In this document: piece after piece, positions 1-51,556 of the stretch | Position numbering within the stretch: position 1 is the stretch's first letter | How the letters are laid out: every line of letters starts with the position of its first letter | Source of the DNA: Puniceicoccales bacterium | Lineage (GTDB): Bacteria; Verrucomicrobiota; Verrucomicrobiia; Opitutales; LL51 | Direction: 5' to 3' | Length of the DNA: 51,556 nucleotides | NCBI GenBank assembly: GCA_031270475.1 | Contig: JAISXO010000023.1 | Span: 1 to 51,556 of the forward strand | Translations under genes and position numbers: made by a program | The notes under the pieces: model-generated | Seen by the model: the letters and a program-made list of their open reading frames with translations, nothing else | Told to the model about the DNA's origin: nothing | Databases searched by the model: none

Positions 1-140
1 CAACGAAGTTGCTGGCCCGGCACTTTGTGCCGGGCAGGCCTTTTGGCCTGCTGGCCACGGCTCAAGGCCGTGGCCGACCTTTGATTCAGGGACTGGATCC
101 CCTGGAAGGGTCTGGGCCAGTGCCCCGGAAGGCAACCGAC
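1..140. repeat. GC-rich multi-hairpin mosaic repeat, copy A (inside the dnaE reading frame; truncated by the window edge)
   Basis: GC-rich island with consecutive perfect hairpins: GCCCGGCAC-ttt-GTGCCGGGC, CAGGCC-tttt-GGCCTG and GGCCACGGC-tcaag-GCCGTGGCC. It shares the GCAAC-GAA-GTTGC and GGATCCCCTGGAA modules with the copy at 2885-3047. Confidence 0.7.
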
Positions 141-996
141 GGAAAACGGGGAAATGATTTTCGCCGTAGCGCAAGGTAAAATCACACATATCGGCGATGA
201 ATTGGGTATGATCGAGGCATTCGGGATGGTCGCCAAACAACTGTTCCATTTCTTCCCGGGATTTGATATAGAGCTGGTGTGTATTCATACGGAAGCGATT
301 GATATCGGTCACTTTGGCGACGGTCTGAATACAGAGCAACTGGTCATGAGCCTCCCAATCTTCCTGAAAGACGTAGTGAGAATCGTTAGTTGCGACAGGT
401 TTCACGCCATTTTTTTCGGCCAAATTAAAAAGAATGGGGAGAATAGTCTGTGATTCGGGCATGCCGTGATTTTGGACTTCGATGAATAGGCGATCTTTGC
501 CAAAGATTTCCATGAGCCAATCGAGACCTTTTTGAGCGGATTCGAGGTCATTTTGCAACGCCATCGCCGAAAGATACCCTTGGTAACATCCCGTCAAACA
601 AATCAGACCTTCTCCGTAGGCTGCGATGGTCTGCCAATTCACGCGTGGTCGGTAATAGAAACCTTTCCTGTGGGAGATGGAAACGAGTTTCGATAAATTT
701 TTATATCCCGTTTCGTTCATGACCAGGAGGCCCATGTGGTAAAGTGGGAATTTTTCTTTTTGGGTATAATCCCGGTCGAAAGTGGTATAGAGTTCACAGC
801 CGACGATGGGTTTAATGCCGAATGTTTTGGCATATTTAAAGAAATCGGGGACACCGAATAGATTGCCGTGGTCGGTCATTGCGAGAGCGTGCATGCCCAA
901 TTCCTTCGTCCGTGCGAAGAGGCGATCCATACGGCAGGCCCCATCAAGTAAACTGTAATCGGTATGAACGTGCAAATGGACGAAATTTTTCGACAT
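1..996 (-). CDS. dnaE: DNA polymerase III alpha subunit, N-terminal PHP-domain part (partial; ORF runs off the window start)
   Basis: Own minus-strand translation from the ATG at complement of 994-996 gives MSKNFVHLHVHTDYSLLDGACRMDRLFARTKELGMHALAMTDHGNLFGVPDFFKYAKTFGIKPIVGCELY...ATNDSHYVFQEDWEAHDQLLCIQT...FTLRYGENHFPVF. This is colinear with the DnaE PHP domain. There is no stop down to nt 1, so the ORF is absent from the track. The last ~47 codons (nt 1-140) are encoded by a GC-rich repeat. Confidence 0.85.
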   Translation of the reverse strand, partial: MSKNFVHLHVHTDYSLLDGACRMDRLFARTKELGMHALAMTDHGNLFGVPDFFKYAKTFGIKPIVGCELYTTFDRDYTQKEKFPLYHMGLLVMNETGYKNLSKLVSISHRKGFYYRPRVNWQTIAAYGEGLICLTGCYQGYLSAMALQNDLESAQKGLDWLMEIFGKDRLFIEVQNHGMPESQTILPILFNLAEKNGVKPVATNDSHYVFQEDWEAHDQLLCIQTVAKVTDINRFRMNTHQLYIKSREEMEQLFGDHPECLDHTQFIADMCDFTLRYGENHFPVFRRLPSGALAQTLPGDPVPESKVGHGLEPWPAGQKACPAQSAGPATSL

Positions 997-1072
997 GCAC
1001 GGATTATACGAATTTACTCCGACCTGGGTCAACGGCGAAAATATTTTTTTGAAAAATTATTCGTAAAAAAAC

Positions 1073-1100
1073 TTGCAAAATATGAAAAACCCACTAAGAT
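1073..1100 (+). promoter_or_regulatory. Putative sigma70-type promoter (TTGCAA, 16-nt spacer, TAAGAT) 10 nt upstream of the ATG at 1111
   Basis: The hexamers are preceded by an A-tract (aaaaaaac). The -10 ends 10 nt before the start codon and no SD is present. Confidence 0.35.
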
Positions 1101-1110
1101 CCCATTCACT

Positions 1111-1824
1111 ATGAAGTCAAAGTATTATTTATTGTTTGGGCTGTCCTCTTTTTTTATGGGAAATGTTGTATATGGAACAAGGATTATGCTCGAAGTACCT
1201 TTTGTATCAAAGGTACCATTGTTGCCACAAGATGCTAAACTGTCGCCACAGGTCATTAAAAATTTATTAAGAACCGAAGGAACACTCAATACCTATGCCA
1301 TACTTACGGGAATGGTTGAAGAAAAACTCCTGTTAGTAAAAAATAATATCGATTGGATCAATGATCTAATCGAGAGGATTAGGGAAACCTACGAAAATAA
1401 CCTCGAAATGCGAGCTATTCTCGATAATCTGAATGAAAAGCAAAAAAAATTGAGTGACAGTTACCAAATTTGCTCCAAGGAATTGAAACATGAACCTCAA
1501 GGGAATTGTAGCTTGCTCGTCAACGTCATAAAAGATCTGAGGGAAGTACAGGACGCTATTCAGGAATTTAGAAATTCTGCGAGAAACCTTCTGAATCATA
1601 TACGTTTATTTCTCCCCCAAAATCAAAACACATCGGAATTTCAAAGGTTGCGCTGCAGTAAGTCAGAAACAAAACTTATGGATCAACACGGATCCGAAAT
1701 GACAGCAATAACTGACATAATCATTAACAACGTGTTAATCCCCGCATTGGAAGCTTTTAACGAACGTGCCCGCGAAGAACGGGGACGAGGTATTATCGGA
1801 AGCCAAAGCAAACGCGACCTATAA
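1111..1824 (+). CDS. Hypothetical secreted coiled-coil protein
   Basis: Track ORF 964-1824. The internal Met at 1111 gives MKSKYYLLFGLSSFFMGNVVYG, a signal-peptide-like N-terminus. The longer start would overlap the dnaE start and the promoter. The remainder is K/E/L/N-rich and helical. No family recognised. Confidence 0.55.
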   Translation: MKSKYYLLFGLSSFFMGNVVYGTRIMLEVPFVSKVPLLPQDAKLSPQVIKNLLRTEGTLNTYAILTGMVEEKLLLVKNNIDWINDLIERIRETYENNLEMRAILDNLNEKQKKLSDSYQICSKELKHEPQGNCSLLVNVIKDLREVQDAIQEFRNSARNLLNHIRLFLPQNQNTSEFQRLRCSKSETKLMDQHGSEMTAITDIIINNVLIPALEAFNERAREERGRGIIGSQSKRDL

Positions 1825-1838
1825 ATTTTTTTATCCAT

Positions 1839-1869
1839 ATAAACGTTCCAGATCTTCTAGAACGTTTAT
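1839..1869. terminator. Hairpin between convergent genes (ATAAACGTTC-11 nt loop-GAACGTTTAT), followed by TTTA on the plus strand
   Basis: Perfect 10-bp inverted repeat located between the stop at 1824 (+) and the stop at 1893 (-). Confidence 0.45.
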
Positions 1870-1892
1870 TTACGAAAAAATTCTCCTAAAAA

Positions 1893-2870
1893 TTACAGTT
1901 GAAAGTAAACTGAAAGGAAGAATATACCGACAAATGCAAGAAGGAGAATAAGACCTTCGATGCGGTCAATCTCGCGTTTCGTCATAAAAAAGCGTCCCAT
2001 CAGGGCCGTTAAAAAGACCAAGAAAGGAATGCCAATGTGGCATAGGGTTAAATTAACCGGTACAGGGTGAATGAGCGCGCAAATACCCGTGATCATCAAA
2101 CTATTAAAAATATTGGAACCGATAATATTACCGGTACAGATCGCACCGTAACCACGCAATGCAGCAACTAGCGAAATAACAATTTCTGGAATACTCGTCC
2201 CAATGGCAACAATGGTAAATCCAATCAATGCGTCTGACCAGCCCAATGTATGGGCAATTTTCACACTGCTGTCGATGACAAGTTTGGCTCCCATAAATAA
2301 TAGTAAAAGTCCAAGAATAGAGAGCCCCAATGCTTTTTCCAGGTCAATTTCCTGAACGACCGTTGGATTTGCGTCTTCTTCCTCCTTTGCCCAGCGATCG
2401 TTTTTGCAAACGAAATAGAGATATACAATATCCAGGAGAATAAAAATTATTCCCAGAATAAATCCTATGGGAACAAAAATTGCACAAATACCAAAACAAC
2501 CGGTAATGATGCAAAGAAAAGGTATTTCGACTTCAACGATACGAGAAGTAATGGTAAAGGGCTTTATGAGAGCAACGAGACCACCCGCTAGACCTATATT
2601 GACGAGGTTACTGCCAATGACATTTCCAGCGACGATTTCGGGATGATGATCCACCGTGGCGATGAGTGAGGTAATCAGTTCCGGAGCGGAGGTCGAAATT
2701 GCAACGACGGTCATGCCAATGACAAATTGACTAATGCCAAAACGAATGGCCATGGCACTCACCCCGCGACACATAAAATCACCACCGTAGGCTAAAAAGG
2801 AAAAGCCTAAAATCGCGAAAAGAATGACTTCCCACATACTCCTAATGTAATAAGTAATTGTTAAAAGCAA
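1893..2870 (-). CDS. Ca2+/Na+ (CaCA family, YrbG-like) antiporter
   Basis: 325-aa polytopic membrane protein with duplicated alpha-repeat motifs: GTSAPELITSL...GNVIGSNLVNIGL and GTSIPEIVISL...GNIIGSNIFNSL. Confidence 0.85.
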   Translation of the reverse strand: MLLTITYYIRSMWEVILFAILGFSFLAYGGDFMCRGVSAMAIRFGISQFVIGMTVVAISTSAPELITSLIATVDHHPEIVAGNVIGSNLVNIGLAGGLVALIKPFTITSRIVEVEIPFLCIITGCFGICAIFVPIGFILGIIFILLDIVYLYFVCKNDRWAKEEEDANPTVVQEIDLEKALGLSILGLLLLFMGAKLVIDSSVKIAHTLGWSDALIGFTIVAIGTSIPEIVISLVAALRGYGAICTGNIIGSNIFNSLMITGICALIHPVPVNLTLCHIGIPFLVFLTALMGRFFMTKREIDRIEGLILLLAFVGIFFLSVYFQL

Positions 2871-2884
2871 GCAATTTGTGGTAA

Positions 2885-3047
2885 GTCACTTCCTAAGAAC
2901 TCCTCGCCCCTAGAATCCTTGCCTGGAGATCCAGCCCCTGGAACAGGAGTCCGGCCCGGCAGCTCCGGGCAACGCCCGGGGCTGCCGGGGGGAAGGCCCG
3001 ATCCCAATAGGGATCGGGCAACGAAGTTGCCTTGCCCTTTTTTTGTG
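2885..3047. repeat. GC-rich multi-hairpin mosaic repeat, copy B
   Basis: Contains CCTAGAATCC..CCTGGAGATCCAGCCCCTGG, GGCCCGATCCC-aata-GGGATCGGGC and GGCAAC-gaa-GTTGCC. The track ORFs 2861-3079 and 2893-3108 are P/G/R-rich read-through of this repeat. Confidence 0.75.
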
Positions 3048-3108
3048 GAGCTGAGGAACATGAGAATGGCCGCAACCATGGTGCCATAGGAATTCGCAAC
3101 GGTCCCAT

Positions 3109-3240
3109 TTAAGTTATTGTTAAAAATCGTGGGACCTTCGCTGCTTTCGGATAGGCGATAAAGTAATCATTGATCGCTTGGTAAGCGTTGATGATATTTT
3201 CGTAGTCTCTTTTATACCGTTCGTTGCCATTAACATCCAT
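3109..3240 (-). CDS. Small hypothetical ORF (43 aa)
   Basis: Own translation: MDVNGNERYKRDYENIINAYQAINDYFIAYPKAAKVPRFLTIT. It is preceded by GAGGAG 4 nt upstream of the ATG. It falls below the track length cutoff and has no recognisable family. Confidence 0.2.
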   Translation of the reverse strand: MDVNGNERYKRDYENIINAYQAINDYFIAYPKAAKVPRFLTIT

Positions 3241-3340
3241 GGCACTCCTCGAGTGCTACTTAACCTACTTAAGCTTCACCATGGGTTGCTCCTCCCTCAT
3301 TTTAGGGGTCTCAACAACCATAAATTACGCATCCATGGCT

Positions 3341-3580
3341 TTAGTCATGGCGGTCCCTAGGAACGGAGTCCTGTTTTAGGCTATTCCAATTGGAAAGTTT
3401 GTTATGGCCTCTTGACGTCAATTCATTATAGAATACTTGGTCATCGTTTTTGGCAACGGTATCATTGCCAACATATGTCTTACTACTTCCAGAGGCGAAA
3501 CTTGCATAGACCCAGGATGCTCTATGTTTTGCGTGGTCTTTTTGCATCCCCAAAATTCTATTCAAAATCCTCTCTCTCAC
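3341..3580 (-). CDS. Hypothetical protein (79 aa, GTG start abutting the stop of the upstream pseudopilin gene)
   Basis: Track ORF. It directly follows the 3581-4024 gene on the same strand. No family recognised. Confidence 0.3.
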   Translation of the reverse strand: MRERILNRILGMQKDHAKHRASWVYASFASGSSKTYVGNDTVAKNDDQVFYNELTSRGHNKLSNWNSLKQDSVPRDRHD

Positions 3581-4024
3581 TCATACACTGATCCCTAAAC
3601 TATTCGCGACAACGGATTGTTTTATCTCGACATGCGGCAGCGTGAGGCGCGGAACTTGATTTTTGCTATCCCAGGGATAAAGTTCATAAATCGTTTCTGT
3701 GACACTTTCATTTGCTCCGGCTTCAACCTCTTTACGTTCCAATACAAAAATAGCCCCATCGAACCCGCTTGCCGTATCCGCGATCACAAAAATTCCATTC
3801 CTGTATCCGCAGTAAGCCTGATTACTAGTATCCAGTTCCGGCGCTTTGGGGAATACACTCAAAACATTTTGCACGTTTTTCGCCGTATTGGTCAGGAGCA
3901 TTTCCTGTATCCGCTTTTCCGTTTTACCCGTGCTTTCCGCCATGTGCGTCAAAAGTATCGGTAGCGAAAATCCTAGAATCCCAACCGCTAATACAATTTC
4001 CAATAACGAAAATCCCCGTTTCAT
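3581..4024 (-). CDS. Prepilin-type N-terminal cleavage/methylation domain protein (pseudopilin-like)
   Basis: The N-terminus MKRGFSLLEIVLAVGILGF matches the G-F-(T/S)-L-(I/L)-E prepilin signature followed by a hydrophobic helix. Confidence 0.65.
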   Translation of the reverse strand: MKRGFSLLEIVLAVGILGFSLPILLTHMAESTGKTEKRIQEMLLTNTAKNVQNVLSVFPKAPELDTSNQAYCGYRNGIFVIADTASGFDGAIFVLERKEVEAGANESVTETIYELYPWDSKNQVPRLTLPHVEIKQSVVANSLGISV

Positions 4025-4665
4025 ATTGCTCCTTTTATTGCATCTTTTGACTCCAATATCACTCTACTGCCCATCACCGTAACCATCAATCCGCTAATAT
4101 TCGTGTCTTTTTTTAATTTTATTCCATTTCCGACCTTTGCACCGTAACCAATGGCTATAATAGTCGCGGCTCCGGAAAATAGGCGGCCTTCCGGCGTGAA
4201 TGTAAAATCATAACCGCTGACAGATTCTCCCTGTAAAACGGCTTCCTCATCGAGATAGGTGTACCCCGAGAGATCTTTGTTATCAAGATGTTTCGAAAGA
4301 TTATCTAAGGGTATAATAAATGTGTGTTCGGGCAGTAAGATTTCACGTTCCGTTATCCAGCCATTTTTCGTTTGTTTTATGATTGCTATGCGCCGAAATT
4401 TTAAATCCGATGAGGTGTCGATGAAAATTTTCGCATAAATATTGCCTGCGATGGCCTGTTCGCGTGCATTGTCAAAACTTGACGCAAGAAGTGCTATCGC
4501 TGTCTTAATTTGCTGATTTTCATTATTTCCCGTGACATTTAGTTGCACTAGGAAAAATAGGAATATCGATACCAATGTGATCACCGTTATTAGCTCGATC
4601 AATGTAAAACTATTGATTTTCCTCCCCACCGGGTCGTATAATGAAAACATTCTATAGTTTGGCAA
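4021..4665 (-). CDS. Prepilin-type N-terminal domain protein, GspH/FimT-like pseudopilin
   Basis: Contains ...KINSFTLIELITVITLVSIFLF then ...ALLASSFDNAREQAIAGN, which is typical of GspH/FimT-type minor pseudopilins. It overlaps the downstream gene by 4 nt. The exact start is uncertain. Confidence 0.6.
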   Translation of the reverse strand: MPNYRMFSLYDPVGRKINSFTLIELITVITLVSIFLFFLVQLNVTGNNENQQIKTAIALLASSFDNAREQAIAGNIYAKIFIDTSSDLKFRRIAIIKQTKNGWITEREILLPEHTFIIPLDNLSKHLDNKDLSGYTYLDEEAVLQGESVSGYDFTFTPEGRLFSGAATIIAIGYGAKVGNGIKLKKDTNISGLMVTVMGSRVILESKDAIKGAI

Positions 4666-4683
4666 ATGTTAATTGTGTGTTTA

Positions 4684-4845
4684 CTGGGGCGCTGCCCCAG
4701 ACCCCGCCAGGGAATACCATTCCCTGGACCGGGATTCCCGGCTCGCCGGGCACAGCCCGACTGATCCGGGAACGGCCGGAGGCCCCGCGGCGAAGGCGCG
4801 GGACCTTCCCCAGTGAGGTTAAAAAGTCGTGATTCCTTTCGGACT
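4684..4845. repeat. GC-rich multi-hairpin mosaic repeat, copy C (between divergent gene starts)
   Basis: Hairpins CTGGGGC-gct-GCCCCAG, CCAGGGAAT-acc-ATTCCCTGG and CCCGG-ctcg-CCGGG, plus a CCCCGCGGCGAAGGCGCGGG module. The track ORFs 4599-4883(-) and 4641-4832(+) are read-through. Confidence 0.75.
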
Positions 4846-4860
4846 ATGAAGTGAAATGTT

Positions 4861-5601
4861 ATGGGCACAAATATTATTGTCATTACGGTACGGAGTTTAT
4901 ATTTAGGGATGACATTGGATTTTCACTTTACATTAAAAACGGTTGCAGATGCGGAAGATTGGTGTGTATTTGAAAAGCCAATTGGCATTGACATGGAAGT
5001 TTTATTAGCGATGAAACTTTCTTTATTTTCGCCGATTTATCGTCTTGATTCAGAATTGAGCGGTATTATTTTATGTGCCAAGAATAAGAATTTTTACAAT
5101 GAATTAAGAAATGGATATGGTTCAGAAGCGATGACGTTTCATTTTACAATCCTCGCCCAAAATGATGTCAATTTATTAGAAGAAATTGTTTGTGATTTAC
5201 CGATTGCGCAACATCGCGAGCGGGACTGCATGATTATTTCCCATACAACGGGAAAGAAGGCGCGAACTATTTTTAAAAAAATTGCAACATTAGAACAATT
5301 TACTCTTTGGTCAGCAGAGACGAAATTTTTACGAAAACATCAAATTCGCCTTCACGCACACGAAATGGGGATCAAGATTTTGGGCGAAGATATTTACGAT
5401 AAAATTCCAACACCCTTTCTTTCGGATTTTAAATCGAACGTAAAATCAAATCGCAAGAGACTTGCAATGCCATTATATTCGGCGACTTGTGTTTGTTTAC
5501 CTGAAATTAACTTTTTCTATGGGGGAAGCGATATAAAAATAAGGTCGCCACTGCCTAGCAAATTTGCATCAATGTTAAAAATTATAAAAAAATGGAACTA
5601 A
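4861..5601 (+). CDS. RluA-family pseudouridine synthase-like protein (no S4 domain)
   Basis: Motifs IYRLDSELSGIILCAK (compare HRLDxxTSG, with the catalytic Asp) and LRKHQIRLHAHEMG (compare RxHQIRxH). The start is uncertain (alternative Met at 4909). Confidence 0.65.
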   Translation: MGTNIIVITVRSLYLGMTLDFHFTLKTVADAEDWCVFEKPIGIDMEVLLAMKLSLFSPIYRLDSELSGIILCAKNKNFYNELRNGYGSEAMTFHFTILAQNDVNLLEEIVCDLPIAQHRERDCMIISHTTGKKARTIFKKIATLEQFTLWSAETKFLRKHQIRLHAHEMGIKILGEDIYDKIPTPFLSDFKSNVKSNRKRLAMPLYSATCVCLPEINFFYGGSDIKIRSPLPSKFASMLKIIKKWN

Positions 5602-6074
5602 AAATCGGCCATGGTTATGACATTCATCGGCTTATTAAGGGGCGAGCTTTAATTTTAGGAGGTATTAAAATTCCATTCAAGTATGGCTTATTTGGCCATT
5701 CCGATGCGGATTGCCTTTGCCATGCGATCACCGATGCGCTTCTCGGTGCGCTGGCACTTCCCGATATTGGTCAATCGTATCCGAATACGGATGAAAGAAC
5801 GATGAACATAAATTCGACAGAAATATTGCAAAATATTTACAGGAATGAAATTCTTCATCGAGGTTATAAAATTGTAAATATTGATTCTACGATTATCGCG
5901 CAGGAACCAAGATTAGCGCCATACATCGATCAGATGCGTCAAAAATTAACTCAATTATTACAGCTTTCGATGGAGCAAATCGGTATTAAGGCGACGACGA
6001 ACGAAGGTCTCGATGCCATAGGCGAGCAGAGGGGCATCGCCTGCCACTCCGTTTGCTTATTAAATAAAATGTAA
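5592..6074 (+). CDS. ispF: 2-C-methyl-D-erythritol 2,4-cyclodiphosphate synthase
   Basis: IGHGYDIHRL...GHSDADCLCHAITDALLGA...ATTNEGLDAIG, 160 aa, canonical IspF. Confidence 0.93.
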   Translation: MELKIGHGYDIHRLIKGRALILGGIKIPFKYGLFGHSDADCLCHAITDALLGALALPDIGQSYPNTDERTMNINSTEILQNIYRNEILHRGYKIVNIDSTIIAQEPRLAPYIDQMRQKLTQLLQLSMEQIGIKATTNEGLDAIGEQRGIACHSVCLLNKM

Positions 6075-6165
6075 ATTATTTAGGGTTATATTTTCGGAAA
6101 TATTATTTTATTATCCATGGAAATGTGAAATTATTAATATTTCACGGAAAAATAGGTCCATAGTT

Positions 6166-8400
6166 TTACAAAAAATCTAAAGCATCAACGTCAAAGGCTA
6201 GATAAATACCCGACGGAATAGTGAGTTGACTGCGAAAAAATTGTAATTTTTCGACGATTTTACTTACGCTCCGTACAAAAATTAAAATGGAATAGCGATA
6301 GCGATTTTGCAACTTCTCTAAAGGGGAAACCATTGGTCCTCGAATTTCAACCGAATCATTTATAAGAAAATCAACCAATTTTTTAGAAAAATTTTCAGAA
6401 AACAGCTTTAACAATTCCAAATTTTCTCCCGATAAATTTACATTAATAATGTGCCGATAAGGCGGGTAACCAAACATTTCTCGCATTTTTAATTCGCTCA
6501 CGGAAAATTCCGCGTAATCCGCATTTTTGGAAAGGAATATAATCTCGTTCCCGGGAATGTGCGTTTGAATGACGACTTCTCCAGAAATTTCTCCGCGTCC
6601 AGCCCTGCCAGCTACTTGCACCAACAGTTGAAAAGTCCGCTCATTTGCTCGAAAATCTTGCTGATTAAGAGAGCCATCCGCATTTAATAACCCTACAAGT
6701 GTCACATTCGGGAAATCTAATCCCTTCGCAATCATCTGCGTTCCGAGTAAAATATCTATTTTTTTTCTGCGAAAATCCGATAAAAAATAAATAAATTCAT
6801 GTTTTTTTCCCATAATATCCGAATCGATGCGTGCGGCACGCGCTTGAGGAAAAAGCTCGTTCACCATCTGTTCAACGCGCTGCGTTCCGATACCATTGTA
6901 AAGAATTTCTATAGTCCCACACTTTGGACACTTACTGTGTAATGCTTCCCGATAACTACAAAAGTGACAAATTAGTAAATTTTTTGTTTTATGATAGGTC
7001 AATGGAATACTACAATGAGGGCAAGTCGCAATAAAATCACAACATTTACACAAAACGCTTGGCGCATATCCTCGGCGATTAAGAAAAAGTATGATTTGCT
7101 CCTTTTTCTCGAGGCGTTCTTCCATTTTTTTTATAAGCAATCGGGAAAAAACATTTTTTTCATAACGCATATCGACGACATGTACCAACGGTAGTTGACA
7201 ACGATCGATGCGGCGAGGAAGCATTTCAAGTTTATAATTTTTAAATCTTGTGTTAAAATAAGATTCGATCGAAGGAGTCGCAGAGCCTAATAAACAAACG
7301 GCATCATACAATTTCGCGCGGTAAATCGCCACATCGCGGCCATGATAGCGGGGGTGTTCACCCTGCTTGTAAGCCGATTCGTGCTCCTCGTCGACGATAA
7401 TTAATTGTAAATTATTGAGGGGCAGAAAAACTGCCGAGCGAGCCCCGACGGCAACCGTCGAAGCCGCGTTTAAAGCCCCTTGCCAGGCATCGCGTCGCTC
7501 TCCGTCCGATAGGCCGCTATGCCAAACCAAGACCGGTAGTCCCTCGAAACGGGAACGCAATTTTTCCACAACTTGAGCCGTCAGAGCAAGCTCCGGCAAC
7601 AGGTATAAAACTGAACCACCTCTGTTCAAAACGTGACGAATCAACTCGATATAAACCTCCGTTTTTCCCGATCCAGTCACGCCATGCAGCAGGTGTACAT
7701 TGAAAATTTTGCTCGCCAAACTCCTTGTAACTGATGCCACAATTTGTGTCTGCTCCGGCGTTAGCGTTATATTTTCACTGCATTTATTTAACAAATCAAG
7801 CGCGCCGTAGGCGATTCGTTCCTGTCGCTGAAAAGTTTCGTAGATAATATTTTTTCGTAGTAAAGCCTCTAAAATATTCCGTGAAAATTTTTCTAAAAAT
7901 TCGCTTTTTGCAATAGATGGATTTCGCCGCAAAAATTGTAAAGCTTCGTATTGTTTAGGAAATTTTTTTTTATCAATTGCGGGTTCATTTTGGGATGCAA
8001 ATTGCAAACAAGAAATTAATTTAAAGGGAATATTTTTACGAATTACCGATGGAATCGCCGTATCAATCACAGAGAATAAATCGCAAAGATAATACTTCGC
8101 AATCCAAAAATAGAGCTTAATGAGTGTTGCATCGGCAATCGGAATGTCGTAAACTGTGCTCAAAATGGGTTTCAAAGGATAAGAGAGCGTTGCGGGATTT
8201 TTTTCATCGAGCGCAATTACGAGTCCTATTTTTTTAGATTGGCCGACGATGATATTGGCGAGTGAACCGACTTGGACCATCCCATGTAAAGCATCGGGAA
8301 CCGCATAAAATAACGCGCGATCGATAGGAGCAAAAATCAAAACTTCGGCAACAAGCATCGTGTTTATTATTCGAGAGTATATTTTTTTTTTATATTGCAA
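6166..8400 (-). CDS. priA: Primosomal protein N' (replication restart helicase PriA)
   Basis: Walker A LLHGVTGSGKTEVY, DEEH box (IIVDEEHESAYKQ), Cys-rich zinc module (CKCCDFIATCPHCSIPLTYH...CHFCSY...CPKCG), 744 aa. Confidence 0.92.
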   Translation of the reverse strand: MQYKKKIYSRIINTMLVAEVLIFAPIDRALFYAVPDALHGMVQVGSLANIIVGQSKKIGLVIALDEKNPATLSYPLKPILSTVYDIPIADATLIKLYFWIAKYYLCDLFSVIDTAIPSVIRKNIPFKLISCLQFASQNEPAIDKKKFPKQYEALQFLRRNPSIAKSEFLEKFSRNILEALLRKNIIYETFQRQERIAYGALDLLNKCSENITLTPEQTQIVASVTRSLASKIFNVHLLHGVTGSGKTEVYIELIRHVLNRGGSVLYLLPELALTAQVVEKLRSRFEGLPVLVWHSGLSDGERRDAWQGALNAASTVAVGARSAVFLPLNNLQLIIVDEEHESAYKQGEHPRYHGRDVAIYRAKLYDAVCLLGSATPSIESYFNTRFKNYKLEMLPRRIDRCQLPLVHVVDMRYEKNVFSRLLIKKMEERLEKKEQIILFLNRRGYAPSVLCKCCDFIATCPHCSIPLTYHKTKNLLICHFCSYREALHSKCPKCGTIEILYNGIGTQRVEQMVNELFPQARAARIDSDIMGKKHEFIYFLSDFRRKKIDILLGTQMIAKGLDFPNVTLVGLLNADGSLNQQDFRANERTFQLLVQVAGRAGRGEISGEVVIQTHIPGNEIIFLSKNADYAEFSVSELKMREMFGYPPYRHIINVNLSGENLELLKLFSENFSKKLVDFLINDSVEIRGPMVSPLEKLQNRYRYSILIFVRSVSKIVEKLQFFRSQLTIPSGIYLAFDVDALDFL

Positions 8401-8664
8401 CTCCTGCTGTTGTTATTTTTTCAAATTTGTTTGTTTTTTTGCATTTTCGTGGGAAATTTTTCCAGTTTTTCAGTGTTTTTGTCGGTCAATTTTACGTAAA
8501 GATTATTGTGGAATATTTAATGATATTTTATGATATTTTTTTTATTTTCGCTTTTTGTTTACTATGTGATATTCTTGCCAGGAAGAAAAAGAAAAAAACA
8601 ATAATTTGCCATCGATTATACTCGCTTTTTTTCTAAAAAAATTTTTTTCTGTTTTAGGTAAAAA

Positions 8665-10836
8665 ATGGGTAAGCGATTTTTATTGATTGGAATTGGCGGC
8701 ATGGGAATGGCTCCTCTTGCGCTCTATTTACGCCAACAAAACCATGATGTTTATGGCTATGACGACGCTTTGCCGACTTTTTTAGAGCATTTTTTAGAGC
8801 AGCAAAAAATTATTATTTGTAAAGTTTTCCCTGAAAATATTGACTATGTTGTTTATTCTAGTGCGATTTCCAGTGGTCATCCATGGTTAATTGAGGCGAA
8901 AAAGCACGGCATTGAAACGTGTCTTCGCGGTAAATTTTTAGCGAAATCTTGTAATGGAAAGAAAATGATTGCCATAACAGGTTCCCATGGAAAAACGACA
9001 GTGACGGGAATGCTTATCGATTGTTTACATAACTGTGACTATATTTTAGGAGGATTTTTTCGAGACGAAAAAAAGTTACCCGCCAAATATGCGTCGAAAA
9101 CCGATTTTTTTATTTGTGAAGTGGATGAAAGCGATCACACAATCGAACATTTTTCTCCCCATGTGGCGGTGGCACTCAACCTGGAAGACGACCATTTAGC
9201 TCAATATGGTAGTTCCGAAAATTTAGATTTAGCATTTGAAAAATTTTTCAAAAATACTCAACGGCTCATTGTTCTTCCCGACGGAGATATGCGATTGGAA
9301 AATATTATAAAAAATGCTAATGTTACAGCGGGAATTATAAAGGTAAAAATTGCCAATAATTTACATGGATTTGATGAAAATTTATTAATGTTGCAAGGTA
9401 TTCTTGGGGCACTTCTTGGGGCACTTAAAGCGGATGGACTTAAAATGGATGCCCTCACAAAGTTTTCTCCCTTATTTCGTCGCAACCAATTTTTAGGAAG
9501 ACTTGATTGGGGAGAGGGTATTGAAATTTGGGCCGATTACGCTCATCATCCAACGGAAATTACTCAATGTATTGCACGTTTTAATGAGGAAGGAAAAAGG
9601 ATTGATTTCGTTTTTCAGCCACATCGCTACACGCGCACACAGCAATATGCCCAGGCTTTTGCGAAGGCTTTTGCCGATAAAAATTGCACTTTTTTGCCCG
9701 TATATTCAGCCGGCGAAAAATTTCTGGCCGATGGTACAACGGAGACAATTTTAAAACATTCCCCTAAGGATAATAAGTTTAATTTTATCACATCTCTAAA
9801 TGATTTTTTCATAAAAAATAATGGTAATAAATTGCAAAATTTAAATAAAAATATATTTCCTGACAAAATTATATTCACTGGGGCTGGCGATATTTTCCGT
9901 CAAGCGCAAGCGTGGTTTTTTAAACAACAAATTCAATTATTGAAGATTTTTTTTACAAAGCAAGGAATTCCTTTTTCTGAAAATATTTCCGCTAAAAAAT
10001 ACAACACTCTCCGCATTGGCGGAATCATTGCACTCATGGTTGAGGCGGAAAATATCGAAATGCTTGCCGTTGTTTTACAGGAACTTACAAGGATAAAAAT
10101 ACCTTTTTTAGTCGTTGGTTATGGCTCAAATCTTTTGATCGATGATTTATGCGGCGTTTGGATTTCACTTCAAAAAATGCCTTCAGTTTTTACATTTAAA
10201 GGAAATTTGATTGAAGTTTCTGCGGGCTTTCCTTTACCGATTTTTTGCAAGCAAATTGCAAAACTTGGGCTCCAAGGAAGCGAAGAATTGGCAGGTATTC
10301 CTGGAACAATTGGTGGCGCATTATATATGAATGCGGGGACATCTCGACAAACGATTTCGGACAAACTTGTATCTATTGATGTAATAAATTCATCGGGCGA
10401 CCGTCAAACTATTAGCAAATCGCAAATTAATTTTACATACAGGAAAGGTTTTCGCGGAGGCATTATTTTGAGGGCAAAATTTCAATTTATAGATAGACAA
10501 GCTCCGGAAATCCTTTTGGAAAAAATTCATAAAAAAATGTTATGGCGCCGGGAATTTCAGCCCCAACAGCCTAATGTCGGTAGTATTTTTAAAAATCCAC
10601 AAAATTCGCCTGCAGGAATATTAATCGACCAAGCAAATTTAAAGGGGACTCAAATCGGCGGGGCAAAAATTTCTGAAAAACATGCTAATTTTATCATCAA
10701 TGCAGACGGCCAGGCGACAGCTAATGACGTTAAGCAACTCATCAATTTAGTTCGTCAAAAAGTTTTTGAACAACACGGAATCTTTCTTGAACGGGAAATT
10801 TTATTTGCATCGGAAATTTTTAAAACATATTTCTAA
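8665..10836 (+). CDS. murC/murB: Fused UDP-N-acetylmuramate--L-alanine ligase / UDP-N-acetylenolpyruvoylglucosamine reductase (MurC-MurB)
   Basis: The N-terminal part has GIGGMGMAPLALYL and GSHGKTTVTGM (Mur ligase). From about nt 10000 it has YNTLRIGG...VVGYGSNLLIDD...AGIPGTIGGALYMNAGT...FTYRKG...GSIFKNP (MurB FAD-binding fold). It is one uninterrupted 723-aa ORF. Confidence 0.9.
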   Translation: MGKRFLLIGIGGMGMAPLALYLRQQNHDVYGYDDALPTFLEHFLEQQKIIICKVFPENIDYVVYSSAISSGHPWLIEAKKHGIETCLRGKFLAKSCNGKKMIAITGSHGKTTVTGMLIDCLHNCDYILGGFFRDEKKLPAKYASKTDFFICEVDESDHTIEHFSPHVAVALNLEDDHLAQYGSSENLDLAFEKFFKNTQRLIVLPDGDMRLENIIKNANVTAGIIKVKIANNLHGFDENLLMLQGILGALLGALKADGLKMDALTKFSPLFRRNQFLGRLDWGEGIEIWADYAHHPTEITQCIARFNEEGKRIDFVFQPHRYTRTQQYAQAFAKAFADKNCTFLPVYSAGEKFLADGTTETILKHSPKDNKFNFITSLNDFFIKNNGNKLQNLNKNIFPDKIIFTGAGDIFRQAQAWFFKQQIQLLKIFFTKQGIPFSENISAKKYNTLRIGGIIALMVEAENIEMLAVVLQELTRIKIPFLVVGYGSNLLIDDLCGVWISLQKMPSVFTFKGNLIEVSAGFPLPIFCKQIAKLGLQGSEELAGIPGTIGGALYMNAGTSRQTISDKLVSIDVINSSGDRQTISKSQINFTYRKGFRGGIILRAKFQFIDRQAPEILLEKIHKKMLWRREFQPQQPNVGSIFKNPQNSPAGILIDQANLKGTQIGGAKISEKHANFIINADGQATANDVKQLINLVRQKVFEQHGIFLEREILFASEIFKTYF

Positions 10837-11009
10837 ATATTTTTCGCTTCTTTACTTTTTTATGTTTTTTCATTTTCGCAACCTTACCTTGAAATGCTCG
10901 ATTTAAGTCTGAAATGTCATTAAAGGATGCCGCTTCCATAGTGCTATTCTGGCCCACCGAAATCGATGGTATACTCACACGACTCTCCAAAACGGACTCT
11001 CCAAAACGA

Positions 11010-11219
11010 TCAGTAATTACTCAGATTGAACAAATCTTTATGCCAAATTCCACACGCATTTAGTTTCCTCACAACTTGTTTCGTTTTTTTTGCAATGCTC
11101 CTTTTTACGTTGCTCTGATTCTTCTTCAAGAAAACTTTCAAGCGAACAAACATCGAGCACCATTCGAATCGCCACATAATGCTGAGCATTGAACATAAAG
11201 CCCCTAAGAACGACGACAT
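11010..11219 (-). CDS. Hypothetical small basic protein (69 aa), doubtful
   Basis: This is the only ORF of at least 60 aa in a ~550-bp AT-rich gap. No family recognised. Confidence 0.2.
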   Translation of the reverse strand: MSSFLGALCSMLSIMWRFEWCSMFVRLKVFLKKNQSNVKRSIAKKTKQVVRKLNACGIWHKDLFNLSNY

Positions 11220-11416
11220 AATTTTTTATTAAGTTTTTCGATTAATTTTACGAATCATTTTGCCCATTACAGTTGCAGCAATTACTTCATTAATATTCAT
11301 TTGCAAGAATTTTTTATGAAAAATTAAATATATAATGGGATGTTATATAAAAAATTTGCAATCTATTTTAATTTTAATATATTTATTGCGTGGTTTATTG
11401 TGAAAATTCAAAATGG

Positions 11417-12874
11417 ATGGAAAAACGGTCGATGGGGGTTATGATGCACATTTCCTGCTTGCCAAGTCAACAGGGCATCGGATGCTTCAACAAAATAGCT
11501 TTTCGTTTTATCGATTTTTTAACAAATTCAACCGTTGGCTATTGGCAAATTTGCCCCATGAGTCCGACGAGCTACGGCGATTCCCCTTACCAGGGAACCT
11601 CCGCCTTCGCAATTAATCCTTACTTCCTTGACCTAGAACCCTTTGGAATAGATAGCATTCCTATCCATTTATCTGTACAACCCAATCGAGTGCCCTTTGG
11701 TGAAATTTATGAATATTTTAATAATTTATTAAGAAATTTCGGCCCCACTCTGGTTAAAAAATTTGGAAATAGTGTAATTTTTTTTAAATTCAAACAAATT
11801 CATGCCCATTGGCTGAAACCCTATGCACTTTTTACGTCACTGAAATACTTTTTTAGTGGAAAGCCCTGGTTCGAATGGCCCAAAGAATATAAATTTTATA
11901 AAAAAATTGATAGCTCAAAATTACCAGATGATGTCGTCAAATATTGTGAATATTATGAAGTTTTGCAGTATATTTTACATGTTCAGTGGCAGAAAATCAA
12001 ACGCTATGCCAATCAACATCACGTCAAAATTATTGGCGATATCCCGATCTACCCCGGGTTTGATAGCGCAGATGTCTGGAGCGAACCGGAAATTTTTCAG
12101 CTCGATAAACAATTAAATCCTAAAAAACTTGCCGGTGTCCCCCCTGATTATTTTTCCCCGGAAGGCCAACTCTGGGGAAATCCGGTCTACGATTGGGAAT
12201 TTTTACAACAAAACCAATATGACTGGTGGCAGCGACGAATCCAACGCAATGGAGAATTGTTTGATGTCCTTCGCCTTGACCATTTTCGCGGGTTCGACCA
12301 CTTCTGGACTGTCCCCGCTAATGCCGAAAATGCCGTCAACGGAACATGGGAAATGGGACCCGGGAAAAAATTGTTTAAATATCTAAAAAAATATAAGTTT
12401 ATCGCCGAAGATTTGGGCGATATCGACGACAATACCCGCCAATTACAGCAAGATTTACATTTCCCTGGCATGAAAGTTCTGCAATTTGCCTTCTCCGGAG
12501 ACCCTAAAAATATTTATTTGCCACACCATCATGACAAAAATGCCCTCCTATACCTGGGGACTCACGACAATGATACGTTGCGGGGATGGTATGCTAACCT
12601 TAATGAAAGCGCCAAAGATCAAATCCGTCGTTATTTTGGTGTCAGCGATCACGATGTTACCTGGAAATTTTTGACAGAAATTTACCGATCTACCTGTTTT
12701 TTGGGGGTTATTTGTGTTCAAGATTTGCTCACCTTAGATTCCGAAGCGCGATTTAATACGCCCGGGACCCAGAACAATAACTGGCAATGGCGTATGACAG
12801 ATGCTCAATTCACGGAATTGGAAAGGATGGCCCCTACCCTAAAAGCATATGCGTTGCAGTATGATCGATCGTAA
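11417..12874 (+). CDS. malQ: 4-alpha-glucanotransferase (amylomaltase, GH77)
   Basis: GVMMHISCLPS..GIG, DSPYQGTSAFAINPYF, LRLDHFRGF, AEDLGDI and GTHDNDT. The track start at 11390 is GTG. The first ATG is at 11417 and another lies at 11432. Confidence 0.9.
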   Translation: MEKRSMGVMMHISCLPSQQGIGCFNKIAFRFIDFLTNSTVGYWQICPMSPTSYGDSPYQGTSAFAINPYFLDLEPFGIDSIPIHLSVQPNRVPFGEIYEYFNNLLRNFGPTLVKKFGNSVIFFKFKQIHAHWLKPYALFTSLKYFFSGKPWFEWPKEYKFYKKIDSSKLPDDVVKYCEYYEVLQYILHVQWQKIKRYANQHHVKIIGDIPIYPGFDSADVWSEPEIFQLDKQLNPKKLAGVPPDYFSPEGQLWGNPVYDWEFLQQNQYDWWQRRIQRNGELFDVLRLDHFRGFDHFWTVPANAENAVNGTWEMGPGKKLFKYLKKYKFIAEDLGDIDDNTRQLQQDLHFPGMKVLQFAFSGDPKNIYLPHHHDKNALLYLGTHDNDTLRGWYANLNESAKDQIRRYFGVSDHDVTWKFLTEIYRSTCFLGVICVQDLLTLDSEARFNTPGTQNNNWQWRMTDAQFTELERMAPTLKAYALQYDRS

Positions 12875-12974
12875 TTAGTCTGTTTTTCCGTATTATTAAA
12901 CTTGTTTTTGAAATTGTTTACAAATGGAATTTTAATATTTGCTATAAATAGAAAAATAAATATCTTTCAGCCTG

Positions 12975-13397
12975 ATGGATCGAAAAGGATATCTGTTAAT
13001 TGAAATTATTTTTGCACTTGCACTTTTTGGAGTGACTGCGGGTGTCGTGACAAATGGATTTTTAATTGGGCTTCGGTTGCGTGAAAAAGCAGATACCAAT
13101 CGCAATGAAGCAGTTGTCACAACGATGCTGATTAATCGTATTAATCGTATGCCAACTTCTAATAATGCACCTAATGCACCTAATGCACCTACCACTATCA
13201 GAAGCGAGATTGAGATGCATTTTGGCAAAGAAAAATGGCGGCTAAAAATAGCACCGGGAAGCCAATATCTAGTTGGAGGCACTTTTCCTAAATTGTTTGC
13301 TTGTGATATCAAAGTTGCCCAAATCGAGGATTTCAATGGAAATAAAATCGCATCCCCTGAGGAAAAAGAATATCATATTTTCCGTCATATTCCTTAA
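12975..13397 (+). CDS. Prepilin-type N-terminal domain protein (pseudopilin-like)
   Basis: The N-terminus MDRKGYLLIEIIFALALFGVTAG has a G-Y-L-L-I-E prepilin-like signature. It contains a 3 x 9-bp repeat (NAPNAPNAP, 13164-13190). The antisense track ORF 12932-13336 is rejected. Confidence 0.5.
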   Translation: MDRKGYLLIEIIFALALFGVTAGVVTNGFLIGLRLREKADTNRNEAVVTTMLINRINRMPTSNNAPNAPNAPTTIRSEIEMHFGKEKWRLKIAPGSQYLVGGTFPKLFACDIKVAQIEDFNGNKIASPEEKEYHIFRHIP

Positions 13398-13474
13398 TTT
13401 TTATTTTGATCCTTCTATCATCAAGAATAGCTTGAAAATCCTTTGAATTTTTTATTACTCATTGCCGGAGTATT

Positions 13475-15142
13475 ATGATTTCTCTTCTACAAAAAGTTTT
13501 GCAAAAACACCATAAGTGGTTGTTTTCAATTTTATTGGCTGTTGTTACGATCAGCTTTGTTTTCACCGTAGGGTCCTCTCCCGGTATCGGTCGCAATATG
13601 CAGAGACAGGAAAAAAAGATCTTTGGCTACGAGTTATCTTCCCCAAAAAGCGTTAGTCAGTTGATGAAGGAAGTCGAGTTGAACGCCCAGTTGCAACAAA
13701 TCTTTATCGGGACGGAAGCATTGCAAAATTATGCCCTATTTTCCCGACTCGCAATACTGAAACTTGCCAACGATTTTGGCATTCCTAAGTCCAATAAAAA
13801 GTCGCTCAACCGCTTCATCGAAAATTACCCAATTTTCCAAGACGATAATAAAAAATTCGACGCCAATAAATATAATGATTTTCTGGAACGGATGAAGAAG
13901 GATTCTACCCAGTTGGGAGTATTCGAACGGACGATTGCCAATGATTCCAAAATTGCTACAATGGAAAAATTGCTCTTGGGCCAAGGATATGCTTTAGATA
14001 GCCAGGCAAAATCAGAGATTGTACGGGGAAAGACAGAATACTCCTTTTTAACGGCTAAGTTTGACGCTTCGCTCCTAACGAATGAGCCCCAATACGCGGA
14101 AGATGAACTTCAGCAATATTTTGACATGCATCAGGACGCCTACCAAATAGGAGAACAGATTGTCCTAAATTATATCGAATTTCCTTTGGAATCGTTTGCC
14201 GAAAAAATCCCCGAACCGTCACTTTCGGATTTGCAGCAAATTTATAGGGCTCACAAAAATCAATTCCAGAACCTGCTCGAAGGATCCAAAGAGTTGGAAA
14301 CTGCCCTCATCGAGACCTATCAACATAATATGATCGATCGCCTAGCCATGGAAGCCGCTACCCAGTTTGCCTATGATCTTTATGAAAAAAATATTATCCA
14401 CGGTTCTGAACAATTTAAACAACTCATCGAAGAGAGAAAACTAAAAGTATCTCCACTGGATCCCGTAACATTGGGACAATTTTCTGAAAACGAACACTTT
14501 TCCGATGAATCCTTAGCCCAGGCAAGTAAGTTAAATGGGGACCGCTATTTTTCGGATCCCGTATGGGCGAAGAACGGTAATCCGTGTCTCCTATTATATC
14601 AGGACCTCATTCCATCGATTTATCCGCCGCTGGACATCGTTCGCGAACAAGTTATTCGAGATTTTATGGTGTGGAAAAAAGAGGAAATCTTCTCACAACA
14701 AATTGATGAAATTCAAAAAACATTGGCCGAAATAGATCACCTATCTCCGGAAGTATTTGCAAAAATTGTCACCAACAAAAGGGGTACGTTTGCAAAGCTT
14801 GATAGAAAGACTCTCAATGAAGGCATCGCTCCCCAGGAACAGGAAGTACTATTATCCCTTCGCGTTGGAACTACCTCCAAGGCAATTTTCACGAAAAAAA
14901 TGGAAGCAGAAATTATATTTCTCACCAAAAGAGAAATCCCTTCAAATATCGATTCAGCCAATTTGGAGCAAATGGTAACGATTTTGGAGAAGAAAAATAA
15001 GGAAGGTTTCAACGATTACATCCTCGAAATGATTCTCGATGAAATAGGAGTTACGGAAAGACGCGAAGAGACTATGCAGCATTTCCAAATGATGGCATCT
15101 CTCATTTATATGCAACGCCATCGGAACGAATTTAAATTTTAA
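13475..15142 (+). CDS. PpiD-like membrane-anchored periplasmic chaperone (SurA-N-like region; no recognisable parvulin domain)
   Basis: N-terminal anchor HHKWLFSILLAVVTISFVFTVG. The repeated motif pattern AEDELQQYFDMHQDAYQIGEQIVLNYIEF and SLSDLQQIYRAHKNQFQ resembles the E. coli PpiD architecture. Confidence 0.5.
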   Translation: MISLLQKVLQKHHKWLFSILLAVVTISFVFTVGSSPGIGRNMQRQEKKIFGYELSSPKSVSQLMKEVELNAQLQQIFIGTEALQNYALFSRLAILKLANDFGIPKSNKKSLNRFIENYPIFQDDNKKFDANKYNDFLERMKKDSTQLGVFERTIANDSKIATMEKLLLGQGYALDSQAKSEIVRGKTEYSFLTAKFDASLLTNEPQYAEDELQQYFDMHQDAYQIGEQIVLNYIEFPLESFAEKIPEPSLSDLQQIYRAHKNQFQNLLEGSKELETALIETYQHNMIDRLAMEAATQFAYDLYEKNIIHGSEQFKQLIEERKLKVSPLDPVTLGQFSENEHFSDESLAQASKLNGDRYFSDPVWAKNGNPCLLLYQDLIPSIYPPLDIVREQVIRDFMVWKKEEIFSQQIDEIQKTLAEIDHLSPEVFAKIVTNKRGTFAKLDRKTLNEGIAPQEQEVLLSLRVGTTSKAIFTKKMEAEIIFLTKREIPSNIDSANLEQMVTILEKKNKEGFNDYILEMILDEIGVTERREETMQHFQMMASLIYMQRHRNEFKF

Positions 15143-15155
15143 TTTATTTATAAAA

Positions 15156-15184
15156 TTGACAGAGTATTATTCTCTCCTTAGCTT
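15156..15184 (+). promoter_or_regulatory. Putative promoter (TTGACA, 17-nt spacer, TAGCTT) ending 12 nt before the ATG at 15197
   Basis: Perfect -35 hexamer preceded by ataaaa. No SD lies between the -10 and the ATG. Confidence 0.4.
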
Positions 15185-15196
15185 ACTACCACATCT

Positions 15197-16300
15197 ATGG
15201 TGATTAGTCTTCAAAATTCTGTTTTGTGTGGTGGTGTCCTTGGAGCACTATTGTTGGTGGGGGGATGTGAATCGATCGGCCCAAATTTTGCTCGGAAGGT
15301 GCATGATGAATACAATAATGCCCTCGGTAAAGCAAATGACGAACAGCTTTTGCTCAACATTGTTCGTTTAAAATACCGCGATAGGTTAAATTTTCTCGAA
15401 GTAGGCGAAATTAATGAAAATCGCAAATGGACGACGCGAATCGGTCCCAATGGTTCTTCATTTGGACTCGTTGGTAATTCAGGTAAGCATACATTGGGTG
15501 TAACCGCTTATACCGAAGTTTTTCAAAACCCTACGGTTCGCTATTATCCACTTAAGGGTGAAGATTTTACGAAAAGGATGCTTTCTCCCTTACCCATTGC
15601 GGCCGTATTGGGATTAAGTCAAGCGGGCTGGGATATCAAGCGCGTTTTCAATCTATGCGTCGAGTGTATTAATCATTTGGATAATGCTTCCACGGCTTCC
15701 GGTCCCACTCCCATGCGAAAGCCGGAGTATGAATCGTTTGCCAAGGCAGTTGCTCAGATGGATGCATTATATAACCAAAAACGCTTAATTATCGGTCTCA
15801 GCTCCGATGATCAGAAAAAGAATCTTGTCCTACGATTTACGGATTCCGATTCCCAAAGTCAGCAATTGAAATCTATTTTGAAACTCGATCCGAATAGCTC
15901 CGAATTCCATTTTAATTCTAATTTTCTCGATGCGAGCAATACGAATTTAACAGTACGAACGCGTTCGGTTATGGAAGTTTTGTTCTACCTTTCTCACGCG
16001 GTTAACGTTCCACAAAAGGACACCGCTGAAGGACTGGTCACGGAAACAAGAGATCATAATGGGGAAGTATTTGATTGGAGCCAATATCTTTCAGGAGAAT
16101 GGATCGCAATCAATTGTAGCGAAGGTCGAAATCGCCCCAAAAATGCTTTTGTTAGTGTCTTTTATCGAGGGAAATGGTTCTTTATCGCCGATAGTGATCT
16201 GAATAGTAAGTCGACTTTTATGTTCCTCGATTACCTATTTAATTTGCAATCGGGAAATCCAATGACATTCGTTCCAACACTTACCGTTTCGACAAATTAG
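15197..16300 (+). CDS. Hypothetical lipoprotein
   Basis: The N-terminus ...GALLLVGGCESIG has a lipobox-like L-V-G-G-C. 367 aa, no family recognised. Confidence 0.6.
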   Translation: MVISLQNSVLCGGVLGALLLVGGCESIGPNFARKVHDEYNNALGKANDEQLLLNIVRLKYRDRLNFLEVGEINENRKWTTRIGPNGSSFGLVGNSGKHTLGVTAYTEVFQNPTVRYYPLKGEDFTKRMLSPLPIAAVLGLSQAGWDIKRVFNLCVECINHLDNASTASGPTPMRKPEYESFAKAVAQMDALYNQKRLIIGLSSDDQKKNLVLRFTDSDSQSQQLKSILKLDPNSSEFHFNSNFLDASNTNLTVRTRSVMEVLFYLSHAVNVPQKDTAEGLVTETRDHNGEVFDWSQYLSGEWIAINCSEGRNRPKNAFVSVFYRGKWFFIADSDLNSKSTFMFLDYLFNLQSGNPMTFVPTLTVSTN

Positions 16301-16437
16301 GGTTGTATTTTTCACGATTTTAAATGATTAAGCGCTAAATTTTTATATTTGCGCTTTTTTTGTGTTGCAAAAATCTGTAAAATCATTTCCATAGGAGACG
16401 CAAAGAATTTTCTTGTGATTTTTCTGGCAAATTTGGG

Positions 16438-16926
16438 ATGAATATGGATTACAAAAAAGAAGTAAATAACTTACTTGGGGAACTAGGAAAGGTACTAGAT
16501 TTGTCGTCGCTTGAACTCGATATAAATAATCATTGTCTCATCCTATTCGACGATAAAATCGTCCTCAATCTAGAACTTCAAGAGGAAAAAGGTGCCCTAA
16601 TCGTCTATGCTTATATCAGTGTTGTACCATTTGCCGGAAAAGAATTGATTCTAGAAATTTTATTGGAAGCAAATTTCTTTTGGAGAATTTCCCACGGTGC
16701 AACTTTTGCAATCGATAAACAAACTCAGACTCTCATCTTAGAACAAAAATTCCCTCTTCCCATGGAAAAACCGGAAAGTTTTCAGGATGATTTAGGAATT
16801 TTCGTCGATGTGGTGGAAGCATGGATGAAAAGGATTGACGATATTTGTACCGAAGCTGAAATGTTATTAGAAACAAATTTGAAGGTAGAAAAAACGGAAA
16901 AAAAATATGGATCATGGAAATATTAG
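16438..16926 (+). CDS. Type III secretion class I chaperone-like protein (CesT/SycE/Slc1 family pattern)
   Basis: Small acidic protein with the family pattern LLGELGKVLDLSSLELDINNHCLILFDDKIVLNLELQEEKGALIVYAYISVVP...ELILEILLEANFFWRISHGATFAIDKQTQTLILEQKFPL...ESFQDDLGIFVDVVEAWMKRI. Confidence 0.65.
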   Translation: MNMDYKKEVNNLLGELGKVLDLSSLELDINNHCLILFDDKIVLNLELQEEKGALIVYAYISVVPFAGKELILEILLEANFFWRISHGATFAIDKQTQTLILEQKFPLPMEKPESFQDDLGIFVDVVEAWMKRIDDICTEAEMLLETNLKVEKTEKKYGSWKY

Positions 16927-16934
16927 GAGAAAAT

Positions 16935-17402
16935 ATGGAAAAAATAACGGAAACAACGGATAAAGATCGAGAACCGGAAAAAAATATCTCGAAAATTTCC
17001 CAAAAAAGAAAACCCCGCAGCACAAAAGATTTGACCGCAGCGTTCGATGGAAATTGGGAACTCGAAGAAGAAAATCTGAATACCAAACATAAGAAAAAAA
17101 TTCACCAAGTTGATGCCGCTAAAAAAATAATAGGTGATCCTTGGGCAATCGTTCCCCATACTTTGCTTTCTTCCCGAAAGGTTGCCGCCGGAAGTAAACT
17201 TAAAAGCAAAAATATTCGAATACAGAAAATTACGACCATAAAAAAGCTTTCAAAAAAAAATCTCGACCTATTCGTCGAGACAACGCCACTTCCCCAGCGA
17301 AAAGCAAAACAAATCGATTTACTCTCCCAAACGCTCTCCCAGGTCATAGAAAAAACTCTCCGGGATTATAATTCCATTAATTTTAGAATCCGAGCTTCCT
17401 AA
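16935..17402 (+). CDS. Hypothetical basic hydrophilic protein (candidate chaperone-associated T3SS substrate)
   Basis: Track ORF 16914-17402. The ATG at 16935 has AGGAG 5 nt upstream. The protein is K/R/T/E-rich, with no signal peptide and no TM segment. It overlaps or abuts the chaperone gene. Confidence 0.5.
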   Translation: MEKITETTDKDREPEKNISKISQKRKPRSTKDLTAAFDGNWELEEENLNTKHKKKIHQVDAAKKIIGDPWAIVPHTLLSSRKVAAGSKLKSKNIRIQKITTIKKLSKKNLDLFVETTPLPQRKAKQIDLLSQTLSQVIEKTLRDYNSINFRIRAS

Positions 17403-17404
17403 AA

Positions 17405-17582
17405 GCAAGGAAATTGCTGTGGATCCCTACTTCACACTTCGCAATGAGTCGTAAAATTCCTTGACCTTCTTCTGCGAGCCAGCGACGGCGCAAAGAGCTG
17501 GGCGAAAAAATTCTTTTCCAAGATTCCGGATCTAGGGGATGGATCTCTTGGGGAGGATTCTAAGGACGCGCAGTCCTTAAAT
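17405..17582 (-). repeat. Degenerate, partly AT-decayed copy of the GC-rich mosaic repeat (copy H, inverted)
   Basis: The reverse complement reads TTAAGGACTGCGCGTCCTTAGAATCCTCCCCAAGAGATCCATCCCCTAGATCC...CGCCCAGCTCTTTGCGCCGTCGCTGGCTCGCAGAAGAAGGTCAAGG. This is colinear with the first and last modules of the copy at 25650-25935. Confidence 0.55.
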
Positions 17583-17586
17583 AGCT

Positions 17587-18624
17587 TTAAAATTGTTCTA
17601 AAAAACGCAGATCATTTTGATAAAACAGGCGCACATCATCGATGCCGTAGAGCAGCATTGCCAGCCGCTCCAAGCCCAGACCAGCCGCAAAACCCGAATA
17701 TTTCTCCGAATCAATCCCAACCGATTCAAAAACATTGGGATCGACCATACCGCAACCCAAAATTTCTATCCATTGGTTACTCAATTTGCCGAGACCCGTC
17801 GATCGAAAGTCGACCTCAAAGCTAGGTTCCGTAAATGGGAAAAAACTCGGCCGCAGGCGCATTTCCGTTTGGGAACCGAATAAAGCTTTTAAAAAATGAT
17901 CAAGCGTCGCTTTCAAAGCGCAAACGGTTACATTTTCATCAACATAGAGGGCTTCGAATTGGTGAAAATTGGCGCTATGGGTTGCGTCGGTTGTATCGCG
18001 GCGAAACGTTCGTCCCGGAGAAATAATCCGAATAGGAGGCTGTTGTTTGAGCATGGTTCGAATTTGGACGGTCGAGGTATGGGAGCGCAAAAGGTAGCAT
18101 TCCGTTTCGTGTTTAGAAGTTGTCGCCATCCGAATATTCTGAGGCATGAAAAAAGTATCCATCACGTCTCGAGCTGGGTGACTTAGCGGAGTATTTAGGG
18201 CGTCGAAGCAGTACCATTCGGTTTCGATTTCGGTGCCATCGACGGTACAAAATCCCATTTGATTGAAAATCTCTTCCACCCGTTGACGCGTTTTCGTGAG
18301 AGGATGGAGATTGCCCGGGAAACGTTCCCGTGCATCCAAAGAAATATCAAAGGGATCGCCCATTTTTTGTCGCAATGTCTTGGCTTCGAGTTCTTCCGAT
18401 TTGGTTGCGAATAAAGTTTCAATTTCGTTTTTGAGGTAATTAATTTTTTTCCCAAATTCTGCCCGTTCTTCAGGAGGAAAATCTTTCATACCTTTCATCG
18501 CATTGCGCAGGGTACCGTTGGGGCCGAGATAGGCGGCCTTTAATTCTTCCATTGCAGCAAATGATTCAATGGCTGCAATTTTTCCACTAACTTCCTCGAT
18601 TAAATAGTCATTCAATGGCGGCAT
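17587..18624 (-). CDS. pheS: Phenylalanine--tRNA ligase alpha subunit
   Basis: 345 aa with HPLTKTRQRVEEIF, RSHTSTVQIR, FRRD..DATHSANFHQFE and GCGMVDPNVF..GFAAGLGLERLAML. Confidence 0.93.
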   Translation of the reverse strand: MPPLNDYLIEEVSGKIAAIESFAAMEELKAAYLGPNGTLRNAMKGMKDFPPEERAEFGKKINYLKNEIETLFATKSEELEAKTLRQKMGDPFDISLDARERFPGNLHPLTKTRQRVEEIFNQMGFCTVDGTEIETEWYCFDALNTPLSHPARDVMDTFFMPQNIRMATTSKHETECYLLRSHTSTVQIRTMLKQQPPIRIISPGRTFRRDTTDATHSANFHQFEALYVDENVTVCALKATLDHFLKALFGSQTEMRLRPSFFPFTEPSFEVDFRSTGLGKLSNQWIEILGCGMVDPNVFESVGIDSEKYSGFAAGLGLERLAMLLYGIDDVRLFYQNDLRFLEQF

Positions 18625-18749
18625 ACTTCACAGTACTCATAGATATTTTTAAGAAAACTCAAGCAAGACCTGTCGAAAAAAATGAAAGCATTTATTTTTT
18701 CTTGAAAAAATAAATTACATATGGATAATCAGTTCCCTCTAAATGTTTT

Positions 18750-19382
18750 ATGGAACATGCGATGCGTAGAGGGTTCATCATTGTTGTTGTTCGAATTTTT
18801 TCGTTGCTTCCCGTTTTAGCAACCGAAATACCTGTGTCGGACCCGGGCGATAATGATATTCCAACGGCCCTATTGCCGCCACTTGCGCCCGTCGAAACCG
18901 GGAATTATTGGGAAATATTACTATTTTTGCTATCGACGATCATTCTTTTAGGAGGTCTTTGGTGGGTATTTTTTCGCCATCGACGCTCTACTTTAACCCG
19001 TAAGCCTCTTTCTGCTTTTCAGCAATTGCTTCGGGATCTCCACCGAGCCAAATTGCACGCTGATACGAAAGATACGAAAGAATTTTGTTCTGCTCTTTGT
19101 TTTGCGTTAAAATCCTATGTACAGCGGGAATATCAACTCCCTATCACCTGTCGTACGACGGAGGAATTTTTAAAAATTGTCCAGAATTCATCCAAATTTT
19201 CCTGGGAAGTATCGAGTGATTTGACGGATATCTTGCTCTATTCCGACCAGGCTAAATTTGCGGGAATGAAGTTTCAAAACGATTTCCACAAGGATTTATT
19301 TCTCAAAGCCTGCCGTTTCGTTCGCGAAGTGAAACGCATTCGCCGTTCGGCTAAATCCACAATTAAACCTGTTCGAAAATGA
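18750..19382 (+). CDS. DUF4381-like membrane protein (first gene of the Bat-type operon)
   Basis: Signal/TM region, then WEILLFLLSTIILLGGLWWVFFRHRR. Its stop overlaps the batA start (ATGA). The position is typical of DUF4381 genes upstream of batA. Confidence 0.5.
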   Translation: MEHAMRRGFIIVVVRIFSLLPVLATEIPVSDPGDNDIPTALLPPLAPVETGNYWEILLFLLSTIILLGGLWWVFFRHRRSTLTRKPLSAFQQLLRDLHRAKLHADTKDTKEFCSALCFALKSYVQREYQLPITCRTTEEFLKIVQNSSKFSWEVSSDLTDILLYSDQAKFAGMKFQNDFHKDLFLKACRFVREVKRIRRSAKSTIKPVRK

Positions 19383-20416
19383 TAAACGCCTTTGAGTTTC
19401 ATAGTAAGGAATTTTTATGGTTATTGCTTCTTTTACCAGTTATTGCCTACGTTGGTAAGCGCTGCAAAAGGCAAGCCACGCTTTCTTTTCCCCACACGGA
19501 ATTTTTGAAAAAAGCGACGGATTTTCATCGTCCACAATCCCAGCGCTTTTTAAATTTTCTACGCTTTTCAGCCCTTACCCTATTGATTTTTGCTCTGGCG
19601 CGTCCCCAGCTTGTCCATCGTTTTACGGAATCCAATTCCAGCGGTGTCGATATTATGCTCGCGGTAGACATTTCCTCTTCGATGATGGGGCTCGATTTCC
19701 AGGAGAGAAATGAACGAAAGTTGATCACGCGTCTAGATATCGCCAAACAGGTGACCGATGAATTCATTCAAAATCGCCCCAATGATCGCATCGGCATGTG
19801 TGCTTTTGCAGGAGATGCTTACTTGATCAGTCCCGTTACGATGAATCACGATTGGCTGGAAAGTAATTTAAAACGCTTACATGTTGGCCTGGTAGAAGAT
19901 GGGACGGCGATTGGGAATGCCATCGCCATGTGTGCGAATCGTCTCAAAAATTCGGAGTCTAAGACGAAACTTATTGTCTTGCTAACCGATGGTGGTAATA
20001 CGGCAGGTAATATAGCTCCCCTAATTGCTACGGAAATGGCAGCGGCCTTGAATATTAAGATTTACACCATCGGTATTGGTAAAAAAGGTGTTATTCTATT
20101 TGCATGTCCCGATGAGCAGGGGAATATCGCTATGGATCCTTTTGGCCAACCGGTTGTCATTCAAGCGCAGGCCGATCTCGACGAAACTTTACTCGAAGCC
20201 ATTGCCCAAAAGACGGATGGACAATTTTTCCGTGCGGAAAATAAAAAGCAATTGAGCGATATTTATACGAAGATTGATCAATTGGAAAAAACCGATATAA
20301 AAGTTAAACAATTTGCCACCGCGGAGGACTTTTTCATCTGGCTCATCGGATGCGCCCTTCTACTCCTACTCTTGGAGTGTTTTTTACGTTATTTAAAATT
20401 CCAAAAGATACCATGA
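19379..20416 (+). CDS. batA: VWA domain protein BatA
   Basis: N-terminal TM, MIDAS motif DIMLAVDISSSM, ...LLTDGGNTAG, C-terminal TM. Confidence 0.8.
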   Translation: MINAFEFHSKEFLWLLLLLPVIAYVGKRCKRQATLSFPHTEFLKKATDFHRPQSQRFLNFLRFSALTLLIFALARPQLVHRFTESNSSGVDIMLAVDISSSMMGLDFQERNERKLITRLDIAKQVTDEFIQNRPNDRIGMCAFAGDAYLISPVTMNHDWLESNLKRLHVGLVEDGTAIGNAIAMCANRLKNSESKTKLIVLLTDGGNTAGNIAPLIATEMAAALNIKIYTIGIGKKGVILFACPDEQGNIAMDPFGQPVVIQAQADLDETLLEAIAQKTDGQFFRAENKKQLSDIYTKIDQLEKTDIKVKQFATAEDFFIWLIGCALLLLLLECFLRYLKFQKIP

Positions 20417-22413
20417 AATTCGGAAATATGTTATTTTTGTTTCTGTTGCCCCTGTGGGTTGCTCTGGTGCTATTCATAATCGGAGGTGGACAAAAACGTC
20501 GATCGTGTCGGCTCAAACAAATGGTTGCCCAACGGCTCTTTCCTCTGTTACTTTCGAACTATAGTGCCGGGAGACAAAATCTAAAAAATTTGCTCTTCCT
20601 ATGCGCAATCGCACTCATTGGATTCGCCCTAGCCGCGCCAAAATGGGGCCATAGGCAGGAAGAGCGCTATGTGAAAGGGGTCGATTTATTGATTGCGGTA
20701 GATGTTTCCAAAAGTATGCTCGCGGAAGATATAAAACCCAATCGCCTTGAACGTACGAAATTGGCCATTTTAGATCTCATTAAATCTTTTGTGGGGCATC
20801 GTGCCGGCCTCATCGCCTTTGCTGGGGATTCTTTTTTGCAATGTCCCCTTACCCTCGATCATAACGCCTTTATCCAGAGTTTGAATGCCATCGATACGGA
20901 TACCATTCCTCTGCCGGGGACGGCCATCAATGGAGCGATTGAGTTAGCCGAAAAGGTCTACGATCAAACACAAAATCAGAAATTACTCTTTCTCTTTTCC
21001 GACGGTGAAGAATTGGCCGACGGCGCCATCGAAGGTGCTAAACGGGCAAAGGAACAAAATGTCTGCATTTATACGATCGGCATCGGATCAACGGAAGGCG
21101 TTACGATTCCCATTACGGACTATCGAACGGGAAAAGTAAGTCCCCTATGCGATAGAAAAGGACAAATCGTAAAAACTTCCCTCGACGAAAAGACGCTCCA
21201 AGAAATTGCTGAAATAACCGGTGGCCAATACTACCACCTATCGCCCGCTGCCCTATCGCATTTGCAAAGGGATATTCTCACGCATTTTCCATTTCTCAAA
21301 GAAAATTCCAAAGGAAATAAGTATATCGAAAAGGTTTATCAGGAACGCTACCAGCTATTTTTACTCCTAGGATTTCTTTTACTGCTACTGGAAATGCTTC
21401 TGAGTAATTATAAAAAATCGGAAAAATATTCAATTTCAATTTACTATCAACTTTCGTCACTCATTTTTATTTTTCTTTTTTCATTGAGTAGCCTATCAGC
21501 AAAAGAGAGTAAGGGAGAAACCTGCTATAAAAATGGAGAATTTGAAAAAGCATTGGAATTTTATGATCAACAGTTGGCCAAAAAACCGGACGATCAGGAG
21601 CTATTCTACAATAAAGGGACGACCTCTCTTTCCCTCAAACGATACGAAGAAGCAATCGATTGTCTCAAGAAATCAATTCCCAATGCGCCCCTAGCGTTAC
21701 AAAAAAAAGCATTTTATAACCTGGGGAATACGTTTTTCGAGCAAGGACAAAGCTTACCTGAATCGCAAAAAACATTGGAAAAATGGAAGGAAAGTTTACG
21801 TTATTTTCAATCAGCCGTAGACCTAGATGGACAGTTCGAGGAAGCTAAAAAAAATGCAAAATACGTTGAAGAGCAGATTAAAAAGCTAGAAGAACAGCAA
21901 AAATCCCAAAATCAACAGGAATCCGACAAGCAGAAAGATCAGCAAAACCAAGATCAACAGCAGGATCAAAACGATCAACAGAAAAACTCAGACCAACAGA
22001 AATCCGACGACCAAAAAAATCGAGATGATCAACAGAAACCGGATCATCAAAACCAAGATCAACAGCAGGATCAAAACGACCAACAGAAAAACTCAGATCA
22101 ACAGAAATCCGATGACCAGAAAAATCAAGATGATCAACAGAAACCGGATCATCAAAACCAAGATCAACGGCAGGATCAAAACGACCAACAGAAAACTCAG
22201 ACCAACAGAAATCCGATGACCAGAAAAATCGAGATGAGCGGCAGAAAAATTCAGACCCAAAAAAAACCGATAAACTACAGAAACCTCAACCCCAACGGCA
22301 ATCGGATGCCCCTGAAAAGCCGGAAAATTCAGAAAATCAACACCCCGAACAACCTTCCGATAAACGCAACGAATCGCAAAGTAAAAATAATGATAAAAAT
22401 CAACCCAAAATGA
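20413..22413 (+). CDS. batB: Fused BatB (VWA) - BatC (TPR) protein, as-read frame; the C-terminus is out of frame after a 1-nt homopolymer difference near 22192-22195
   Basis: The start at 20413 overlaps the batA stop (ATGA). MIDAS motif DLLIAVDVSKSM, two TM segments, TPR repeats (GEFEKALEFYDQQLAKKPDD...), then a Q/D/K-rich 35-aa tandem repeat. The tail after 22195 (TQTNRNPMTRKIEM...) is the repeat read in the wrong frame. Confidence 0.75.
   Translation: MKFGNMLFLFLLPLWVALVLFIIGGGQKRRSCRLKQMVAQRLFPLLLSNYSAGRQNLKNLLFLCAIALIGFALAAPKWGHRQEERYVKGVDLLIAVDVSKSMLAEDIKPNRLERTKLAILDLIKSFVGHRAGLIAFAGDSFLQCPLTLDHNAFIQSLNAIDTDTIPLPGTAINGAIELAEKVYDQTQNQKLLFLFSDGEELADGAIEGAKRAKEQNVCIYTIGIGSTEGVTIPITDYRTGKVSPLCDRKGQIVKTSLDEKTLQEIAEITGGQYYHLSPAALSHLQRDILTHFPFLKENSKGNKYIEKVYQERYQLFLLLGFLLLLLEMLLSNYKKSEKYSISIYYQLSSLIFIFLFSLSSLSAKESKGETCYKNGEFEKALEFYDQQLAKKPDDQELFYNKGTTSLSLKRYEEAIDCLKKSIPNAPLALQKKAFYNLGNTFFEQGQSLPESQKTLEKWKESLRYFQSAVDLDGQFEEAKKNAKYVEEQIKKLEEQQKSQNQQESDKQKDQQNQDQQQDQNDQQKNSDQQKSDDQKNRDDQQKPDHQNQDQQQDQNDQQKNSDQQKSDDQKNQDDQQKPDHQNQDQRQDQNDQQKTQTNRNPMTRKIEMSGRKIQTQKKPINYRNLNPNGNRMPLKSRKIQKINTPNNLPINATNRKVKIMIKINPK
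21943..22250 (+). repeat. Intragenic 105-bp tandem repeat, about 2.9 copies (QNQDQQQDQNDQQKNSDQQKSDDQKNxDDQQKPDH)
   Basis: Repeat units begin at 21943, 22048 and 22153, with exactly 105-bp spacing. They are near-identical at the DNA level. Confidence 0.9.
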
Positions 22414-22577
22414 TCCCGGAATCGGCAAATACACCAAACGACATCCCACACGACCAAAAAATGTCCCAGGGTGATGCCCTTCAATTACTCGATTCTTTGG
22501 AAAATGAAGAAAAAAAATTGCCTTTAAAAATGATTTATGGTAATATTAGAAACCGCAATCCTGAAAAGTTTTGGTAA
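22196..22577 (+). pseudogene. Displaced C-terminal reading frame of BatB/BatC (open for 126 codons, ends at TAA 22575-22577)
   Basis: Own translation after restoring one A: KNSDQQKSDDQKNRDERQKNSDPKKTDKLQKPQPQRQSDAPEKPENSENQHPEQPSDKRNESQSKNNDKNQPKMIPESANTPNDIPHDQKMSQGDALQLLDSLENEEKKLPLKMIYGNIRNRNPEKFW*. The ...AxQLLDxLxxxEKK... tail is the conserved BatC-type C-terminus, and the stop lies 1 nt before the batD ATG. Confidence 0.6.
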
Positions 22578-22578
22578 A

Positions 22579-24258
22579 ATGAAAACTCGATTTTTTATAG
22601 TATTAGTGGCATTTTTGCAAATTATAACACTCAATGCACGAGCACCAAGTATCGGTATTAATGCGCGATTTGAGCCATCAGAAGCAACTCTTCATAAAGA
22701 AGTGCGATATATCGTCGATATTACTAATGCTTTTCCTCGTGGATTTACGCCTCCTTCTATTCCCGGTTTGCGCAAACGCAGCGAAAGTGTCTATCAATCG
22801 TCAACCATGATTAATGGCGTCAGTACACAAAAAGTGACGTTTATATTTTCCTACATTGCTGAACAAATGGGCGTTATCGAAATGCCAAAGTATGCCATCG
22901 AAATTAATGGAGAATATTATCCCGTCATGCAGGCTAAAGTGAAAGTTTCCAATAATTCGAATGCAATGGCACCCCAACGGGAACAAGGAATCGCCTTTGA
23001 TGTTTCGATTGGTAGTACCGAAGCCTATGTCGGTCAGCATATTCCCATTACACTCTTTGTCCGAGTCAATGAATACGCGCAACTATCGGGAACCATTAAA
23101 CCAAAAATTTTAAACGATGCCTTTATTCTGTCTCCCCTCGCAAAGCAGCCCAGGGTACAGTCAGATGGTGAGTGTGAAATTTATTCTTGGGATACTTTTA
23201 TTACTCCACTCAAAGGCGGCAATCAGCAAATTTTCTTCGAAGCATCCTGTCCCATTCAAGTTATTCATTCGGTGGGATTCTTTTCCCTTGCGGAGGAAGA
23301 ATTGATTCGTCTAGTTTCGCGATCTATTGCCCTTGAAATTCAGTCATTGCCTGAAGCTCCGGCGGATTTCCATGGAGGCATTGGACAATTTTCACTCCAA
23401 AATCTCCGCCTATCATCGGATCGTGCATTGGTTGGAGAACCGATTACGCTATCCATTGATATCGTCGGAGAAGGTAATTTTTCCCGTCTTCAGCCTCCGG
23501 AAATTGCAAGCAATGAGCTGTGGAAAAGCTTTTCGCCAAAGGTGACATTTACTCCCCATGATGAATATGATTTCAAGGGAACAAAAACGGTAGATTATGT
23601 CATTTTGCCGCAAAAAGCAGGGGAAATTGCCATTCCCGACATTGCATACACCTATTTCAATCCTGGAACGAAACGCTTTGAAACTTCAACCATTGATAAT
23701 TCTAAGAGAGTAGTTCTTATATCCCGATCCGGAGAAGCGGATTACACCGATAGCACCGAGAAGAACCCCAAAGGTAAAAACAGTCCTGAAAATACCGTTT
23801 CAACGCTCCATATTCTCTCCAAAGATACGCCACCTCAGGAAACATTACTGCCGATTTGCTTCCGTTCCTGGTTTTGGATTCTTCAGAGCTGTTTAGCGAT
23901 GATCGCTTTGTTGTTTTTGATTAGAACTCGTACGCCATCTCGAAAAGAGAAAACGCTGAAATGGAACATGAAAAAAATAGAAAAATATCTTAAGCAATCC
24001 GCTAACGGAGAGGATGTCGCGCAATTTTATAGGCTAGCTACCCAATATATTGGCCAAAAATTAGCGATCTATTCTATTGGCAGCAAACAGCGTTCAGAAC
24101 AAATCAGACAACTTCAAGAACGAGATGTCAAACATTTAAAATGGCTCGAATCATTTTTGGACGAGGCGGATGCGATTGCTTTTGGCCAATCTCATGTCAA
24201 TAAGAAGCATATTGATCAGCAATTGGAAAAATTGCTCATGTTCCTGAGACAATCATGA
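22579..24258 (+). CDS. batD: BatD-like (oxygen-tolerance family) membrane protein
   Basis: The Met at 22579 gives the signal peptide MKTRFFIVLVAFLQIITLNA. It has a large extracytoplasmic region, a TM segment (WFWILQSCLAMIALLFLI) and a cytoplasmic tail. Its operon position after batB/C fits BatD. Confidence 0.6.
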   Translation: MKTRFFIVLVAFLQIITLNARAPSIGINARFEPSEATLHKEVRYIVDITNAFPRGFTPPSIPGLRKRSESVYQSSTMINGVSTQKVTFIFSYIAEQMGVIEMPKYAIEINGEYYPVMQAKVKVSNNSNAMAPQREQGIAFDVSIGSTEAYVGQHIPITLFVRVNEYAQLSGTIKPKILNDAFILSPLAKQPRVQSDGECEIYSWDTFITPLKGGNQQIFFEASCPIQVIHSVGFFSLAEEELIRLVSRSIALEIQSLPEAPADFHGGIGQFSLQNLRLSSDRALVGEPITLSIDIVGEGNFSRLQPPEIASNELWKSFSPKVTFTPHDEYDFKGTKTVDYVILPQKAGEIAIPDIAYTYFNPGTKRFETSTIDNSKRVVLISRSGEADYTDSTEKNPKGKNSPENTVSTLHILSKDTPPQETLLPICFRSWFWILQSCLAMIALLFLIRTRTPSRKEKTLKWNMKKIEKYLKQSANGEDVAQFYRLATQYIGQKLAIYSIGSKQRSEQIRQLQERDVKHLKWLESFLDEADAIAFGQSHVNKKHIDQQLEKLLMFLRQS

Positions 24259-24274
24259 AAATAATTTTAAAATT

Positions 24275-24964
24275 ATGAGAAAATTATCGATTTATTTTTT
24301 TCTGTTTTTCCATACCTTGGCATTGAACGCCGATCATTCCTTTTATGCAGCCAATGAGGCATACGGTAGCCAGGAGTATGGGAAGGCCATCGAATTATTG
24401 GAGTCAGCGCCTACGCATTCCTTTGCCCGGTATTTTAATTTGGGCTGTGCCTATCAAAAAAATAATGATATGAGCAATGCCTGGATTGCCTTCGAAAGGG
24501 CAAGACAAATCAACCCCTATGACAAAAATATTCGATATGCTTTCCAAACGCTTCCGTTGATCCGAGAACAAAAAAGATTTATTCCCTTCTATCAAACGTC
24601 CTTTGCCATGAATGTTTTAACCCTATTACTATGTTTTTTCTTTTGGTTAACGGTCCTATTATGGGTTCGTCGCCGAATGAAAAAATTAATTTCTAAGGGA
24701 GCGCTTTATTTGAGTTGTGCGGGATGTTTGGGATGCGGCGGTTTTTTATATGCGTCCAGCCGTATTTTTCAAAAATGTGTTGTAATCCGTGATGAGGCTT
24801 CGCTCCATATTTCGCCGACATCCCAATCGGATGTTCTTGGAAGTCTTTCTTCGGGAACTCCCCTGACAGTGGCGGCCAAACAAGGAAATTTTTTGTATGT
24901 TGATCTGAAAAATGGACAAAACGGTTGGATTGATTGCAAAAATGTAAAGTATTTTTTAGATTGA
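24275..24964 (+). CDS. BatE-like TPR / TM / SH3b protein
   Basis: Signal peptide, TPR-like segment (YGSQEYGKAIELLE...GCAYQKNNDMSNAWIAFERARQINP), TM segments, and a C-terminal SH3b-like segment (ASLHISPTSQSDVLGSLSSGTPLTVAAKQGNFLYVDLKNGQNGWI). Confidence 0.6.
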   Translation: MRKLSIYFFLFFHTLALNADHSFYAANEAYGSQEYGKAIELLESAPTHSFARYFNLGCAYQKNNDMSNAWIAFERARQINPYDKNIRYAFQTLPLIREQKRFIPFYQTSFAMNVLTLLLCFFFWLTVLLWVRRRMKKLISKGALYLSCAGCLGCGGFLYASSRIFQKCVVIRDEASLHISPTSQSDVLGSLSSGTPLTVAAKQGNFLYVDLKNGQNGWIDCKNVKYFLD

Positions 24965-24968
24965 CCTC

Positions 24969-25670
24969 GTGCTGAAAGCTTTTTACCCAGGACCTTTGGA
25001 AGAGAGATCGCTTGTCCATTTAGATCGGGAGGAAACGCACCATCTCTTTCACGTTTTGCGAGCGACTAGAGGCGAAAAAGTCATTCTTCTCAATGGTCAC
25101 GGCTACTATGCCGAAGGGCATATCCATGAAACACAGGGAATTGTAATCGATGGCGTTCATTTTGCAGAGAGCAGTAAAATTACATTGTGTCCTGCCCTTT
25201 TAAAAAATAAAGCCATGGACTTTCTCATTCGTGAGGCGACGGCGATCGGTGTTGCAAAAATTATTCCCATTTATACCCAAAATTCAGAGGTCAAAATTCA
25301 AAACGTCGCTGAAAAACAAATGCATTGGAATCACATTGCCCGTGAGGCTTGTAAACAATCGGGAAATCCGTACTTGCCATTTATTGAAATGCCTAGAAAA
25401 TTAAAAGACTTAGCATGTTCCATGCCAGTATTTGTCTCTGCATTGCGGGGAAATCCAAAAAATATTTTTCATTACCAGTCGGAAATTAAAAACAATCCCA
25501 TTGCCATTTTAGTTGGTCCCGAGGGTGATTTTTCAGAACGGGAATATCAGTATTTCGAGCAAAGTAATTTTCATTTTATCCACCTCGGGCGATATGTCCT
25601 TCGCGCAGAAACTGCTGCGCTTTACCTTTTGAGTGTCATTGATTGTTGTCTAAGGACTGCGCATCCCTAG
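24969..25670 (+). CDS. rsmE: 16S rRNA (uracil1498-N3)-methyltransferase
   Basis: HHLFHVLRATRGEKVILLNGHG, ...ILVGPEGDFSEREY..., LGRYVLRAETAALYLLSV. The last 7 codons and the TAG stop lie inside repeat copy D. Confidence 0.85.
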   Translation: MLKAFYPGPLEERSLVHLDREETHHLFHVLRATRGEKVILLNGHGYYAEGHIHETQGIVIDGVHFAESSKITLCPALLKNKAMDFLIREATAIGVAKIIPIYTQNSEVKIQNVAEKQMHWNHIAREACKQSGNPYLPFIEMPRKLKDLACSMPVFVSALRGNPKNIFHYQSEIKNNPIAILVGPEGDFSEREYQYFEQSNFHFIHLGRYVLRAETAALYLLSVIDCCLRTAHP

Positions 25671-25935
25671 GATTCTCGCCATAGAAATCCATCTCCTTTA
25701 CCGAAAAAATTTATCTTTGCCCGCCCCCGGGCTTGCCCGGGGCGGGTAAAAAGGCCCTGCCCTCGTCGCTTCGCGACGAGGGCAAGACGACTTCGTCGTC
25801 CGATCCTTACTAGGATCGGGCCTTTTTAATCCCCGCGGCGAAGCCGCGGGGGCAAATTTTCTGCGGCCCAGCTAGCACAAATTGTGCTTGGCTGGGCCGC
25901 AGAAGTGAGGTCAAGGGGTCTGATTCCTTATGGGA
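25650..25935 (+). repeat. GC-rich multi-hairpin mosaic repeat, copy D (longest)
   Basis: Modules in order: CTAAGGACTGCGCATCCCTAGGATTC; CCCGCCCCGGG-ctt-GCCCGGGGCGGG; CCTCGTCGC-ttc-GCGACGAGG; GACGAC-ttc-GTCGTC; CCGATCC-ttacta-GGATCGG + TTTTT; CCCCGCGGC-gaa-GCCGCGGGG; a CTGCGGCCCAGC...GCTGGGCCGCAG long hairpin; and the terminal TGATTCCTTATGGGA. Confidence 0.85.
25800..25827 (+). terminator. Intrinsic-terminator-like hairpin plus T5 inside repeat D (downstream of rsmE)
   Basis: CCGATCC-ttacta-GGATCGG, then GCC and TTTTT. Confidence 0.5.
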
Positions 25936-25996
25936 TGTGAGCAAATCTCCACAGCAAGTAGCTTGCTTACGAAATAAAAAATACTATGACCAGCCT

Positions 25997-26737
25997 ATGG
26001 AGATTCCATTAAATCTATGCCTCGGGGAACTCATAGGACGACCCAATCGTTTTATTTTTGAGGGAATAGCGGATGGAAAAGTTCAACGGTGGCATTGTCC
26101 GGCAACGGGCAAGATTGGGCTCATTGAAAAATTCCGTGGAATTCCTTGTCTTTTTACTCCAACGGCCAACAATGGAAAGCGTACGACCCAGGGGACCGTC
26201 GAGGCAATTTCCTTAAATTCTGGAACAGATTGGATTGGGATCAATCAAAATCGAATCAATGGTTGGATCGAGTATCTTTTACGAAAAAATGCTTTTCCAG
26301 AAATGGTCGATACGGAGGGATGTTTCGTGCGCCACGAGGTTAAAATCGACGATTCGCGCATTGACCTTGTCGTTGAAAACGGTGGAAAGTGTACATTTTT
26401 AGAACTCAAGACGCCGATCCATGATCTCCTGCTTTTACCGGGCGATCGTTTTTCGCGACCGTCATCGAGCACATTTTTTGACCGTGGGTTACGTCATTTT
26501 CAAACATTAGCCCGTCTTTCCCAAGCTGGGCATCGCGCTATTGTCGCGCTATGTTTCATTTATGACGCGGTTCCTTTTTCTTCGCCGGAGAGGAATAAGT
26601 GGAATGCCAAAATTGTTGATATTATTGGAGAGGCGAACGCACTTGGTGTTGAAAATTGGCAATTTAATTTAAAAATTTCTCCTTCTGCGCTGGGTGTTGT
26701 TTCCTATAAAAAATTGGAACCGGCTATTTTGGCATAA
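25997..26737 (+). CDS. sfsA: Sugar fermentation stimulation protein homolog (SfsA family nuclease-like)
   Basis: GELIGRPNRFIFEG..DGKVQRWHCPATGKIG...IDLVVENGGKCTFLELKT. The track start at 25937 (GTG) begins 2 nt after repeat D. The ATG at 25997 gives a typical ~246-aa length. Confidence 0.8.
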   Translation: MEIPLNLCLGELIGRPNRFIFEGIADGKVQRWHCPATGKIGLIEKFRGIPCLFTPTANNGKRTTQGTVEAISLNSGTDWIGINQNRINGWIEYLLRKNAFPEMVDTEGCFVRHEVKIDDSRIDLVVENGGKCTFLELKTPIHDLLLLPGDRFSRPSSSTFFDRGLRHFQTLARLSQAGHRAIVALCFIYDAVPFSSPERNKWNAKIVDIIGEANALGVENWQFNLKISPSALGVVSYKKLEPAILA

Positions 26738-26790
26738 AAGTTCATTGATTCATTCTTGTCGGATTCTTAAAAAATGCATACTAATGGGAG

Positions 26791-28965
26791 ATGGATTTGC
26801 CAGATCGGGTTATTCGCGAACGTTTTATCCGCGAGCACGACCGCAGTTTTTCGGTTGTTGCTCCGGCGGGGACTGGCAAGACGACGGCCATAACTCGGCG
26901 CATTGTTGACATTGTTGCGCGCCAATCGATTCCTTTGGAGAAGCTGATTGTGGTGACCTATACCAATAAGGCGGCGGGGGAATTGCAGCAGCGGACACTA
27001 CTGGAGGTTCAAAAAATAGATGGAAATTTAAATTATTATAACAAAATTTTCTTTGGAACGATCCATGCTTTTGCCGACCAATTACTGAGGAAATACGGGC
27101 ATTTTATTGATATTAATCCGGATTTTGAAGTTGAAAAAGACGGGCATTTGTTGTGGGATGATTTTTTACAAAATCTCAAAGGGGGAAGTTTCATTCCGCC
27201 CATCATCGGTAAATTCGTTCCACGGGAAGCCTTATACTCGCTTGTTAGGGATCATTATCATCAAGAAATTGCGAATTTTACAACTAACTCAAAAACTTCC
27301 TTATCAAGCTGTCTTGGTCCGTTGCTCGAATATCCGGCTAAAAGTAATATGAATATCGTTCACTTTCAGGAAAATCTTCGCTATTGGTTACAAAATCAGG
27401 AGTTACCTTTTCCTAAAATCGGCACAAATTCCAAGGAATTTATTGCATTGTACGAATATTTGTTGGGGCCTTCCGAGGATGAATGTTCTCAAATTTGTGG
27501 GGATTACTTCAATGATTTAGTTCAAAAATTTGAGCAATTTCGTTTTCGCGAGGGCCGTTTTACATTTTACGATTTAATAAAATTTTCTCTCTATTTAGTA
27601 CGTCACGAAAATGCTAAAAAAATATTATGTGATTTTTTTGTTATACTCGATGAAGCCCAGGATACGGATCCGCAACAATTTGAGTTACTCCTTGGAATTG
27701 CGCAGCCACCGTCGATTATGAATGTAGATTTTTTTCACAACCCTCCCCTTCCTGGCCATTTTTGCATGGTTGGTGATCCGCAACAGTCGATTTATGCCGA
27801 TCGTGCAGACGTTGCATTTTATCAAAAAATTCATGAAACATTTATTGCAAACGGTACTTTAGAAGCGCTTCATTTTTCGGCAACTTTGCGTTTCGGGGAA
27901 AATATTATTCATCAAATTAACCAAATTTTTCCCAACATTTTAAATGGAAAAAATGGTCAGGTTTCTTTTTCGCCGCTCACTTCTGCCATCAATCAATTCT
28001 TTGGGGTAGAGAATACATTTTTCGGTCATGTTTCCGGGTGGTTATGCCTAGATACTGTGCCATTTGAAGATGAATTGTCCTTCCTTTGTCATTTTTTTCG
28101 TAAAAAAAATCCTCAAGATTTTAACCTTTCTTCATGGAGCGAAATGGCGATCCTTTGTCCGCGAAAAAATTGGTTACACGAAATTCAAAATGCATTTTTT
28201 CTGATGGCGGACATGCCCAAATTACAGCTCCATTCTGCTACGCAAACCTATGGCGAATTTCCTGAATTTTCTTGGTTTTATGCCATAATAACGGTGCTAT
28301 TTAGTCCGCAAAATCGATTCGAATTTTCTGGAATTTTACATGAAATTTTCGGATTTCCCGATGCAATCATTGCGCGCCATTTCCGGTCGGGTGCTGTGGA
28401 GGAAGTTGTTGCCATTGAAGATTTTTTTGCGGAAATTAGACTAAAATGCGTGACATTATCCCCATTACAAATACTCAATTTACTTTTTGACAAATTTGAT
28501 TTGATTGCACGTATTATTAGCATTCATGGAAATTTTTGTGATAAAATTCATAAGGAATTACAATTAATTGCCGCAGAATCCATTTGTAACGCAGATTTTC
28601 TATTCCGATTGAAAAAAAAATCTCAGGAAATTTACCAATCGGAATGGATTGAACGGGATGCTATTCAATTATACACCTTTCACAAAGCGAAGGGACTCGA
28701 ATGGCCAATTGTTATTATTCCATTTATTAATCGCAAGCAAATGCCCGTTGTACATACTTTCCCTTGCATAGTAAATCAAAAAATTGCCATTAATAAACGG
28801 CAATATGAAGAATGGTCAGACCATTGCGCTTATGTAAATAATTTACAACGCTTGCTTTACGTTGCTTTGACACGGCAGAAACGACAAGCTATTTTTATTG
28901 ACGATGGTCGGGAAATGTGTCCGAGTTCTATTGCCGCTCTCTTGGGCAAATTTGAATCAAACTAA
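26791..28965 (+). CDS. UvrD/PcrA/AddA-like superfamily 1 helicase (no nuclease domain seen)
   Basis: Walker A VVAPAGTGKTTAI, IVVTYTNKAAGEL, ILDEAQDTDPQQFELL, VGDPQQSIY, TFHKAKGLEWPIVIIP and LLYVALTRQKR. Confidence 0.8.
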   Translation: MDLPDRVIRERFIREHDRSFSVVAPAGTGKTTAITRRIVDIVARQSIPLEKLIVVTYTNKAAGELQQRTLLEVQKIDGNLNYYNKIFFGTIHAFADQLLRKYGHFIDINPDFEVEKDGHLLWDDFLQNLKGGSFIPPIIGKFVPREALYSLVRDHYHQEIANFTTNSKTSLSSCLGPLLEYPAKSNMNIVHFQENLRYWLQNQELPFPKIGTNSKEFIALYEYLLGPSEDECSQICGDYFNDLVQKFEQFRFREGRFTFYDLIKFSLYLVRHENAKKILCDFFVILDEAQDTDPQQFELLLGIAQPPSIMNVDFFHNPPLPGHFCMVGDPQQSIYADRADVAFYQKIHETFIANGTLEALHFSATLRFGENIIHQINQIFPNILNGKNGQVSFSPLTSAINQFFGVENTFFGHVSGWLCLDTVPFEDELSFLCHFFRKKNPQDFNLSSWSEMAILCPRKNWLHEIQNAFFLMADMPKLQLHSATQTYGEFPEFSWFYAIITVLFSPQNRFEFSGILHEIFGFPDAIIARHFRSGAVEEVVAIEDFFAEIRLKCVTLSPLQILNLLFDKFDLIARIISIHGNFCDKIHKELQLIAAESICNADFLFRLKKKSQEIYQSEWIERDAIQLYTFHKAKGLEWPIVIIPFINRKQMPVVHTFPCIVNQKIAINKRQYEEWSDHCAYVNNLQRLLYVALTRQKRQAIFIDDGREMCPSSIAALLGKFESN

Positions 28966-29201
28966 AGGCTGCACGCCCTTTAGAATTTCCGCCAAAGGAT
29001 CCATCCTCTGGACCGGTATTTCAGACCAGTCTATGTACAAAGGCCCGGAGCTATTTTAAAAAGGCCCGCCATCGGCGCGAAGCGCCGAGGGCAAGGCGAC
29101 TTGTCGCCCGATCCCAGTAGGGATCGGGCCTTTTTAATTCCCCGCGGCTTCGCCGCGGGGGGCTTGTGAAGAGATCAATGAATTCATGACTCTTTATGGG
29201 A
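28962..29201 (+). repeat. GC-rich multi-hairpin mosaic repeat, copy E (same orientation as D)
   Basis: CTAAAGGCTGCACGCCCTTTAGAATTTCCGCC..., then 29056-29139 colinear with 25746-25830 (TAAAAAGGCCC..GGGCAAGGCGACTTGTCGCCCGATCCCagtaGGGATCGGGCCTTTTTAAT), then CCCCGCGGC-ttc-GCCGCGGGG and the terminal TGACTCTTTATGGGA. Confidence 0.85.
29106..29135 (+). terminator. Intrinsic terminator-like hairpin inside repeat E (downstream of the helicase gene)
   Basis: GCCCGATCCC-agta-GGGATCGGGC (10-bp stem), then C and TTTTT. Confidence 0.6.
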
Positions 29202-29219
29202 TATAAATCCTCCATATTC

Positions 29220-29585
29220 TTATTGAGCCTTAAAATGGGACATGGGCGAAGTATTCATAGCCAATGCGTTGTGTGCGAGGAAGAGCTCTTTATATTCCTT
29301 CCAATTTCGCACGCGTAAAACTTGTTCCCTGGGCATCCACACGGCCAATGTAAATATTTTTTCTTTTAAATAACATGGGGCTTGGATTTGAGCGATTCGC
29401 GCCGATAGAATAAGATTTTCATTTTCAAGTTCCGCGCATTGGGCTTCAATTTTCCGCAAATTATTAGCATGTATGAAAGCTTCTTGGCGAAAATATAGCG
29501 TCCCAAATGTTGACATAAACGCGATAAATGTCGAACTTACGCCCAACGATAGGATGAGTTGATTGTTAATAAACTGTCTTTTCAT
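29220..29585 (-). CDS. ftsL: FtsL-like cell division protein
   Basis: 121 aa with a single N-terminal TM segment (LILSLGVSSTFIAFMSTFGTLYF) followed by a coiled coil (LRKIEAQCAELENENLILSARIAQIQ). It sits immediately downstream of rsmH, as in dcw clusters. Confidence 0.55.
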   Translation of the reverse strand: MKRQFINNQLILSLGVSSTFIAFMSTFGTLYFRQEAFIHANNLRKIEAQCAELENENLILSARIAQIQAPCYLKEKIFTLAVWMPREQVLRVRNWKEYKELFLAHNALAMNTSPMSHFKAQ

Positions 29586-29586
29586 T

Positions 29587-30507
29587 TTAAAATTTCTCCA
29601 ATGCTCTAAGTTTTGCCGATCGGCTGCGATGGTTATGGGTAATTTCCGCGTCCGTCGGCGCCATGGGTTTTTTGGTTAAAATTCTTGCAATGGAAGAGCG
29701 ATCATTCCATTTTTCGTGGCAATCGATTGCTTTTCCTGCTTTTTCATTAAAAAATTGCTTTACGATTCGATCTTCTAGGGAATGAAAACTGAGCGCCACC
29801 AATCGTCCATTATGTTCCAATTGTTCGAAAGCTTTGGGCAGAACGGTACGAATTTCTTCCAATTCCCTATTAACGGCAATGCGCAATCCTTGGAAGGTAC
29901 GTGTTGCCGGGTGAATTTTTTCGTGGAATTTTTTTTGGACAATTTTTGCAATGCATTCGGCGAATGTATCCGCATATTTTATCATTTCACTTCCACGCTG
30001 GGCCAAAATTGAATCAACAATTTTTCGCCAATGATGTTCCTCACCAAAATCTCGAATGGCTTCGATGAGTTGTCCGCGATCGGCCGTTGCTAAAAATTCG
30101 TGAGCTGTTAAGCCATTTTGGGGATCCATGCGCATATCCAATGGCGTGTGGTAACGAAATGAAAAACCTCGAACTTCGTCGTCGAGTTGGAGCGTAGAGA
30201 TTCCAAAATCGAAAAAAATACCCCGCAAAAGTGGCAGCGAAAGTCGATCAATCGTTGAAAATGGACCATTAAAAAATTGAAATCGATTCCCAAATTCTGC
30301 CCTTAATCGCTCGGCATGAACAGTGACTGTCGGATCTCGATCAATGGCGAATAGGGTAATATTAGGATAATTTTCGAGGAAATATCGACTATGCCCACCG
30401 CCTCCAAAGGTACAATCCAAAAAATTTCCACCGCGCTGCAAATTGAGAAACCGTGCCGTTTCATGGAGCATAATCGGAATATGAGTTGTCTCTTTTGTTC
30501 CGATCAT
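29587..30507 (-). CDS. rsmH: 16S rRNA (cytosine1402-N4)-methyltransferase
   Basis: HIPIMLHETARFL...FLDCTFGGGGHS...AIDRDP...FDFGISTLQLDD..RGFSF...SFHSLEDRIVKQFF...RSRSAKLRALEK. Confidence 0.93.
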   Translation of the reverse strand: MIGTKETTHIPIMLHETARFLNLQRGGNFLDCTFGGGGHSRYFLENYPNITLFAIDRDPTVTVHAERLRAEFGNRFQFFNGPFSTIDRLSLPLLRGIFFDFGISTLQLDDEVRGFSFRYHTPLDMRMDPQNGLTAHEFLATADRGQLIEAIRDFGEEHHWRKIVDSILAQRGSEMIKYADTFAECIAKIVQKKFHEKIHPATRTFQGLRIAVNRELEEIRTVLPKAFEQLEHNGRLVALSFHSLEDRIVKQFFNEKAGKAIDCHEKWNDRSSIARILTKKPMAPTDAEITHNHRSRSAKLRALEKF

Positions 30508-30953
30508 AGGCCTAATCCCCTGAGCACAGAAGCGACATCTTCCTGCGACTCTTTTGCTAAGTAATCATTGAAAATTCCCGGTTCCCACACACTAAACGTA
30601 CTTCCTCCACCGACAAATATCACTTCCGATTGAATTTGGGCATGTTTCAGTAACCGCTCTTCAATCTTTATACGCCCTTTATTATCGCAGGACAAAGTAT
30701 CAGCTTTGGAAAACAGTCTCGCAAGGACCATTTGCCCTTGCGTGTCGCCGAAACTAACTTCTGCAACTTTTTCTTCCAGACGCGCAATCATTTTCGGAGG
30801 ATAAACGGTAATGCAGCCGACGGGATTTGGTAGCGCTAGAAAAGTATCCGTTTCCGTGTCGGGCCTCCATTTGGCGGGCATAGCGATACGCATTTTTTCG
30901 TCCATCGAGCGAACATATTCACCAACATAGAAACTTTTTACCAATGAATTCAC
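30504..30953 (-). CDS. mraZ: Transcriptional regulator MraZ
   Basis: FYVGEYVRSMDEKMRIAMPAKWR ... DNKGRIKIEERLLKHA is the duplicated MraZ/SpoVT-AbrB motif. The track start at 31010 (GTG) lies inside the predicted operator/promoter. An in-frame GTG at 30953 gives a canonical ~149-aa MraZ. Confidence 0.85.
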   Translation of the reverse strand: MNSLVKSFYVGEYVRSMDEKMRIAMPAKWRPDTETDTFLALPNPVGCITVYPPKMIARLEEKVAEVSFGDTQGQMVLARLFSKADTLSCDNKGRIKIEERLLKHAQIQSEVIFVGGGSTFSVWEPGIFNDYLAKESQEDVASVLRGLGL

Positions 30954-30984
30954 GACTTCCTGTTTCCCCCAACCAATCCTACTG

Positions 30985-31017
30985 TCCCATAGTTTCCCAC
31001 AATTTCCCACTAGTCAA
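30985..31017 (-). promoter_or_regulatory. Putative mraZ promoter (-35 TTGACT, 17-nt spacer, AACTAT) overlapped by three 10-bp-phased GTGGGA/GTGGGA/ATGGGA direct repeats (MraZ-box-like operator)
   Basis: The minus strand reads TTGACTA GTGGGAaatt GTGGGAaact ATGGGAcagt. On the plus strand the repeat cores lie at 31005-31010, 30995-31000 and 30985-30990. Confidence 0.55.
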
Positions 31018-31154
31018 CACTTTTTTATTATCAAAAATATCCAACAAAGCAAGTTTTACTTGCGTTTAGCGGAAAAATTTTGGAGAAATATTAAAATAGT
31101 CCCATTTCCTACGAGGAATTGCAAATTTCTTGGCCTATTAACGCCTAACTATGT

Positions 31155-31225
31155 GCCTCATCCTCGTCGCGAAGCGACGAGGATGAGGCGAAAAAAGCCC
31201 CGCGGCTTCGCCCGCGGGGTTCGGG
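31155..31225. repeat. GC-rich hairpin repeat, copy F (two-hairpin short form)
   Basis: GCCTCATCCTCGTCGC-gaa-GCGACGAGGATGAGGC (16-bp stem, 31155-31189) plus CCCCGCGG-cttcgc-CCGCGGGG (31198-31219). Confidence 0.8.
31189..31219 (-). terminator. Intrinsic terminator of rpsA
   Basis: The minus strand reads CCCCGCGG-gcgaag-CCGCGGGG followed by CTTTTTTCG, 33 nt after the rpsA stop. Confidence 0.7.
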
Positions 31226-31251
31226 GAAAATATTTTTTAAAAAAAGAAAGA

Positions 31252-32928
31252 TTAAGAGTGTTCCGTGCGGTCAATATCTATTTTGTCGAAGATATCGCCC
31301 AAGCTGGTCAATTCTTGGTCGCTCTTTAATTTATCATAGGCCTTGATTTCGGCTTCGAGCGCACTGGTATCGTAATTAGCAACCTTTATGGATAGGCCGA
31401 TGCGGCGTTCATTGCGATCGATTTTAATCACACGAGCCGTAACTTCGTTGCCAATGGCCAATACGTCCTTAATTTTCTCGACATGATTTTCCGAAATTTG
31501 ACTGATATGGATCATGCCGTCGATGCCATGCTGTAGCTCGACAAATGCGCCATAGGAAGTAATTTTGACCACTTTTCCCGTCACCAAACTACTAATTTGA
31601 AAGAGCGCATCGATATTTTCCCATGGATCATTGGTCAATTGTTTCATACCGAGAGCAATGCGTTGTTGCGTGGGATCGATATCAATGACAATGGCGTCGA
31701 CGATGTCACCTTTCTTCAGGACCTCATTGGGATGATTAATTTTTTTCGTCCAACTAATATCTGAAACATGAATCATACCGTCAATGCCATCTTCCAGCTC
31801 CACAAAAGCACCGTAATTGGTAATATTTCGGATGGCTCCATGGATATGGGCACCTATGGGATAATTATGCTTCACCATTTCCCAAGGATTTTCCTCGAGC
31901 TGTTTGATACCGAGTGCAATTTTTTGACTACTTTTTTCAATGCCAATCACGACGGCTTCGATCTCACTGCCGACTTTTAATAATTCGCTGGGTTTATTAA
32001 TACGTTTTGTCCAAGACATTTCCGCCACATGGATGAGACCTTCCACTCCCGGTTCAATTTCGATAAAGGCGCCATAGGGTACAAGATTGACCACCTTTCC
32101 CTGAATTTTACTGCCAATGGGATAGCGAAATTCGATATTATCCCATGGATTATTTTTAGTCTGTTTCATACCAAGGGCGACCCGTTCCTTTTCGGGATCG
32201 ATTTCGAGGACCATGACTTCAATTTCTTCACCTACACGGACCAATTCATGGGGATGGGAAATTCTTCCCCAGGACATGTCGGTAATATGAAGGAGGCCAT
32301 CCATGCCATCAAGATCGACAAATACACCGTAATCGGTAATATTTTTAACAATACCATGACATATCGCACCGACTTGGATGTTTGACATAGCCTTTTGTCG
32401 TTTGCCTTTACGCTCTTCTTCGATGAGTTCGCGCCGAGAAATGACAATATTTTTGCGTTCTAGGTTAATTTTAACGATTTTAAAGTCATAGGTTTGGCCG
32501 AGATATTGATCGAGATTTTTAGAAGATTGGGTATCGATTTGCGATCCGGGAAGAAAAGCGTCAACACCGATATTGACGATAAGGCCGCCCTTCGTTTTCG
32601 ATTTAACTTTACCGTGAACAATCGAGCCTTCCGGACAAGTTTCAACAATGCGAGCCCAATTTTTTTTCTGTTCCGCCTTATCGAAGGAAACGATGGGATT
32701 CCCTTCTCGATCTTCAAGTTTTTCGAGAAAAATATCGATGCTTTGGCCCACAGAAAATTCATTGATATCATTGAATTCAATGGCAGGAATTTTTCCTTCC
32801 GTCTTCGTACCAATATCGACTACCACCACATTATCGCCGATTTCCGTAATAATACCGGAAACAACCGTCCCTGGAAGTAGTTCCTTGACCGGAGTCGCTT
32901 CCAGTAATTTTTCCATTATATTTGACAT
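31252..32928 (-). CDS. rpsA: 30S ribosomal protein S1
   Basis: 558 aa with six S1 (OB-fold) repeats of the pattern G.V..I..YGAFV.L..G..GL.H.S..SW. Confidence 0.95.
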   Translation of the reverse strand: MSNIMEKLLEATPVKELLPGTVVSGIITEIGDNVVVVDIGTKTEGKIPAIEFNDINEFSVGQSIDIFLEKLEDREGNPIVSFDKAEQKKNWARIVETCPEGSIVHGKVKSKTKGGLIVNIGVDAFLPGSQIDTQSSKNLDQYLGQTYDFKIVKINLERKNIVISRRELIEEERKGKRQKAMSNIQVGAICHGIVKNITDYGVFVDLDGMDGLLHITDMSWGRISHPHELVRVGEEIEVMVLEIDPEKERVALGMKQTKNNPWDNIEFRYPIGSKIQGKVVNLVPYGAFIEIEPGVEGLIHVAEMSWTKRINKPSELLKVGSEIEAVVIGIEKSSQKIALGIKQLEENPWEMVKHNYPIGAHIHGAIRNITNYGAFVELEDGIDGMIHVSDISWTKKINHPNEVLKKGDIVDAIVIDIDPTQQRIALGMKQLTNDPWENIDALFQISSLVTGKVVKITSYGAFVELQHGIDGMIHISQISENHVEKIKDVLAIGNEVTARVIKIDRNERRIGLSIKVANYDTSALEAEIKAYDKLKSDQELTSLGDIFDKIDIDRTEHS

Positions 32929-33060
32929 TTATAGGTGCTCCACAAGGGAGGGTTAAGAGGTTAAAGATAATATTACCGTAATATTATTTCGGAGTTTTAG
33001 GATTTCAAAAAATAGAATTAAGCAAGCATTAAAATACATTTCTAGTAAATTTTATTATTT

Positions 33061-33159
33061 GACGGAGAAATTTTTTTGCCAAGCTGGGCCTGAATTTTTA
33101 CATGCCGCTCGCTCCCACCCTCTACTCTCCAGCCTTGAAAAAAAATTGGTGTTTGTCAA
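33061..33159 (-). repeat. TTGACA-headed conserved module, copy 1 (about 130 nt upstream of the rpsA ATG)
   Basis: The reverse complement reads TTGACAAACACCAATTTTTTTTCAAGGCTGGAGAGTAGAGGGTGGGAGCGAGCGGCATGTAAAAATTCAGGCCCAGC. This aligns almost without gaps (a single-base indel) with 41183-41262. Confidence 0.6.
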
Positions 33160-33283
33160 ATTATTTCTTAAAATTATCGAAAAAACAAACAAACTCAAAA
33201 ATTTTTCTTGACTTTGTTTTGACATTGTACTAGGACACAAACTCTTGGTTATTTCCGTAAATAGTCGTTTCAAAATTCCGCTA

Positions 33284-34834
33284 ATGGCTTGCTTTCTTCC
33301 GCTGGCAACTGGAATATTATTGGCAAAATTTATCGGTCACGTCGAGTGGATAACCATTGCGGGGACTTTGTTCGGTGGTACTTGTTTTTGCTATTTTTTC
33401 TCTGGGCAAAAACGATTTTTGAGACACTGTTTTTTAATCAGTTTTGCAGCTATCTATGCCTTTTGTCGCTTTGAAACAACGATCACCATTGATCGGAATC
33501 AAATCTGGAACCTGACCTATGATGTCAAAATTGAGAAAATTGACCGCAAATTGGAACGCGCTAAGGTGTACGGCTATGGAAAAATCGTAAAAGTATATGA
33601 CCAAAAATACCACCCCCTGGAAGGCCATCGCATTTATTTCTATTTGAATGGAGATGAAGATTACATTTCTTCGCAAATTTTGAAGTTATCTTCGGGAATT
33701 CGTCTGCTAAAACCAGCCACATCGGAAACATTTTTTTCCTATTTAACCCAGAAAAATATCTACCTTTACGGTTATCGCGGAAAAATTTTAAAACTCATTG
33801 AGGCGGAAAATGTTTTTCAAGGTTTTTTCGCTAGAATCAATCGGATGCTACGTGATCAAATTATGGGTTATACTCAGAGATACGGCAGCCATTCTTCCGA
33901 TGGTATTCTTTACGGCATTTTACTCAGCGATAAAAAAGAACTTTCGAAAAAACAAAAAGCCAATTTTCATAATACAAGTGCGGCACATTTACTGGCGGTT
34001 AGTGGGTTGCATATCGGTATGATCGGTTTCGCTTTGGACCTATTATTGCGCTGTTTTTTTCTGAAAAAATCATGGCGACGCTGGCCAATCATTGGGATTT
34101 TATTATTTTACGTCGGAGCCATTGGATTTCCACCGTCGGCGGTTCGGGCATGGCTCATGTTATCTTGTTTTTGGAGCGCTGGGTTTTGTCTGCGAAAATC
34201 GTCGGGCCTATCTTCGCTTCTATTGGCTGCAATTTTGACACTGCTCTATGATCCCATACTCCTCTTCGACATTGGATTTCAACTTTCCTACGGTGTCGTA
34301 GCCATGTTACTTCTTCTCGCAACGCCGCTTCGACAAATTATTTTATGGTTTTTTCGTAAATTACGTCGCAATATATTCCCGATGATAAGATCCAGTAAAA
34401 TACAGCGATTATCATGGAAGACGGCGGAGTTGCTATCCATTTCGATGGCAGCGACCCTAGCGAGTGCACCTTTGACTTTCGAATACTTCAACATGTTTAG
34501 TTTAACGGGGATTCTTCTTAATCCGATTGTCATACAAATGGCACTTCCTACCGTTGTCTGTGGTTTTTTATTTTTATTACTCGGTATTTTACATTTAGAA
34601 TGGTTTGTCGGAAACATATTATTTTTGCTCGCGCGTGCGGGTGTATCCTCAATTGATTTGCTATTATTCCTCTCGGAACAATACATTCCTTGGCATATTG
34701 AGTTTTTGACAAAGCCGAATGGCATTGGCCTATGGTTTTTCGCAATTGTTGTCGTCATAGCACTAAAAATTCACGAAGCTCACAAAAATTTCCAATGGCA
34801 ACGCATTCACCGAAGAATTTTTGAGAAAACATAA
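33284..34834 (+). CDS. comEC: ComEC/Rec2-family DNA internalisation channel protein (no C-terminal metallo-beta-lactamase domain seen)
   Basis: Polytopic membrane protein with the motif TSAAHLLAVSGLHIGMIG. The first ATG is at 33284 (the track TTG start is at 33245). Confidence 0.78.
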   Translation: MACFLPLATGILLAKFIGHVEWITIAGTLFGGTCFCYFFSGQKRFLRHCFLISFAAIYAFCRFETTITIDRNQIWNLTYDVKIEKIDRKLERAKVYGYGKIVKVYDQKYHPLEGHRIYFYLNGDEDYISSQILKLSSGIRLLKPATSETFFSYLTQKNIYLYGYRGKILKLIEAENVFQGFFARINRMLRDQIMGYTQRYGSHSSDGILYGILLSDKKELSKKQKANFHNTSAAHLLAVSGLHIGMIGFALDLLLRCFFLKKSWRRWPIIGILLFYVGAIGFPPSAVRAWLMLSCFWSAGFCLRKSSGLSSLLLAAILTLLYDPILLFDIGFQLSYGVVAMLLLLATPLRQIILWFFRKLRRNIFPMIRSSKIQRLSWKTAELLSISMAATLASAPLTFEYFNMFSLTGILLNPIVIQMALPTVVCGFLFLLLGILHLEWFVGNILFLLARAGVSSIDLLLFLSEQYIPWHIEFLTKPNGIGLWFFAIVVVIALKIHEAHKNFQWQRIHRRIFEKT

Positions 34835-34913
34835 TCTACCGTTCCCAAAGGATTGTGGTTTGATTTTTACAATACCTGCAACCATCGGAAACGGGTAAAT
34901 TTTTTTAGTCTAT

Positions 34914-35504
34914 TTAGGAAGAGCAACCCAATTTTACTAACATATTCATGATTGCTTTGCGAAACTCTCCAGAGGCGTTTGTTTCAGCAAGATAATAGCG
35001 GATTTCTTTCAATAAATCTTGTGGATTGGGAAAAGTTTCTAAAATTTCCTTAACTTCTTTCACGGATTGCTTTACAATGGCTTTCCGGATAGACGTTTTC
35101 ACTGAGGCGAAGAAGTCTTCTTCATTGAAGCGTTTTGTCAGGGATTCGCTCGAAAAAACGGTCCTTGCATCGAAGAAGTTTTTTTCCCAGGTAAGAGTTT
35201 CTCCATTGGGATACATCGTCTCAACAATAGTTTTTTGAGGTAAATTTGGAGTTTTGCTTGGAATTTTTTTAAATTCCATGTATCGGATTCCTGTCGTGGG
35301 ATCCATCTTATAGTTAGCTCCCGTTTGAGGATTTGTATGAAAATTCATTACAGGCAGTCTCCGGATGATGTTACCCGTAGCCGATGACACTTCCAAAGAG
35401 GGCTTTTGTTCCACTTTTCTCTTGGGATTCGCCTCTAAAAGCGTATCTCCAAGCATAACGCTACAAACCAAAATATAACTGAAATGATCTATTTTTTTCA
35501 ACAT
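34914..35504 (-). CDS. Hypothetical secreted protein
   Basis: 196 aa with a hydrophobic N-terminus (FSYILVCSVMLGDTLLEA). No family recognised. Confidence 0.45.
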   Translation of the reverse strand: MLKKIDHFSYILVCSVMLGDTLLEANPKRKVEQKPSLEVSSATGNIIRRLPVMNFHTNPQTGANYKMDPTTGIRYMEFKKIPSKTPNLPQKTIVETMYPNGETLTWEKNFFDARTVFSSESLTKRFNEEDFFASVKTSIRKAIVKQSVKEVKEILETFPNPQDLLKEIRYYLAETNASGEFRKAIMNMLVKLGCSS

Positions 35505-35624
35505 ATAAAATCCTATTTCGATTTGAAGAGAATGAATTTTTAGTAACTATCAATAATTATTATCGAAAAAATAGTGGCTTCTGCAAGGGACCTATTTTTT
35601 ATGACCAAGTTTGTTTAAAAAAAG

Positions 35625-35653
35625 TTGACGTTATGCCACTAAGACAATTTAAT
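35625..35653 (+). promoter_or_regulatory. Putative ppdK promoter (TTGACG, 17-nt spacer, TTTAAT); the -10 ends 6 nt before the ATG
   Basis: aaaaaaagTTGACGttatgccactaagacaaTTTAATtgacccATG. The geometry implies a leaderless or nearly leaderless mRNA. Confidence 0.45.
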
Positions 35654-35659
35654 TGACCC

Positions 35660-38359
35660 ATGTCCAGTCAAAGCAAAATATATGAATTTGGTCGGAAAAC
35701 GGATGGCGATGCGGCAATGCGTCCTTTACTCGGCGGTAAGGGGGCGAATTTAGCCGAAATGGCACGTATTGGATTACCGGTTCCTCCAGGATTTACGATT
35801 ACGACGGAAGTTTGCGCCGAATTTAAGACAAATGGCGAAAGGTTGCCCGTCTACCTCTTCGATCAGGTCAAAGCGGCGATCAAGAATGTCGAAGCTCAGC
35901 AGGGAAAAACATTTGGCGATCTTGAAGATCCGCTATTATTTTCCGTACGTTCTGGAGCGCGCGAATCGATGCCCGGTATGATGGATACGATTCTCAATCT
36001 CGGACTTAACGATCAAAGTGTTCAAGGCTTTGCAAAACATACGAATAATCCGCGCTTTGCCTACGATTGTTATCGCCGATTTATCCAGATGTACGGCGAT
36101 GTGGTCATGGGTGTCCAGGCTACTGATGACCATGAGGAGGAGCCCTTCGATGCCGTATTGGGAGAACTCAAGCGGGAGGTCGGCGCTCAAAACGATGTGG
36201 ATCTGACTGCGGAGCAACTCCAGGAATTAATCCGACGCTACAAGGATTTGATCAAAAAATTCGTCGGAACAGAATTCCCTCAAGATGTCTATGTCCAGCT
36301 AAAAGGCGCGATCGGCGCTGTTTTCAAGTCCTGGAATAACGAGCGAGCGGTTATCTATCGCCAGAAATATAATATTCCGTCGGAATGGGGAACGGCGGTA
36401 AATGTGCAATCGATGGTATTCGGAAACATGGGTAATAATTGTGCGACCGGTGTCGCTTTTACGCGTAATCCCGCCAATGGTATACACGAATTTTATGGCG
36501 AATATCTGATTAATGCCCAGGGTGAAGACGTCGTCGCCGGCATTCGTACGCCCCAACCCATCGCTGCCCTCAAAAATGATATGCCCAAAGTTTTTGATCA
36601 ATTGGTATCCGTCTGCAAAACATTGGAGGATCATTTCCGCGATATGCAGGATTTTGAATTCACCATTGAACAGGATAAGCTCTACATGTTACAGACGCGT
36701 AACGGAAAACGGACAGGACTAGCGGCGGTACGCATTGCGGTAGAGATGGTCGACGAAAAGCGCATTTCCCGGGAAGAAGCGGTTAAGCGTATTCCCGCGG
36801 ACTCAATTTCTTCTCTACTTGTCCCCGTATTCGATGAGAAGGAGAAAAAGAATTTGAAAAAATTAGCCATCGGATTACCGGCGGGACCAGGCGCAGCCTG
36901 CGGAAAGGTATATTTTTCTGCGAAAAAAGCGGAAGAAATCCATGCCAAAGGCGAAAAAGTCATCCTCTGCCGCATCGAGACTTCACCGGAAGATATCCGC
37001 GGCATGTTGACTTCGGAGGGCATCCTGACGAGCCGCGGCGGTGTCAGTTCCCATGCGGCGTTGGTAGCGAGACAAATGGGTAAAGTTTGCGTCTGCGGAG
37101 CAGGAGCGCTACACATCGACTACGCAACAAAAACTATTCAGGTCGATGGAACAACCATAAAAGAGGGGGATTACCTTTCCATCGATGGGACAACGGGAGA
37201 AGTTTTTTCCGGAAAAGTAGCAACCGTTCCCTCCGAAGTCAACCGCGTACTAGCCGGTGATATGAAGGAGGAAAATAGCGATACGTATCGCCTATTTGCT
37301 ACGGTAATGGAGTGGGCTGATGGATTTCGTAAACTCGGTATCCGTACCAATGCGGATACTCCAAAACAAGCCAAACAGGCCTTTCAATTGGGAGCTGAAG
37401 GAATTGGTTTATGCCGTACGGAACATATGTTCTTCGAAGAAGATCGCATCGATTTCATGCGCGAAATGATTCTCGCGACGACAACGGAAAATCGTATCGA
37501 CGCTTTGGACCATTTGAAGCCGCTCCAACGCGGGGATTTTGAAGGACTTTTCCGCGAAATGAAGGGATTCCCTGTCACTATCCGCCTGCTAGATCCACCA
37601 TTACATGAATTTCTTCCAAACTCGGACGATGCCTTGGATGCTTTATCTAAAAAATTTAATATTCCTGTGGAACATATAAAAGCGCGCGTACAAGCACTGC
37701 ATGAACAAAATCCGATGCTCGGCCACCGCGGTTGTCGGTTGGGAATGACTTATCCGGAGATTACAACTATGCAGGCGACAGCGATTTTTGAAGCCGTTGC
37801 TCAAGTCGTTTCGGAGGGAATCGACGTTAAAGTTGAAGTAATGGTACCACTCGTTGGATTCGAAGGGGAATTGGAAAATCAGGTCGCGTTGATCCGAAAA
37901 GCTGCCAGTGAGGCAATGGAAATAACTGGTAAAAATTTTAGTTACGCGGTGGGAACGATGTTGGAACTCCCAAGGGCAGCCTTGGTTGCAGACAAAATCG
38001 CAGAAACAGCGGAGTTTTTTAGCTTCGGAACAAATGATCTAACACAGACAACGCTCGGTATGAGCCGGGACGATTCGGGATCATTTTTGCCGGAATATAT
38101 CGCCCAAGAAGTTGTTAAACGCAATCCGTTTGCATCCATCGATGTGGAAGGCGTTGGGCAACTTATGAAAATTGGCGTCGATAAGGCGCGTACGACAAAA
38201 CTCGGTGTGAAAATTGGAATTTGCGGAGAACATGGCGGCGATCCCGATTCCATAAAGTTTTGTCACAAACTAAATTTGAATTATGTGAGTTGTGCGCCCA
38301 ATCGCATTCCCATTGCCAAAATCGCCGCCGCTCAAGCCGCGTTGGAGAAAAATAACTAG
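35660..38359 (+). CDS. ppdK: Pyruvate, phosphate dikinase
   Basis: 899 aa: [10 protein letters not shown], the phospho-His region [27 protein letters not shown] and the C-terminal PEP-utilising domain [11 protein letters not shown]. Confidence 0.95.
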
Positions 38360-38445
38360 GGGTTGTCGCTCCCTTAGAATCCTCCGCCAGGAGAGCCCTC
38401 TCCTGGATCGAATCTTTTTCCTCCGCGGCGAAGCCGCGGGGGCTG
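38357..38445. repeat. GC-rich hairpin mosaic repeat, copy G (short composite)
   Basis: CCCTTAGAATCCTCCGCCAGGAGAGCCCTCTCCTGGATCG plus CCGCGGC-gaa-GCCGCGG. It starts at the ppdK stop codon and lies between convergent genes. Confidence 0.8.
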
Positions 38446-38491
38446 ATTCATTTCCACAGCAAAGCCCCACAAAATGCCTTGATACTGCAAA

Positions 38492-39244
38492 TCATAGAGG
38501 ACAATTGCTATGAATAAATTCGAAGGGAATGGAAAATTTTTGAGCGATTTCTTTTCCGAGGGCATCGACGCCGAAGGTCTCCGTCATGTAATGGCCACAA
38601 ACGTAGGCATTGATGCCATTTTCCCGAACAATATTATAATGATATTGCTGACATTCTCCTACGATAACTGCACCGGCGCCATAATTTTTAGCTTGAATGA
38701 TCAAATCGCCGCTACCACCGGAAATAATACCGATTATTTCGATTCTTTTCGGCCCAAATTCCATTGAAACGACATGGGGAAAGTTAGTTTCCAGGAACAT
38801 TTTTAGTCGATGACGATCGATCGATCGACTGCCTATGACGCCAATTTTTTCGCCATGGTATTCGAAGGCTGGCGCCCAACTTGTCAGGTCGAGCAGCTTT
38901 GCCAAACACGCATTATTTCCGATTTCAGGGTGTGCATCCAAGGGTAAATGGCAGGAATAAACCGCAATATCGTGGTCTATGAGTAACTTATATTTTTTAT
39001 AAGTATTTTCTGTGATTGGTACCGTTTTTCCCCAGAAGAGGCCATGGTGGACGACTAGTAGATTGGCCCCAATGGCAGCAGCTTTTTCAATGGTTTCCAA
39101 GGAAGCGTCTACGGCCATCGCTATTTTCGAAATCTTTCCACTATTCTGAAACTGAAGCCCATTGTAGGCTTTTTCGGCATCTGTAATAGCATAAACATTT
39201 AGGCGTTCGTTGCAATATTTTACAATTTGGACAAGCAGTAGCAT
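38492..39244 (-). CDS. NIF3-family dinuclear metal centre protein (YbgI-like)
   Basis: ...AEKAYNGLQFQNSGKISKIAMAVDASLETIEKAAAIGANLLVVHHGLFW...HLPLDAHPEIGNN...GHYMTETFG. The Met at 39244 gives a ~250-aa protein. The track's 308-aa form would overlap the divergent ABC-F gene. Confidence 0.8.
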   Translation of the reverse strand: MLLLVQIVKYCNERLNVYAITDAEKAYNGLQFQNSGKISKIAMAVDASLETIEKAAAIGANLLVVHHGLFWGKTVPITENTYKKYKLLIDHDIAVYSCHLPLDAHPEIGNNACLAKLLDLTSWAPAFEYHGEKIGVIGSRSIDRHRLKMFLETNFPHVVSMEFGPKRIEIIGIISGGSGDLIIQAKNYGAGAVIVGECQQYHYNIVRENGINAYVCGHYMTETFGVDALGKEIAQKFSIPFEFIHSNCPL

Positions 39245-39333
39245 AGCAGAAAGTACAGGAAAAATAACAAAACATACAACAAAATTCAAATAATTCTTGA
39301 ATAAAATTTTTGCGATCGAATAGTAAGTTCGCC

Positions 39334-41166
39334 GTGATAGAGGTCCAGAATTTGAGTTATTCGATTGGGGGGCGAGTTTTACTCGACGATCTTTCTTTTT
39401 ACATCCCGACCAACACAACCGTCGGCATCGTAGGGGCTAACGGTTGCGGAAAGAGCACGCTCTTTCGGCTGATTTTGGGTGATTTAACCTCGGATCAAGG
39501 GACGATCGTACGTCCAAATGGAGCGAAAGTCGTAACCGTTCGTCAGGAAGTTAGTGACGATTCCGCAAGATTAATCGATTTCGTCTTGCAGGCCGATGAC
39601 GATCTAACGACTTTGCGCCGCGCTTCCGAGGAGGAAAACGATGGGATGAAATTGGCGGAAATTTTTGAAAAAATCGAGGCAATCGACGGATTTAATGCCG
39701 AAATTCGTGCCGCAACCATCCTTTCCGGACTAGGATTTTTAAATGAAGATTTACAAAAGCCGCTGCGTGATTTTTCGGGTGGTTGGCAAATTCGTGCTGC
39801 CCTTGCCTCAACCCTATTTGCGCCATCTGACATTCTATTGCTGGACGAACCGAGTAATCATCTCGATTTTGAGACATCGCTCTGGCTGAAAAATTATTTA
39901 CAGAAAATTCATGAACAGAAAACGATTCTCATGATCAGCCATGAACGCGATTTTTTAAATACGTTGTGCGACAAAATTCTCCATCTTCCCTCGGGCAATT
40001 TGTATTCGGGGAACTACGACATTTTCGTTGAGACGCGGGCCAATCAGCAGCAGGCGCTTGCTCGGCGGATCGAAAAACAAGAGGTGACGCGCAAACATTT
40101 ACAATCTTTTGTCGATCGCTTTCGCTATAAGGCTTCGAAGGCGAAACAGGCACAGAGTCGAATAAAGATGCTCGAAAGGATGGAAAATTTGCCGAAACTG
40201 GACCGCGATCATACGGTTAGTTTTTCATTTCCTAATCCGAGGCCGATCGATCGTCTGTTAATTAATGTTAAAAAAGGTGTGGCGGGTTACGGCGAACACG
40301 TCGTTTTGAAGGATCTTAATCTCAAAATTGATGCGGGCGATCGCATCGCTCTATTGGGGGCAAATGGTAATGGAAAATCGACCTTGGTAAAGGTTCTTTC
40401 GGATCGATTGGCGCTTTTTGAGGGGAGTATTGAATTTGCTAAAAAGTTGCAAACTGCCTATTTTTCGCAGCAACTGACGGATGAATTAACGGTTGAGAAG
40501 ACGCCATTTGAGATTCTATCGGCGATTTTGACCGATCGCAACGAAACGCAGGTACGGGCACAATTGGCGCGATTTGGGCTCATGCAGCAGAAGTCTGACA
40601 CGCGGGTAAAAAATCTTTCTGGGGGCGAAAAAACAAGACTGCTATTGGCTATTATTACCCGTCAGGCACCGCATATTTTGATTCTCGATGAACCCACGAA
40701 TCACCTCGATATCGATGCGAAAGACGCGCTCATCGATGCGCTCAACGAATACGAGGGGGCTGTCGTCCTTGTTTCGCACGATTTTTACTTTATCGAGTCG
40801 GTTTGCGACCAGCTTTTACTGGTAAAAGATGGTCATTGTCAGCCTTTTTCAGGAGATTTGGAAGATTATGTCGAAGCGGTTCTCGCCGAAAAACGGGAGA
40901 TGAAAAAATCGGAAAATGCAGTAAAAAATATGGAAAGAAATCACTTGTCATTGCAGGACGAAAAAAAGAAGAAGCAGCTTTTGAAGCAGCTCGAAGAATT
41001 AGGGCGACAAATTGAAGAACTAAGCCAGAAAAAACAGCAACTGGAAGTTAAAATAAATTTATCCTACGATGAAAATATTTTCAGAAATTTCACATCTGTT
41101 GCGCAAGAATTGGCACAGAAGGAGCTGGAATGGTTACAATTATCGGAAATGCTGGAGGCGATGTGA
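39334..41166 (+). CDS. ABC-F family ATPase (Uup/YheS-like, tandem ABC domains plus a C-terminal coiled coil)
   Basis: Two Walker A motifs (GANGCGKST, GANGNGKST), two signature motifs (FSGGWQIR, LSGGEKTR) and an inter-domain linker with RFRYKASKAKQAQSRIK. The likely GTG start at 39334 gives VIEVQNLSYSIGG. The track TTG start is at 39310. Confidence 0.88.
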   Translation: MIEVQNLSYSIGGRVLLDDLSFYIPTNTTVGIVGANGCGKSTLFRLILGDLTSDQGTIVRPNGAKVVTVRQEVSDDSARLIDFVLQADDDLTTLRRASEEENDGMKLAEIFEKIEAIDGFNAEIRAATILSGLGFLNEDLQKPLRDFSGGWQIRAALASTLFAPSDILLLDEPSNHLDFETSLWLKNYLQKIHEQKTILMISHERDFLNTLCDKILHLPSGNLYSGNYDIFVETRANQQQALARRIEKQEVTRKHLQSFVDRFRYKASKAKQAQSRIKMLERMENLPKLDRDHTVSFSFPNPRPIDRLLINVKKGVAGYGEHVVLKDLNLKIDAGDRIALLGANGNGKSTLVKVLSDRLALFEGSIEFAKKLQTAYFSQQLTDELTVEKTPFEILSAILTDRNETQVRAQLARFGLMQQKSDTRVKNLSGGEKTRLLLAIITRQAPHILILDEPTNHLDIDAKDALIDALNEYEGAVVLVSHDFYFIESVCDQLLLVKDGHCQPFSGDLEDYVEAVLAEKREMKKSENAVKNMERNHLSLQDEKKKKQLLKQLEELGRQIEELSQKKQQLEVKINLSYDENIFRNFTSVAQELAQKELEWLQLSEMLEAM

Positions 41167-41182
41167 ATTATTTTAAAATTAC

Positions 41183-41262
41183 TTGACAGCTGTCGATTTC
41201 TTTTCAAAGCTGGAGAGTAGAGGGTGGGAACGAGCGACACGTAAAAAATCTCAACCCAGCGT
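41183..41262 (+). repeat. TTGACA-headed conserved module, copy 2
   Basis: TTGACAGCTGTCGATTTCTTTTCAAAGCTGGAGAGTAGAGGGTGGGAACGAGCGACACGTAAAAAATCTCAACCCAGC. Confidence 0.6.
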
Positions 41263-41392
41263 AAATGCCTTACTTTTACTTTTTACGTTTTTATGCTTTG
41301 TTGCTTTGTTTAAACATAGAAAAATTATCGCAATTTCATAAATTCTAAAAAATATTTTTGAAAAATGTTTTCTGAAAACGTTTAAAAAAAAC

Positions 41393-41460
41393 TTGACAAA
41401 CCTAATTTTTCTTCCAAGGCTGGAGAATAGAGGATAGGAGCAAAGGGTGCGTTTAAATTG
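41393..41460 (+). repeat. TTGACA-headed conserved module, copy 3 (more diverged)
   Basis: TTGACAAACCTAATTTTTCTTCCAAGGCTGGAGAATAGAGGATAGGAGCAAAGGGTGCG. Confidence 0.5.
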
Positions 41461-42541
41461 AAATGCTAGGACGAGTTTTTCTTTTTTGTAGAAATTTTTC
41501 AACAATATTAGCAATTTGCTCGGCGGCATTTGGTATAAATGCCTTCTCGAGATAACGATGCATCATTAATAAAATAGTTGGATTGGAAATCATTTCAATG
41601 GCTCGATTGGCTAAAACATCCAAATTGTCTTGCTCAATGACAATCGCCGTTCCTTGCTGCTCCGCTCGCCTTCCATTGGCAAGCTGATGGATATAGGCAT
41701 CGCCTCCATGGGGAACGAGGATCATCGGCTTTTTACAAAACTGACACTCCGCAATAGTACCGGCTCCCGCACGTGCAATGACGAGATCACATGCCCGTAA
41801 CATAGCATTCATATTTTCACAAAAAGGTAACATGTGAAGCGTACAATCCTCAAAATTGATGCTCCGCTCCTCCTTAAGTTCGGTCCCAGCAATGCAGTAG
41901 AGATCAATGTTATGATGCGCAAAACGCATAAAATTTTGCTGGGCCCATCGATTGAGCGCCGTCGCTCCCGCACTACCACCAATGATGAGGATGATTCTTT
42001 TCGATGGCGGCCAACCGAGCTGTGCGCGCGCATTAGCCTTCGATTTCTCTACGAATTCTTTACGAATCGGAAACCCAACTCGTTCGATCTTTTTTCGCCG
42101 GTACCCTACTGAAACATAGTCAGGAAGAAGGATTTTGTTGGCAAATTGAGCGGCCAAACGAAACGCTTTCCCAGGGATGACATTGGGTTCGTAAAGAATA
42201 GAGGGAATTTTTTTGATTTTTGCAGCTAGTACGAAAACGAAGGAAGTAAATCCGCCAAAGGAAATAATGAGGTCAATTTTATGTTTTTTTAAAAATTTCA
42301 AGGCGAAATGGAGAGACGAAACTTGTGAAGTTATGCACTTGAAAAAGGCAATTGGGGAGAATCTTAAGGGTTTGGCATTCGTTTTGACAAATGAAAATTG
42401 AGTGTATTTTTTTGAAAAAATCTCATCAACTTTCCGGTTGCTGGTGATAAAAATGCATCGATGTTCGGTCAAGCGTTCTGCGATTGCGATTGCGGGAGCC
42501 ATATGTCCTCCCGATCCTCCGCTAACCAAGAGAATATTCAT
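41453..42541 (-). CDS. murG: Undecaprenyldiphospho-muramoylpentapeptide beta-N-acetylglucosaminyltransferase
   Basis: MNILLVSGGSGGHMAPAIAIAERL, ...IIGGSAGATALN..., ARAGAGTIAE. Confidence 0.9.
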   Translation of the reverse strand: MNILLVSGGSGGHMAPAIAIAERLTEHRCIFITSNRKVDEIFSKKYTQFSFVKTNAKPLRFSPIAFFKCITSQVSSLHFALKFLKKHKIDLIISFGGFTSFVFVLAAKIKKIPSILYEPNVIPGKAFRLAAQFANKILLPDYVSVGYRRKKIERVGFPIRKEFVEKSKANARAQLGWPPSKRIILIIGGSAGATALNRWAQQNFMRFAHHNIDLYCIAGTELKEERSINFEDCTLHMLPFCENMNAMLRACDLVIARAGAGTIAECQFCKKPMILVPHGGDAYIHQLANGRRAEQQGTAIVIEQDNLDVLANRAIEMISNPTILLMMHRYLEKAFIPNAAEQIANIVEKFLQKRKTRPSISI

Positions 42542-42636
42542 GGGATGAAAACATGAAAAAAATTTCTTTTTGCAACTTTATTTATATTTTTATATCTATT
42601 TCGATCTATCAAAAAATCGAGTTATAGCCTTTTTTT

Positions 42637-42665
42637 GAGCTTGGAAGAAAAATTAGATCTGTCAA
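42637..42665 (-). repeat. TTGACA-headed module, copy 4 (5' part only; about 95 nt upstream of murG)
   Basis: The reverse complement TTGACAGATCTAATTTTTCTTCCAAGCTC matches the first 25 nt of copy 3. Confidence 0.45.
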
Positions 42666-42686
42666 GTGATTTTTTTAAATAATAAT

Positions 42687-44180
42687 TTAGTAAGATTTCG
42701 CCCAGACAGCTTTTTGTTGGGTTAGTCGGCCCGTAAATATGCAGGTTCCCAATGGATTTTCGTCTGTTTTATTCGATAAAATACAGCGAATCGTCACACT
42801 AAATTTTTCCTTCATCGCCTCTTCGATCATCCGATCTCCTGCGAAAAATGTCACCGCATACCCTCCCTGTCCTTCAAAAAATTCCACAAATTCCTTTTCT
42901 GAAGTTATTTGTTGCGTATTTTGTTTGCGAAAGGTATGCGCCCGCTCAAACATTATGCGTTGAATCTGCGTCAGCTCCTGTCCCAGATTTTGAATAAATT
43001 CATCGACCGATAGGGTATATCTTTCCATAGTACAGCGGCGGAGAATGGAAACAGAATTTTTCTCCCAGTCGCGGGGACCTATTTCTATGATCAGAGGCAC
43101 ACCTTTTTTGATCCATTCCCATTTCTTTACACCACCATTGAGGTATTCGCGTCCGTCGATGTGGACTCCTACGGGACGATCGTCATAATAAACTTTTTCG
43201 ACCTGCGCTTTAATTTGTGCACAGTATTCTTGGACGGCACTTTTATCTTTTTCGTGATGGATAATAGGTAAAATGACGACGTGCTGTGAAGCTAAACGTG
43301 GCGGCAAAATTAAACCATCGTCATCGGAATGGGTCATAATCAATCCACCGATAAGCCGCGTCGAAGCCCCCCAGGACGATGTCCACGCATATTGATTTTC
43401 ACCATTACGCCCTACAAATTGAATATTAGAAGATTTTGCGAAATTTTGTCCCAGGAAATGCGATGTTCCGGCCTGTAACGACTTTCGATCTTGCATCATT
43501 GCCTCGATACACAGTGTTTTTACGGCACCGGGAAAGCGCTCCATTTCCGTTTTTTCGCCACAAAGAACTGGCATTGCCATGTAATTCTCAGCAAATTCGC
43601 GATAACACTCGAGCATCTTTTCCGCTTCTTCTAGCGCTTCCGCACTTGTTTCATGGACCGTATGGCCTTCCTGCCACAAGAATTCCGAGGTTCGCAAAAA
43701 TAGGCGCGTCCGCATTTCCCAGCGCACGACGTTTGCCCATTGGTTGATGAGAATAGGTAAATCGCGGTAAGAATGAACCCAGCGGGCAAAGGATTCGCCG
43801 ATAATCGTTTCCGAAGTGGGACGGACGATCAATGGTTCTTCTAAGGGCGAAGCAGGGATCAATTTGCCCTGGTCATTTGCTTGCAATCGCGTATGTGTTA
43901 CAATGGCACATTCTTTTGCGAATCCCTCAACGTGTGTCGCCTCGCTTTCTAAGTATCTTAGAGGAATGAATAGGGGGAAATAAGCATTCTGGTGGCCCGT
44001 TTTTTTGAACATGCCGTCTAAAATGCGTTGCATATTTTCCCAAATCGCGTATCCCCAAGGCTTGATGACCATACATCCGCGAACATCGCTATTCTCGGCC
44101 AAATCCGCCTCCTTGATCACCTGCTGATACCATTCGGGAAAATTTTCTAAACGCGACGGCGTTATGCCAGATTTTTTCAT
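42687..44180 (-). CDS. proS: Proline--tRNA ligase (archaeal/eukaryote-like type, no INS editing domain)
   Basis: FPEWYQQVIKEADLAENSDVRGCMVIKPWGYAIWENMQ..., RPTSETI, ...NQWANVVRWE.RTRLFLRTSEFLWQEGHT..., and a C-terminal ending ...AVWAKSY. Confidence 0.92.
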   Translation of the reverse strand: MKKSGITPSRLENFPEWYQQVIKEADLAENSDVRGCMVIKPWGYAIWENMQRILDGMFKKTGHQNAYFPLFIPLRYLESEATHVEGFAKECAIVTHTRLQANDQGKLIPASPLEEPLIVRPTSETIIGESFARWVHSYRDLPILINQWANVVRWEMRTRLFLRTSEFLWQEGHTVHETSAEALEEAEKMLECYREFAENYMAMPVLCGEKTEMERFPGAVKTLCIEAMMQDRKSLQAGTSHFLGQNFAKSSNIQFVGRNGENQYAWTSSWGASTRLIGGLIMTHSDDDGLILPPRLASQHVVILPIIHHEKDKSAVQEYCAQIKAQVEKVYYDDRPVGVHIDGREYLNGGVKKWEWIKKGVPLIIEIGPRDWEKNSVSILRRCTMERYTLSVDEFIQNLGQELTQIQRIMFERAHTFRKQNTQQITSEKEFVEFFEGQGGYAVTFFAGDRMIEEAMKEKFSVTIRCILSNKTDENPLGTCIFTGRLTQQKAVWAKSY

Positions 44181-44237
44181 CTTTTTTTCCTTCTCTATTA
44201 ATCGTTGCTAGCGTTGCAATACTTTTTTACGATCGCT

Positions 44238-46943
44238 TCATTGTATCGACGAAAGCTTCAACAATACCGCTTCTAATTCCTTTTTTTTAGCCATATTTTC
44301 GGCCAATAGATCCCTTGCTCCACCAACGATATTTTGGGGTGCGTGTGCTAAAAAATCTTCATTTTGTAACTTTTTTTGATTGATTTCGATGAGTCGGTCG
44401 AGTTCCTTTAGCTCATGACTGAGACGCTCCTTTTCCGCTTCAATATCGAGACTGTCCGCCGTATCTATGTGGATAGAACCTAATGTAACAATGGTTGTCG
44501 GTAACTGTAATGCCTCCACCGTTTCCTCAAAAAATTGCGTCAATAATAAGTATTTTATGTCCTGTCGATGACGTTCGATTACCTCATTCGCTGCCGAATC
44601 CGCCTTAAAATAAAATTTTACATCCCGACGAGATGCAAGGCCAAATTGCGCTTTTAATGCCCGTGCCGCAACTACTAGTTCCCGAATATGCTCGATTTCT
44701 TCGATCAATGTCGCTGCCTTCCCAAAATCGATCTGAGATAATTTTTGACGCAATTCATCGCTACTCTCCAAAGGTTCTTCATTTAAAAATTTTGTCCCAT
44801 AACCGTGATCCTGCCAAAGCTCTTCCGTAACAAATGGGATAAAGGGATGAAATAAAAGTAGCAGCTGGCGTAGGATAAGGTCGTGTACCGCCCAAATGGT
44901 TTCACCGGTACGCATTTTTGAAATTTCGATATACCAGTCGCAGTAGTTACTCCAAAAGAAAGTATGCAAAATTTGTAGGGCGCGACTGAATTCGTAATCT
45001 GCCATCGTACGTTCGAACGTATCCATTATTTCCAATAGCTTGCCCAAAATGGTGATATCGTCCGTTTCTAAGCTATCGCCGTCAATGCGTGTGACAATCG
45101 CTTCAATGGAACTGCGATCGCCTTCCATACTGCCCTGTTGGCGAAAACGAAAGGAATTCCATAGCTTCGTACAAAGTTTTTTCCCCTGGGCAACGCGGTC
45201 TTCCGAAAATAAAATATCCTGGCCATTAGGCGCCATTGATAGCAACCCCATACGCACGCCGTCCGCTCCGTATTGTTCGATGAGATCCAGGGGATCCGGC
45301 GAATTACCCAGACTCTTCGACATCTTTCGCCCTATGTGATCGCGAATAATACCCGTGAAATAAACGTTTTTAAACGGAATGCGTCGACGGATTTCGTCAT
45401 CGGATAGCCTTTTTTCTTCGTCGCCGAGCAAACTTAATCCCGACATAATCATCCGCGCCACCCAGAAAAAGATGATATCGGGTCCTGTAACGAGATCCTC
45501 CGTGGGATAGAAATAGTTGAAACCCATCTCCGCCATCGTTCCTTCATCGGGCCAACCTAGGGTCGCTGACGGCCAAATCGCCGAGGAAAACCATGTATCC
45601 AATACATCTTCGTCCTGCTCCCAATTTTCAGGATCTTCCGGCCCATCGACCGATACGTGCCAATTTTGCGGATCATTGCGATCCTTTCCTTTCCGGTACC
45701 ACACCGGAATGCGATGCCCCCACCAGAGTTGCCGACTGATACACCAATCCTTGATGTTATCGAGCCAATGAGTATAAGTTTTCTCCCAACGCTCCGGTCG
45801 AAAGTGGATAAATCCCTTTTGGACCGCCAATTTAGCTTCCTCCACACACGGATAGCGCAAAAACCATTGCTCCGAAAGCATGGGTTCCACGGGTACTCCA
45901 GCTCGCTCCGAAAATCCAACGTTGTTGACATAGCTCTCTTCCTTCAGCAGGAAACCGTTTTCTTTCAAATACTCCCCTACCCTTTTACGGGCTTCGAAAC
46001 GATCCATTTCGGCAAATTCCGGTCCTGCAAGGTGATTTAATTTTCCATTTTTATCGATTACACCGATGGCTGCTAATCCATGGCGTTGGCCGATCTCGAA
46101 GTCTACCATATCGTGGGCTGGTGTTATTTTTAGCACTCCCGTTCCGAAGTCTTTCAATATCGCTTCGTCGGCGATGATCGGGATGGATTCGCACAGAACA
46201 GGACGCCAGCAATGGAGTCCTATGAACTCTTGGTAGCGTTCATCGTTGGGATGTACGGCAACCGCTACGTCGCCCATAATTGTTTCTGGCCGCGTCGTAG
46301 CAACGGTAATAAACGTACCGGGTTTTTCGACGATTTCGTATTGGACGTAATAGAGAATTGAATTTTGCTGACGCATGATGACTTCTTCGTCACTGAGCGC
46401 AGTCATACTTACCGGACACCAATTCACAAGCCGCGAACCCTTGTAAATGTAGCCTCGCCGATACCATTCCACAAACATTGCAAGTACGGTGCGGTAGTAA
46501 TCGGGATCGAGAGTATATTTTAGAGCGGACCAGTCACAGGAGACACCTAGTTTTTTGAGTTGGTCGAGGATAATATTACCATGTTTTTCGCGCCACTTGC
46601 GAGCGAGATCGAGGAAGGCTTCGCGGCCGACGTCATGCCGCGTCTTATTCTCTTTGGCGAGTTCTTTTTCGATTTTAATTTGGAGAGAAATTCCGGCGTG
46701 ATCGATACCGGGAACCCAGAATACGGATTGATTTTTTTGTCTTGCGCGACGGATTAGGACGTCCTGGATCGTATTATTGAGGATATGGCCCATGTGGAGA
46801 ATTCCCGTCACATTAGGCGGTGGCATATGGACGGTATAGGCAATTTTATCCGGGGCAATCTTCCGCTTAAAGAGGTCATTCTCGAGCCATTTTGCATACC
46901 ATTTCCGTTCCAAATCACCGGGAGAATAAGAGACTTCGATCAT
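44238..46943 (-). CDS. valS: Valine--tRNA ligase
   Basis: PPPNVTGILHMGH (HIGH), KMSKSLGN (KMSKS), the CP1 editing region, and a C-terminal coiled coil (ERLSHELKELDRLIEINQKKLQNEDFLAHAP). Confidence 0.95.
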   Translation of the reverse strand: MIEVSYSPGDLERKWYAKWLENDLFKRKIAPDKIAYTVHMPPPNVTGILHMGHILNNTIQDVLIRRARQKNQSVFWVPGIDHAGISLQIKIEKELAKENKTRHDVGREAFLDLARKWREKHGNIILDQLKKLGVSCDWSALKYTLDPDYYRTVLAMFVEWYRRGYIYKGSRLVNWCPVSMTALSDEEVIMRQQNSILYYVQYEIVEKPGTFITVATTRPETIMGDVAVAVHPNDERYQEFIGLHCWRPVLCESIPIIADEAILKDFGTGVLKITPAHDMVDFEIGQRHGLAAIGVIDKNGKLNHLAGPEFAEMDRFEARKRVGEYLKENGFLLKEESYVNNVGFSERAGVPVEPMLSEQWFLRYPCVEEAKLAVQKGFIHFRPERWEKTYTHWLDNIKDWCISRQLWWGHRIPVWYRKGKDRNDPQNWHVSVDGPEDPENWEQDEDVLDTWFSSAIWPSATLGWPDEGTMAEMGFNYFYPTEDLVTGPDIIFFWVARMIMSGLSLLGDEEKRLSDDEIRRRIPFKNVYFTGIIRDHIGRKMSKSLGNSPDPLDLIEQYGADGVRMGLLSMAPNGQDILFSEDRVAQGKKLCTKLWNSFRFRQQGSMEGDRSSIEAIVTRIDGDSLETDDITILGKLLEIMDTFERTMADYEFSRALQILHTFFWSNYCDWYIEISKMRTGETIWAVHDLILRQLLLLFHPFIPFVTEELWQDHGYGTKFLNEEPLESSDELRQKLSQIDFGKAATLIEEIEHIRELVVAARALKAQFGLASRRDVKFYFKADSAANEVIERHRQDIKYLLLTQFFEETVEALQLPTTIVTLGSIHIDTADSLDIEAEKERLSHELKELDRLIEINQKKLQNEDFLAHAPQNIVGGARDLLAENMAKKKELEAVLLKLSSIQ

Positions 46944-47072
46944 ATTAAAAAAGCTTGATATTTAAAAAATTGGAAATTAAAAGTCTAAAAAGAGACATTC
47001 ATTGTGGAAATTAAATTATTTTTAAAAAAAATGCTTGACGTAATAAAATATTTAAAAAATATAAGAGCTGAT

Positions 47073-47603
47073 ATGAAAAATATAAAATTATCGTCAATAT
47101 TTGTTTTGTTAATTAGCTCCTATGGTGCGCATGCGAGTTCCATTTGGTTAGAAAATTCTTCTAAAAAATTGTCTTCAAAGGATATAGAGCGCGTATCTTA
47201 CGCCATGTCTCTGAAGCGTCCGCCGTGCCCAATCAATGGGGAACCTGAGCCGGATTGCAGTGGTATATGTTTCGGTAAAAAAATTTTTTGCATTCACGAT
47301 ACATCATTAAAACGTACAGTTGTAAGAGCATTAACGGAACAAGATAAGAATCTCGACCTAGATGTTCTTGAAAATTTAACGATTACTATCGAAAATTTTA
47401 ACGATTTAAAAGCTACGCTGGAAAAAAATGGAATAGTTGGCGATTATTCATTAAAGTTTGGAAAAGAAGGTCCGGTTCTAAATGGAGTTAACTCTTCCGT
47501 TCTTGTTATTTTAGTACAAGAACTAGGCAAGTTTTTCGGTTTATCGATTGAAGAGATTTTAGAAAAAATCAATTCACTCCAAGAATCGGCTTCCACCGAA
47601 TAG
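47073..47603 (+). CDS. Hypothetical secreted protein
   Basis: The Met at 47073 gives the signal peptide MKNIKLSSIFVLLISSYGAHASS. A TTGACG (47035-47040), 19-nt spacer, TATAAG promoter-like pair lies inside the longer track ORF (GTG 47004), favouring the shorter start. Confidence 0.5.
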   Translation: MKNIKLSSIFVLLISSYGAHASSIWLENSSKKLSSKDIERVSYAMSLKRPPCPINGEPEPDCSGICFGKKIFCIHDTSLKRTVVRALTEQDKNLDLDVLENLTITIENFNDLKATLEKNGIVGDYSLKFGKEGPVLNGVNSSVLVILVQELGKFFGLSIEEILEKINSLQESASTE

Positions 47604-47660
47604 AGAGAGCAAGCAGCCATTTTCTAAAAAGATTTAAAAATAGGTCGAGATTATTTTGAG

Positions 47661-47687
47661 TTGACAGTGTGTATAATGATTTAGAAT
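47661..47687 (+). promoter_or_regulatory. Putative promoter of the SRP RNA gene (TTGACA, 15-nt spacer, TAGAAT)
   Basis: The -10 ends 7 nt before the predicted mature 5' G at 47695. The spacer is short, so this is tentative. Confidence 0.35.
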
Positions 47688-47694
47688 GATCTCT

Positions 47695-47792
47695 GGACTA
47701 GGTACTATGCGACTTAGAGCCGGCTAACTCCGCCAGGTCCGGAAGGAAGCAACGGTCGTCAGGCATCGGGTGCGCCGTAGATCGCCTAGTCT
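47695..47792 (+). ncRNA. ffs: Signal recognition particle RNA (small 4.5S type)
   Basis: Contains the invariant domain IV motif CCAGGTCCGGAAGGAAGCAACGG. The 5' GGACTAGG pairs with the 3' CCTAGTC, which closes the helix. It is followed by TTTTATTTT. Confidence 0.85.
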
Positions 47793-47934
47793 TTTATTTT
47801 ATCTAGCGTTAAAGCAACGCATATTTTCCCCTCCAAAATGGGGATTTCTTAAAAATTAAATTTTTTCTTTTTTCCATTTTCAAGGACTTTATTTTGGCAA
47901 GCGACGATGAGGTGAAAATTTTATTAAAATTTAT

Positions 47935-47962
47935 TTGATGTTTTTTGCAATTTTACTATAAC
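47935..47962 (+). promoter_or_regulatory. Putative promoter of the giant ORF (TTGATG, 16-nt spacer, TATAAC)
   Basis: The hexamer pair lies 17 nt upstream of the ATG at 47980. A GGGGA motif sits 9 nt upstream of the ATG. Confidence 0.3.
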
Positions 47963-47979
47963 CTAATGGGGATGGTTTT

Positions 47980-50900
47980 ATGGGCGCTATAGGCAAGGAT
48001 GATTATTTTAGAGGGCTCCAAAGCTTTGCTACAGATTTAAACATCAAAGGAGCAAAGGAGGAAACAAGCGTTGAAGGCTTGATGAAGCTCATCGGAAAAG
48101 CTGAGATATGGATCGCTGATGGCAAAATCCAGGTAAAAATGGGTACAGGATCTGAAGTTACGACAAGTCCACTTCAAGATAAATCCGCCTCAGAACTGAA
48201 TAACATAATAAAAAACGCATGCGGGAATAATGCGGACATTGAACAACTTCTTAACGGAAGTGATGAAGATCGTGCCCGTGTTTTCACGGCATTCATGAAA
48301 TATGGTCCCGATAACCTTCAGAAGGCCTTAGTGGGGGATGATTCAGCTCGGGAAGGACTTATTAAACATTTAAAAGGAGAACCAAAAACCGATTCAACCC
48401 TATCAATGGATAGCTCATTAACTGTCGCTCCGCCAACAACAAAACTGGAATCCGCTTCTAACGATACCACGACAACGAGAATGAATGAGCTATCAGGAAG
48501 CATGCAAGCACTTACCAAAAAAAATAGTGAGCAAACTCGAAAATTTGCTAATTGTTTAGAGGATGTGCCTCCAGGAGTCGATAGGAAGACATATAAGCCC
48601 CCCGCATTTCAGGAGGTACGGGACGAACTGGCTGACAATTATTCATTTCAAACCAATAGGAACGACGCTCAGCTTACAAAAAGGCGATGGATAGGCTCCG
48701 AAGACTGTGAAATTGATCTATTACAAAAAAGTGACACACAGATCGAAACAGACATTGCAAAATTAAATCAAGAAGTAGCAAAATTAGAAAGCGAAATAGG
48801 CCCCTTAGAAAATGAACGCAAAGAATTAATCGCCAAGGGAAAAGCTCCCACAGTAGCATTGGCCAGATTATGTAAAGAAGAGAGAAAAATAGAAGAAGAA
48901 TTACAAGGCGTAAATAATGAGATAGAACAAATCAAAAAAAACATTTCTGATATTGATGAGAGAATTGGAGGAATGGGGACAGGTTTTTTTAAAACATACA
49001 CCCCAAAAGAAGAAGAAGAGAAAAAAAAGCTCGAGCAAACGAAAAAAACTCTAGAAGCAGATATAAAACAACTTGAGCAAAAGCAACGAACCTTGCAAGA
49101 AGAACTAAAGCAAAAGAAAGAAGCTTCTAAATCGAAGGAAGAGGAATGTAATTCTCTTTCAAAATCAGCGATATCTAAACATGATACCTTAGAGGCCAAA
49201 AAAAAGAACATAGCGACTAAAAAAGGAGAAATAACTACTAAACAGCACCAGCTAGATAAAAATTGGCAGGAATTAGATGCAAGATTTCACAAACTCTGCG
49301 ATCCCAAAAAAGATGAACTAATAAGCTTGCGACAGCAAATAAGAACGGAACAAAGTCCAGAGAAAAGAGCAGAGTTAGAAAAGAAAGCGAAAACATTAAA
49401 TAACGAAATATGCAACTTGCTAGAAAAAACTCCCATTTCCGAAAGGACTAAAAATCAGTATTTGTCCATGATGAGTGAACATCTTGATTTTAAATTTCGC
49501 CAGATGGGAGCAATGATAGGGGAAGCGTCAAGCTTTATCGAGGCCGGAGAAACTAAAAACAGACTCTGCAATGCCCTATCAGAACTCCAAAACGTCGCAA
49601 GGGAAATGACAGAAGAGATGTCAAATGCTAATCCAAGTAACCGGTTTGAGCTCGAAGAGCTAACGGGAAAATTTGCAACAAAACTATGTGAGCTTGATAA
49701 TAGCGTTCGTGATACATGTGGGGAATGCTTTAATGGATATGTGGAAAAAGGAAAGGCTGTAATAAACGGAGAGCTCGATAAAATGCAATCTAGTCTGGAT
49801 TCCTTATCGTCAGGAACTTCAGAATATACAGCGCTGGAAAAAAAACGTGATGAAATGATCCAAATAAAAAATTTGATGGATTCTGTTGCTGGTGAAATAA
49901 CATCCTACTACGACGAAAAGATAGGCCGTGGAAACAAGAGTATAAACCAAAAATCATTGGGTACGCATGTCCATGATTTAAAAACATTTAAAAATTTTAT
50001 AGAAAATCTCGAACGATATCAGCAAGCAGTCACTCGAGGAGAAGATACAACTTCAGTAAGGGCAAATCTCATACTAGATGCAAATTCGCTAGTTGAAAGA
50101 CATGAAAAAAGTGAAGAACAATCACCGACCGATTCTGCAGCGGAACCAACAAATGCAAAAAGTCCAGTGTTAGCTAATTTAACTAATCGGATCGCGACCC
50201 TGATGCAAAACACAAAAGTAGCAGCAGAAGTAGAAGCAGCCAAACAACGTAAGGCAGCCGAAACAGCCGAGTCAGTCGAAGAGGGCGTATCAGACCTGGG
50301 AGGCGGGGTACCAGCCGAAACGCTGACAACCAAGCCAGACGAAACGTCGTCTGAATCGAACGTATTAGACCTGGTAGGCTCGGTATCCACGCCAGCCAAG
50401 GAAGGTGAGAAAGCCGGGGAGGCGCAGGCCGAGTCAGAAGGATCAGACCTGGCAGACGTGGCAAGCTTGGTACCCGAAGATACGCCAACTGTATCAGTCG
50501 AGAAAGGTGAGGCAACCGAAACGCCGACACCGGAAACAGCTGAAGAGTTGCCACCGGCTACAGAAGTCAAGGAGGCGCAGGTCGAGGCAGAAGGATTAGG
50601 TCTGGGAGGCGAGGTGCCAGCCGAAATGTTGTCGAGAAGCGTGACAGACTCGGTATCCACAGCTATACTAACCGAGGAAACCGAGAAGCCGTCAGCTGCA
50701 GTAGTAAACGAGCCGCCTAAGTCGCTCGAATCAGGCGATATAGAAGAGGAAAAGGTAGATAAGCCAACTGTACCAGACGAGCCAGTCGAGCCGCCGGCAA
50801 CCGAGGCAGCCGAGATATACGAGATAGATGGGAGGGAATCGGAAAAAGAGGTAAAGCAAGAGGAAGAGATACTAGAGGTAGAAGTGCCAGTTGAGCCAGA

Positions 50901-51556
50901 AGTATTAGACCTGGAAGACGAGGCAGGCTTGGAAGTTGTGGAGTCGCCAGTTATACCAGCTGATACAGTCACGCCGCCTGTTTTTATAACATTGGAGCCA
51001 GTTTCAGTGCCAGCCGCGGAACAACCTGAGGTAAAGTTACCCGAACCAACAATTCTTCCATTGAAAGTCGCAGTGTCGCCACTGCTAACCGCGGGAACTA
51101 TTCCGACGCTTTCTCTAGAATCTCAAACGGAGCAGCTAGTCGCAAACACAACGATCATCAAACCGGATCCCATGAAGAGTATCGATCTGAAGCCAACCGA
51201 GTTATTACCAATATTAAGTGAAGATCTCAATGCAATGATAACGAGTTTAGGAGAAACATTGCTCGGGACACCACCCGGGACATCTCGCCTAACACAAACG
51301 GAAGCTGAGTGGAAATCCAATGTCCGGGAAATGACGGAAAATCTTAATAGTATCATTGAATCACTAGAAAATATCAATTTGGGTATCAATTTGGTCGAGC
51401 CAGGACGTGTAACAGTCACACCGACATTTGTAAAATCAGATACACCTCGGATAGATGTGAAGTTCGGTGAGGTATCAGGTCCAGGAAAAAAAGTCGAGTC
51501 AGGTGAGACGGAAGGCGTATCAGGCTTGGAAGCCGAGGAGACGACGCCAGCCGTAG
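47980..51556 (+). CDS. Very large hypothetical protein (more than 1192 aa, partial): N-terminal globular region, long coiled coil, acidic P/E/T/V-rich degenerate repeats; no signal peptide
   Basis: I translated every codon from the ATG at 47980 (an in-frame TAA lies at 47959-47961) to the window end and found no stop. It is absent from the ORF track because it has no stop. The sequence runs MGAIGKDDYFRGLQSFATDL... then K/E/L/Q heptad-like stretches from ~48700 to ~50100, then EGVSDLGGGVPAETL / EGSDLADVASLVPEDT / EGLGLGGEVPAEML / EGVSGLEAEETTPAV repeats. Confidence 0.8.
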   Translation, partial: MGAIGKDDYFRGLQSFATDLNIKGAKEETSVEGLMKLIGKAEIWIADGKIQVKMGTGSEVTTSPLQDKSASELNNIIKNACGNNADIEQLLNGSDEDRARVFTAFMKYGPDNLQKALVGDDSAREGLIKHLKGEPKTDSTLSMDSSLTVAPPTTKLESASNDTTTTRMNELSGSMQALTKKNSEQTRKFANCLEDVPPGVDRKTYKPPAFQEVRDELADNYSFQTNRNDAQLTKRRWIGSEDCEIDLLQKSDTQIETDIAKLNQEVAKLESEIGPLENERKELIAKGKAPTVALARLCKEERKIEEELQGVNNEIEQIKKNISDIDERIGGMGTGFFKTYTPKEEEEKKKLEQTKKTLEADIKQLEQKQRTLQEELKQKKEASKSKEEECNSLSKSAISKHDTLEAKKKNIATKKGEITTKQHQLDKNWQELDARFHKLCDPKKDELISLRQQIRTEQSPEKRAELEKKAKTLNNEICNLLEKTPISERTKNQYLSMMSEHLDFKFRQMGAMIGEASSFIEAGETKNRLCNALSELQNVAREMTEEMSNANPSNRFELEELTGKFATKLCELDNSVRDTCGECFNGYVEKGKAVINGELDKMQSSLDSLSSGTSEYTALEKKRDEMIQIKNLMDSVAGEITSYYDEKIGRGNKSINQKSLGTHVHDLKTFKNFIENLERYQQAVTRGEDTTSVRANLILDANSLVERHEKSEEQSPTDSAAEPTNAKSPVLANLTNRIATLMQNTKVAAEVEAAKQRKAAETAESVEEGVSDLGGGVPAETLTTKPDETSSESNVLDLVGSVSTPAKEGEKAGEAQAESEGSDLADVASLVPEDTPTVSVEKGEATETPTPETAEELPPATEVKEAQVEAEGLGLGGEVPAEMLSRSVTDSVSTAILTEETEKPSAAVVNEPPKSLESGDIEEEKVDKPTVPDEPVEPPATEAAEIYEIDGRESEKEVKQEEEILEVEVPVEPEVLDLEDEAGLEVVESPVIPADTVTPPVFITLEPVSVPAAEQPEVKLPEPTILPLKVAVSPLLTAGTIPTLSLESQTEQLVANTTIIKPDPMKSIDLKPTELLPILSEDLNAMITSLGETLLGTPPGTSRLTQTEAEWKSNVREMTENLNSIIESLENINLGINLVEPGRVTVTPTFVKSDTPRIDVKFGEVSGPGKKVESGETEGVSGLEAEETTPAV

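Follow-up and report, generated by a model that had tools for sequence, protein, structure and literature searches.

The window, the whole stretch of 51,556 bp analyzed here, is an entire contig. On its minus strand, positions 996..1 form a stop-free frame of 332 codons that translates as MSKNFVHLHVHTDYS...FTLRYGENHFPVF and then, in its last 47 codons (window 141..1), as RRLPSGALAQTLPGDPVPESKVGHGLEPWPAGQKACPAQSAGPATSL, reaching the window edge. The corresponding protein (P0001) is recorded as partial, with 332 aa. The fragment covers positions 3-287 of the DnaE equivalog profile in NCBIfam, and HMMER alignment against the PDB pairs ...FTLRYGENHFPVF with ...VTVRLGEYFLPQF of the E. coli alpha subunit, ending at residue 281. 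Homology to E. coli alpha restarts at S287 (STEDYL), which places the insertion site at the 5-residue PTGDM linker (F281|S287). Both alignments agree with the initial annotation, which had described the minus-strand DnaE translation as colinear with the PHP domain up to this junction and had given PTGDMSTEDYL as the E. coli continuation.

The 141-nt stretch beyond the junction has a GC content of 66%, compared to 46.5% in the rest of the gene and 41.7% in the window, and GC remains at 63-66% across window positions 1-158. It folds as a string of hairpins (-77.7 kcal/mol, z = -5.45), and none of 200 shuffles folded as well. The GC-rich repeat is, as previously noted, open in frame to the window edge, and the accompanying caveat that two of the three frames are open across it is also borne out by our count, with no stops in sense frames 1 and 2 and two in frame 3. 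Upstream of the gene, the sequence TTGACC-18-TATAAT obtained the best score in a promoter scan (11/12 matches); the scan as a whole was not enriched over shuffles. The coordinates of these and other features are compiled in Table 1.

Table 1. Features of the dnaE locus and of the GC-rich islands in the window.
Position	Strand	Feature	Basis
1..12	.	Hairpin GCAAC-GAA-GTTGC, cut by the contig end	Same module at window 3018-3031 and in L002/L004 dnaE
1..141	-	First 47 in-frame codons of the putative palindromic repeat element at the PHP/palm junction, interrupted where the contig ends	Open frame, 66% GC, orthology to L002/L004
15..35	.	Hairpin GCCCGGCAC-TTT-GTGCCGGGC	Perfect 9-bp stem; conserved in L002 and L004
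50..78	.	Hairpin GGCCACGGC-TCAAG-GCCGTGGCC, helix 3 of the dnaE insert	Perfect 9-bp stem
84..129	-	Decayed terminal double-hairpin module (GGGGCACTGGCCC-AGACCCTT-CCAGGGGATCCAGTCCCTG), translated GALAQTLPGDPVP	Aligns to intact L002/L004 dnaE modules and to window 4684-4730
142..996	-	PHP domain of the replicative Pol III alpha subunit (dnaE codons 1-285; last residues ...GENHFPVF)	Translation, alignment to E. coli alpha 187-281, NCBIfam
1003..1032	-	Promoter-like site TTGACC-18-TATAAT, just 5' of the dnaE ATG	Consensus match only
2896..3040	+	Intergenic island, same family, upstream of the Na/Ca-exchanger gene	GC 0.67; terminal-module match
4673..4837	+	Intergenic island, same family	Module match E 9e-8; two perfect hairpins
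17531..17579	-	Terminal module, 8 nt 3' of the pheS stop codon	Module profile
25650..25922	+	Island, same family; first hairpin encodes the last six residues and stop of an RsmE-like gene	Four perfect hairpins; L002 and L001/L003 insert matches
28962..29173	+	Island, same family; stop codon of a UvrD-like helicase gene inside the first hairpin	Insert matches, hairpins, module profile
31152..31233	.	Intergenic GC-rich hairpin pair, 16-bp and 8-bp stems	GC and hairpin scan
38356..38449	+	Island, same family; stop codon of the PPDK gene inside the first hairpin	Hairpins, module profile

A scan of species-representative genomes provided nine Puniceicoccales metagenome-assembled genomes (Verrucomicrobiota; loci L001-L009), to which the PHP domain of the window is 82-92% identical. 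In the eight relatives with DNA past the junction, the same frame enters the palm domain (...SNFDYLKNLC...GFVDYFLIVWDF...), which is where the initial annotation had expected homology to resume after the element. The dnaE frames of these eight relatives span 1149-1306 codons, with that of L005 running off its contig at 1196, and encode the full DnaE domain set (PHP, palm/thumb/fingers, HhH) in one frame; the window contains the PHP domain only. The number of residues between FPVF and NF(D/T/I)YLK is 10 (L008), 49, 53, 66, 68, 85, 168 and 170, such that L008 has only the 10-residue linker and the other seven relatives have 49-170 residues inserted in frame at FPVFR|...|SNFDYLK. The window's 141 nt are orthologous to L002 9328-9468 and L004 11102-11242, both of which lie inside intact dnaE genes, with insert DNA identities of 87-91% over the last 45 nt and a mean column identity of 88% over the full alignment. 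The L002 orthologue (P0121) exceeds the threshold of the replicative DnaE equivalog (NF004226, 1291 bits; cutoff 1002) but falls short of the one for error-prone DnaE2 (NF004225, 525; cutoff 939). The dnaE frame presents no stops in any of ten copies, whereas the other sense frames of the 504-510-nt inserts contain 3-10.

Within the L002 and L004 dnaE genes, the GCAAC-GAA-GTTGC module is followed by CGATCCC...GGGATCGGGCCTTTT, and each of these two inserts has two 5' modules. The window copy of the terminal module has unpaired cells in helices 1 and 2, and three pairs of helix 3 are altered on both sides among the window, L002 and L004. Overall, 90.6% of cells pair in these three orthologous dnaE copies. 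The three double changes, all in the 13-bp helix 3, are not significant on their own, since 49 of 500 shuffles reach the same number in what is, with three sequences, an underpowered comparison. One of the modules resembles a terminator stem followed by TTTT.

The hairpins of the dnaE insert recur throughout the window, where a count of perfect GC-rich hairpins (stems ≥7 bp) gives 16, compared to a mean of 1.05 and a maximum of 3 in 150-nt block shuffles. Two of the 16 belong to dnaE and the other fourteen fall outside coding sequence; every GC-rich island of the window, like the single module at 17531-17579, occupies an intergenic region or a gene end. The relatives' inserts have direct counterparts in these islands: L004 dnaE insert positions 374-412 correspond to window 3032-2993 (95% over 40 nt, E 4e-10), L002 positions 254-282 to window 4684-4712 (97% over 29 nt, E 2e-8), L002 positions 394-435 to window 29120-29160 (88% over 42 nt), and the tail of the L001 and L003 inserts to window 25863-25922. 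Module order is identical in dnaE inserts and intergenic islands. We described the recurrent double hairpin with a module profile ([CTGGGGC..GCCCCAG or CTAAGGGC..GCCCTTAG]-ACCCCG-[CCAGGRGNY..RNCYCCTGG]-ACC), which has 45 copies in the 169 kb formed by the window and L001-L009, and no matches in 872 kb of outgroup DNA from a JGI metagenome scan (88 unrelated DnaE loci). Many module copies form inverted (+/-) pairs 160-280 nt apart (e.g. L003 3777-4040, 6310-6559 and 7820-7981), and such pairs also occur within dnaE (L001 3134-3348, L003 10885-11097, L005 7379-7555). In the same 169 kb there are 84 perfect hairpins, with TTC and GAA as the commonest loops. Because insert and island DNA match, module pairs lie within dnaE and outgroup DNA yields no matches, the dnaE insert is identified as one copy, or several nested ones, of a dispersed, clade-specific element whose ends are inverted hairpins. 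An Rfam search over the window returned only the SRP RNA, and no family covered the islands. Two further GC-rich patches were discarded as additional inserts: positions 7417-7546, within the DEAD helicase domain of priA, and 26827-26923, in the UvrD-like gene, neither of which contains hairpins or module matches.

Pairing within the module was assessed on 27 copies (8 of them from dnaE) aligned from sequence alone. The second hairpin pairs in 99.6% of cells, and 43 cells are changed on both sides, as opposed to 15.1 ± 2.4 in shuffles (0/500), with five of the nine pairs covarying. Sliding the pairing partner lowers pairing to 29-53%. Hairpin pairing is a conserved feature of the element.

The site occupied by the insert is short in most DnaE proteins. 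The junction measures 8-13 residues in 50 of 60 aligned DnaE proteins of the class, and three further members of the clade (P0129-P0131) resemble L008 in having a 9-12-residue linker. Independent, AT-type expansions of 31-51 residues are nonetheless present at the junction in three unrelated lineages (P0134, P0135, P0210), suggesting that it is generally permissive. The PDB alignment contained no solved Pol III alpha structure with anything at the linker corresponding to E. coli 281-287. In an AlphaFold2 model of the DnaE of L005, a relative of the window protein (mean pLDDT 85.1, pTM 0.76), residues 292-350 present pLDDT values of 27-40 and no secondary structure, and the PHP domain before the insert and the palm helix from residue 354 after it are modeled at ~80-95. 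The insert is hence predicted to form a disordered surface loop. Its peptide is 55-68% identical between genome pairs in which the flanks are 93-96% identical. Searches with the peptides were largely silent, with no Pfam match at E ≤ 1 for four inserts, no protein relatives of the window's 47-residue insert among 1.84 billion representatives in an exhaustive phmmer search, whose sole match (P0241) was rejected as a spurious tandem-repeat ORF, and one candidate but no match in a word-indexed protein search with the L002 element peptide. A likeness of GALPQTPPG-type sequences to gut Firmicutes repeats was considered but discarded for want of search support. As the peptide drifts and hairpins decay in older copies, the insert looks like a tolerated passenger, and its effect on the polymerase would be near-neutral.

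The variants found in dnaE and at gene ends differ in their coding properties. The CTAAGGGC..GCCCTTAG variant of hairpin 1, common at gene ends, interrupts two of the three frames of each strand with stops, whereas the CTGGGGC..GCCCCAG variant found in dnaE has no stop in any frame. The stop-bearing variant lies immediately at gene ends: one copy includes the PPDK stop codon (AAC TAG|GGG), another that of the UvrD-like helicase gene (AAC TAA|AGG), and a third encodes the end of the RsmE-like gene (LRTAHP*). A terminator scan of the islands was not enriched (18 sites vs. 23 ± 5 in shuffles).

Occupancy and state of the element vary among close relatives. Hairpin load ranges from 9 to 19 per locus in L001-L005 and from 0 to 1 in L006-L009, and the folding z-score of the insert goes from -9.7 (L001) and -9.0 (L004) through -5.5 (window) and -3.5 (L005) to -1.9 (L006), -1.5 (L007) and +0.1 (L009). 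The decayed inserts of L006, L007 and L009 keep remnants of the end modules in their peptide (..ALPQTSPEDGSSG.., ..SPECEVPAEES). Intergenic copies also turn over: the spacer 5' of the Na/Ca-exchanger gene is AT-rich and free of islands in L006 and L007, contains a decaying island of ~150 nt in L004 and one of ~300 nt in L002, and holds islands of other composition and opposite orientation in L001, L003 and the window. The simplest history for the dnaE site is early insertion, followed by decay in some lines and by nesting or replacement by fresh copies in others. Comparison of the empty site in L008 with filled sites revealed no clear target-site duplication, and the 10-nt repeat (TCTTCTGGGG) present in both L001 and L003 could have been left behind by nesting. 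Pfam annotation identified no transposase among the 37 window ORFs, and the 169 kb contained no parent insertion sequence with matching ends. From copy number, inverted ends and presence/absence differences, we infer that the element is mobile, presumably by means of an enzyme supplied in trans.

The window edge coincides with the contig end inside the GC-rich repeat, and the first bases of the window (CAACGAAGTTGC) are a cut-off copy of the GCAAC-GAA-GTTGC hairpin recurring at 3018-3031. Since the contig encoding P0001 is the whole window, the assembly broke inside the GC-rich element; the L003 contig likewise stops within its dnaE insert, and the opposite end of the window runs off in a repetitive ORF. 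P0123, recovered in a second protein search, is a DnaE of 880 residues that is N-terminally partial, starts with LPDPFGIGPF... and is encoded on a 16,746-bp JGI contig. The window ends in ...AGPATSL and L004 reads ...AGQATSLPDPFGIGPFEEP..., such that the first residue of P0123 follows on directly from the last one of the window. Coverage of the DnaE profile is complementary (positions 291-1124 in P0123, 3-287 in the window), and P0123 ranks against L001-L009 in parallel with the window's PHP part, its identity being highest to L001 and lowest to L008. On this sequence evidence P0123 is a candidate partner of the window fragment, and if it is the partner, the insert would comprise 74 residues and the protein ~1211 residues. 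Past the window edge, the continuation would read in frame ...ATSLPDPFGIGPF...SNFDYLK / ...AGPATSLPDPFGIGPF...LLQESNFDYLK. No gene with exactly the P0123 product is on record. Among public reads, the query across the contig end led to one indexed run, containing relatives at 90-95% and not the source, and a junction-centered query of JGI metagenome contigs was dominated by universally conserved DnaE motifs (e.g. DFDIDFCM) and gave no close relatives.

The initial annotation had considered that dnaE might alternatively be truncated at this point. A pseudogene or a two-piece gene, with the open GC-rich frame as a by-product of composition, would fit a frame that runs off the contig with the gene end out of view, and a 141-nt stretch in which two of the three sense frames are open. 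It is very unlikely, however, for a complete contig that ends in the repeat, encodes an undecayed PHP part (82-92% identical to its relatives) and has a complementary fragment starting at the junction residue, when DnaE continues in frame in each of the eight relatives whose DNA extends beyond the junction. The apparent truncation is with high probability an assembly artefact, and dnaE is presumably continuous in the window's own genome. Expansion of an ordinary low-complexity, Pro/Gly/Ala-rich linker by slippage, unrelated to the dispersed repeat, would explain a disordered and fast-evolving peptide and has parallels in the independent junction expansions of 31-51 residues mentioned above. 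We deem it highly improbable, since the insert DNA shares its module order with intergenic islands and is 88-97% identical to them over 29-42 nt, dnaE itself contains complete units bounded by inverted ends, the stems covary and the hairpin load of each locus tracks its insert type.

DnaE is known to host inteins in cyanobacteria, and a large insertion in this protein could accordingly be an intein or another inserted folded domain. The inserts nonetheless vary between 49 and 170 residues among close relatives, are predicted as coil with pLDDT below 50, and have no Pfam match at E ≤ 1 in the four cases searched, and the window's insert has no protein relatives among the 1.84 billion representatives, leaving this explanation with almost no credibility. 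The element might also have been co-opted, with its hairpins (as RNA or DNA) or the loop peptide regulating or modifying the polymerase, for example through attenuation of transcription, a translational pause between the PHP and polymerase domains or altered fidelity. Occupation of the site across most of the clade, the great stability of the hairpins in young copies, the module resembling a terminator stem plus TTTT and the recurrence of replication and repair genes as REP hosts (PMC3733652) are compatible with such a role. Yet hairpins are at background in L006, L007 and L009 although the insert persists, the peptide is poorly conserved and variable in length, L008 and P0129-P0131 do with a 9-12-residue linker and the terminator scan shows no enrichment, all of which make co-option unlikely.

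We consider it very probable that a clade-specific palindromic repeat element lies in frame in an intact replicative dnaE, at the PHP/palm junction and as a disordered loop. This reading draws on the demonstrated frame continuity and resumed homology of the relatives, the family identity of the insert, hairpin covariation, predicted disorder and the fast drift of the peptide. In the replicative dnaE of this Puniceicoccales bacterium, probably from a termite gut, a multi-hairpin, GC-rich palindromic element would be placed in frame between PHP and palm, and window positions 1-141 would make up its first two thirds. Units of the family would span ~160-280 nt, with inverted double-hairpin ends and cores of GC-rich stems of 7-21 bp; elsewhere they would fill intergenic spacers, often adjoining or supplying stop codons, and in dnaE the element would be translated as a disordered loop in place of the 8-13-residue linker. 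An essential gene would keep only stop-free variants with a length multiple of three, and such a filter on insertions would account for both the open frame and the CTGGGGC...GCCCCAG variant in dnaE, the stop-free form being what purifying selection would leave. The dnaE site would have been first occupied before most of the clade diverged and since re-colonized, nested and trimmed, with young copies retaining intact hairpins and old copies having probably decayed to ordinary coding sequence. It is conceivable, albeit doubtful, that the PHP/palm linker is a recurrent homing target, with elements inserting preferentially into resident copies, and that the structured segment would affect dnaE expression or the polymerase. 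Were this the case, the clade would possess repeat-driven tuning of replication or mutation rate, in line with speculation by Di Nocera et al. on REPs in replication and repair genes.

The initial annotation had compared the insert to the Rickettsia palindromic elements (RPEs), reportedly described by Ogata et al. in 2000, as an in-frame insertion in a surface linker. The comparison stands for behavior, in that the insertion is in frame, the host gene is intact and the relatives resume the palm domain, but not for membership in the RPE family. RPEs are the classic case of palindromic repeats in frame in Rickettsia genes (reviewed in PMC10969869), and the element described here shares with them its nature as a dispersed palindromic repeat of ~100-250 nt, found both in intergenic regions and in frame in housekeeping genes, and its translation as an extra peptide at a structurally permissive position of an intact host gene. 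In contrast to RPEs, it resides in another phylum and has no detectable sequence relationship to them, it is GC-rich in an AT-rich genome, and it is modular, consisting of strings of short hairpins with inverted double-hairpin ends, whereas an RPE is one conserved unit with a conserved peptide. The peptide of the dnaE element drifts quickly, and only dnaE is colonized internally in the 169 kb analyzed here, whereas RPEs occur in many genes. The R. conorii REP/RPE peptides (VIPAKAGI, CHSRESGDP, DTVVKPRCD) are unlike GALPQTPPGD..., a weak test based on listed peptides.

The intragenic REPs of Opitutus terrae and of R. conorii dnaE constitute a closer published precedent than RPEs (PMC3733652). 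Di Nocera et al. (2013) reported a 38-residue REP dimer at residues 934-971 of O. terrae dnaE2 and a 9-residue REP at residues 853-861 of R. conorii dnaE, and speculated on a regulatory or modifying role of REPs in replication and repair genes (PMC3733652). Like the element described here, REPs are short, GC-rich stem-loops that are mostly extragenic and clustered, with some in frame in replication or repair genes, and O. terrae belongs to the same class as the Puniceicoccales. The differences lie in the tag, with GTAG present in 3/84 and CGTC in 5/84 hairpins against random-position rates of 0.058 and 0.086, that is, no tag; in the encoded peptides, which are unlike those of O. terrae; in the much larger insert (49-170 residues) and its site at the PHP/palm junction of the replicative DnaE1; and in the 37 window ORFs, among which there is no RAYT transposase (IS200/IS605-type). 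Like MITEs such as Correia, ERIC, RUP and BOX (PMC10969869, PMC3184786), the element forms small non-coding units with inverted repeats at either end, exists in many copies, is present in some relatives and absent from others, is occasionally fused in frame and supplies stop codons. It differs from MITEs in having no definable target-site duplication, in having no parent insertion sequence with matching ends in 169 kb and in its ends, which are covarying hairpin pairs and in this respect more REP-like. Fungal mitochondria likewise contain GC clusters and double-hairpin elements, GC-rich palindromes that spread through an AT-rich genome and sometimes insert in frame into genes; these are organellar and bear no sequence relationship to the dnaE element, which makes them a functional analogy only. 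In-frame palindromic repeats are already established in Rickettsia and Opitutus; the present case adds a new lineage and family, a new site at the PHP/palm junction of a replicative enzyme, a new insert size and a series of states found in close relatives.

If the preferred reading is correct, an essential replicative polymerase tolerates 49-170 unstructured residues derived from a selfish hairpin repeat, exactly at its PHP/palm junction. Close relatives appear to preserve the full life cycle at the dnaE site, from empty through young, perfect hairpins and nested copies to a decayed remnant, and the clade would provide a convenient natural series of palindromic repeats entering coding sequence and becoming ordinary protein. 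Short-read contigs of these genomes break in the element and leave dnaE annotated as a partial "PHP domain-containing protein"; a dnaE broken in this manner could pass for a pseudogene, and its pieces could confuse marker-gene estimates of completeness. The isolate names of the L001-L009 genomes are styled like those of termite-gut bins.

The GC-rich hairpin family reaches into coding sequence at gene 3' ends. The CTAAGG..CCTTAG hairpin of the family provides the stop codons of the PPDK gene (window 38356-38362) and of a UvrD-like gene (window 28962-28968), as well as the last six residues and the stop (LRTAHP*) of an RsmE-like methyltransferase gene (window 25650-25670). Since stops or terminal residues of three genes are supplied in this manner, C-termini, besides the dnaE linker, are remodelled by the element. 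In L003, a locus from one of nine related Puniceicoccales genomes (L001-L009), two hairpins and the terminal module, the double-hairpin end of the family's units, lie at 1481-1573, inside the last ~30 codons of a 760-codon ORF (1486-3765, minus strand), the C-terminus of which is a further element-derived one. Across the window and L001-L009, the commonest hairpin loops are TTC and GAA (15 of the 84 perfect GC-rich hairpins). The d(GCGAAGC) mini-hairpin is very stable, and family stems closed as GC-GAA-GC resemble it.

The same PHP/palm junction has expanded independently, by K/N/E-rich stretches of 31-51 residues, in DnaE proteins from other Opitutia (P0134, P0135 and P0210), whose lineages lack the hairpin family. 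The occurrence of such expansions where the family is absent indicates that this junction is permissive in general. The DnaE proteins of the insert-bearing clade (P0121-P0131) have no precomputed match to PF01336 (OB-fold); many other Opitutales DnaE proteins (P0132 onward) do present one.

Hairpin islands also lie on either side of a 1.8-kb segment of the window (3045-4840), which contains two minus-strand ORFs. No match to this segment was found in any of L001-L009, and in L003 one single island separates the two genes that flank it in the window. Possibly, the flanking islands mediated an indel that accounts for the segment.

Further features of the window
Feature	Positions	Strand	Observation
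ORF	3581-4024	-	In 1.8-kb segment; without Pfam match
ORF	4021-4665	-	In 1.8-kb segment; without Pfam match
MurC-MurB fusion	8665-10836	+	One 723-residue ORF: Mur ligase (MurC-type) plus MurB FAD-binding and C-terminal domains
CesT-family match (type III secretion chaperones)	16438-16926	+	E 6e-20
Bacterial small SRP RNA	47696-47794	+	Rfam RF00169, 58.4 bits

Other repeats are also present in the window. At its right end (~50200-51556, plus strand), an ORF with a high content of E, A, P and T stays open up to the end of the contig and harbors internal repeats of ~150-460 nt (families D3 and D5), so that both contig ends fall inside repeats. A 105-nt unit at 21937-22304, with two clear tandem copies (94% identity) and two weak partial matches (62%), is located inside a 687-residue VWA/TPR (BatB-like) ORF (20350-22413). 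Positions 33092-33184 form inverted repeats with 41176-41250 and 41368-41459 (75-92 nt, 72-81% complementary); these repeats are AT-rich, lie upstream of a ComEC-like gene and in the vicinity of the murG region, and are unrelated to the GC-rich family.

The ORFs on either side of the CesT-family ORF had no Pfam match. The GC-rich patch at 47709-47792 is explained by the SRP RNA.

Follow-up and report, generated by a model that had tools for sequence, protein, structure and literature searches.

Several families of short hairpin repeats have been described in which islands of secondary structure are dispersed among genes. The pneumococcal BOX elements (boxA-boxB(n)-boxC) are intergenic, have ends that are partly inverted repeats and have no known transposase. 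Correia elements are delimited by defined 26-bp inverted repeats and a TA target duplication, and the NIMEs are mosaics flanked by dRS3. In yeast mitochondria, mobile GC-rich palindromic clusters are found which are mostly intergenic, with optional in-frame copies in var1. The REPs form superfamilies that are tagged by an unpaired GTAG or CGTC tetranucleotide head; they lie 3' of ORFs, can provide stop codons and are sometimes located inside genes, Opitutus terrae, a verrucomicrobium, is rich in them, and a palindromic repeat inside dnaE has been reported in Rickettsia conorii (PMC3733652).

The 51.5-kb stretch of Puniceicoccales DNA analyzed here (the window) carries GC-rich islands that represent a previously undescribed family of mosaic hairpin repeats, of the same general kind as the REP/BIME, BOX, Correia and RPE repeats. 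The organization proposed in a preliminary description of the window (REP/BIME-, Correia- or RPE-like) is supported, as the islands constitute a dispersed, modular, hairpin-built repeat family. With a probability of roughly 0.65 we consider them lineage-specific, non-coding, non-autonomous mosaic repeats that are mobile or recombining at the DNA level and are tolerated or co-opted at gene 3' ends.

Islands and modules of the window

All eight GC-rich islands listed in the preliminary description are present at their coordinates. Their GC content ranges from 0.49 to 0.68, compared with 0.18-0.32 in eight other intergenic spacers and 0.417 in the whole window. They take up about 2.6% of the window, and the elements about 8% of a 24.5-kb contig from the related genome Cc175_bin33, accession GCA_031259665.1 (estimate from measured island lengths). 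All islands but one are intergenic, their hairpin units measure 20-40 nt, and the perfect GC-rich hairpins of the window (stem of at least 7, GC of at least 0.6) are all confined to them. Most islands fold far better than dinucleotide shuffles, with MFE z-scores of -6.8 (A), -3.6 (B), -3.1 (C), -10.5 (E), -5.6 (F), -8.0 (G) and -2.1 (H), whereas the other spacers scatter around 0 (-2.3 to +1.5); island D, previously called degenerate, reaches only -0.7. The gene contexts assigned earlier (3' of genes, convergent pairs, pseudopilin genes, a divergent start and dnaE) hold as well. A ComEC-family gene and pseudopilin-like genes are carried by the window.

A complete element starts with a 5' double hairpin, in which hp1 (CTAAGGGC-N5-GCCCTTAG) is joined by the linker AATCCnCG to hp2 (CCAGGAGnC-N3-GnCTCCTGG), followed by ACC. 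The middle consists of variable, near-perfect hairpins of few recurring types, mostly with triloops, and optionally of an AT-rich spacer. The 3' double hairpin reads GGT-CAAGGAGTC-N3-GACTCCTTG, then CGGGGT or CGGGA, and then GTGGGGC-N3-GCCCCAC or GTCCAGAGGGC-GGA-GCCCTCTGG. The 5' module (hp1-AATCCCCG-hp2-ACC) corresponds, as an imperfect inverted copy, to the reverse-complemented 3' module (hp3-ACCCCG/TCCCG-hp4-ACC). Elements are about 90-350 bp long across the family (about 205 bp in a complete element of Cc175_bin33), and they share with MITEs the small size (50-500 bp), the lack of an ORF and the terminal inverted repeats. C-GAA-G or C-TTC-G triloops, a very stable DNA GNA-triloop context, close 15 of the 76 perfect GC-rich hairpins. 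The islands are composed as follows:

Island A, 1-140, minus strand: element inside dnaE, in frame after ...GENHFPVF; 3'-type double hairpin at 83-126; the window begins within the element.
Island B, 2891-3047, plus strand: downstream of pseudopilin-like genes; decayed 5' double-hairpin module at 2893-2947, hairpin at 2955-2989, inverted module-ii hairpin at 2996-3019, then GGCAAC-GAA-GTTGCC and a T-run.
Island C, 4684-4845, plus strand: adjoins a divergent start; inverted 3'-type module at 4684-4733, internal hairpins including module iii at 4783-4802, decayed 3' terminal hairpin at 4811-4845.
Island D, 17405-17582, minus strand: decayed element 3' of pheS, between convergent genes; 5' module at 17582-17526, remnant of the 3' hairpin at about 17470-17405.
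Island E (the focal element), 25648-25953, plus strand: 3' of an RsmE-like gene; 5' module at 25650-25702, spacer, hairpin at 25720-25746, module ii at 25747-25830 (an A-run/T-run clamp enclosing three hairpins), module iii at 25831-25852, long hairpin at 25860-25903, decayed 3' double hairpin at 25907-25953.
Island F, 28960-29201, plus strand: between convergent genes, at the 3' end of a helicase gene; 5' module at 28960-29017, module ii at 29056-29139, module iii at 29140-29161, decayed 3' hairpin at 29165-29201.
Island G, 31150-31225, no strand assigned: 3' of rpsA; only two internal-type hairpins, one with a 16-bp stem (31155-31189) and one resembling module iii (31196-31221), the latter followed by a T-run on the minus strand.
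Island H, 38353-38445, plus strand: short element between convergent genes; 5' module at 38355-38411, module iii at 38420-38442.

The sharing of modules could be confirmed by BLAST of the islands against the window, which matched other islands only, apart from two short AT-rich chance hits. Positions 25747-25852 align colinearly to 29057-29161 at 83% over 108 nt, an inverted version of this stretch is found at 2993-3038, as claimed before, and 87-126 of island A matches 4726-4686 of island C. Module iii (CCCGCGGC-GAA-GCCGCGGG) was observed at 5 loci against 0.01 expected, and the module-i core has 7 matches in the window, 5 of them in islands, against 1.4 expected. Parts of the preliminary description required correction. 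Among its module-i copies, the piece near 90 is a 3'-type double hairpin. Module iv does occur at 25921 and 29187, but it is what decay has left of the 3' terminal hairpin (canonical form GGTCAAGGAGTC-N3-GACTCCTTG); further copies lie at 4811-4845 and, as the reverse complement, at 17405-17470. Element E, placed correctly otherwise, probably extends beyond 25935 to about 25953.

The structure of the 5' module is maintained by compensatory changes. In 23 copies, 91% of the cells are paired, double-change cells number 26 compared with 8.3 in shuffles (none of 500 shuffles reached 26), and the pairing collapses when the stem partners are slid.

Relation to described families and range of the family

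Like the REP/BIME repeats of Enterobacteria and Pseudomonas, the islands are mosaics of short GC-rich palindromic units in either orientation, lie near 3' ends between convergent or co-directional genes, have termini that can give a stop codon and show occasional intragenic copies, for which dnaE in Rickettsia conorii provides a parallel. The short (20-40 nt) imperfect palindromes, present in many copies and mostly extragenic, are those by which REPs are recognized. Unlike in REPs, no GTAG or CGTC head is conserved: the four bases 5' of hp1 vary (TGTC three times, TGCC four times, TAAC three times, AGTC, ACTC, CCCC and others), the TGTC variant being confined to a minority. Judged by the published text description, stem and tail do not fit the CGTC class either (PMC3733652). 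Furthermore, the unit that is copied is a composite of 200-350 bp bounded by two different double-hairpin modules, no sequence similarity to REP/BIME was detected, and no RAYT gene was found in the available sequence. With the IS200/IS605-derived PATE, which have subterminal hairpins at both ends and insert 3' of a fixed tetra- or pentanucleotide, the islands share subterminal hairpins, but the conserved short motif before the elements is lacking.

The resemblance to BOX, a family of apparently unrelated sequence from an unrelated host phylum that was compared here by architecture, lies in the conserved 5' and 3' modules around variable internal ones and in the strong predicted structure; in the islands, however, heterogeneous hairpins take the place of the repeated boxB unit. 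Neisseria Correia elements and NIMEs are similar in their MITE-like size, terminal inverted repeats, dense intergenic occupancy, transcript-end effects (predicted for the islands) and mosaics at rearrangement sites (partly after PMC3733652), whereas no duplication was seen at the islands and their termini are themselves double hairpins. The RPEs are likewise palindromic, reside in a reduced, AT-leaning, host-associated genome and can lie in frame in essential genes. The islands differ from them in being mostly intergenic, with one intragenic case whose far end lies beyond the window, and have no sequence relationship to them. Yeast mitochondrial GC clusters, too, are GC-rich palindromes in an AT-rich genome with optional in-frame copies, but they belong to an organellar eukaryotic setting, are much shorter single units and have no terminal double-hairpin architecture.

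Using nhmmer on about 150 kb of sequence we detected 22 distinct 5' modules, distributed over six genomes, namely that of the window, Cc175_bin33 (contigs L004, L101 and L102), L103, L005, L003 and L001, and none in about 1.3 Mb of other Verrucomicrobiota (L006-L083). From these sequences the family appears to be restricted to one subclade of uncultured Puniceicoccales (Verrucomicrobiota) of lower-termite guts. Independently assembled sequences of five related genomes carry the modules of the islands as well, as the idea of a dispersed family would have it. An element is likewise present at the helicase 3' end in L001, L003, L004 and L005, and the orthologous element at the PPDK 3' end in L005 carries the same CTAGGGG variant as island H, while the helicases of the genomes sharing occupied sites are only 50-73% identical.

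The sequence family had not been recognized by the earlier reader, and nothing catalogued was found to match it. In the window only the SRP RNA passes its Rfam gathering threshold, and permissive scans of element E and one L005 element gave best hits of 20-32 bits against thresholds of 49-241. BLAST of plasmid records with element E and the complete Cc175_bin33 element gave no match, the patterns of the 5' and 3' modules had 0 hits in viral contigs, and a literature search on motif strings returned unrelated primer sequences only. A metagenome scan with the hairpin-1 pattern recovered 17 contigs, none of the termite clade, and no parent insertion sequence. The objections foreseen in the preliminary description do not apply, since further copies exist, no assembly chimera is involved and no described family is matched. 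Contigs of the relatives tend to end inside elements (L102 start, L004 start, L101 end), which could have pointed to chimeric assembly or to contaminating GC-rich reads. We reject this reading as practically untenable: the same modules recur at the ends of orthologous genes in assemblies made independently (JGI, NCBI and Logan), reading frames continue into the elements, and contig breaks at repeats are to be expected of genuine repeats. It is because contigs end inside elements that the assemblies of these genomes fragment.

Gain, copying and decay of elements

Elements have been gained or lost between close genomes; the comparison of relatives for presence and absence, proposed in the preliminary description, revealed clear differences. 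The genes of Cc175_bin33 are 76-84% identical to those of the window in DNA, and its 24.5-kb contig carries eight elements, four of them at sites that are plain AT-rich spacers in the window. The site 3' of pheS is occupied in Cc175_bin33, in L103 and in the window (island D), and empty in L001 and L003, while the site 3' of RsmE is empty in L001. No target-site duplication was visible at three sites filled in Cc175_bin33 and empty in the window or at the pheS site, the AT-rich flanks having diverged too far for exact ends to be placed, and no conserved target motif was found at filled versus empty sites.

Whole composites have been copied within a genome. Three copies in Cc175_bin33 are colinear over about 190-220 bp, with local alignment scores of 101-148, and islands E and F of the window align with a score of 72, compared with only 21-44 for orthologous pairs between the window and Cc175_bin33. 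Copies within a genome are thus more alike than orthologous ones (homogenization), and internal content is not conserved between the latter. The terminal modules are fresh in Cc175_bin33 and L005 and decaying in the window: unpaired positions of 17 pairs number 0-2 in copies of Cc175_bin33 and 2-6 in those of the window, with changes being mostly transitions. This decay suggests that the family may no longer be mobile in the window genome.

These observations bear on whether the islands were transposed at all. They might instead be ancient, vertically inherited functional terminators or 3'-UTR structures, whose similarity and mosaicism would have arisen solely by ectopic recombination or gene conversion together with selection for stable hairpins. 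Conservation of the helicase, PPDK and RsmE 3' sites across genomes with 50-73% identical helicases would agree with that, as would the greater likeness of paralogous copies, the terminator-like A/T runs and the compensatory changes that keep stems paired. We nevertheless regard it as quite unlikely, because a naive site cannot acquire a copy through conversion alone, and half of the eight sites occupied in Cc175_bin33 are ordinary AT-rich spacers in the window. In addition, copies lie between divergent starts and in frame in dnaE, where a terminator would do harm, and window copies decay by transitions. The occupied helicase, PPDK and RsmE 3' sites in deeply diverged genomes fit old, retained, possibly functional insertions as well as ongoing mobility.

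Mismatches on the strand of the element comprise 14 G.T and 22 A.C, and this lack of a G.T excess offers no positive indication of RNA-level selection. The strong fold z-scores, as well as the 5' module being mostly oriented with the upstream gene, might still point to islands that specify structured RNAs, either small or cis-regulatory ones, rather than to DNA repeats, but we consider this highly improbable given the internal modules in either orientation, the A.C mismatches exceeding G.T, the internal content differing between orthologous copies and the failure of any Rfam family to reach its gathering score (best partial hits of 20-32 bits against 49-241).

Elements also coincide with synteny breaks, which were located at the helicase 3' end and, in L103, at the RsmE and pheS 3' ends. 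Islands B and C are the counterparts of the left and the right end, respectively, of a single compact element in L101, and are split around the pseudopilin-like genes in the window.

Gene ends, possible mobilization and look-alike modules

The elements sit tightly against gene 3' ends, with hp1 in many cases contributing the stop codon or a short extension of the C terminus. Hairpin 1 of island E encloses the final codons of the RsmE-like gene together with its stop (the gene ends at 25670), the protein terminating in ...CLRTAHP-stop, while in L103 the tail taken from the element is 22 aa long. The TAA stop of the helicase gene (28963-28965) and the TAG stop of the PPDK gene (38357-38359) fall within the 5' modules of islands F and H, respectively. 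In L003 the helicase ends in the element as ...CLRATRP-stop, and in Cc175_bin33 IspF receives a 16-aa tail from an element. At the GH77 gene of Cc175_bin33 the TAA of hp1 stands exactly at the native stop position. Some copies are found between divergent gene starts. The dnaE insertion occupies the same codon in the window (island A) and in Cc175_bin33, and no other DnaE sequence in the alignment has it; the frame stays open for 47 and 84 codons, respectively, after the same residue, both sequences ending inside the insertion. By bringing in new stops and C-terminal tails and, in the case of the replicative polymerase gene, an insertion, the elements reshape gene ends, and they mark where gene order changes. 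Knowledge of the family helps to avoid mis-called ORF ends and spurious small ORFs in the islands.

A scan for intrinsic terminators gave 19 sites against 9.6 expected in the 24-32 kb region. Hairpins followed by a T-run were seen at 25798-25821(+) and 25788-25754(-) in island E, at 29106-29129(+) in island F and at 31219-31198(-) in island G, 3' of rpsA. From their sequence, such A-run/hairpin/T-run modules at gene 3' ends probably serve as bidirectional intrinsic terminators or 3'-end protectors; the pattern fits a subset only, and many element hairpins have no T-run.

Under the preferred reading, the elements would spread at the DNA level by an enzyme supplied in trans that recognizes the terminal double hairpins, dispersed copies would swap internal modules by recombination or gene conversion, and elements would persist at gene 3' ends as the places where they are least harmful. 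Among the 30 ORFs of the window scanned against Pfam, no transposase or other candidate mobilizing gene was found (none of the PF01797 type), and the precomputed annotations available for five related loci (L001, L003, L101-L103) likewise list none. RAYT genes are usually single-copy, and a RAYT elsewhere in the genomes is therefore compatible with the roughly 150 kb surveyed.

A sharper version of this explanation assumes mobilization as single-stranded DNA by a Y1 HUH transposase (RAYT or IS200/IS605 TnpA type), so that the elements would be REP/REPIN- or PATE-like and the enzyme would recognize the subterminal hp2 (CCAGGAGnC) and hp4 (CAAGGAGTC). The similar hairpins near both element ends, the lack of a visible target duplication and the many C-GAA-G and C-TTC-G triloops (15/76) speak for it, as do the REPs known 3' of ORFs, supplying stops and inside genes, and the REP-rich Opitutus terrae (PMC3733652). 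We rate it as rather unlikely, since neither a GTAG or CGTC head nor a tetranucleotide 5' of the elements is conserved, no Y1 transposase was found in the window, and the copied unit, a composite of at least 200 bp with inverted-repeat-like ends, would equally suit a DDE transposase.

Other origins were discarded as well. A tRNA-like origin of 'TTAGAATCC...CCA' is rejected, as T-arm pairing is impossible and no tRNA is detected by ARAGORN. On anatomical grounds we also reject integron attC sites, CRISPR repeats, group II intron remnants and TnpB omega-RNA, because there are no R/L core sites, no regular spacing and no Rfam hit, and housekeeping genes lie upstream. The idea of a DNA-uptake sequence was set aside, the stems being too variable for a fixed uptake word.

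The family would fill a noticeable share of reduced, uncultured symbiont-type genomes. Genomes of graded divergence with fresh and decaying copies offer a natural system for studying birth, homogenization, loss and possible terminator co-option of REP-like mosaics. As a speculation to which we give little weight, the terminal double hairpins may represent a cross-phylum 'hairpin-ACCCCG-hairpin-ACC/GATCC' superfamily with a conserved putative enzyme, of which the termite-clade element may target stop-codon ends; if so, the latter would work as a mobile cassette combining a stop codon with a bidirectional terminator, and would also seed rearrangements and in-frame protein insertions. Near-identical look-alike units from unrelated high-GC bacteria were recovered by the metagenome scan, both in Rhodospirillales bacterium 69-11 contigs and in further high-GC metagenome contigs, namely CTAAGGGCC-N4-GGCCCTTAG-GATCC, CCAGGGGC-N3-GCCCCTGG-ACCCCG and GGGGCGCTGCCCC-AnACCCCG.

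A dispersed family of GC-rich hairpin islands

The window has a GC content of 41.7%, and direct reading of the sequence found sharply GC-rich, hairpin-dense stretches in 8/8 of the regions where the preliminary description had placed them. The islands, named A to H with E as the focal element, are confirmed as a real finding.

Islands of the window: coordinates, strand and what each contains
A, 1-140 (-): bears a 3'-type module
B, 2891-3047 (+): one end of what is a single compact element in the relative Cc175_bin33 (L101 7770-8012)
C, 4684-4845 (+): the other end of that element
D, 17405-17582 (-): complete copy, decayed
E, from 25648 probably to about 25953: near-complete copy with decayed ends
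F, 28960-29201 (+): near-complete copy with decayed ends
G, 31150-31225: two internal hairpins
H, 38353-38445 (+): 5' module and one hairpin

The GC content of the islands is 49-68%, against 18-32% in eight other spacers, and all perfect GC-rich hairpins of the window (stem of at least 7, GC of at least 0.6) lie inside them. When the islands were compared with the whole window by BLAST, the matches were other islands only, apart from two short AT-rich chance matches; a 108-nt colinear block (25747-25852 and 29057-29161) is 83% identical, and part of it recurs in inverted form at 2993-3038. Five loci carry the CCCGCGGC-GAA-GCCGCGGG hairpin, where 0.01 would be expected, and the core of module i, one of the shared sequence blocks i to iv, has 7 matches against 1.4 expected, 5 of them in islands. 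Fold z-scores relative to dinucleotide shuffles range from -2.1 to -10.5 in seven islands, island D (-0.7) being the only one without a clear excess, and those of other window spacers scatter around zero. The BLAST matches and motif counts bear out the earlier view that the islands have modules in common, and the gene contexts assigned to them were correct. The piece near position 90, previously taken for module i, is instead a 3'-type module; module iv is present, its identity being corrected to a decayed 3' terminal hairpin; and E stands as an island with its end probably shifted to about 25953.

Architecture and distribution

Homologues of the UvrD-like helicase, DnaE and PheS put the window among uncultured Puniceicoccales (Verrucomicrobiota) MAGs, and the MAG labels of this series refer to lower-termite gut metagenomes (e.g. 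Gsp477, Glyptotermes; Kf353, Kalotermes). Of the relatives found, Cc175_bin33 (GCA_031259665.1; loci L004, L101 and L102; hereafter Cc175) is closest, with protein identities of 86% for PheS and 89% for the DnaE N-terminus and 76-84% DNA identity between genes. Farther relatives are represented by L103 (PheS 84%), L001 and L003 (helicase 69-72%) and L005 from Gsp477_bin23 (helicase 50%).

The architecture was worked out from the better preserved copies in these relatives, and a complete element of about 205 bp, found 3' of the GH77 gene in Cc175, has three parts. The 5' double hairpin (hairpins 1 and 2) reads CTAAGGGC-N5-GCCCTTAG, AATCCnCG, CCAGGAGnC-N3-GnCTCCTGG, ACC. The internal part has one to several near-perfect hairpins, 9-22 bp long, with or without an AT-rich stretch; most of the hairpins have triloops (GAA/TTC in 15 and AAT/ATT in 10 of 76), and the recurring types are modules ii and iii. 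The 3' double hairpin begins GGT-CAAGGAGTC-N3-GACTCCTTG, followed by CGGGGT or CGGGA, and ends with GTGGGGC-N3-GCCCCAC or GTCCAGAGGGC-GGA-GCCCTCTGG. Since the reverse-complemented 3' module shares the 5' layout, the two ends of an element act like imperfect inverted repeats, each about 50 nt long. Islands B and C are separated by about 1.7 kb holding pseudopilin-like genes (3109-4665), which are missing at the Cc175 counterpart site (L101 7760-8033), where one compact element is found; in L103 (11299-14132) the pheS element has as its neighbour a gene that matches prepilin N-methylation (N_methyl) weakly.

The hairpins of this family are maintained: pairing holds in 91% of the cells from 23 copies of the 5' module, compensatory changes number 26 against 8.3 in shuffles (a value reached in 0 of 500), and pairing collapses when the hairpin partners are slid. 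As A.C mismatches are more frequent than G.T ones (22 against 14), no sign of RNA-level selection is seen. Window copies have 2-6 unpaired positions per 17 pairs, against 0-2 in Cc175 copies, which suggests that the terminal modules are decaying in the window genome.

With nhmmer, the roughly 150 kb from the six subclade genomes yielded 22 distinct 5' modules, and 78 loci of other Verrucomicrobiota, about 1.3 Mb together, yielded none; perfect GC-rich hairpins with a stem of at least 15 number 15 in the subclade loci and 2 in the others. A metagenome scan with the hairpin-1 pattern returned 17 contigs, mostly high-GC and none from the termite clade, several of which share features beyond those the pattern demanded: CCAGGGGC-N3-GCCCCTGG-ACCCCG directly before CTAAGGGCC-N4-GGCCCTTAG-GATCC; GGGGCGCTGCCCC-AnACCCCG, also found at the opening of island C; and a complete module i whose second hairpin covaries. 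High-GC contigs from unrelated bacteria, one set belonging to Rhodospirillales bacterium 69-11 (L085, L090, L092, L094, L099, L100) and others being L087, L089, L093, L095, L096 and L098, thus share nearly identical hairpin units and linkers, arranged as mosaics of hairpins with triloops; this may reflect a broader superfamily, horizontal spread or convergence.

With a conserved 5' module, a variable middle and a conserved 3' module, the islands resemble pneumococcal BOX elements and BIMEs/NIMEs; the in-frame dnaE copy resembles RPEs, and GC islands in an AT-leaning genome recall the GC clusters of yeast mitochondria. REPs, which are abundant in Opitutus terrae, sit 3' of ORFs, donate stop codons and include intragenic copies, one of them in dnaE of R. 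conorii (PMC3733652). The islands behave similarly; however, REP families are defined by a GTAG or CGTC head (PMC3733652), which is not conserved here. The REP/BIME-type mosaic reading is supported, and the sequence family is still without a match: no Rfam family reaches its threshold in the islands, and plasmid and viral collections gave no match. From these comparisons we class the islands as a new family, outside every named one, within a kind already known: a clade-restricted mosaic hairpin repeat of the REP/BIME/MITE kind.

Gene contacts, turnover and proposed mobility

The elements abut gene 3' ends tightly. The distance between hairpin 1 and the native stop of a co-oriented upstream gene is 0-15 nt in most cases, and the hairpin often includes the stop codon, as at the helicase, PPDK and RsmE-like genes of the window, pheS of L103, RsmE and GH77 of Cc175 and PPDK of L005; at Cc175 GH77 the hairpin TAA coincides exactly with the native stop. 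Three proteins have element-encoded tails: RsmE-like (CLRTAHP* in the window, 22 residues in L103), helicase (CLRATRP* in L003) and IspF (16 residues in Cc175). Island A lies in frame within dnaE on the minus strand, where ...GENHFPVF is followed by 47 open codons to the window edge. This insertion, which the other aligned DnaE sequences of Verrucomicrobiota lack, follows the identical residue in Cc175, with the first roughly 20 residues homologous, and both sequences stop inside it.

Copies have been gained or lost between close genomes. A 24.5-kb Cc175 contig has eight elements, and four of these sites correspond to plain AT-rich spacers of the window (GH77 3' end, MurC/B 3' end, MurC/B-PriA divergent spacer, PriA/IspF convergent spacer). 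Elements occupy the pheS 3' site of the window, Cc175 and L103, and L001 and L003 lack one there; L001 also has none 3' of RsmE. At the helicase 3' end, 5/5 genomes examined have an element in identical orientation; at the PPDK 3' end the window and L005 each have one, with an unusual CTAGGGG variant common to both. Composites are copied and homogenised within genomes: three copies in Cc175 align colinearly along about 190-220 bp, with local alignment scores of 101-148, and E and F score 72, against just 21-44 for orthologous pairs between the window and Cc175. As within-genome copies outscore orthologous pairs, element content has turned over or been homogenised per genome, while many positions persist.

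The elements are also associated with rearrangements. Gene order breaks at the helicase 3' end element between the window and Cc175, L001 and L005, at the RsmE and pheS 3' end elements in L103, and at the B/C site; gene clusters apparently relocate from one site marked by an element to another. Cc175 contigs begin or end within elements (L102 1-222, L004 1-200, L101 10880-11109), and the repeats fragment short-read assemblies of this termite-gut Puniceicoccales clade.

We propose that an enzyme acting in trans would recognise the terminal double hairpins and mobilise the elements, and that dispersed copies may recombine with or convert one another. A scan of 30 window ORFs found no transposase, and the records of five related loci list none; neither a target duplication nor a fixed target motif was seen at element sites. 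Some hairpins are shaped like intrinsic terminators: module ii, in which an A-run and a T-run clamp three hairpins, gets a terminator score on either strand of E and on the plus strand of F, and island G has a hairpin with T6 downstream of rpsA. Judging from sequence, the genomes may tolerate the elements and have probably co-opted them to serve as bidirectional terminators or 3'-end protectors.

Other features of the window

Features outside the islands
47696-47794 (+): bacterial small SRP RNA (58.4 bits), the sole Rfam family over its gathering score in the window
33080-33180 (+), 41165-41260 (-), 41355-41470 (-): second, unrelated repeat family of about 95 nt
21937-22304: tandem repeats of about 105 nt
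50200-51556: GC-richer, purine-rich region

The about-95-nt repeat, located in AT-rich spacers, has a conserved core CCCACCCTCTACTCTCCAGCCTTG, then an A-run and TTGTCAA, and may represent either a repeat associated with promoters or a gene for a small RNA. The tandem repeats (two copies 94% identical, plus diverged copies) lie within a VWA/TPR (BatB-like) gene (20350-22413) and show very high AT skew. The region from 50200, with several interleaved direct-repeat families (D3, D6, D9, D11) and running off the window end, is probably a repetitive protein-coding gene.
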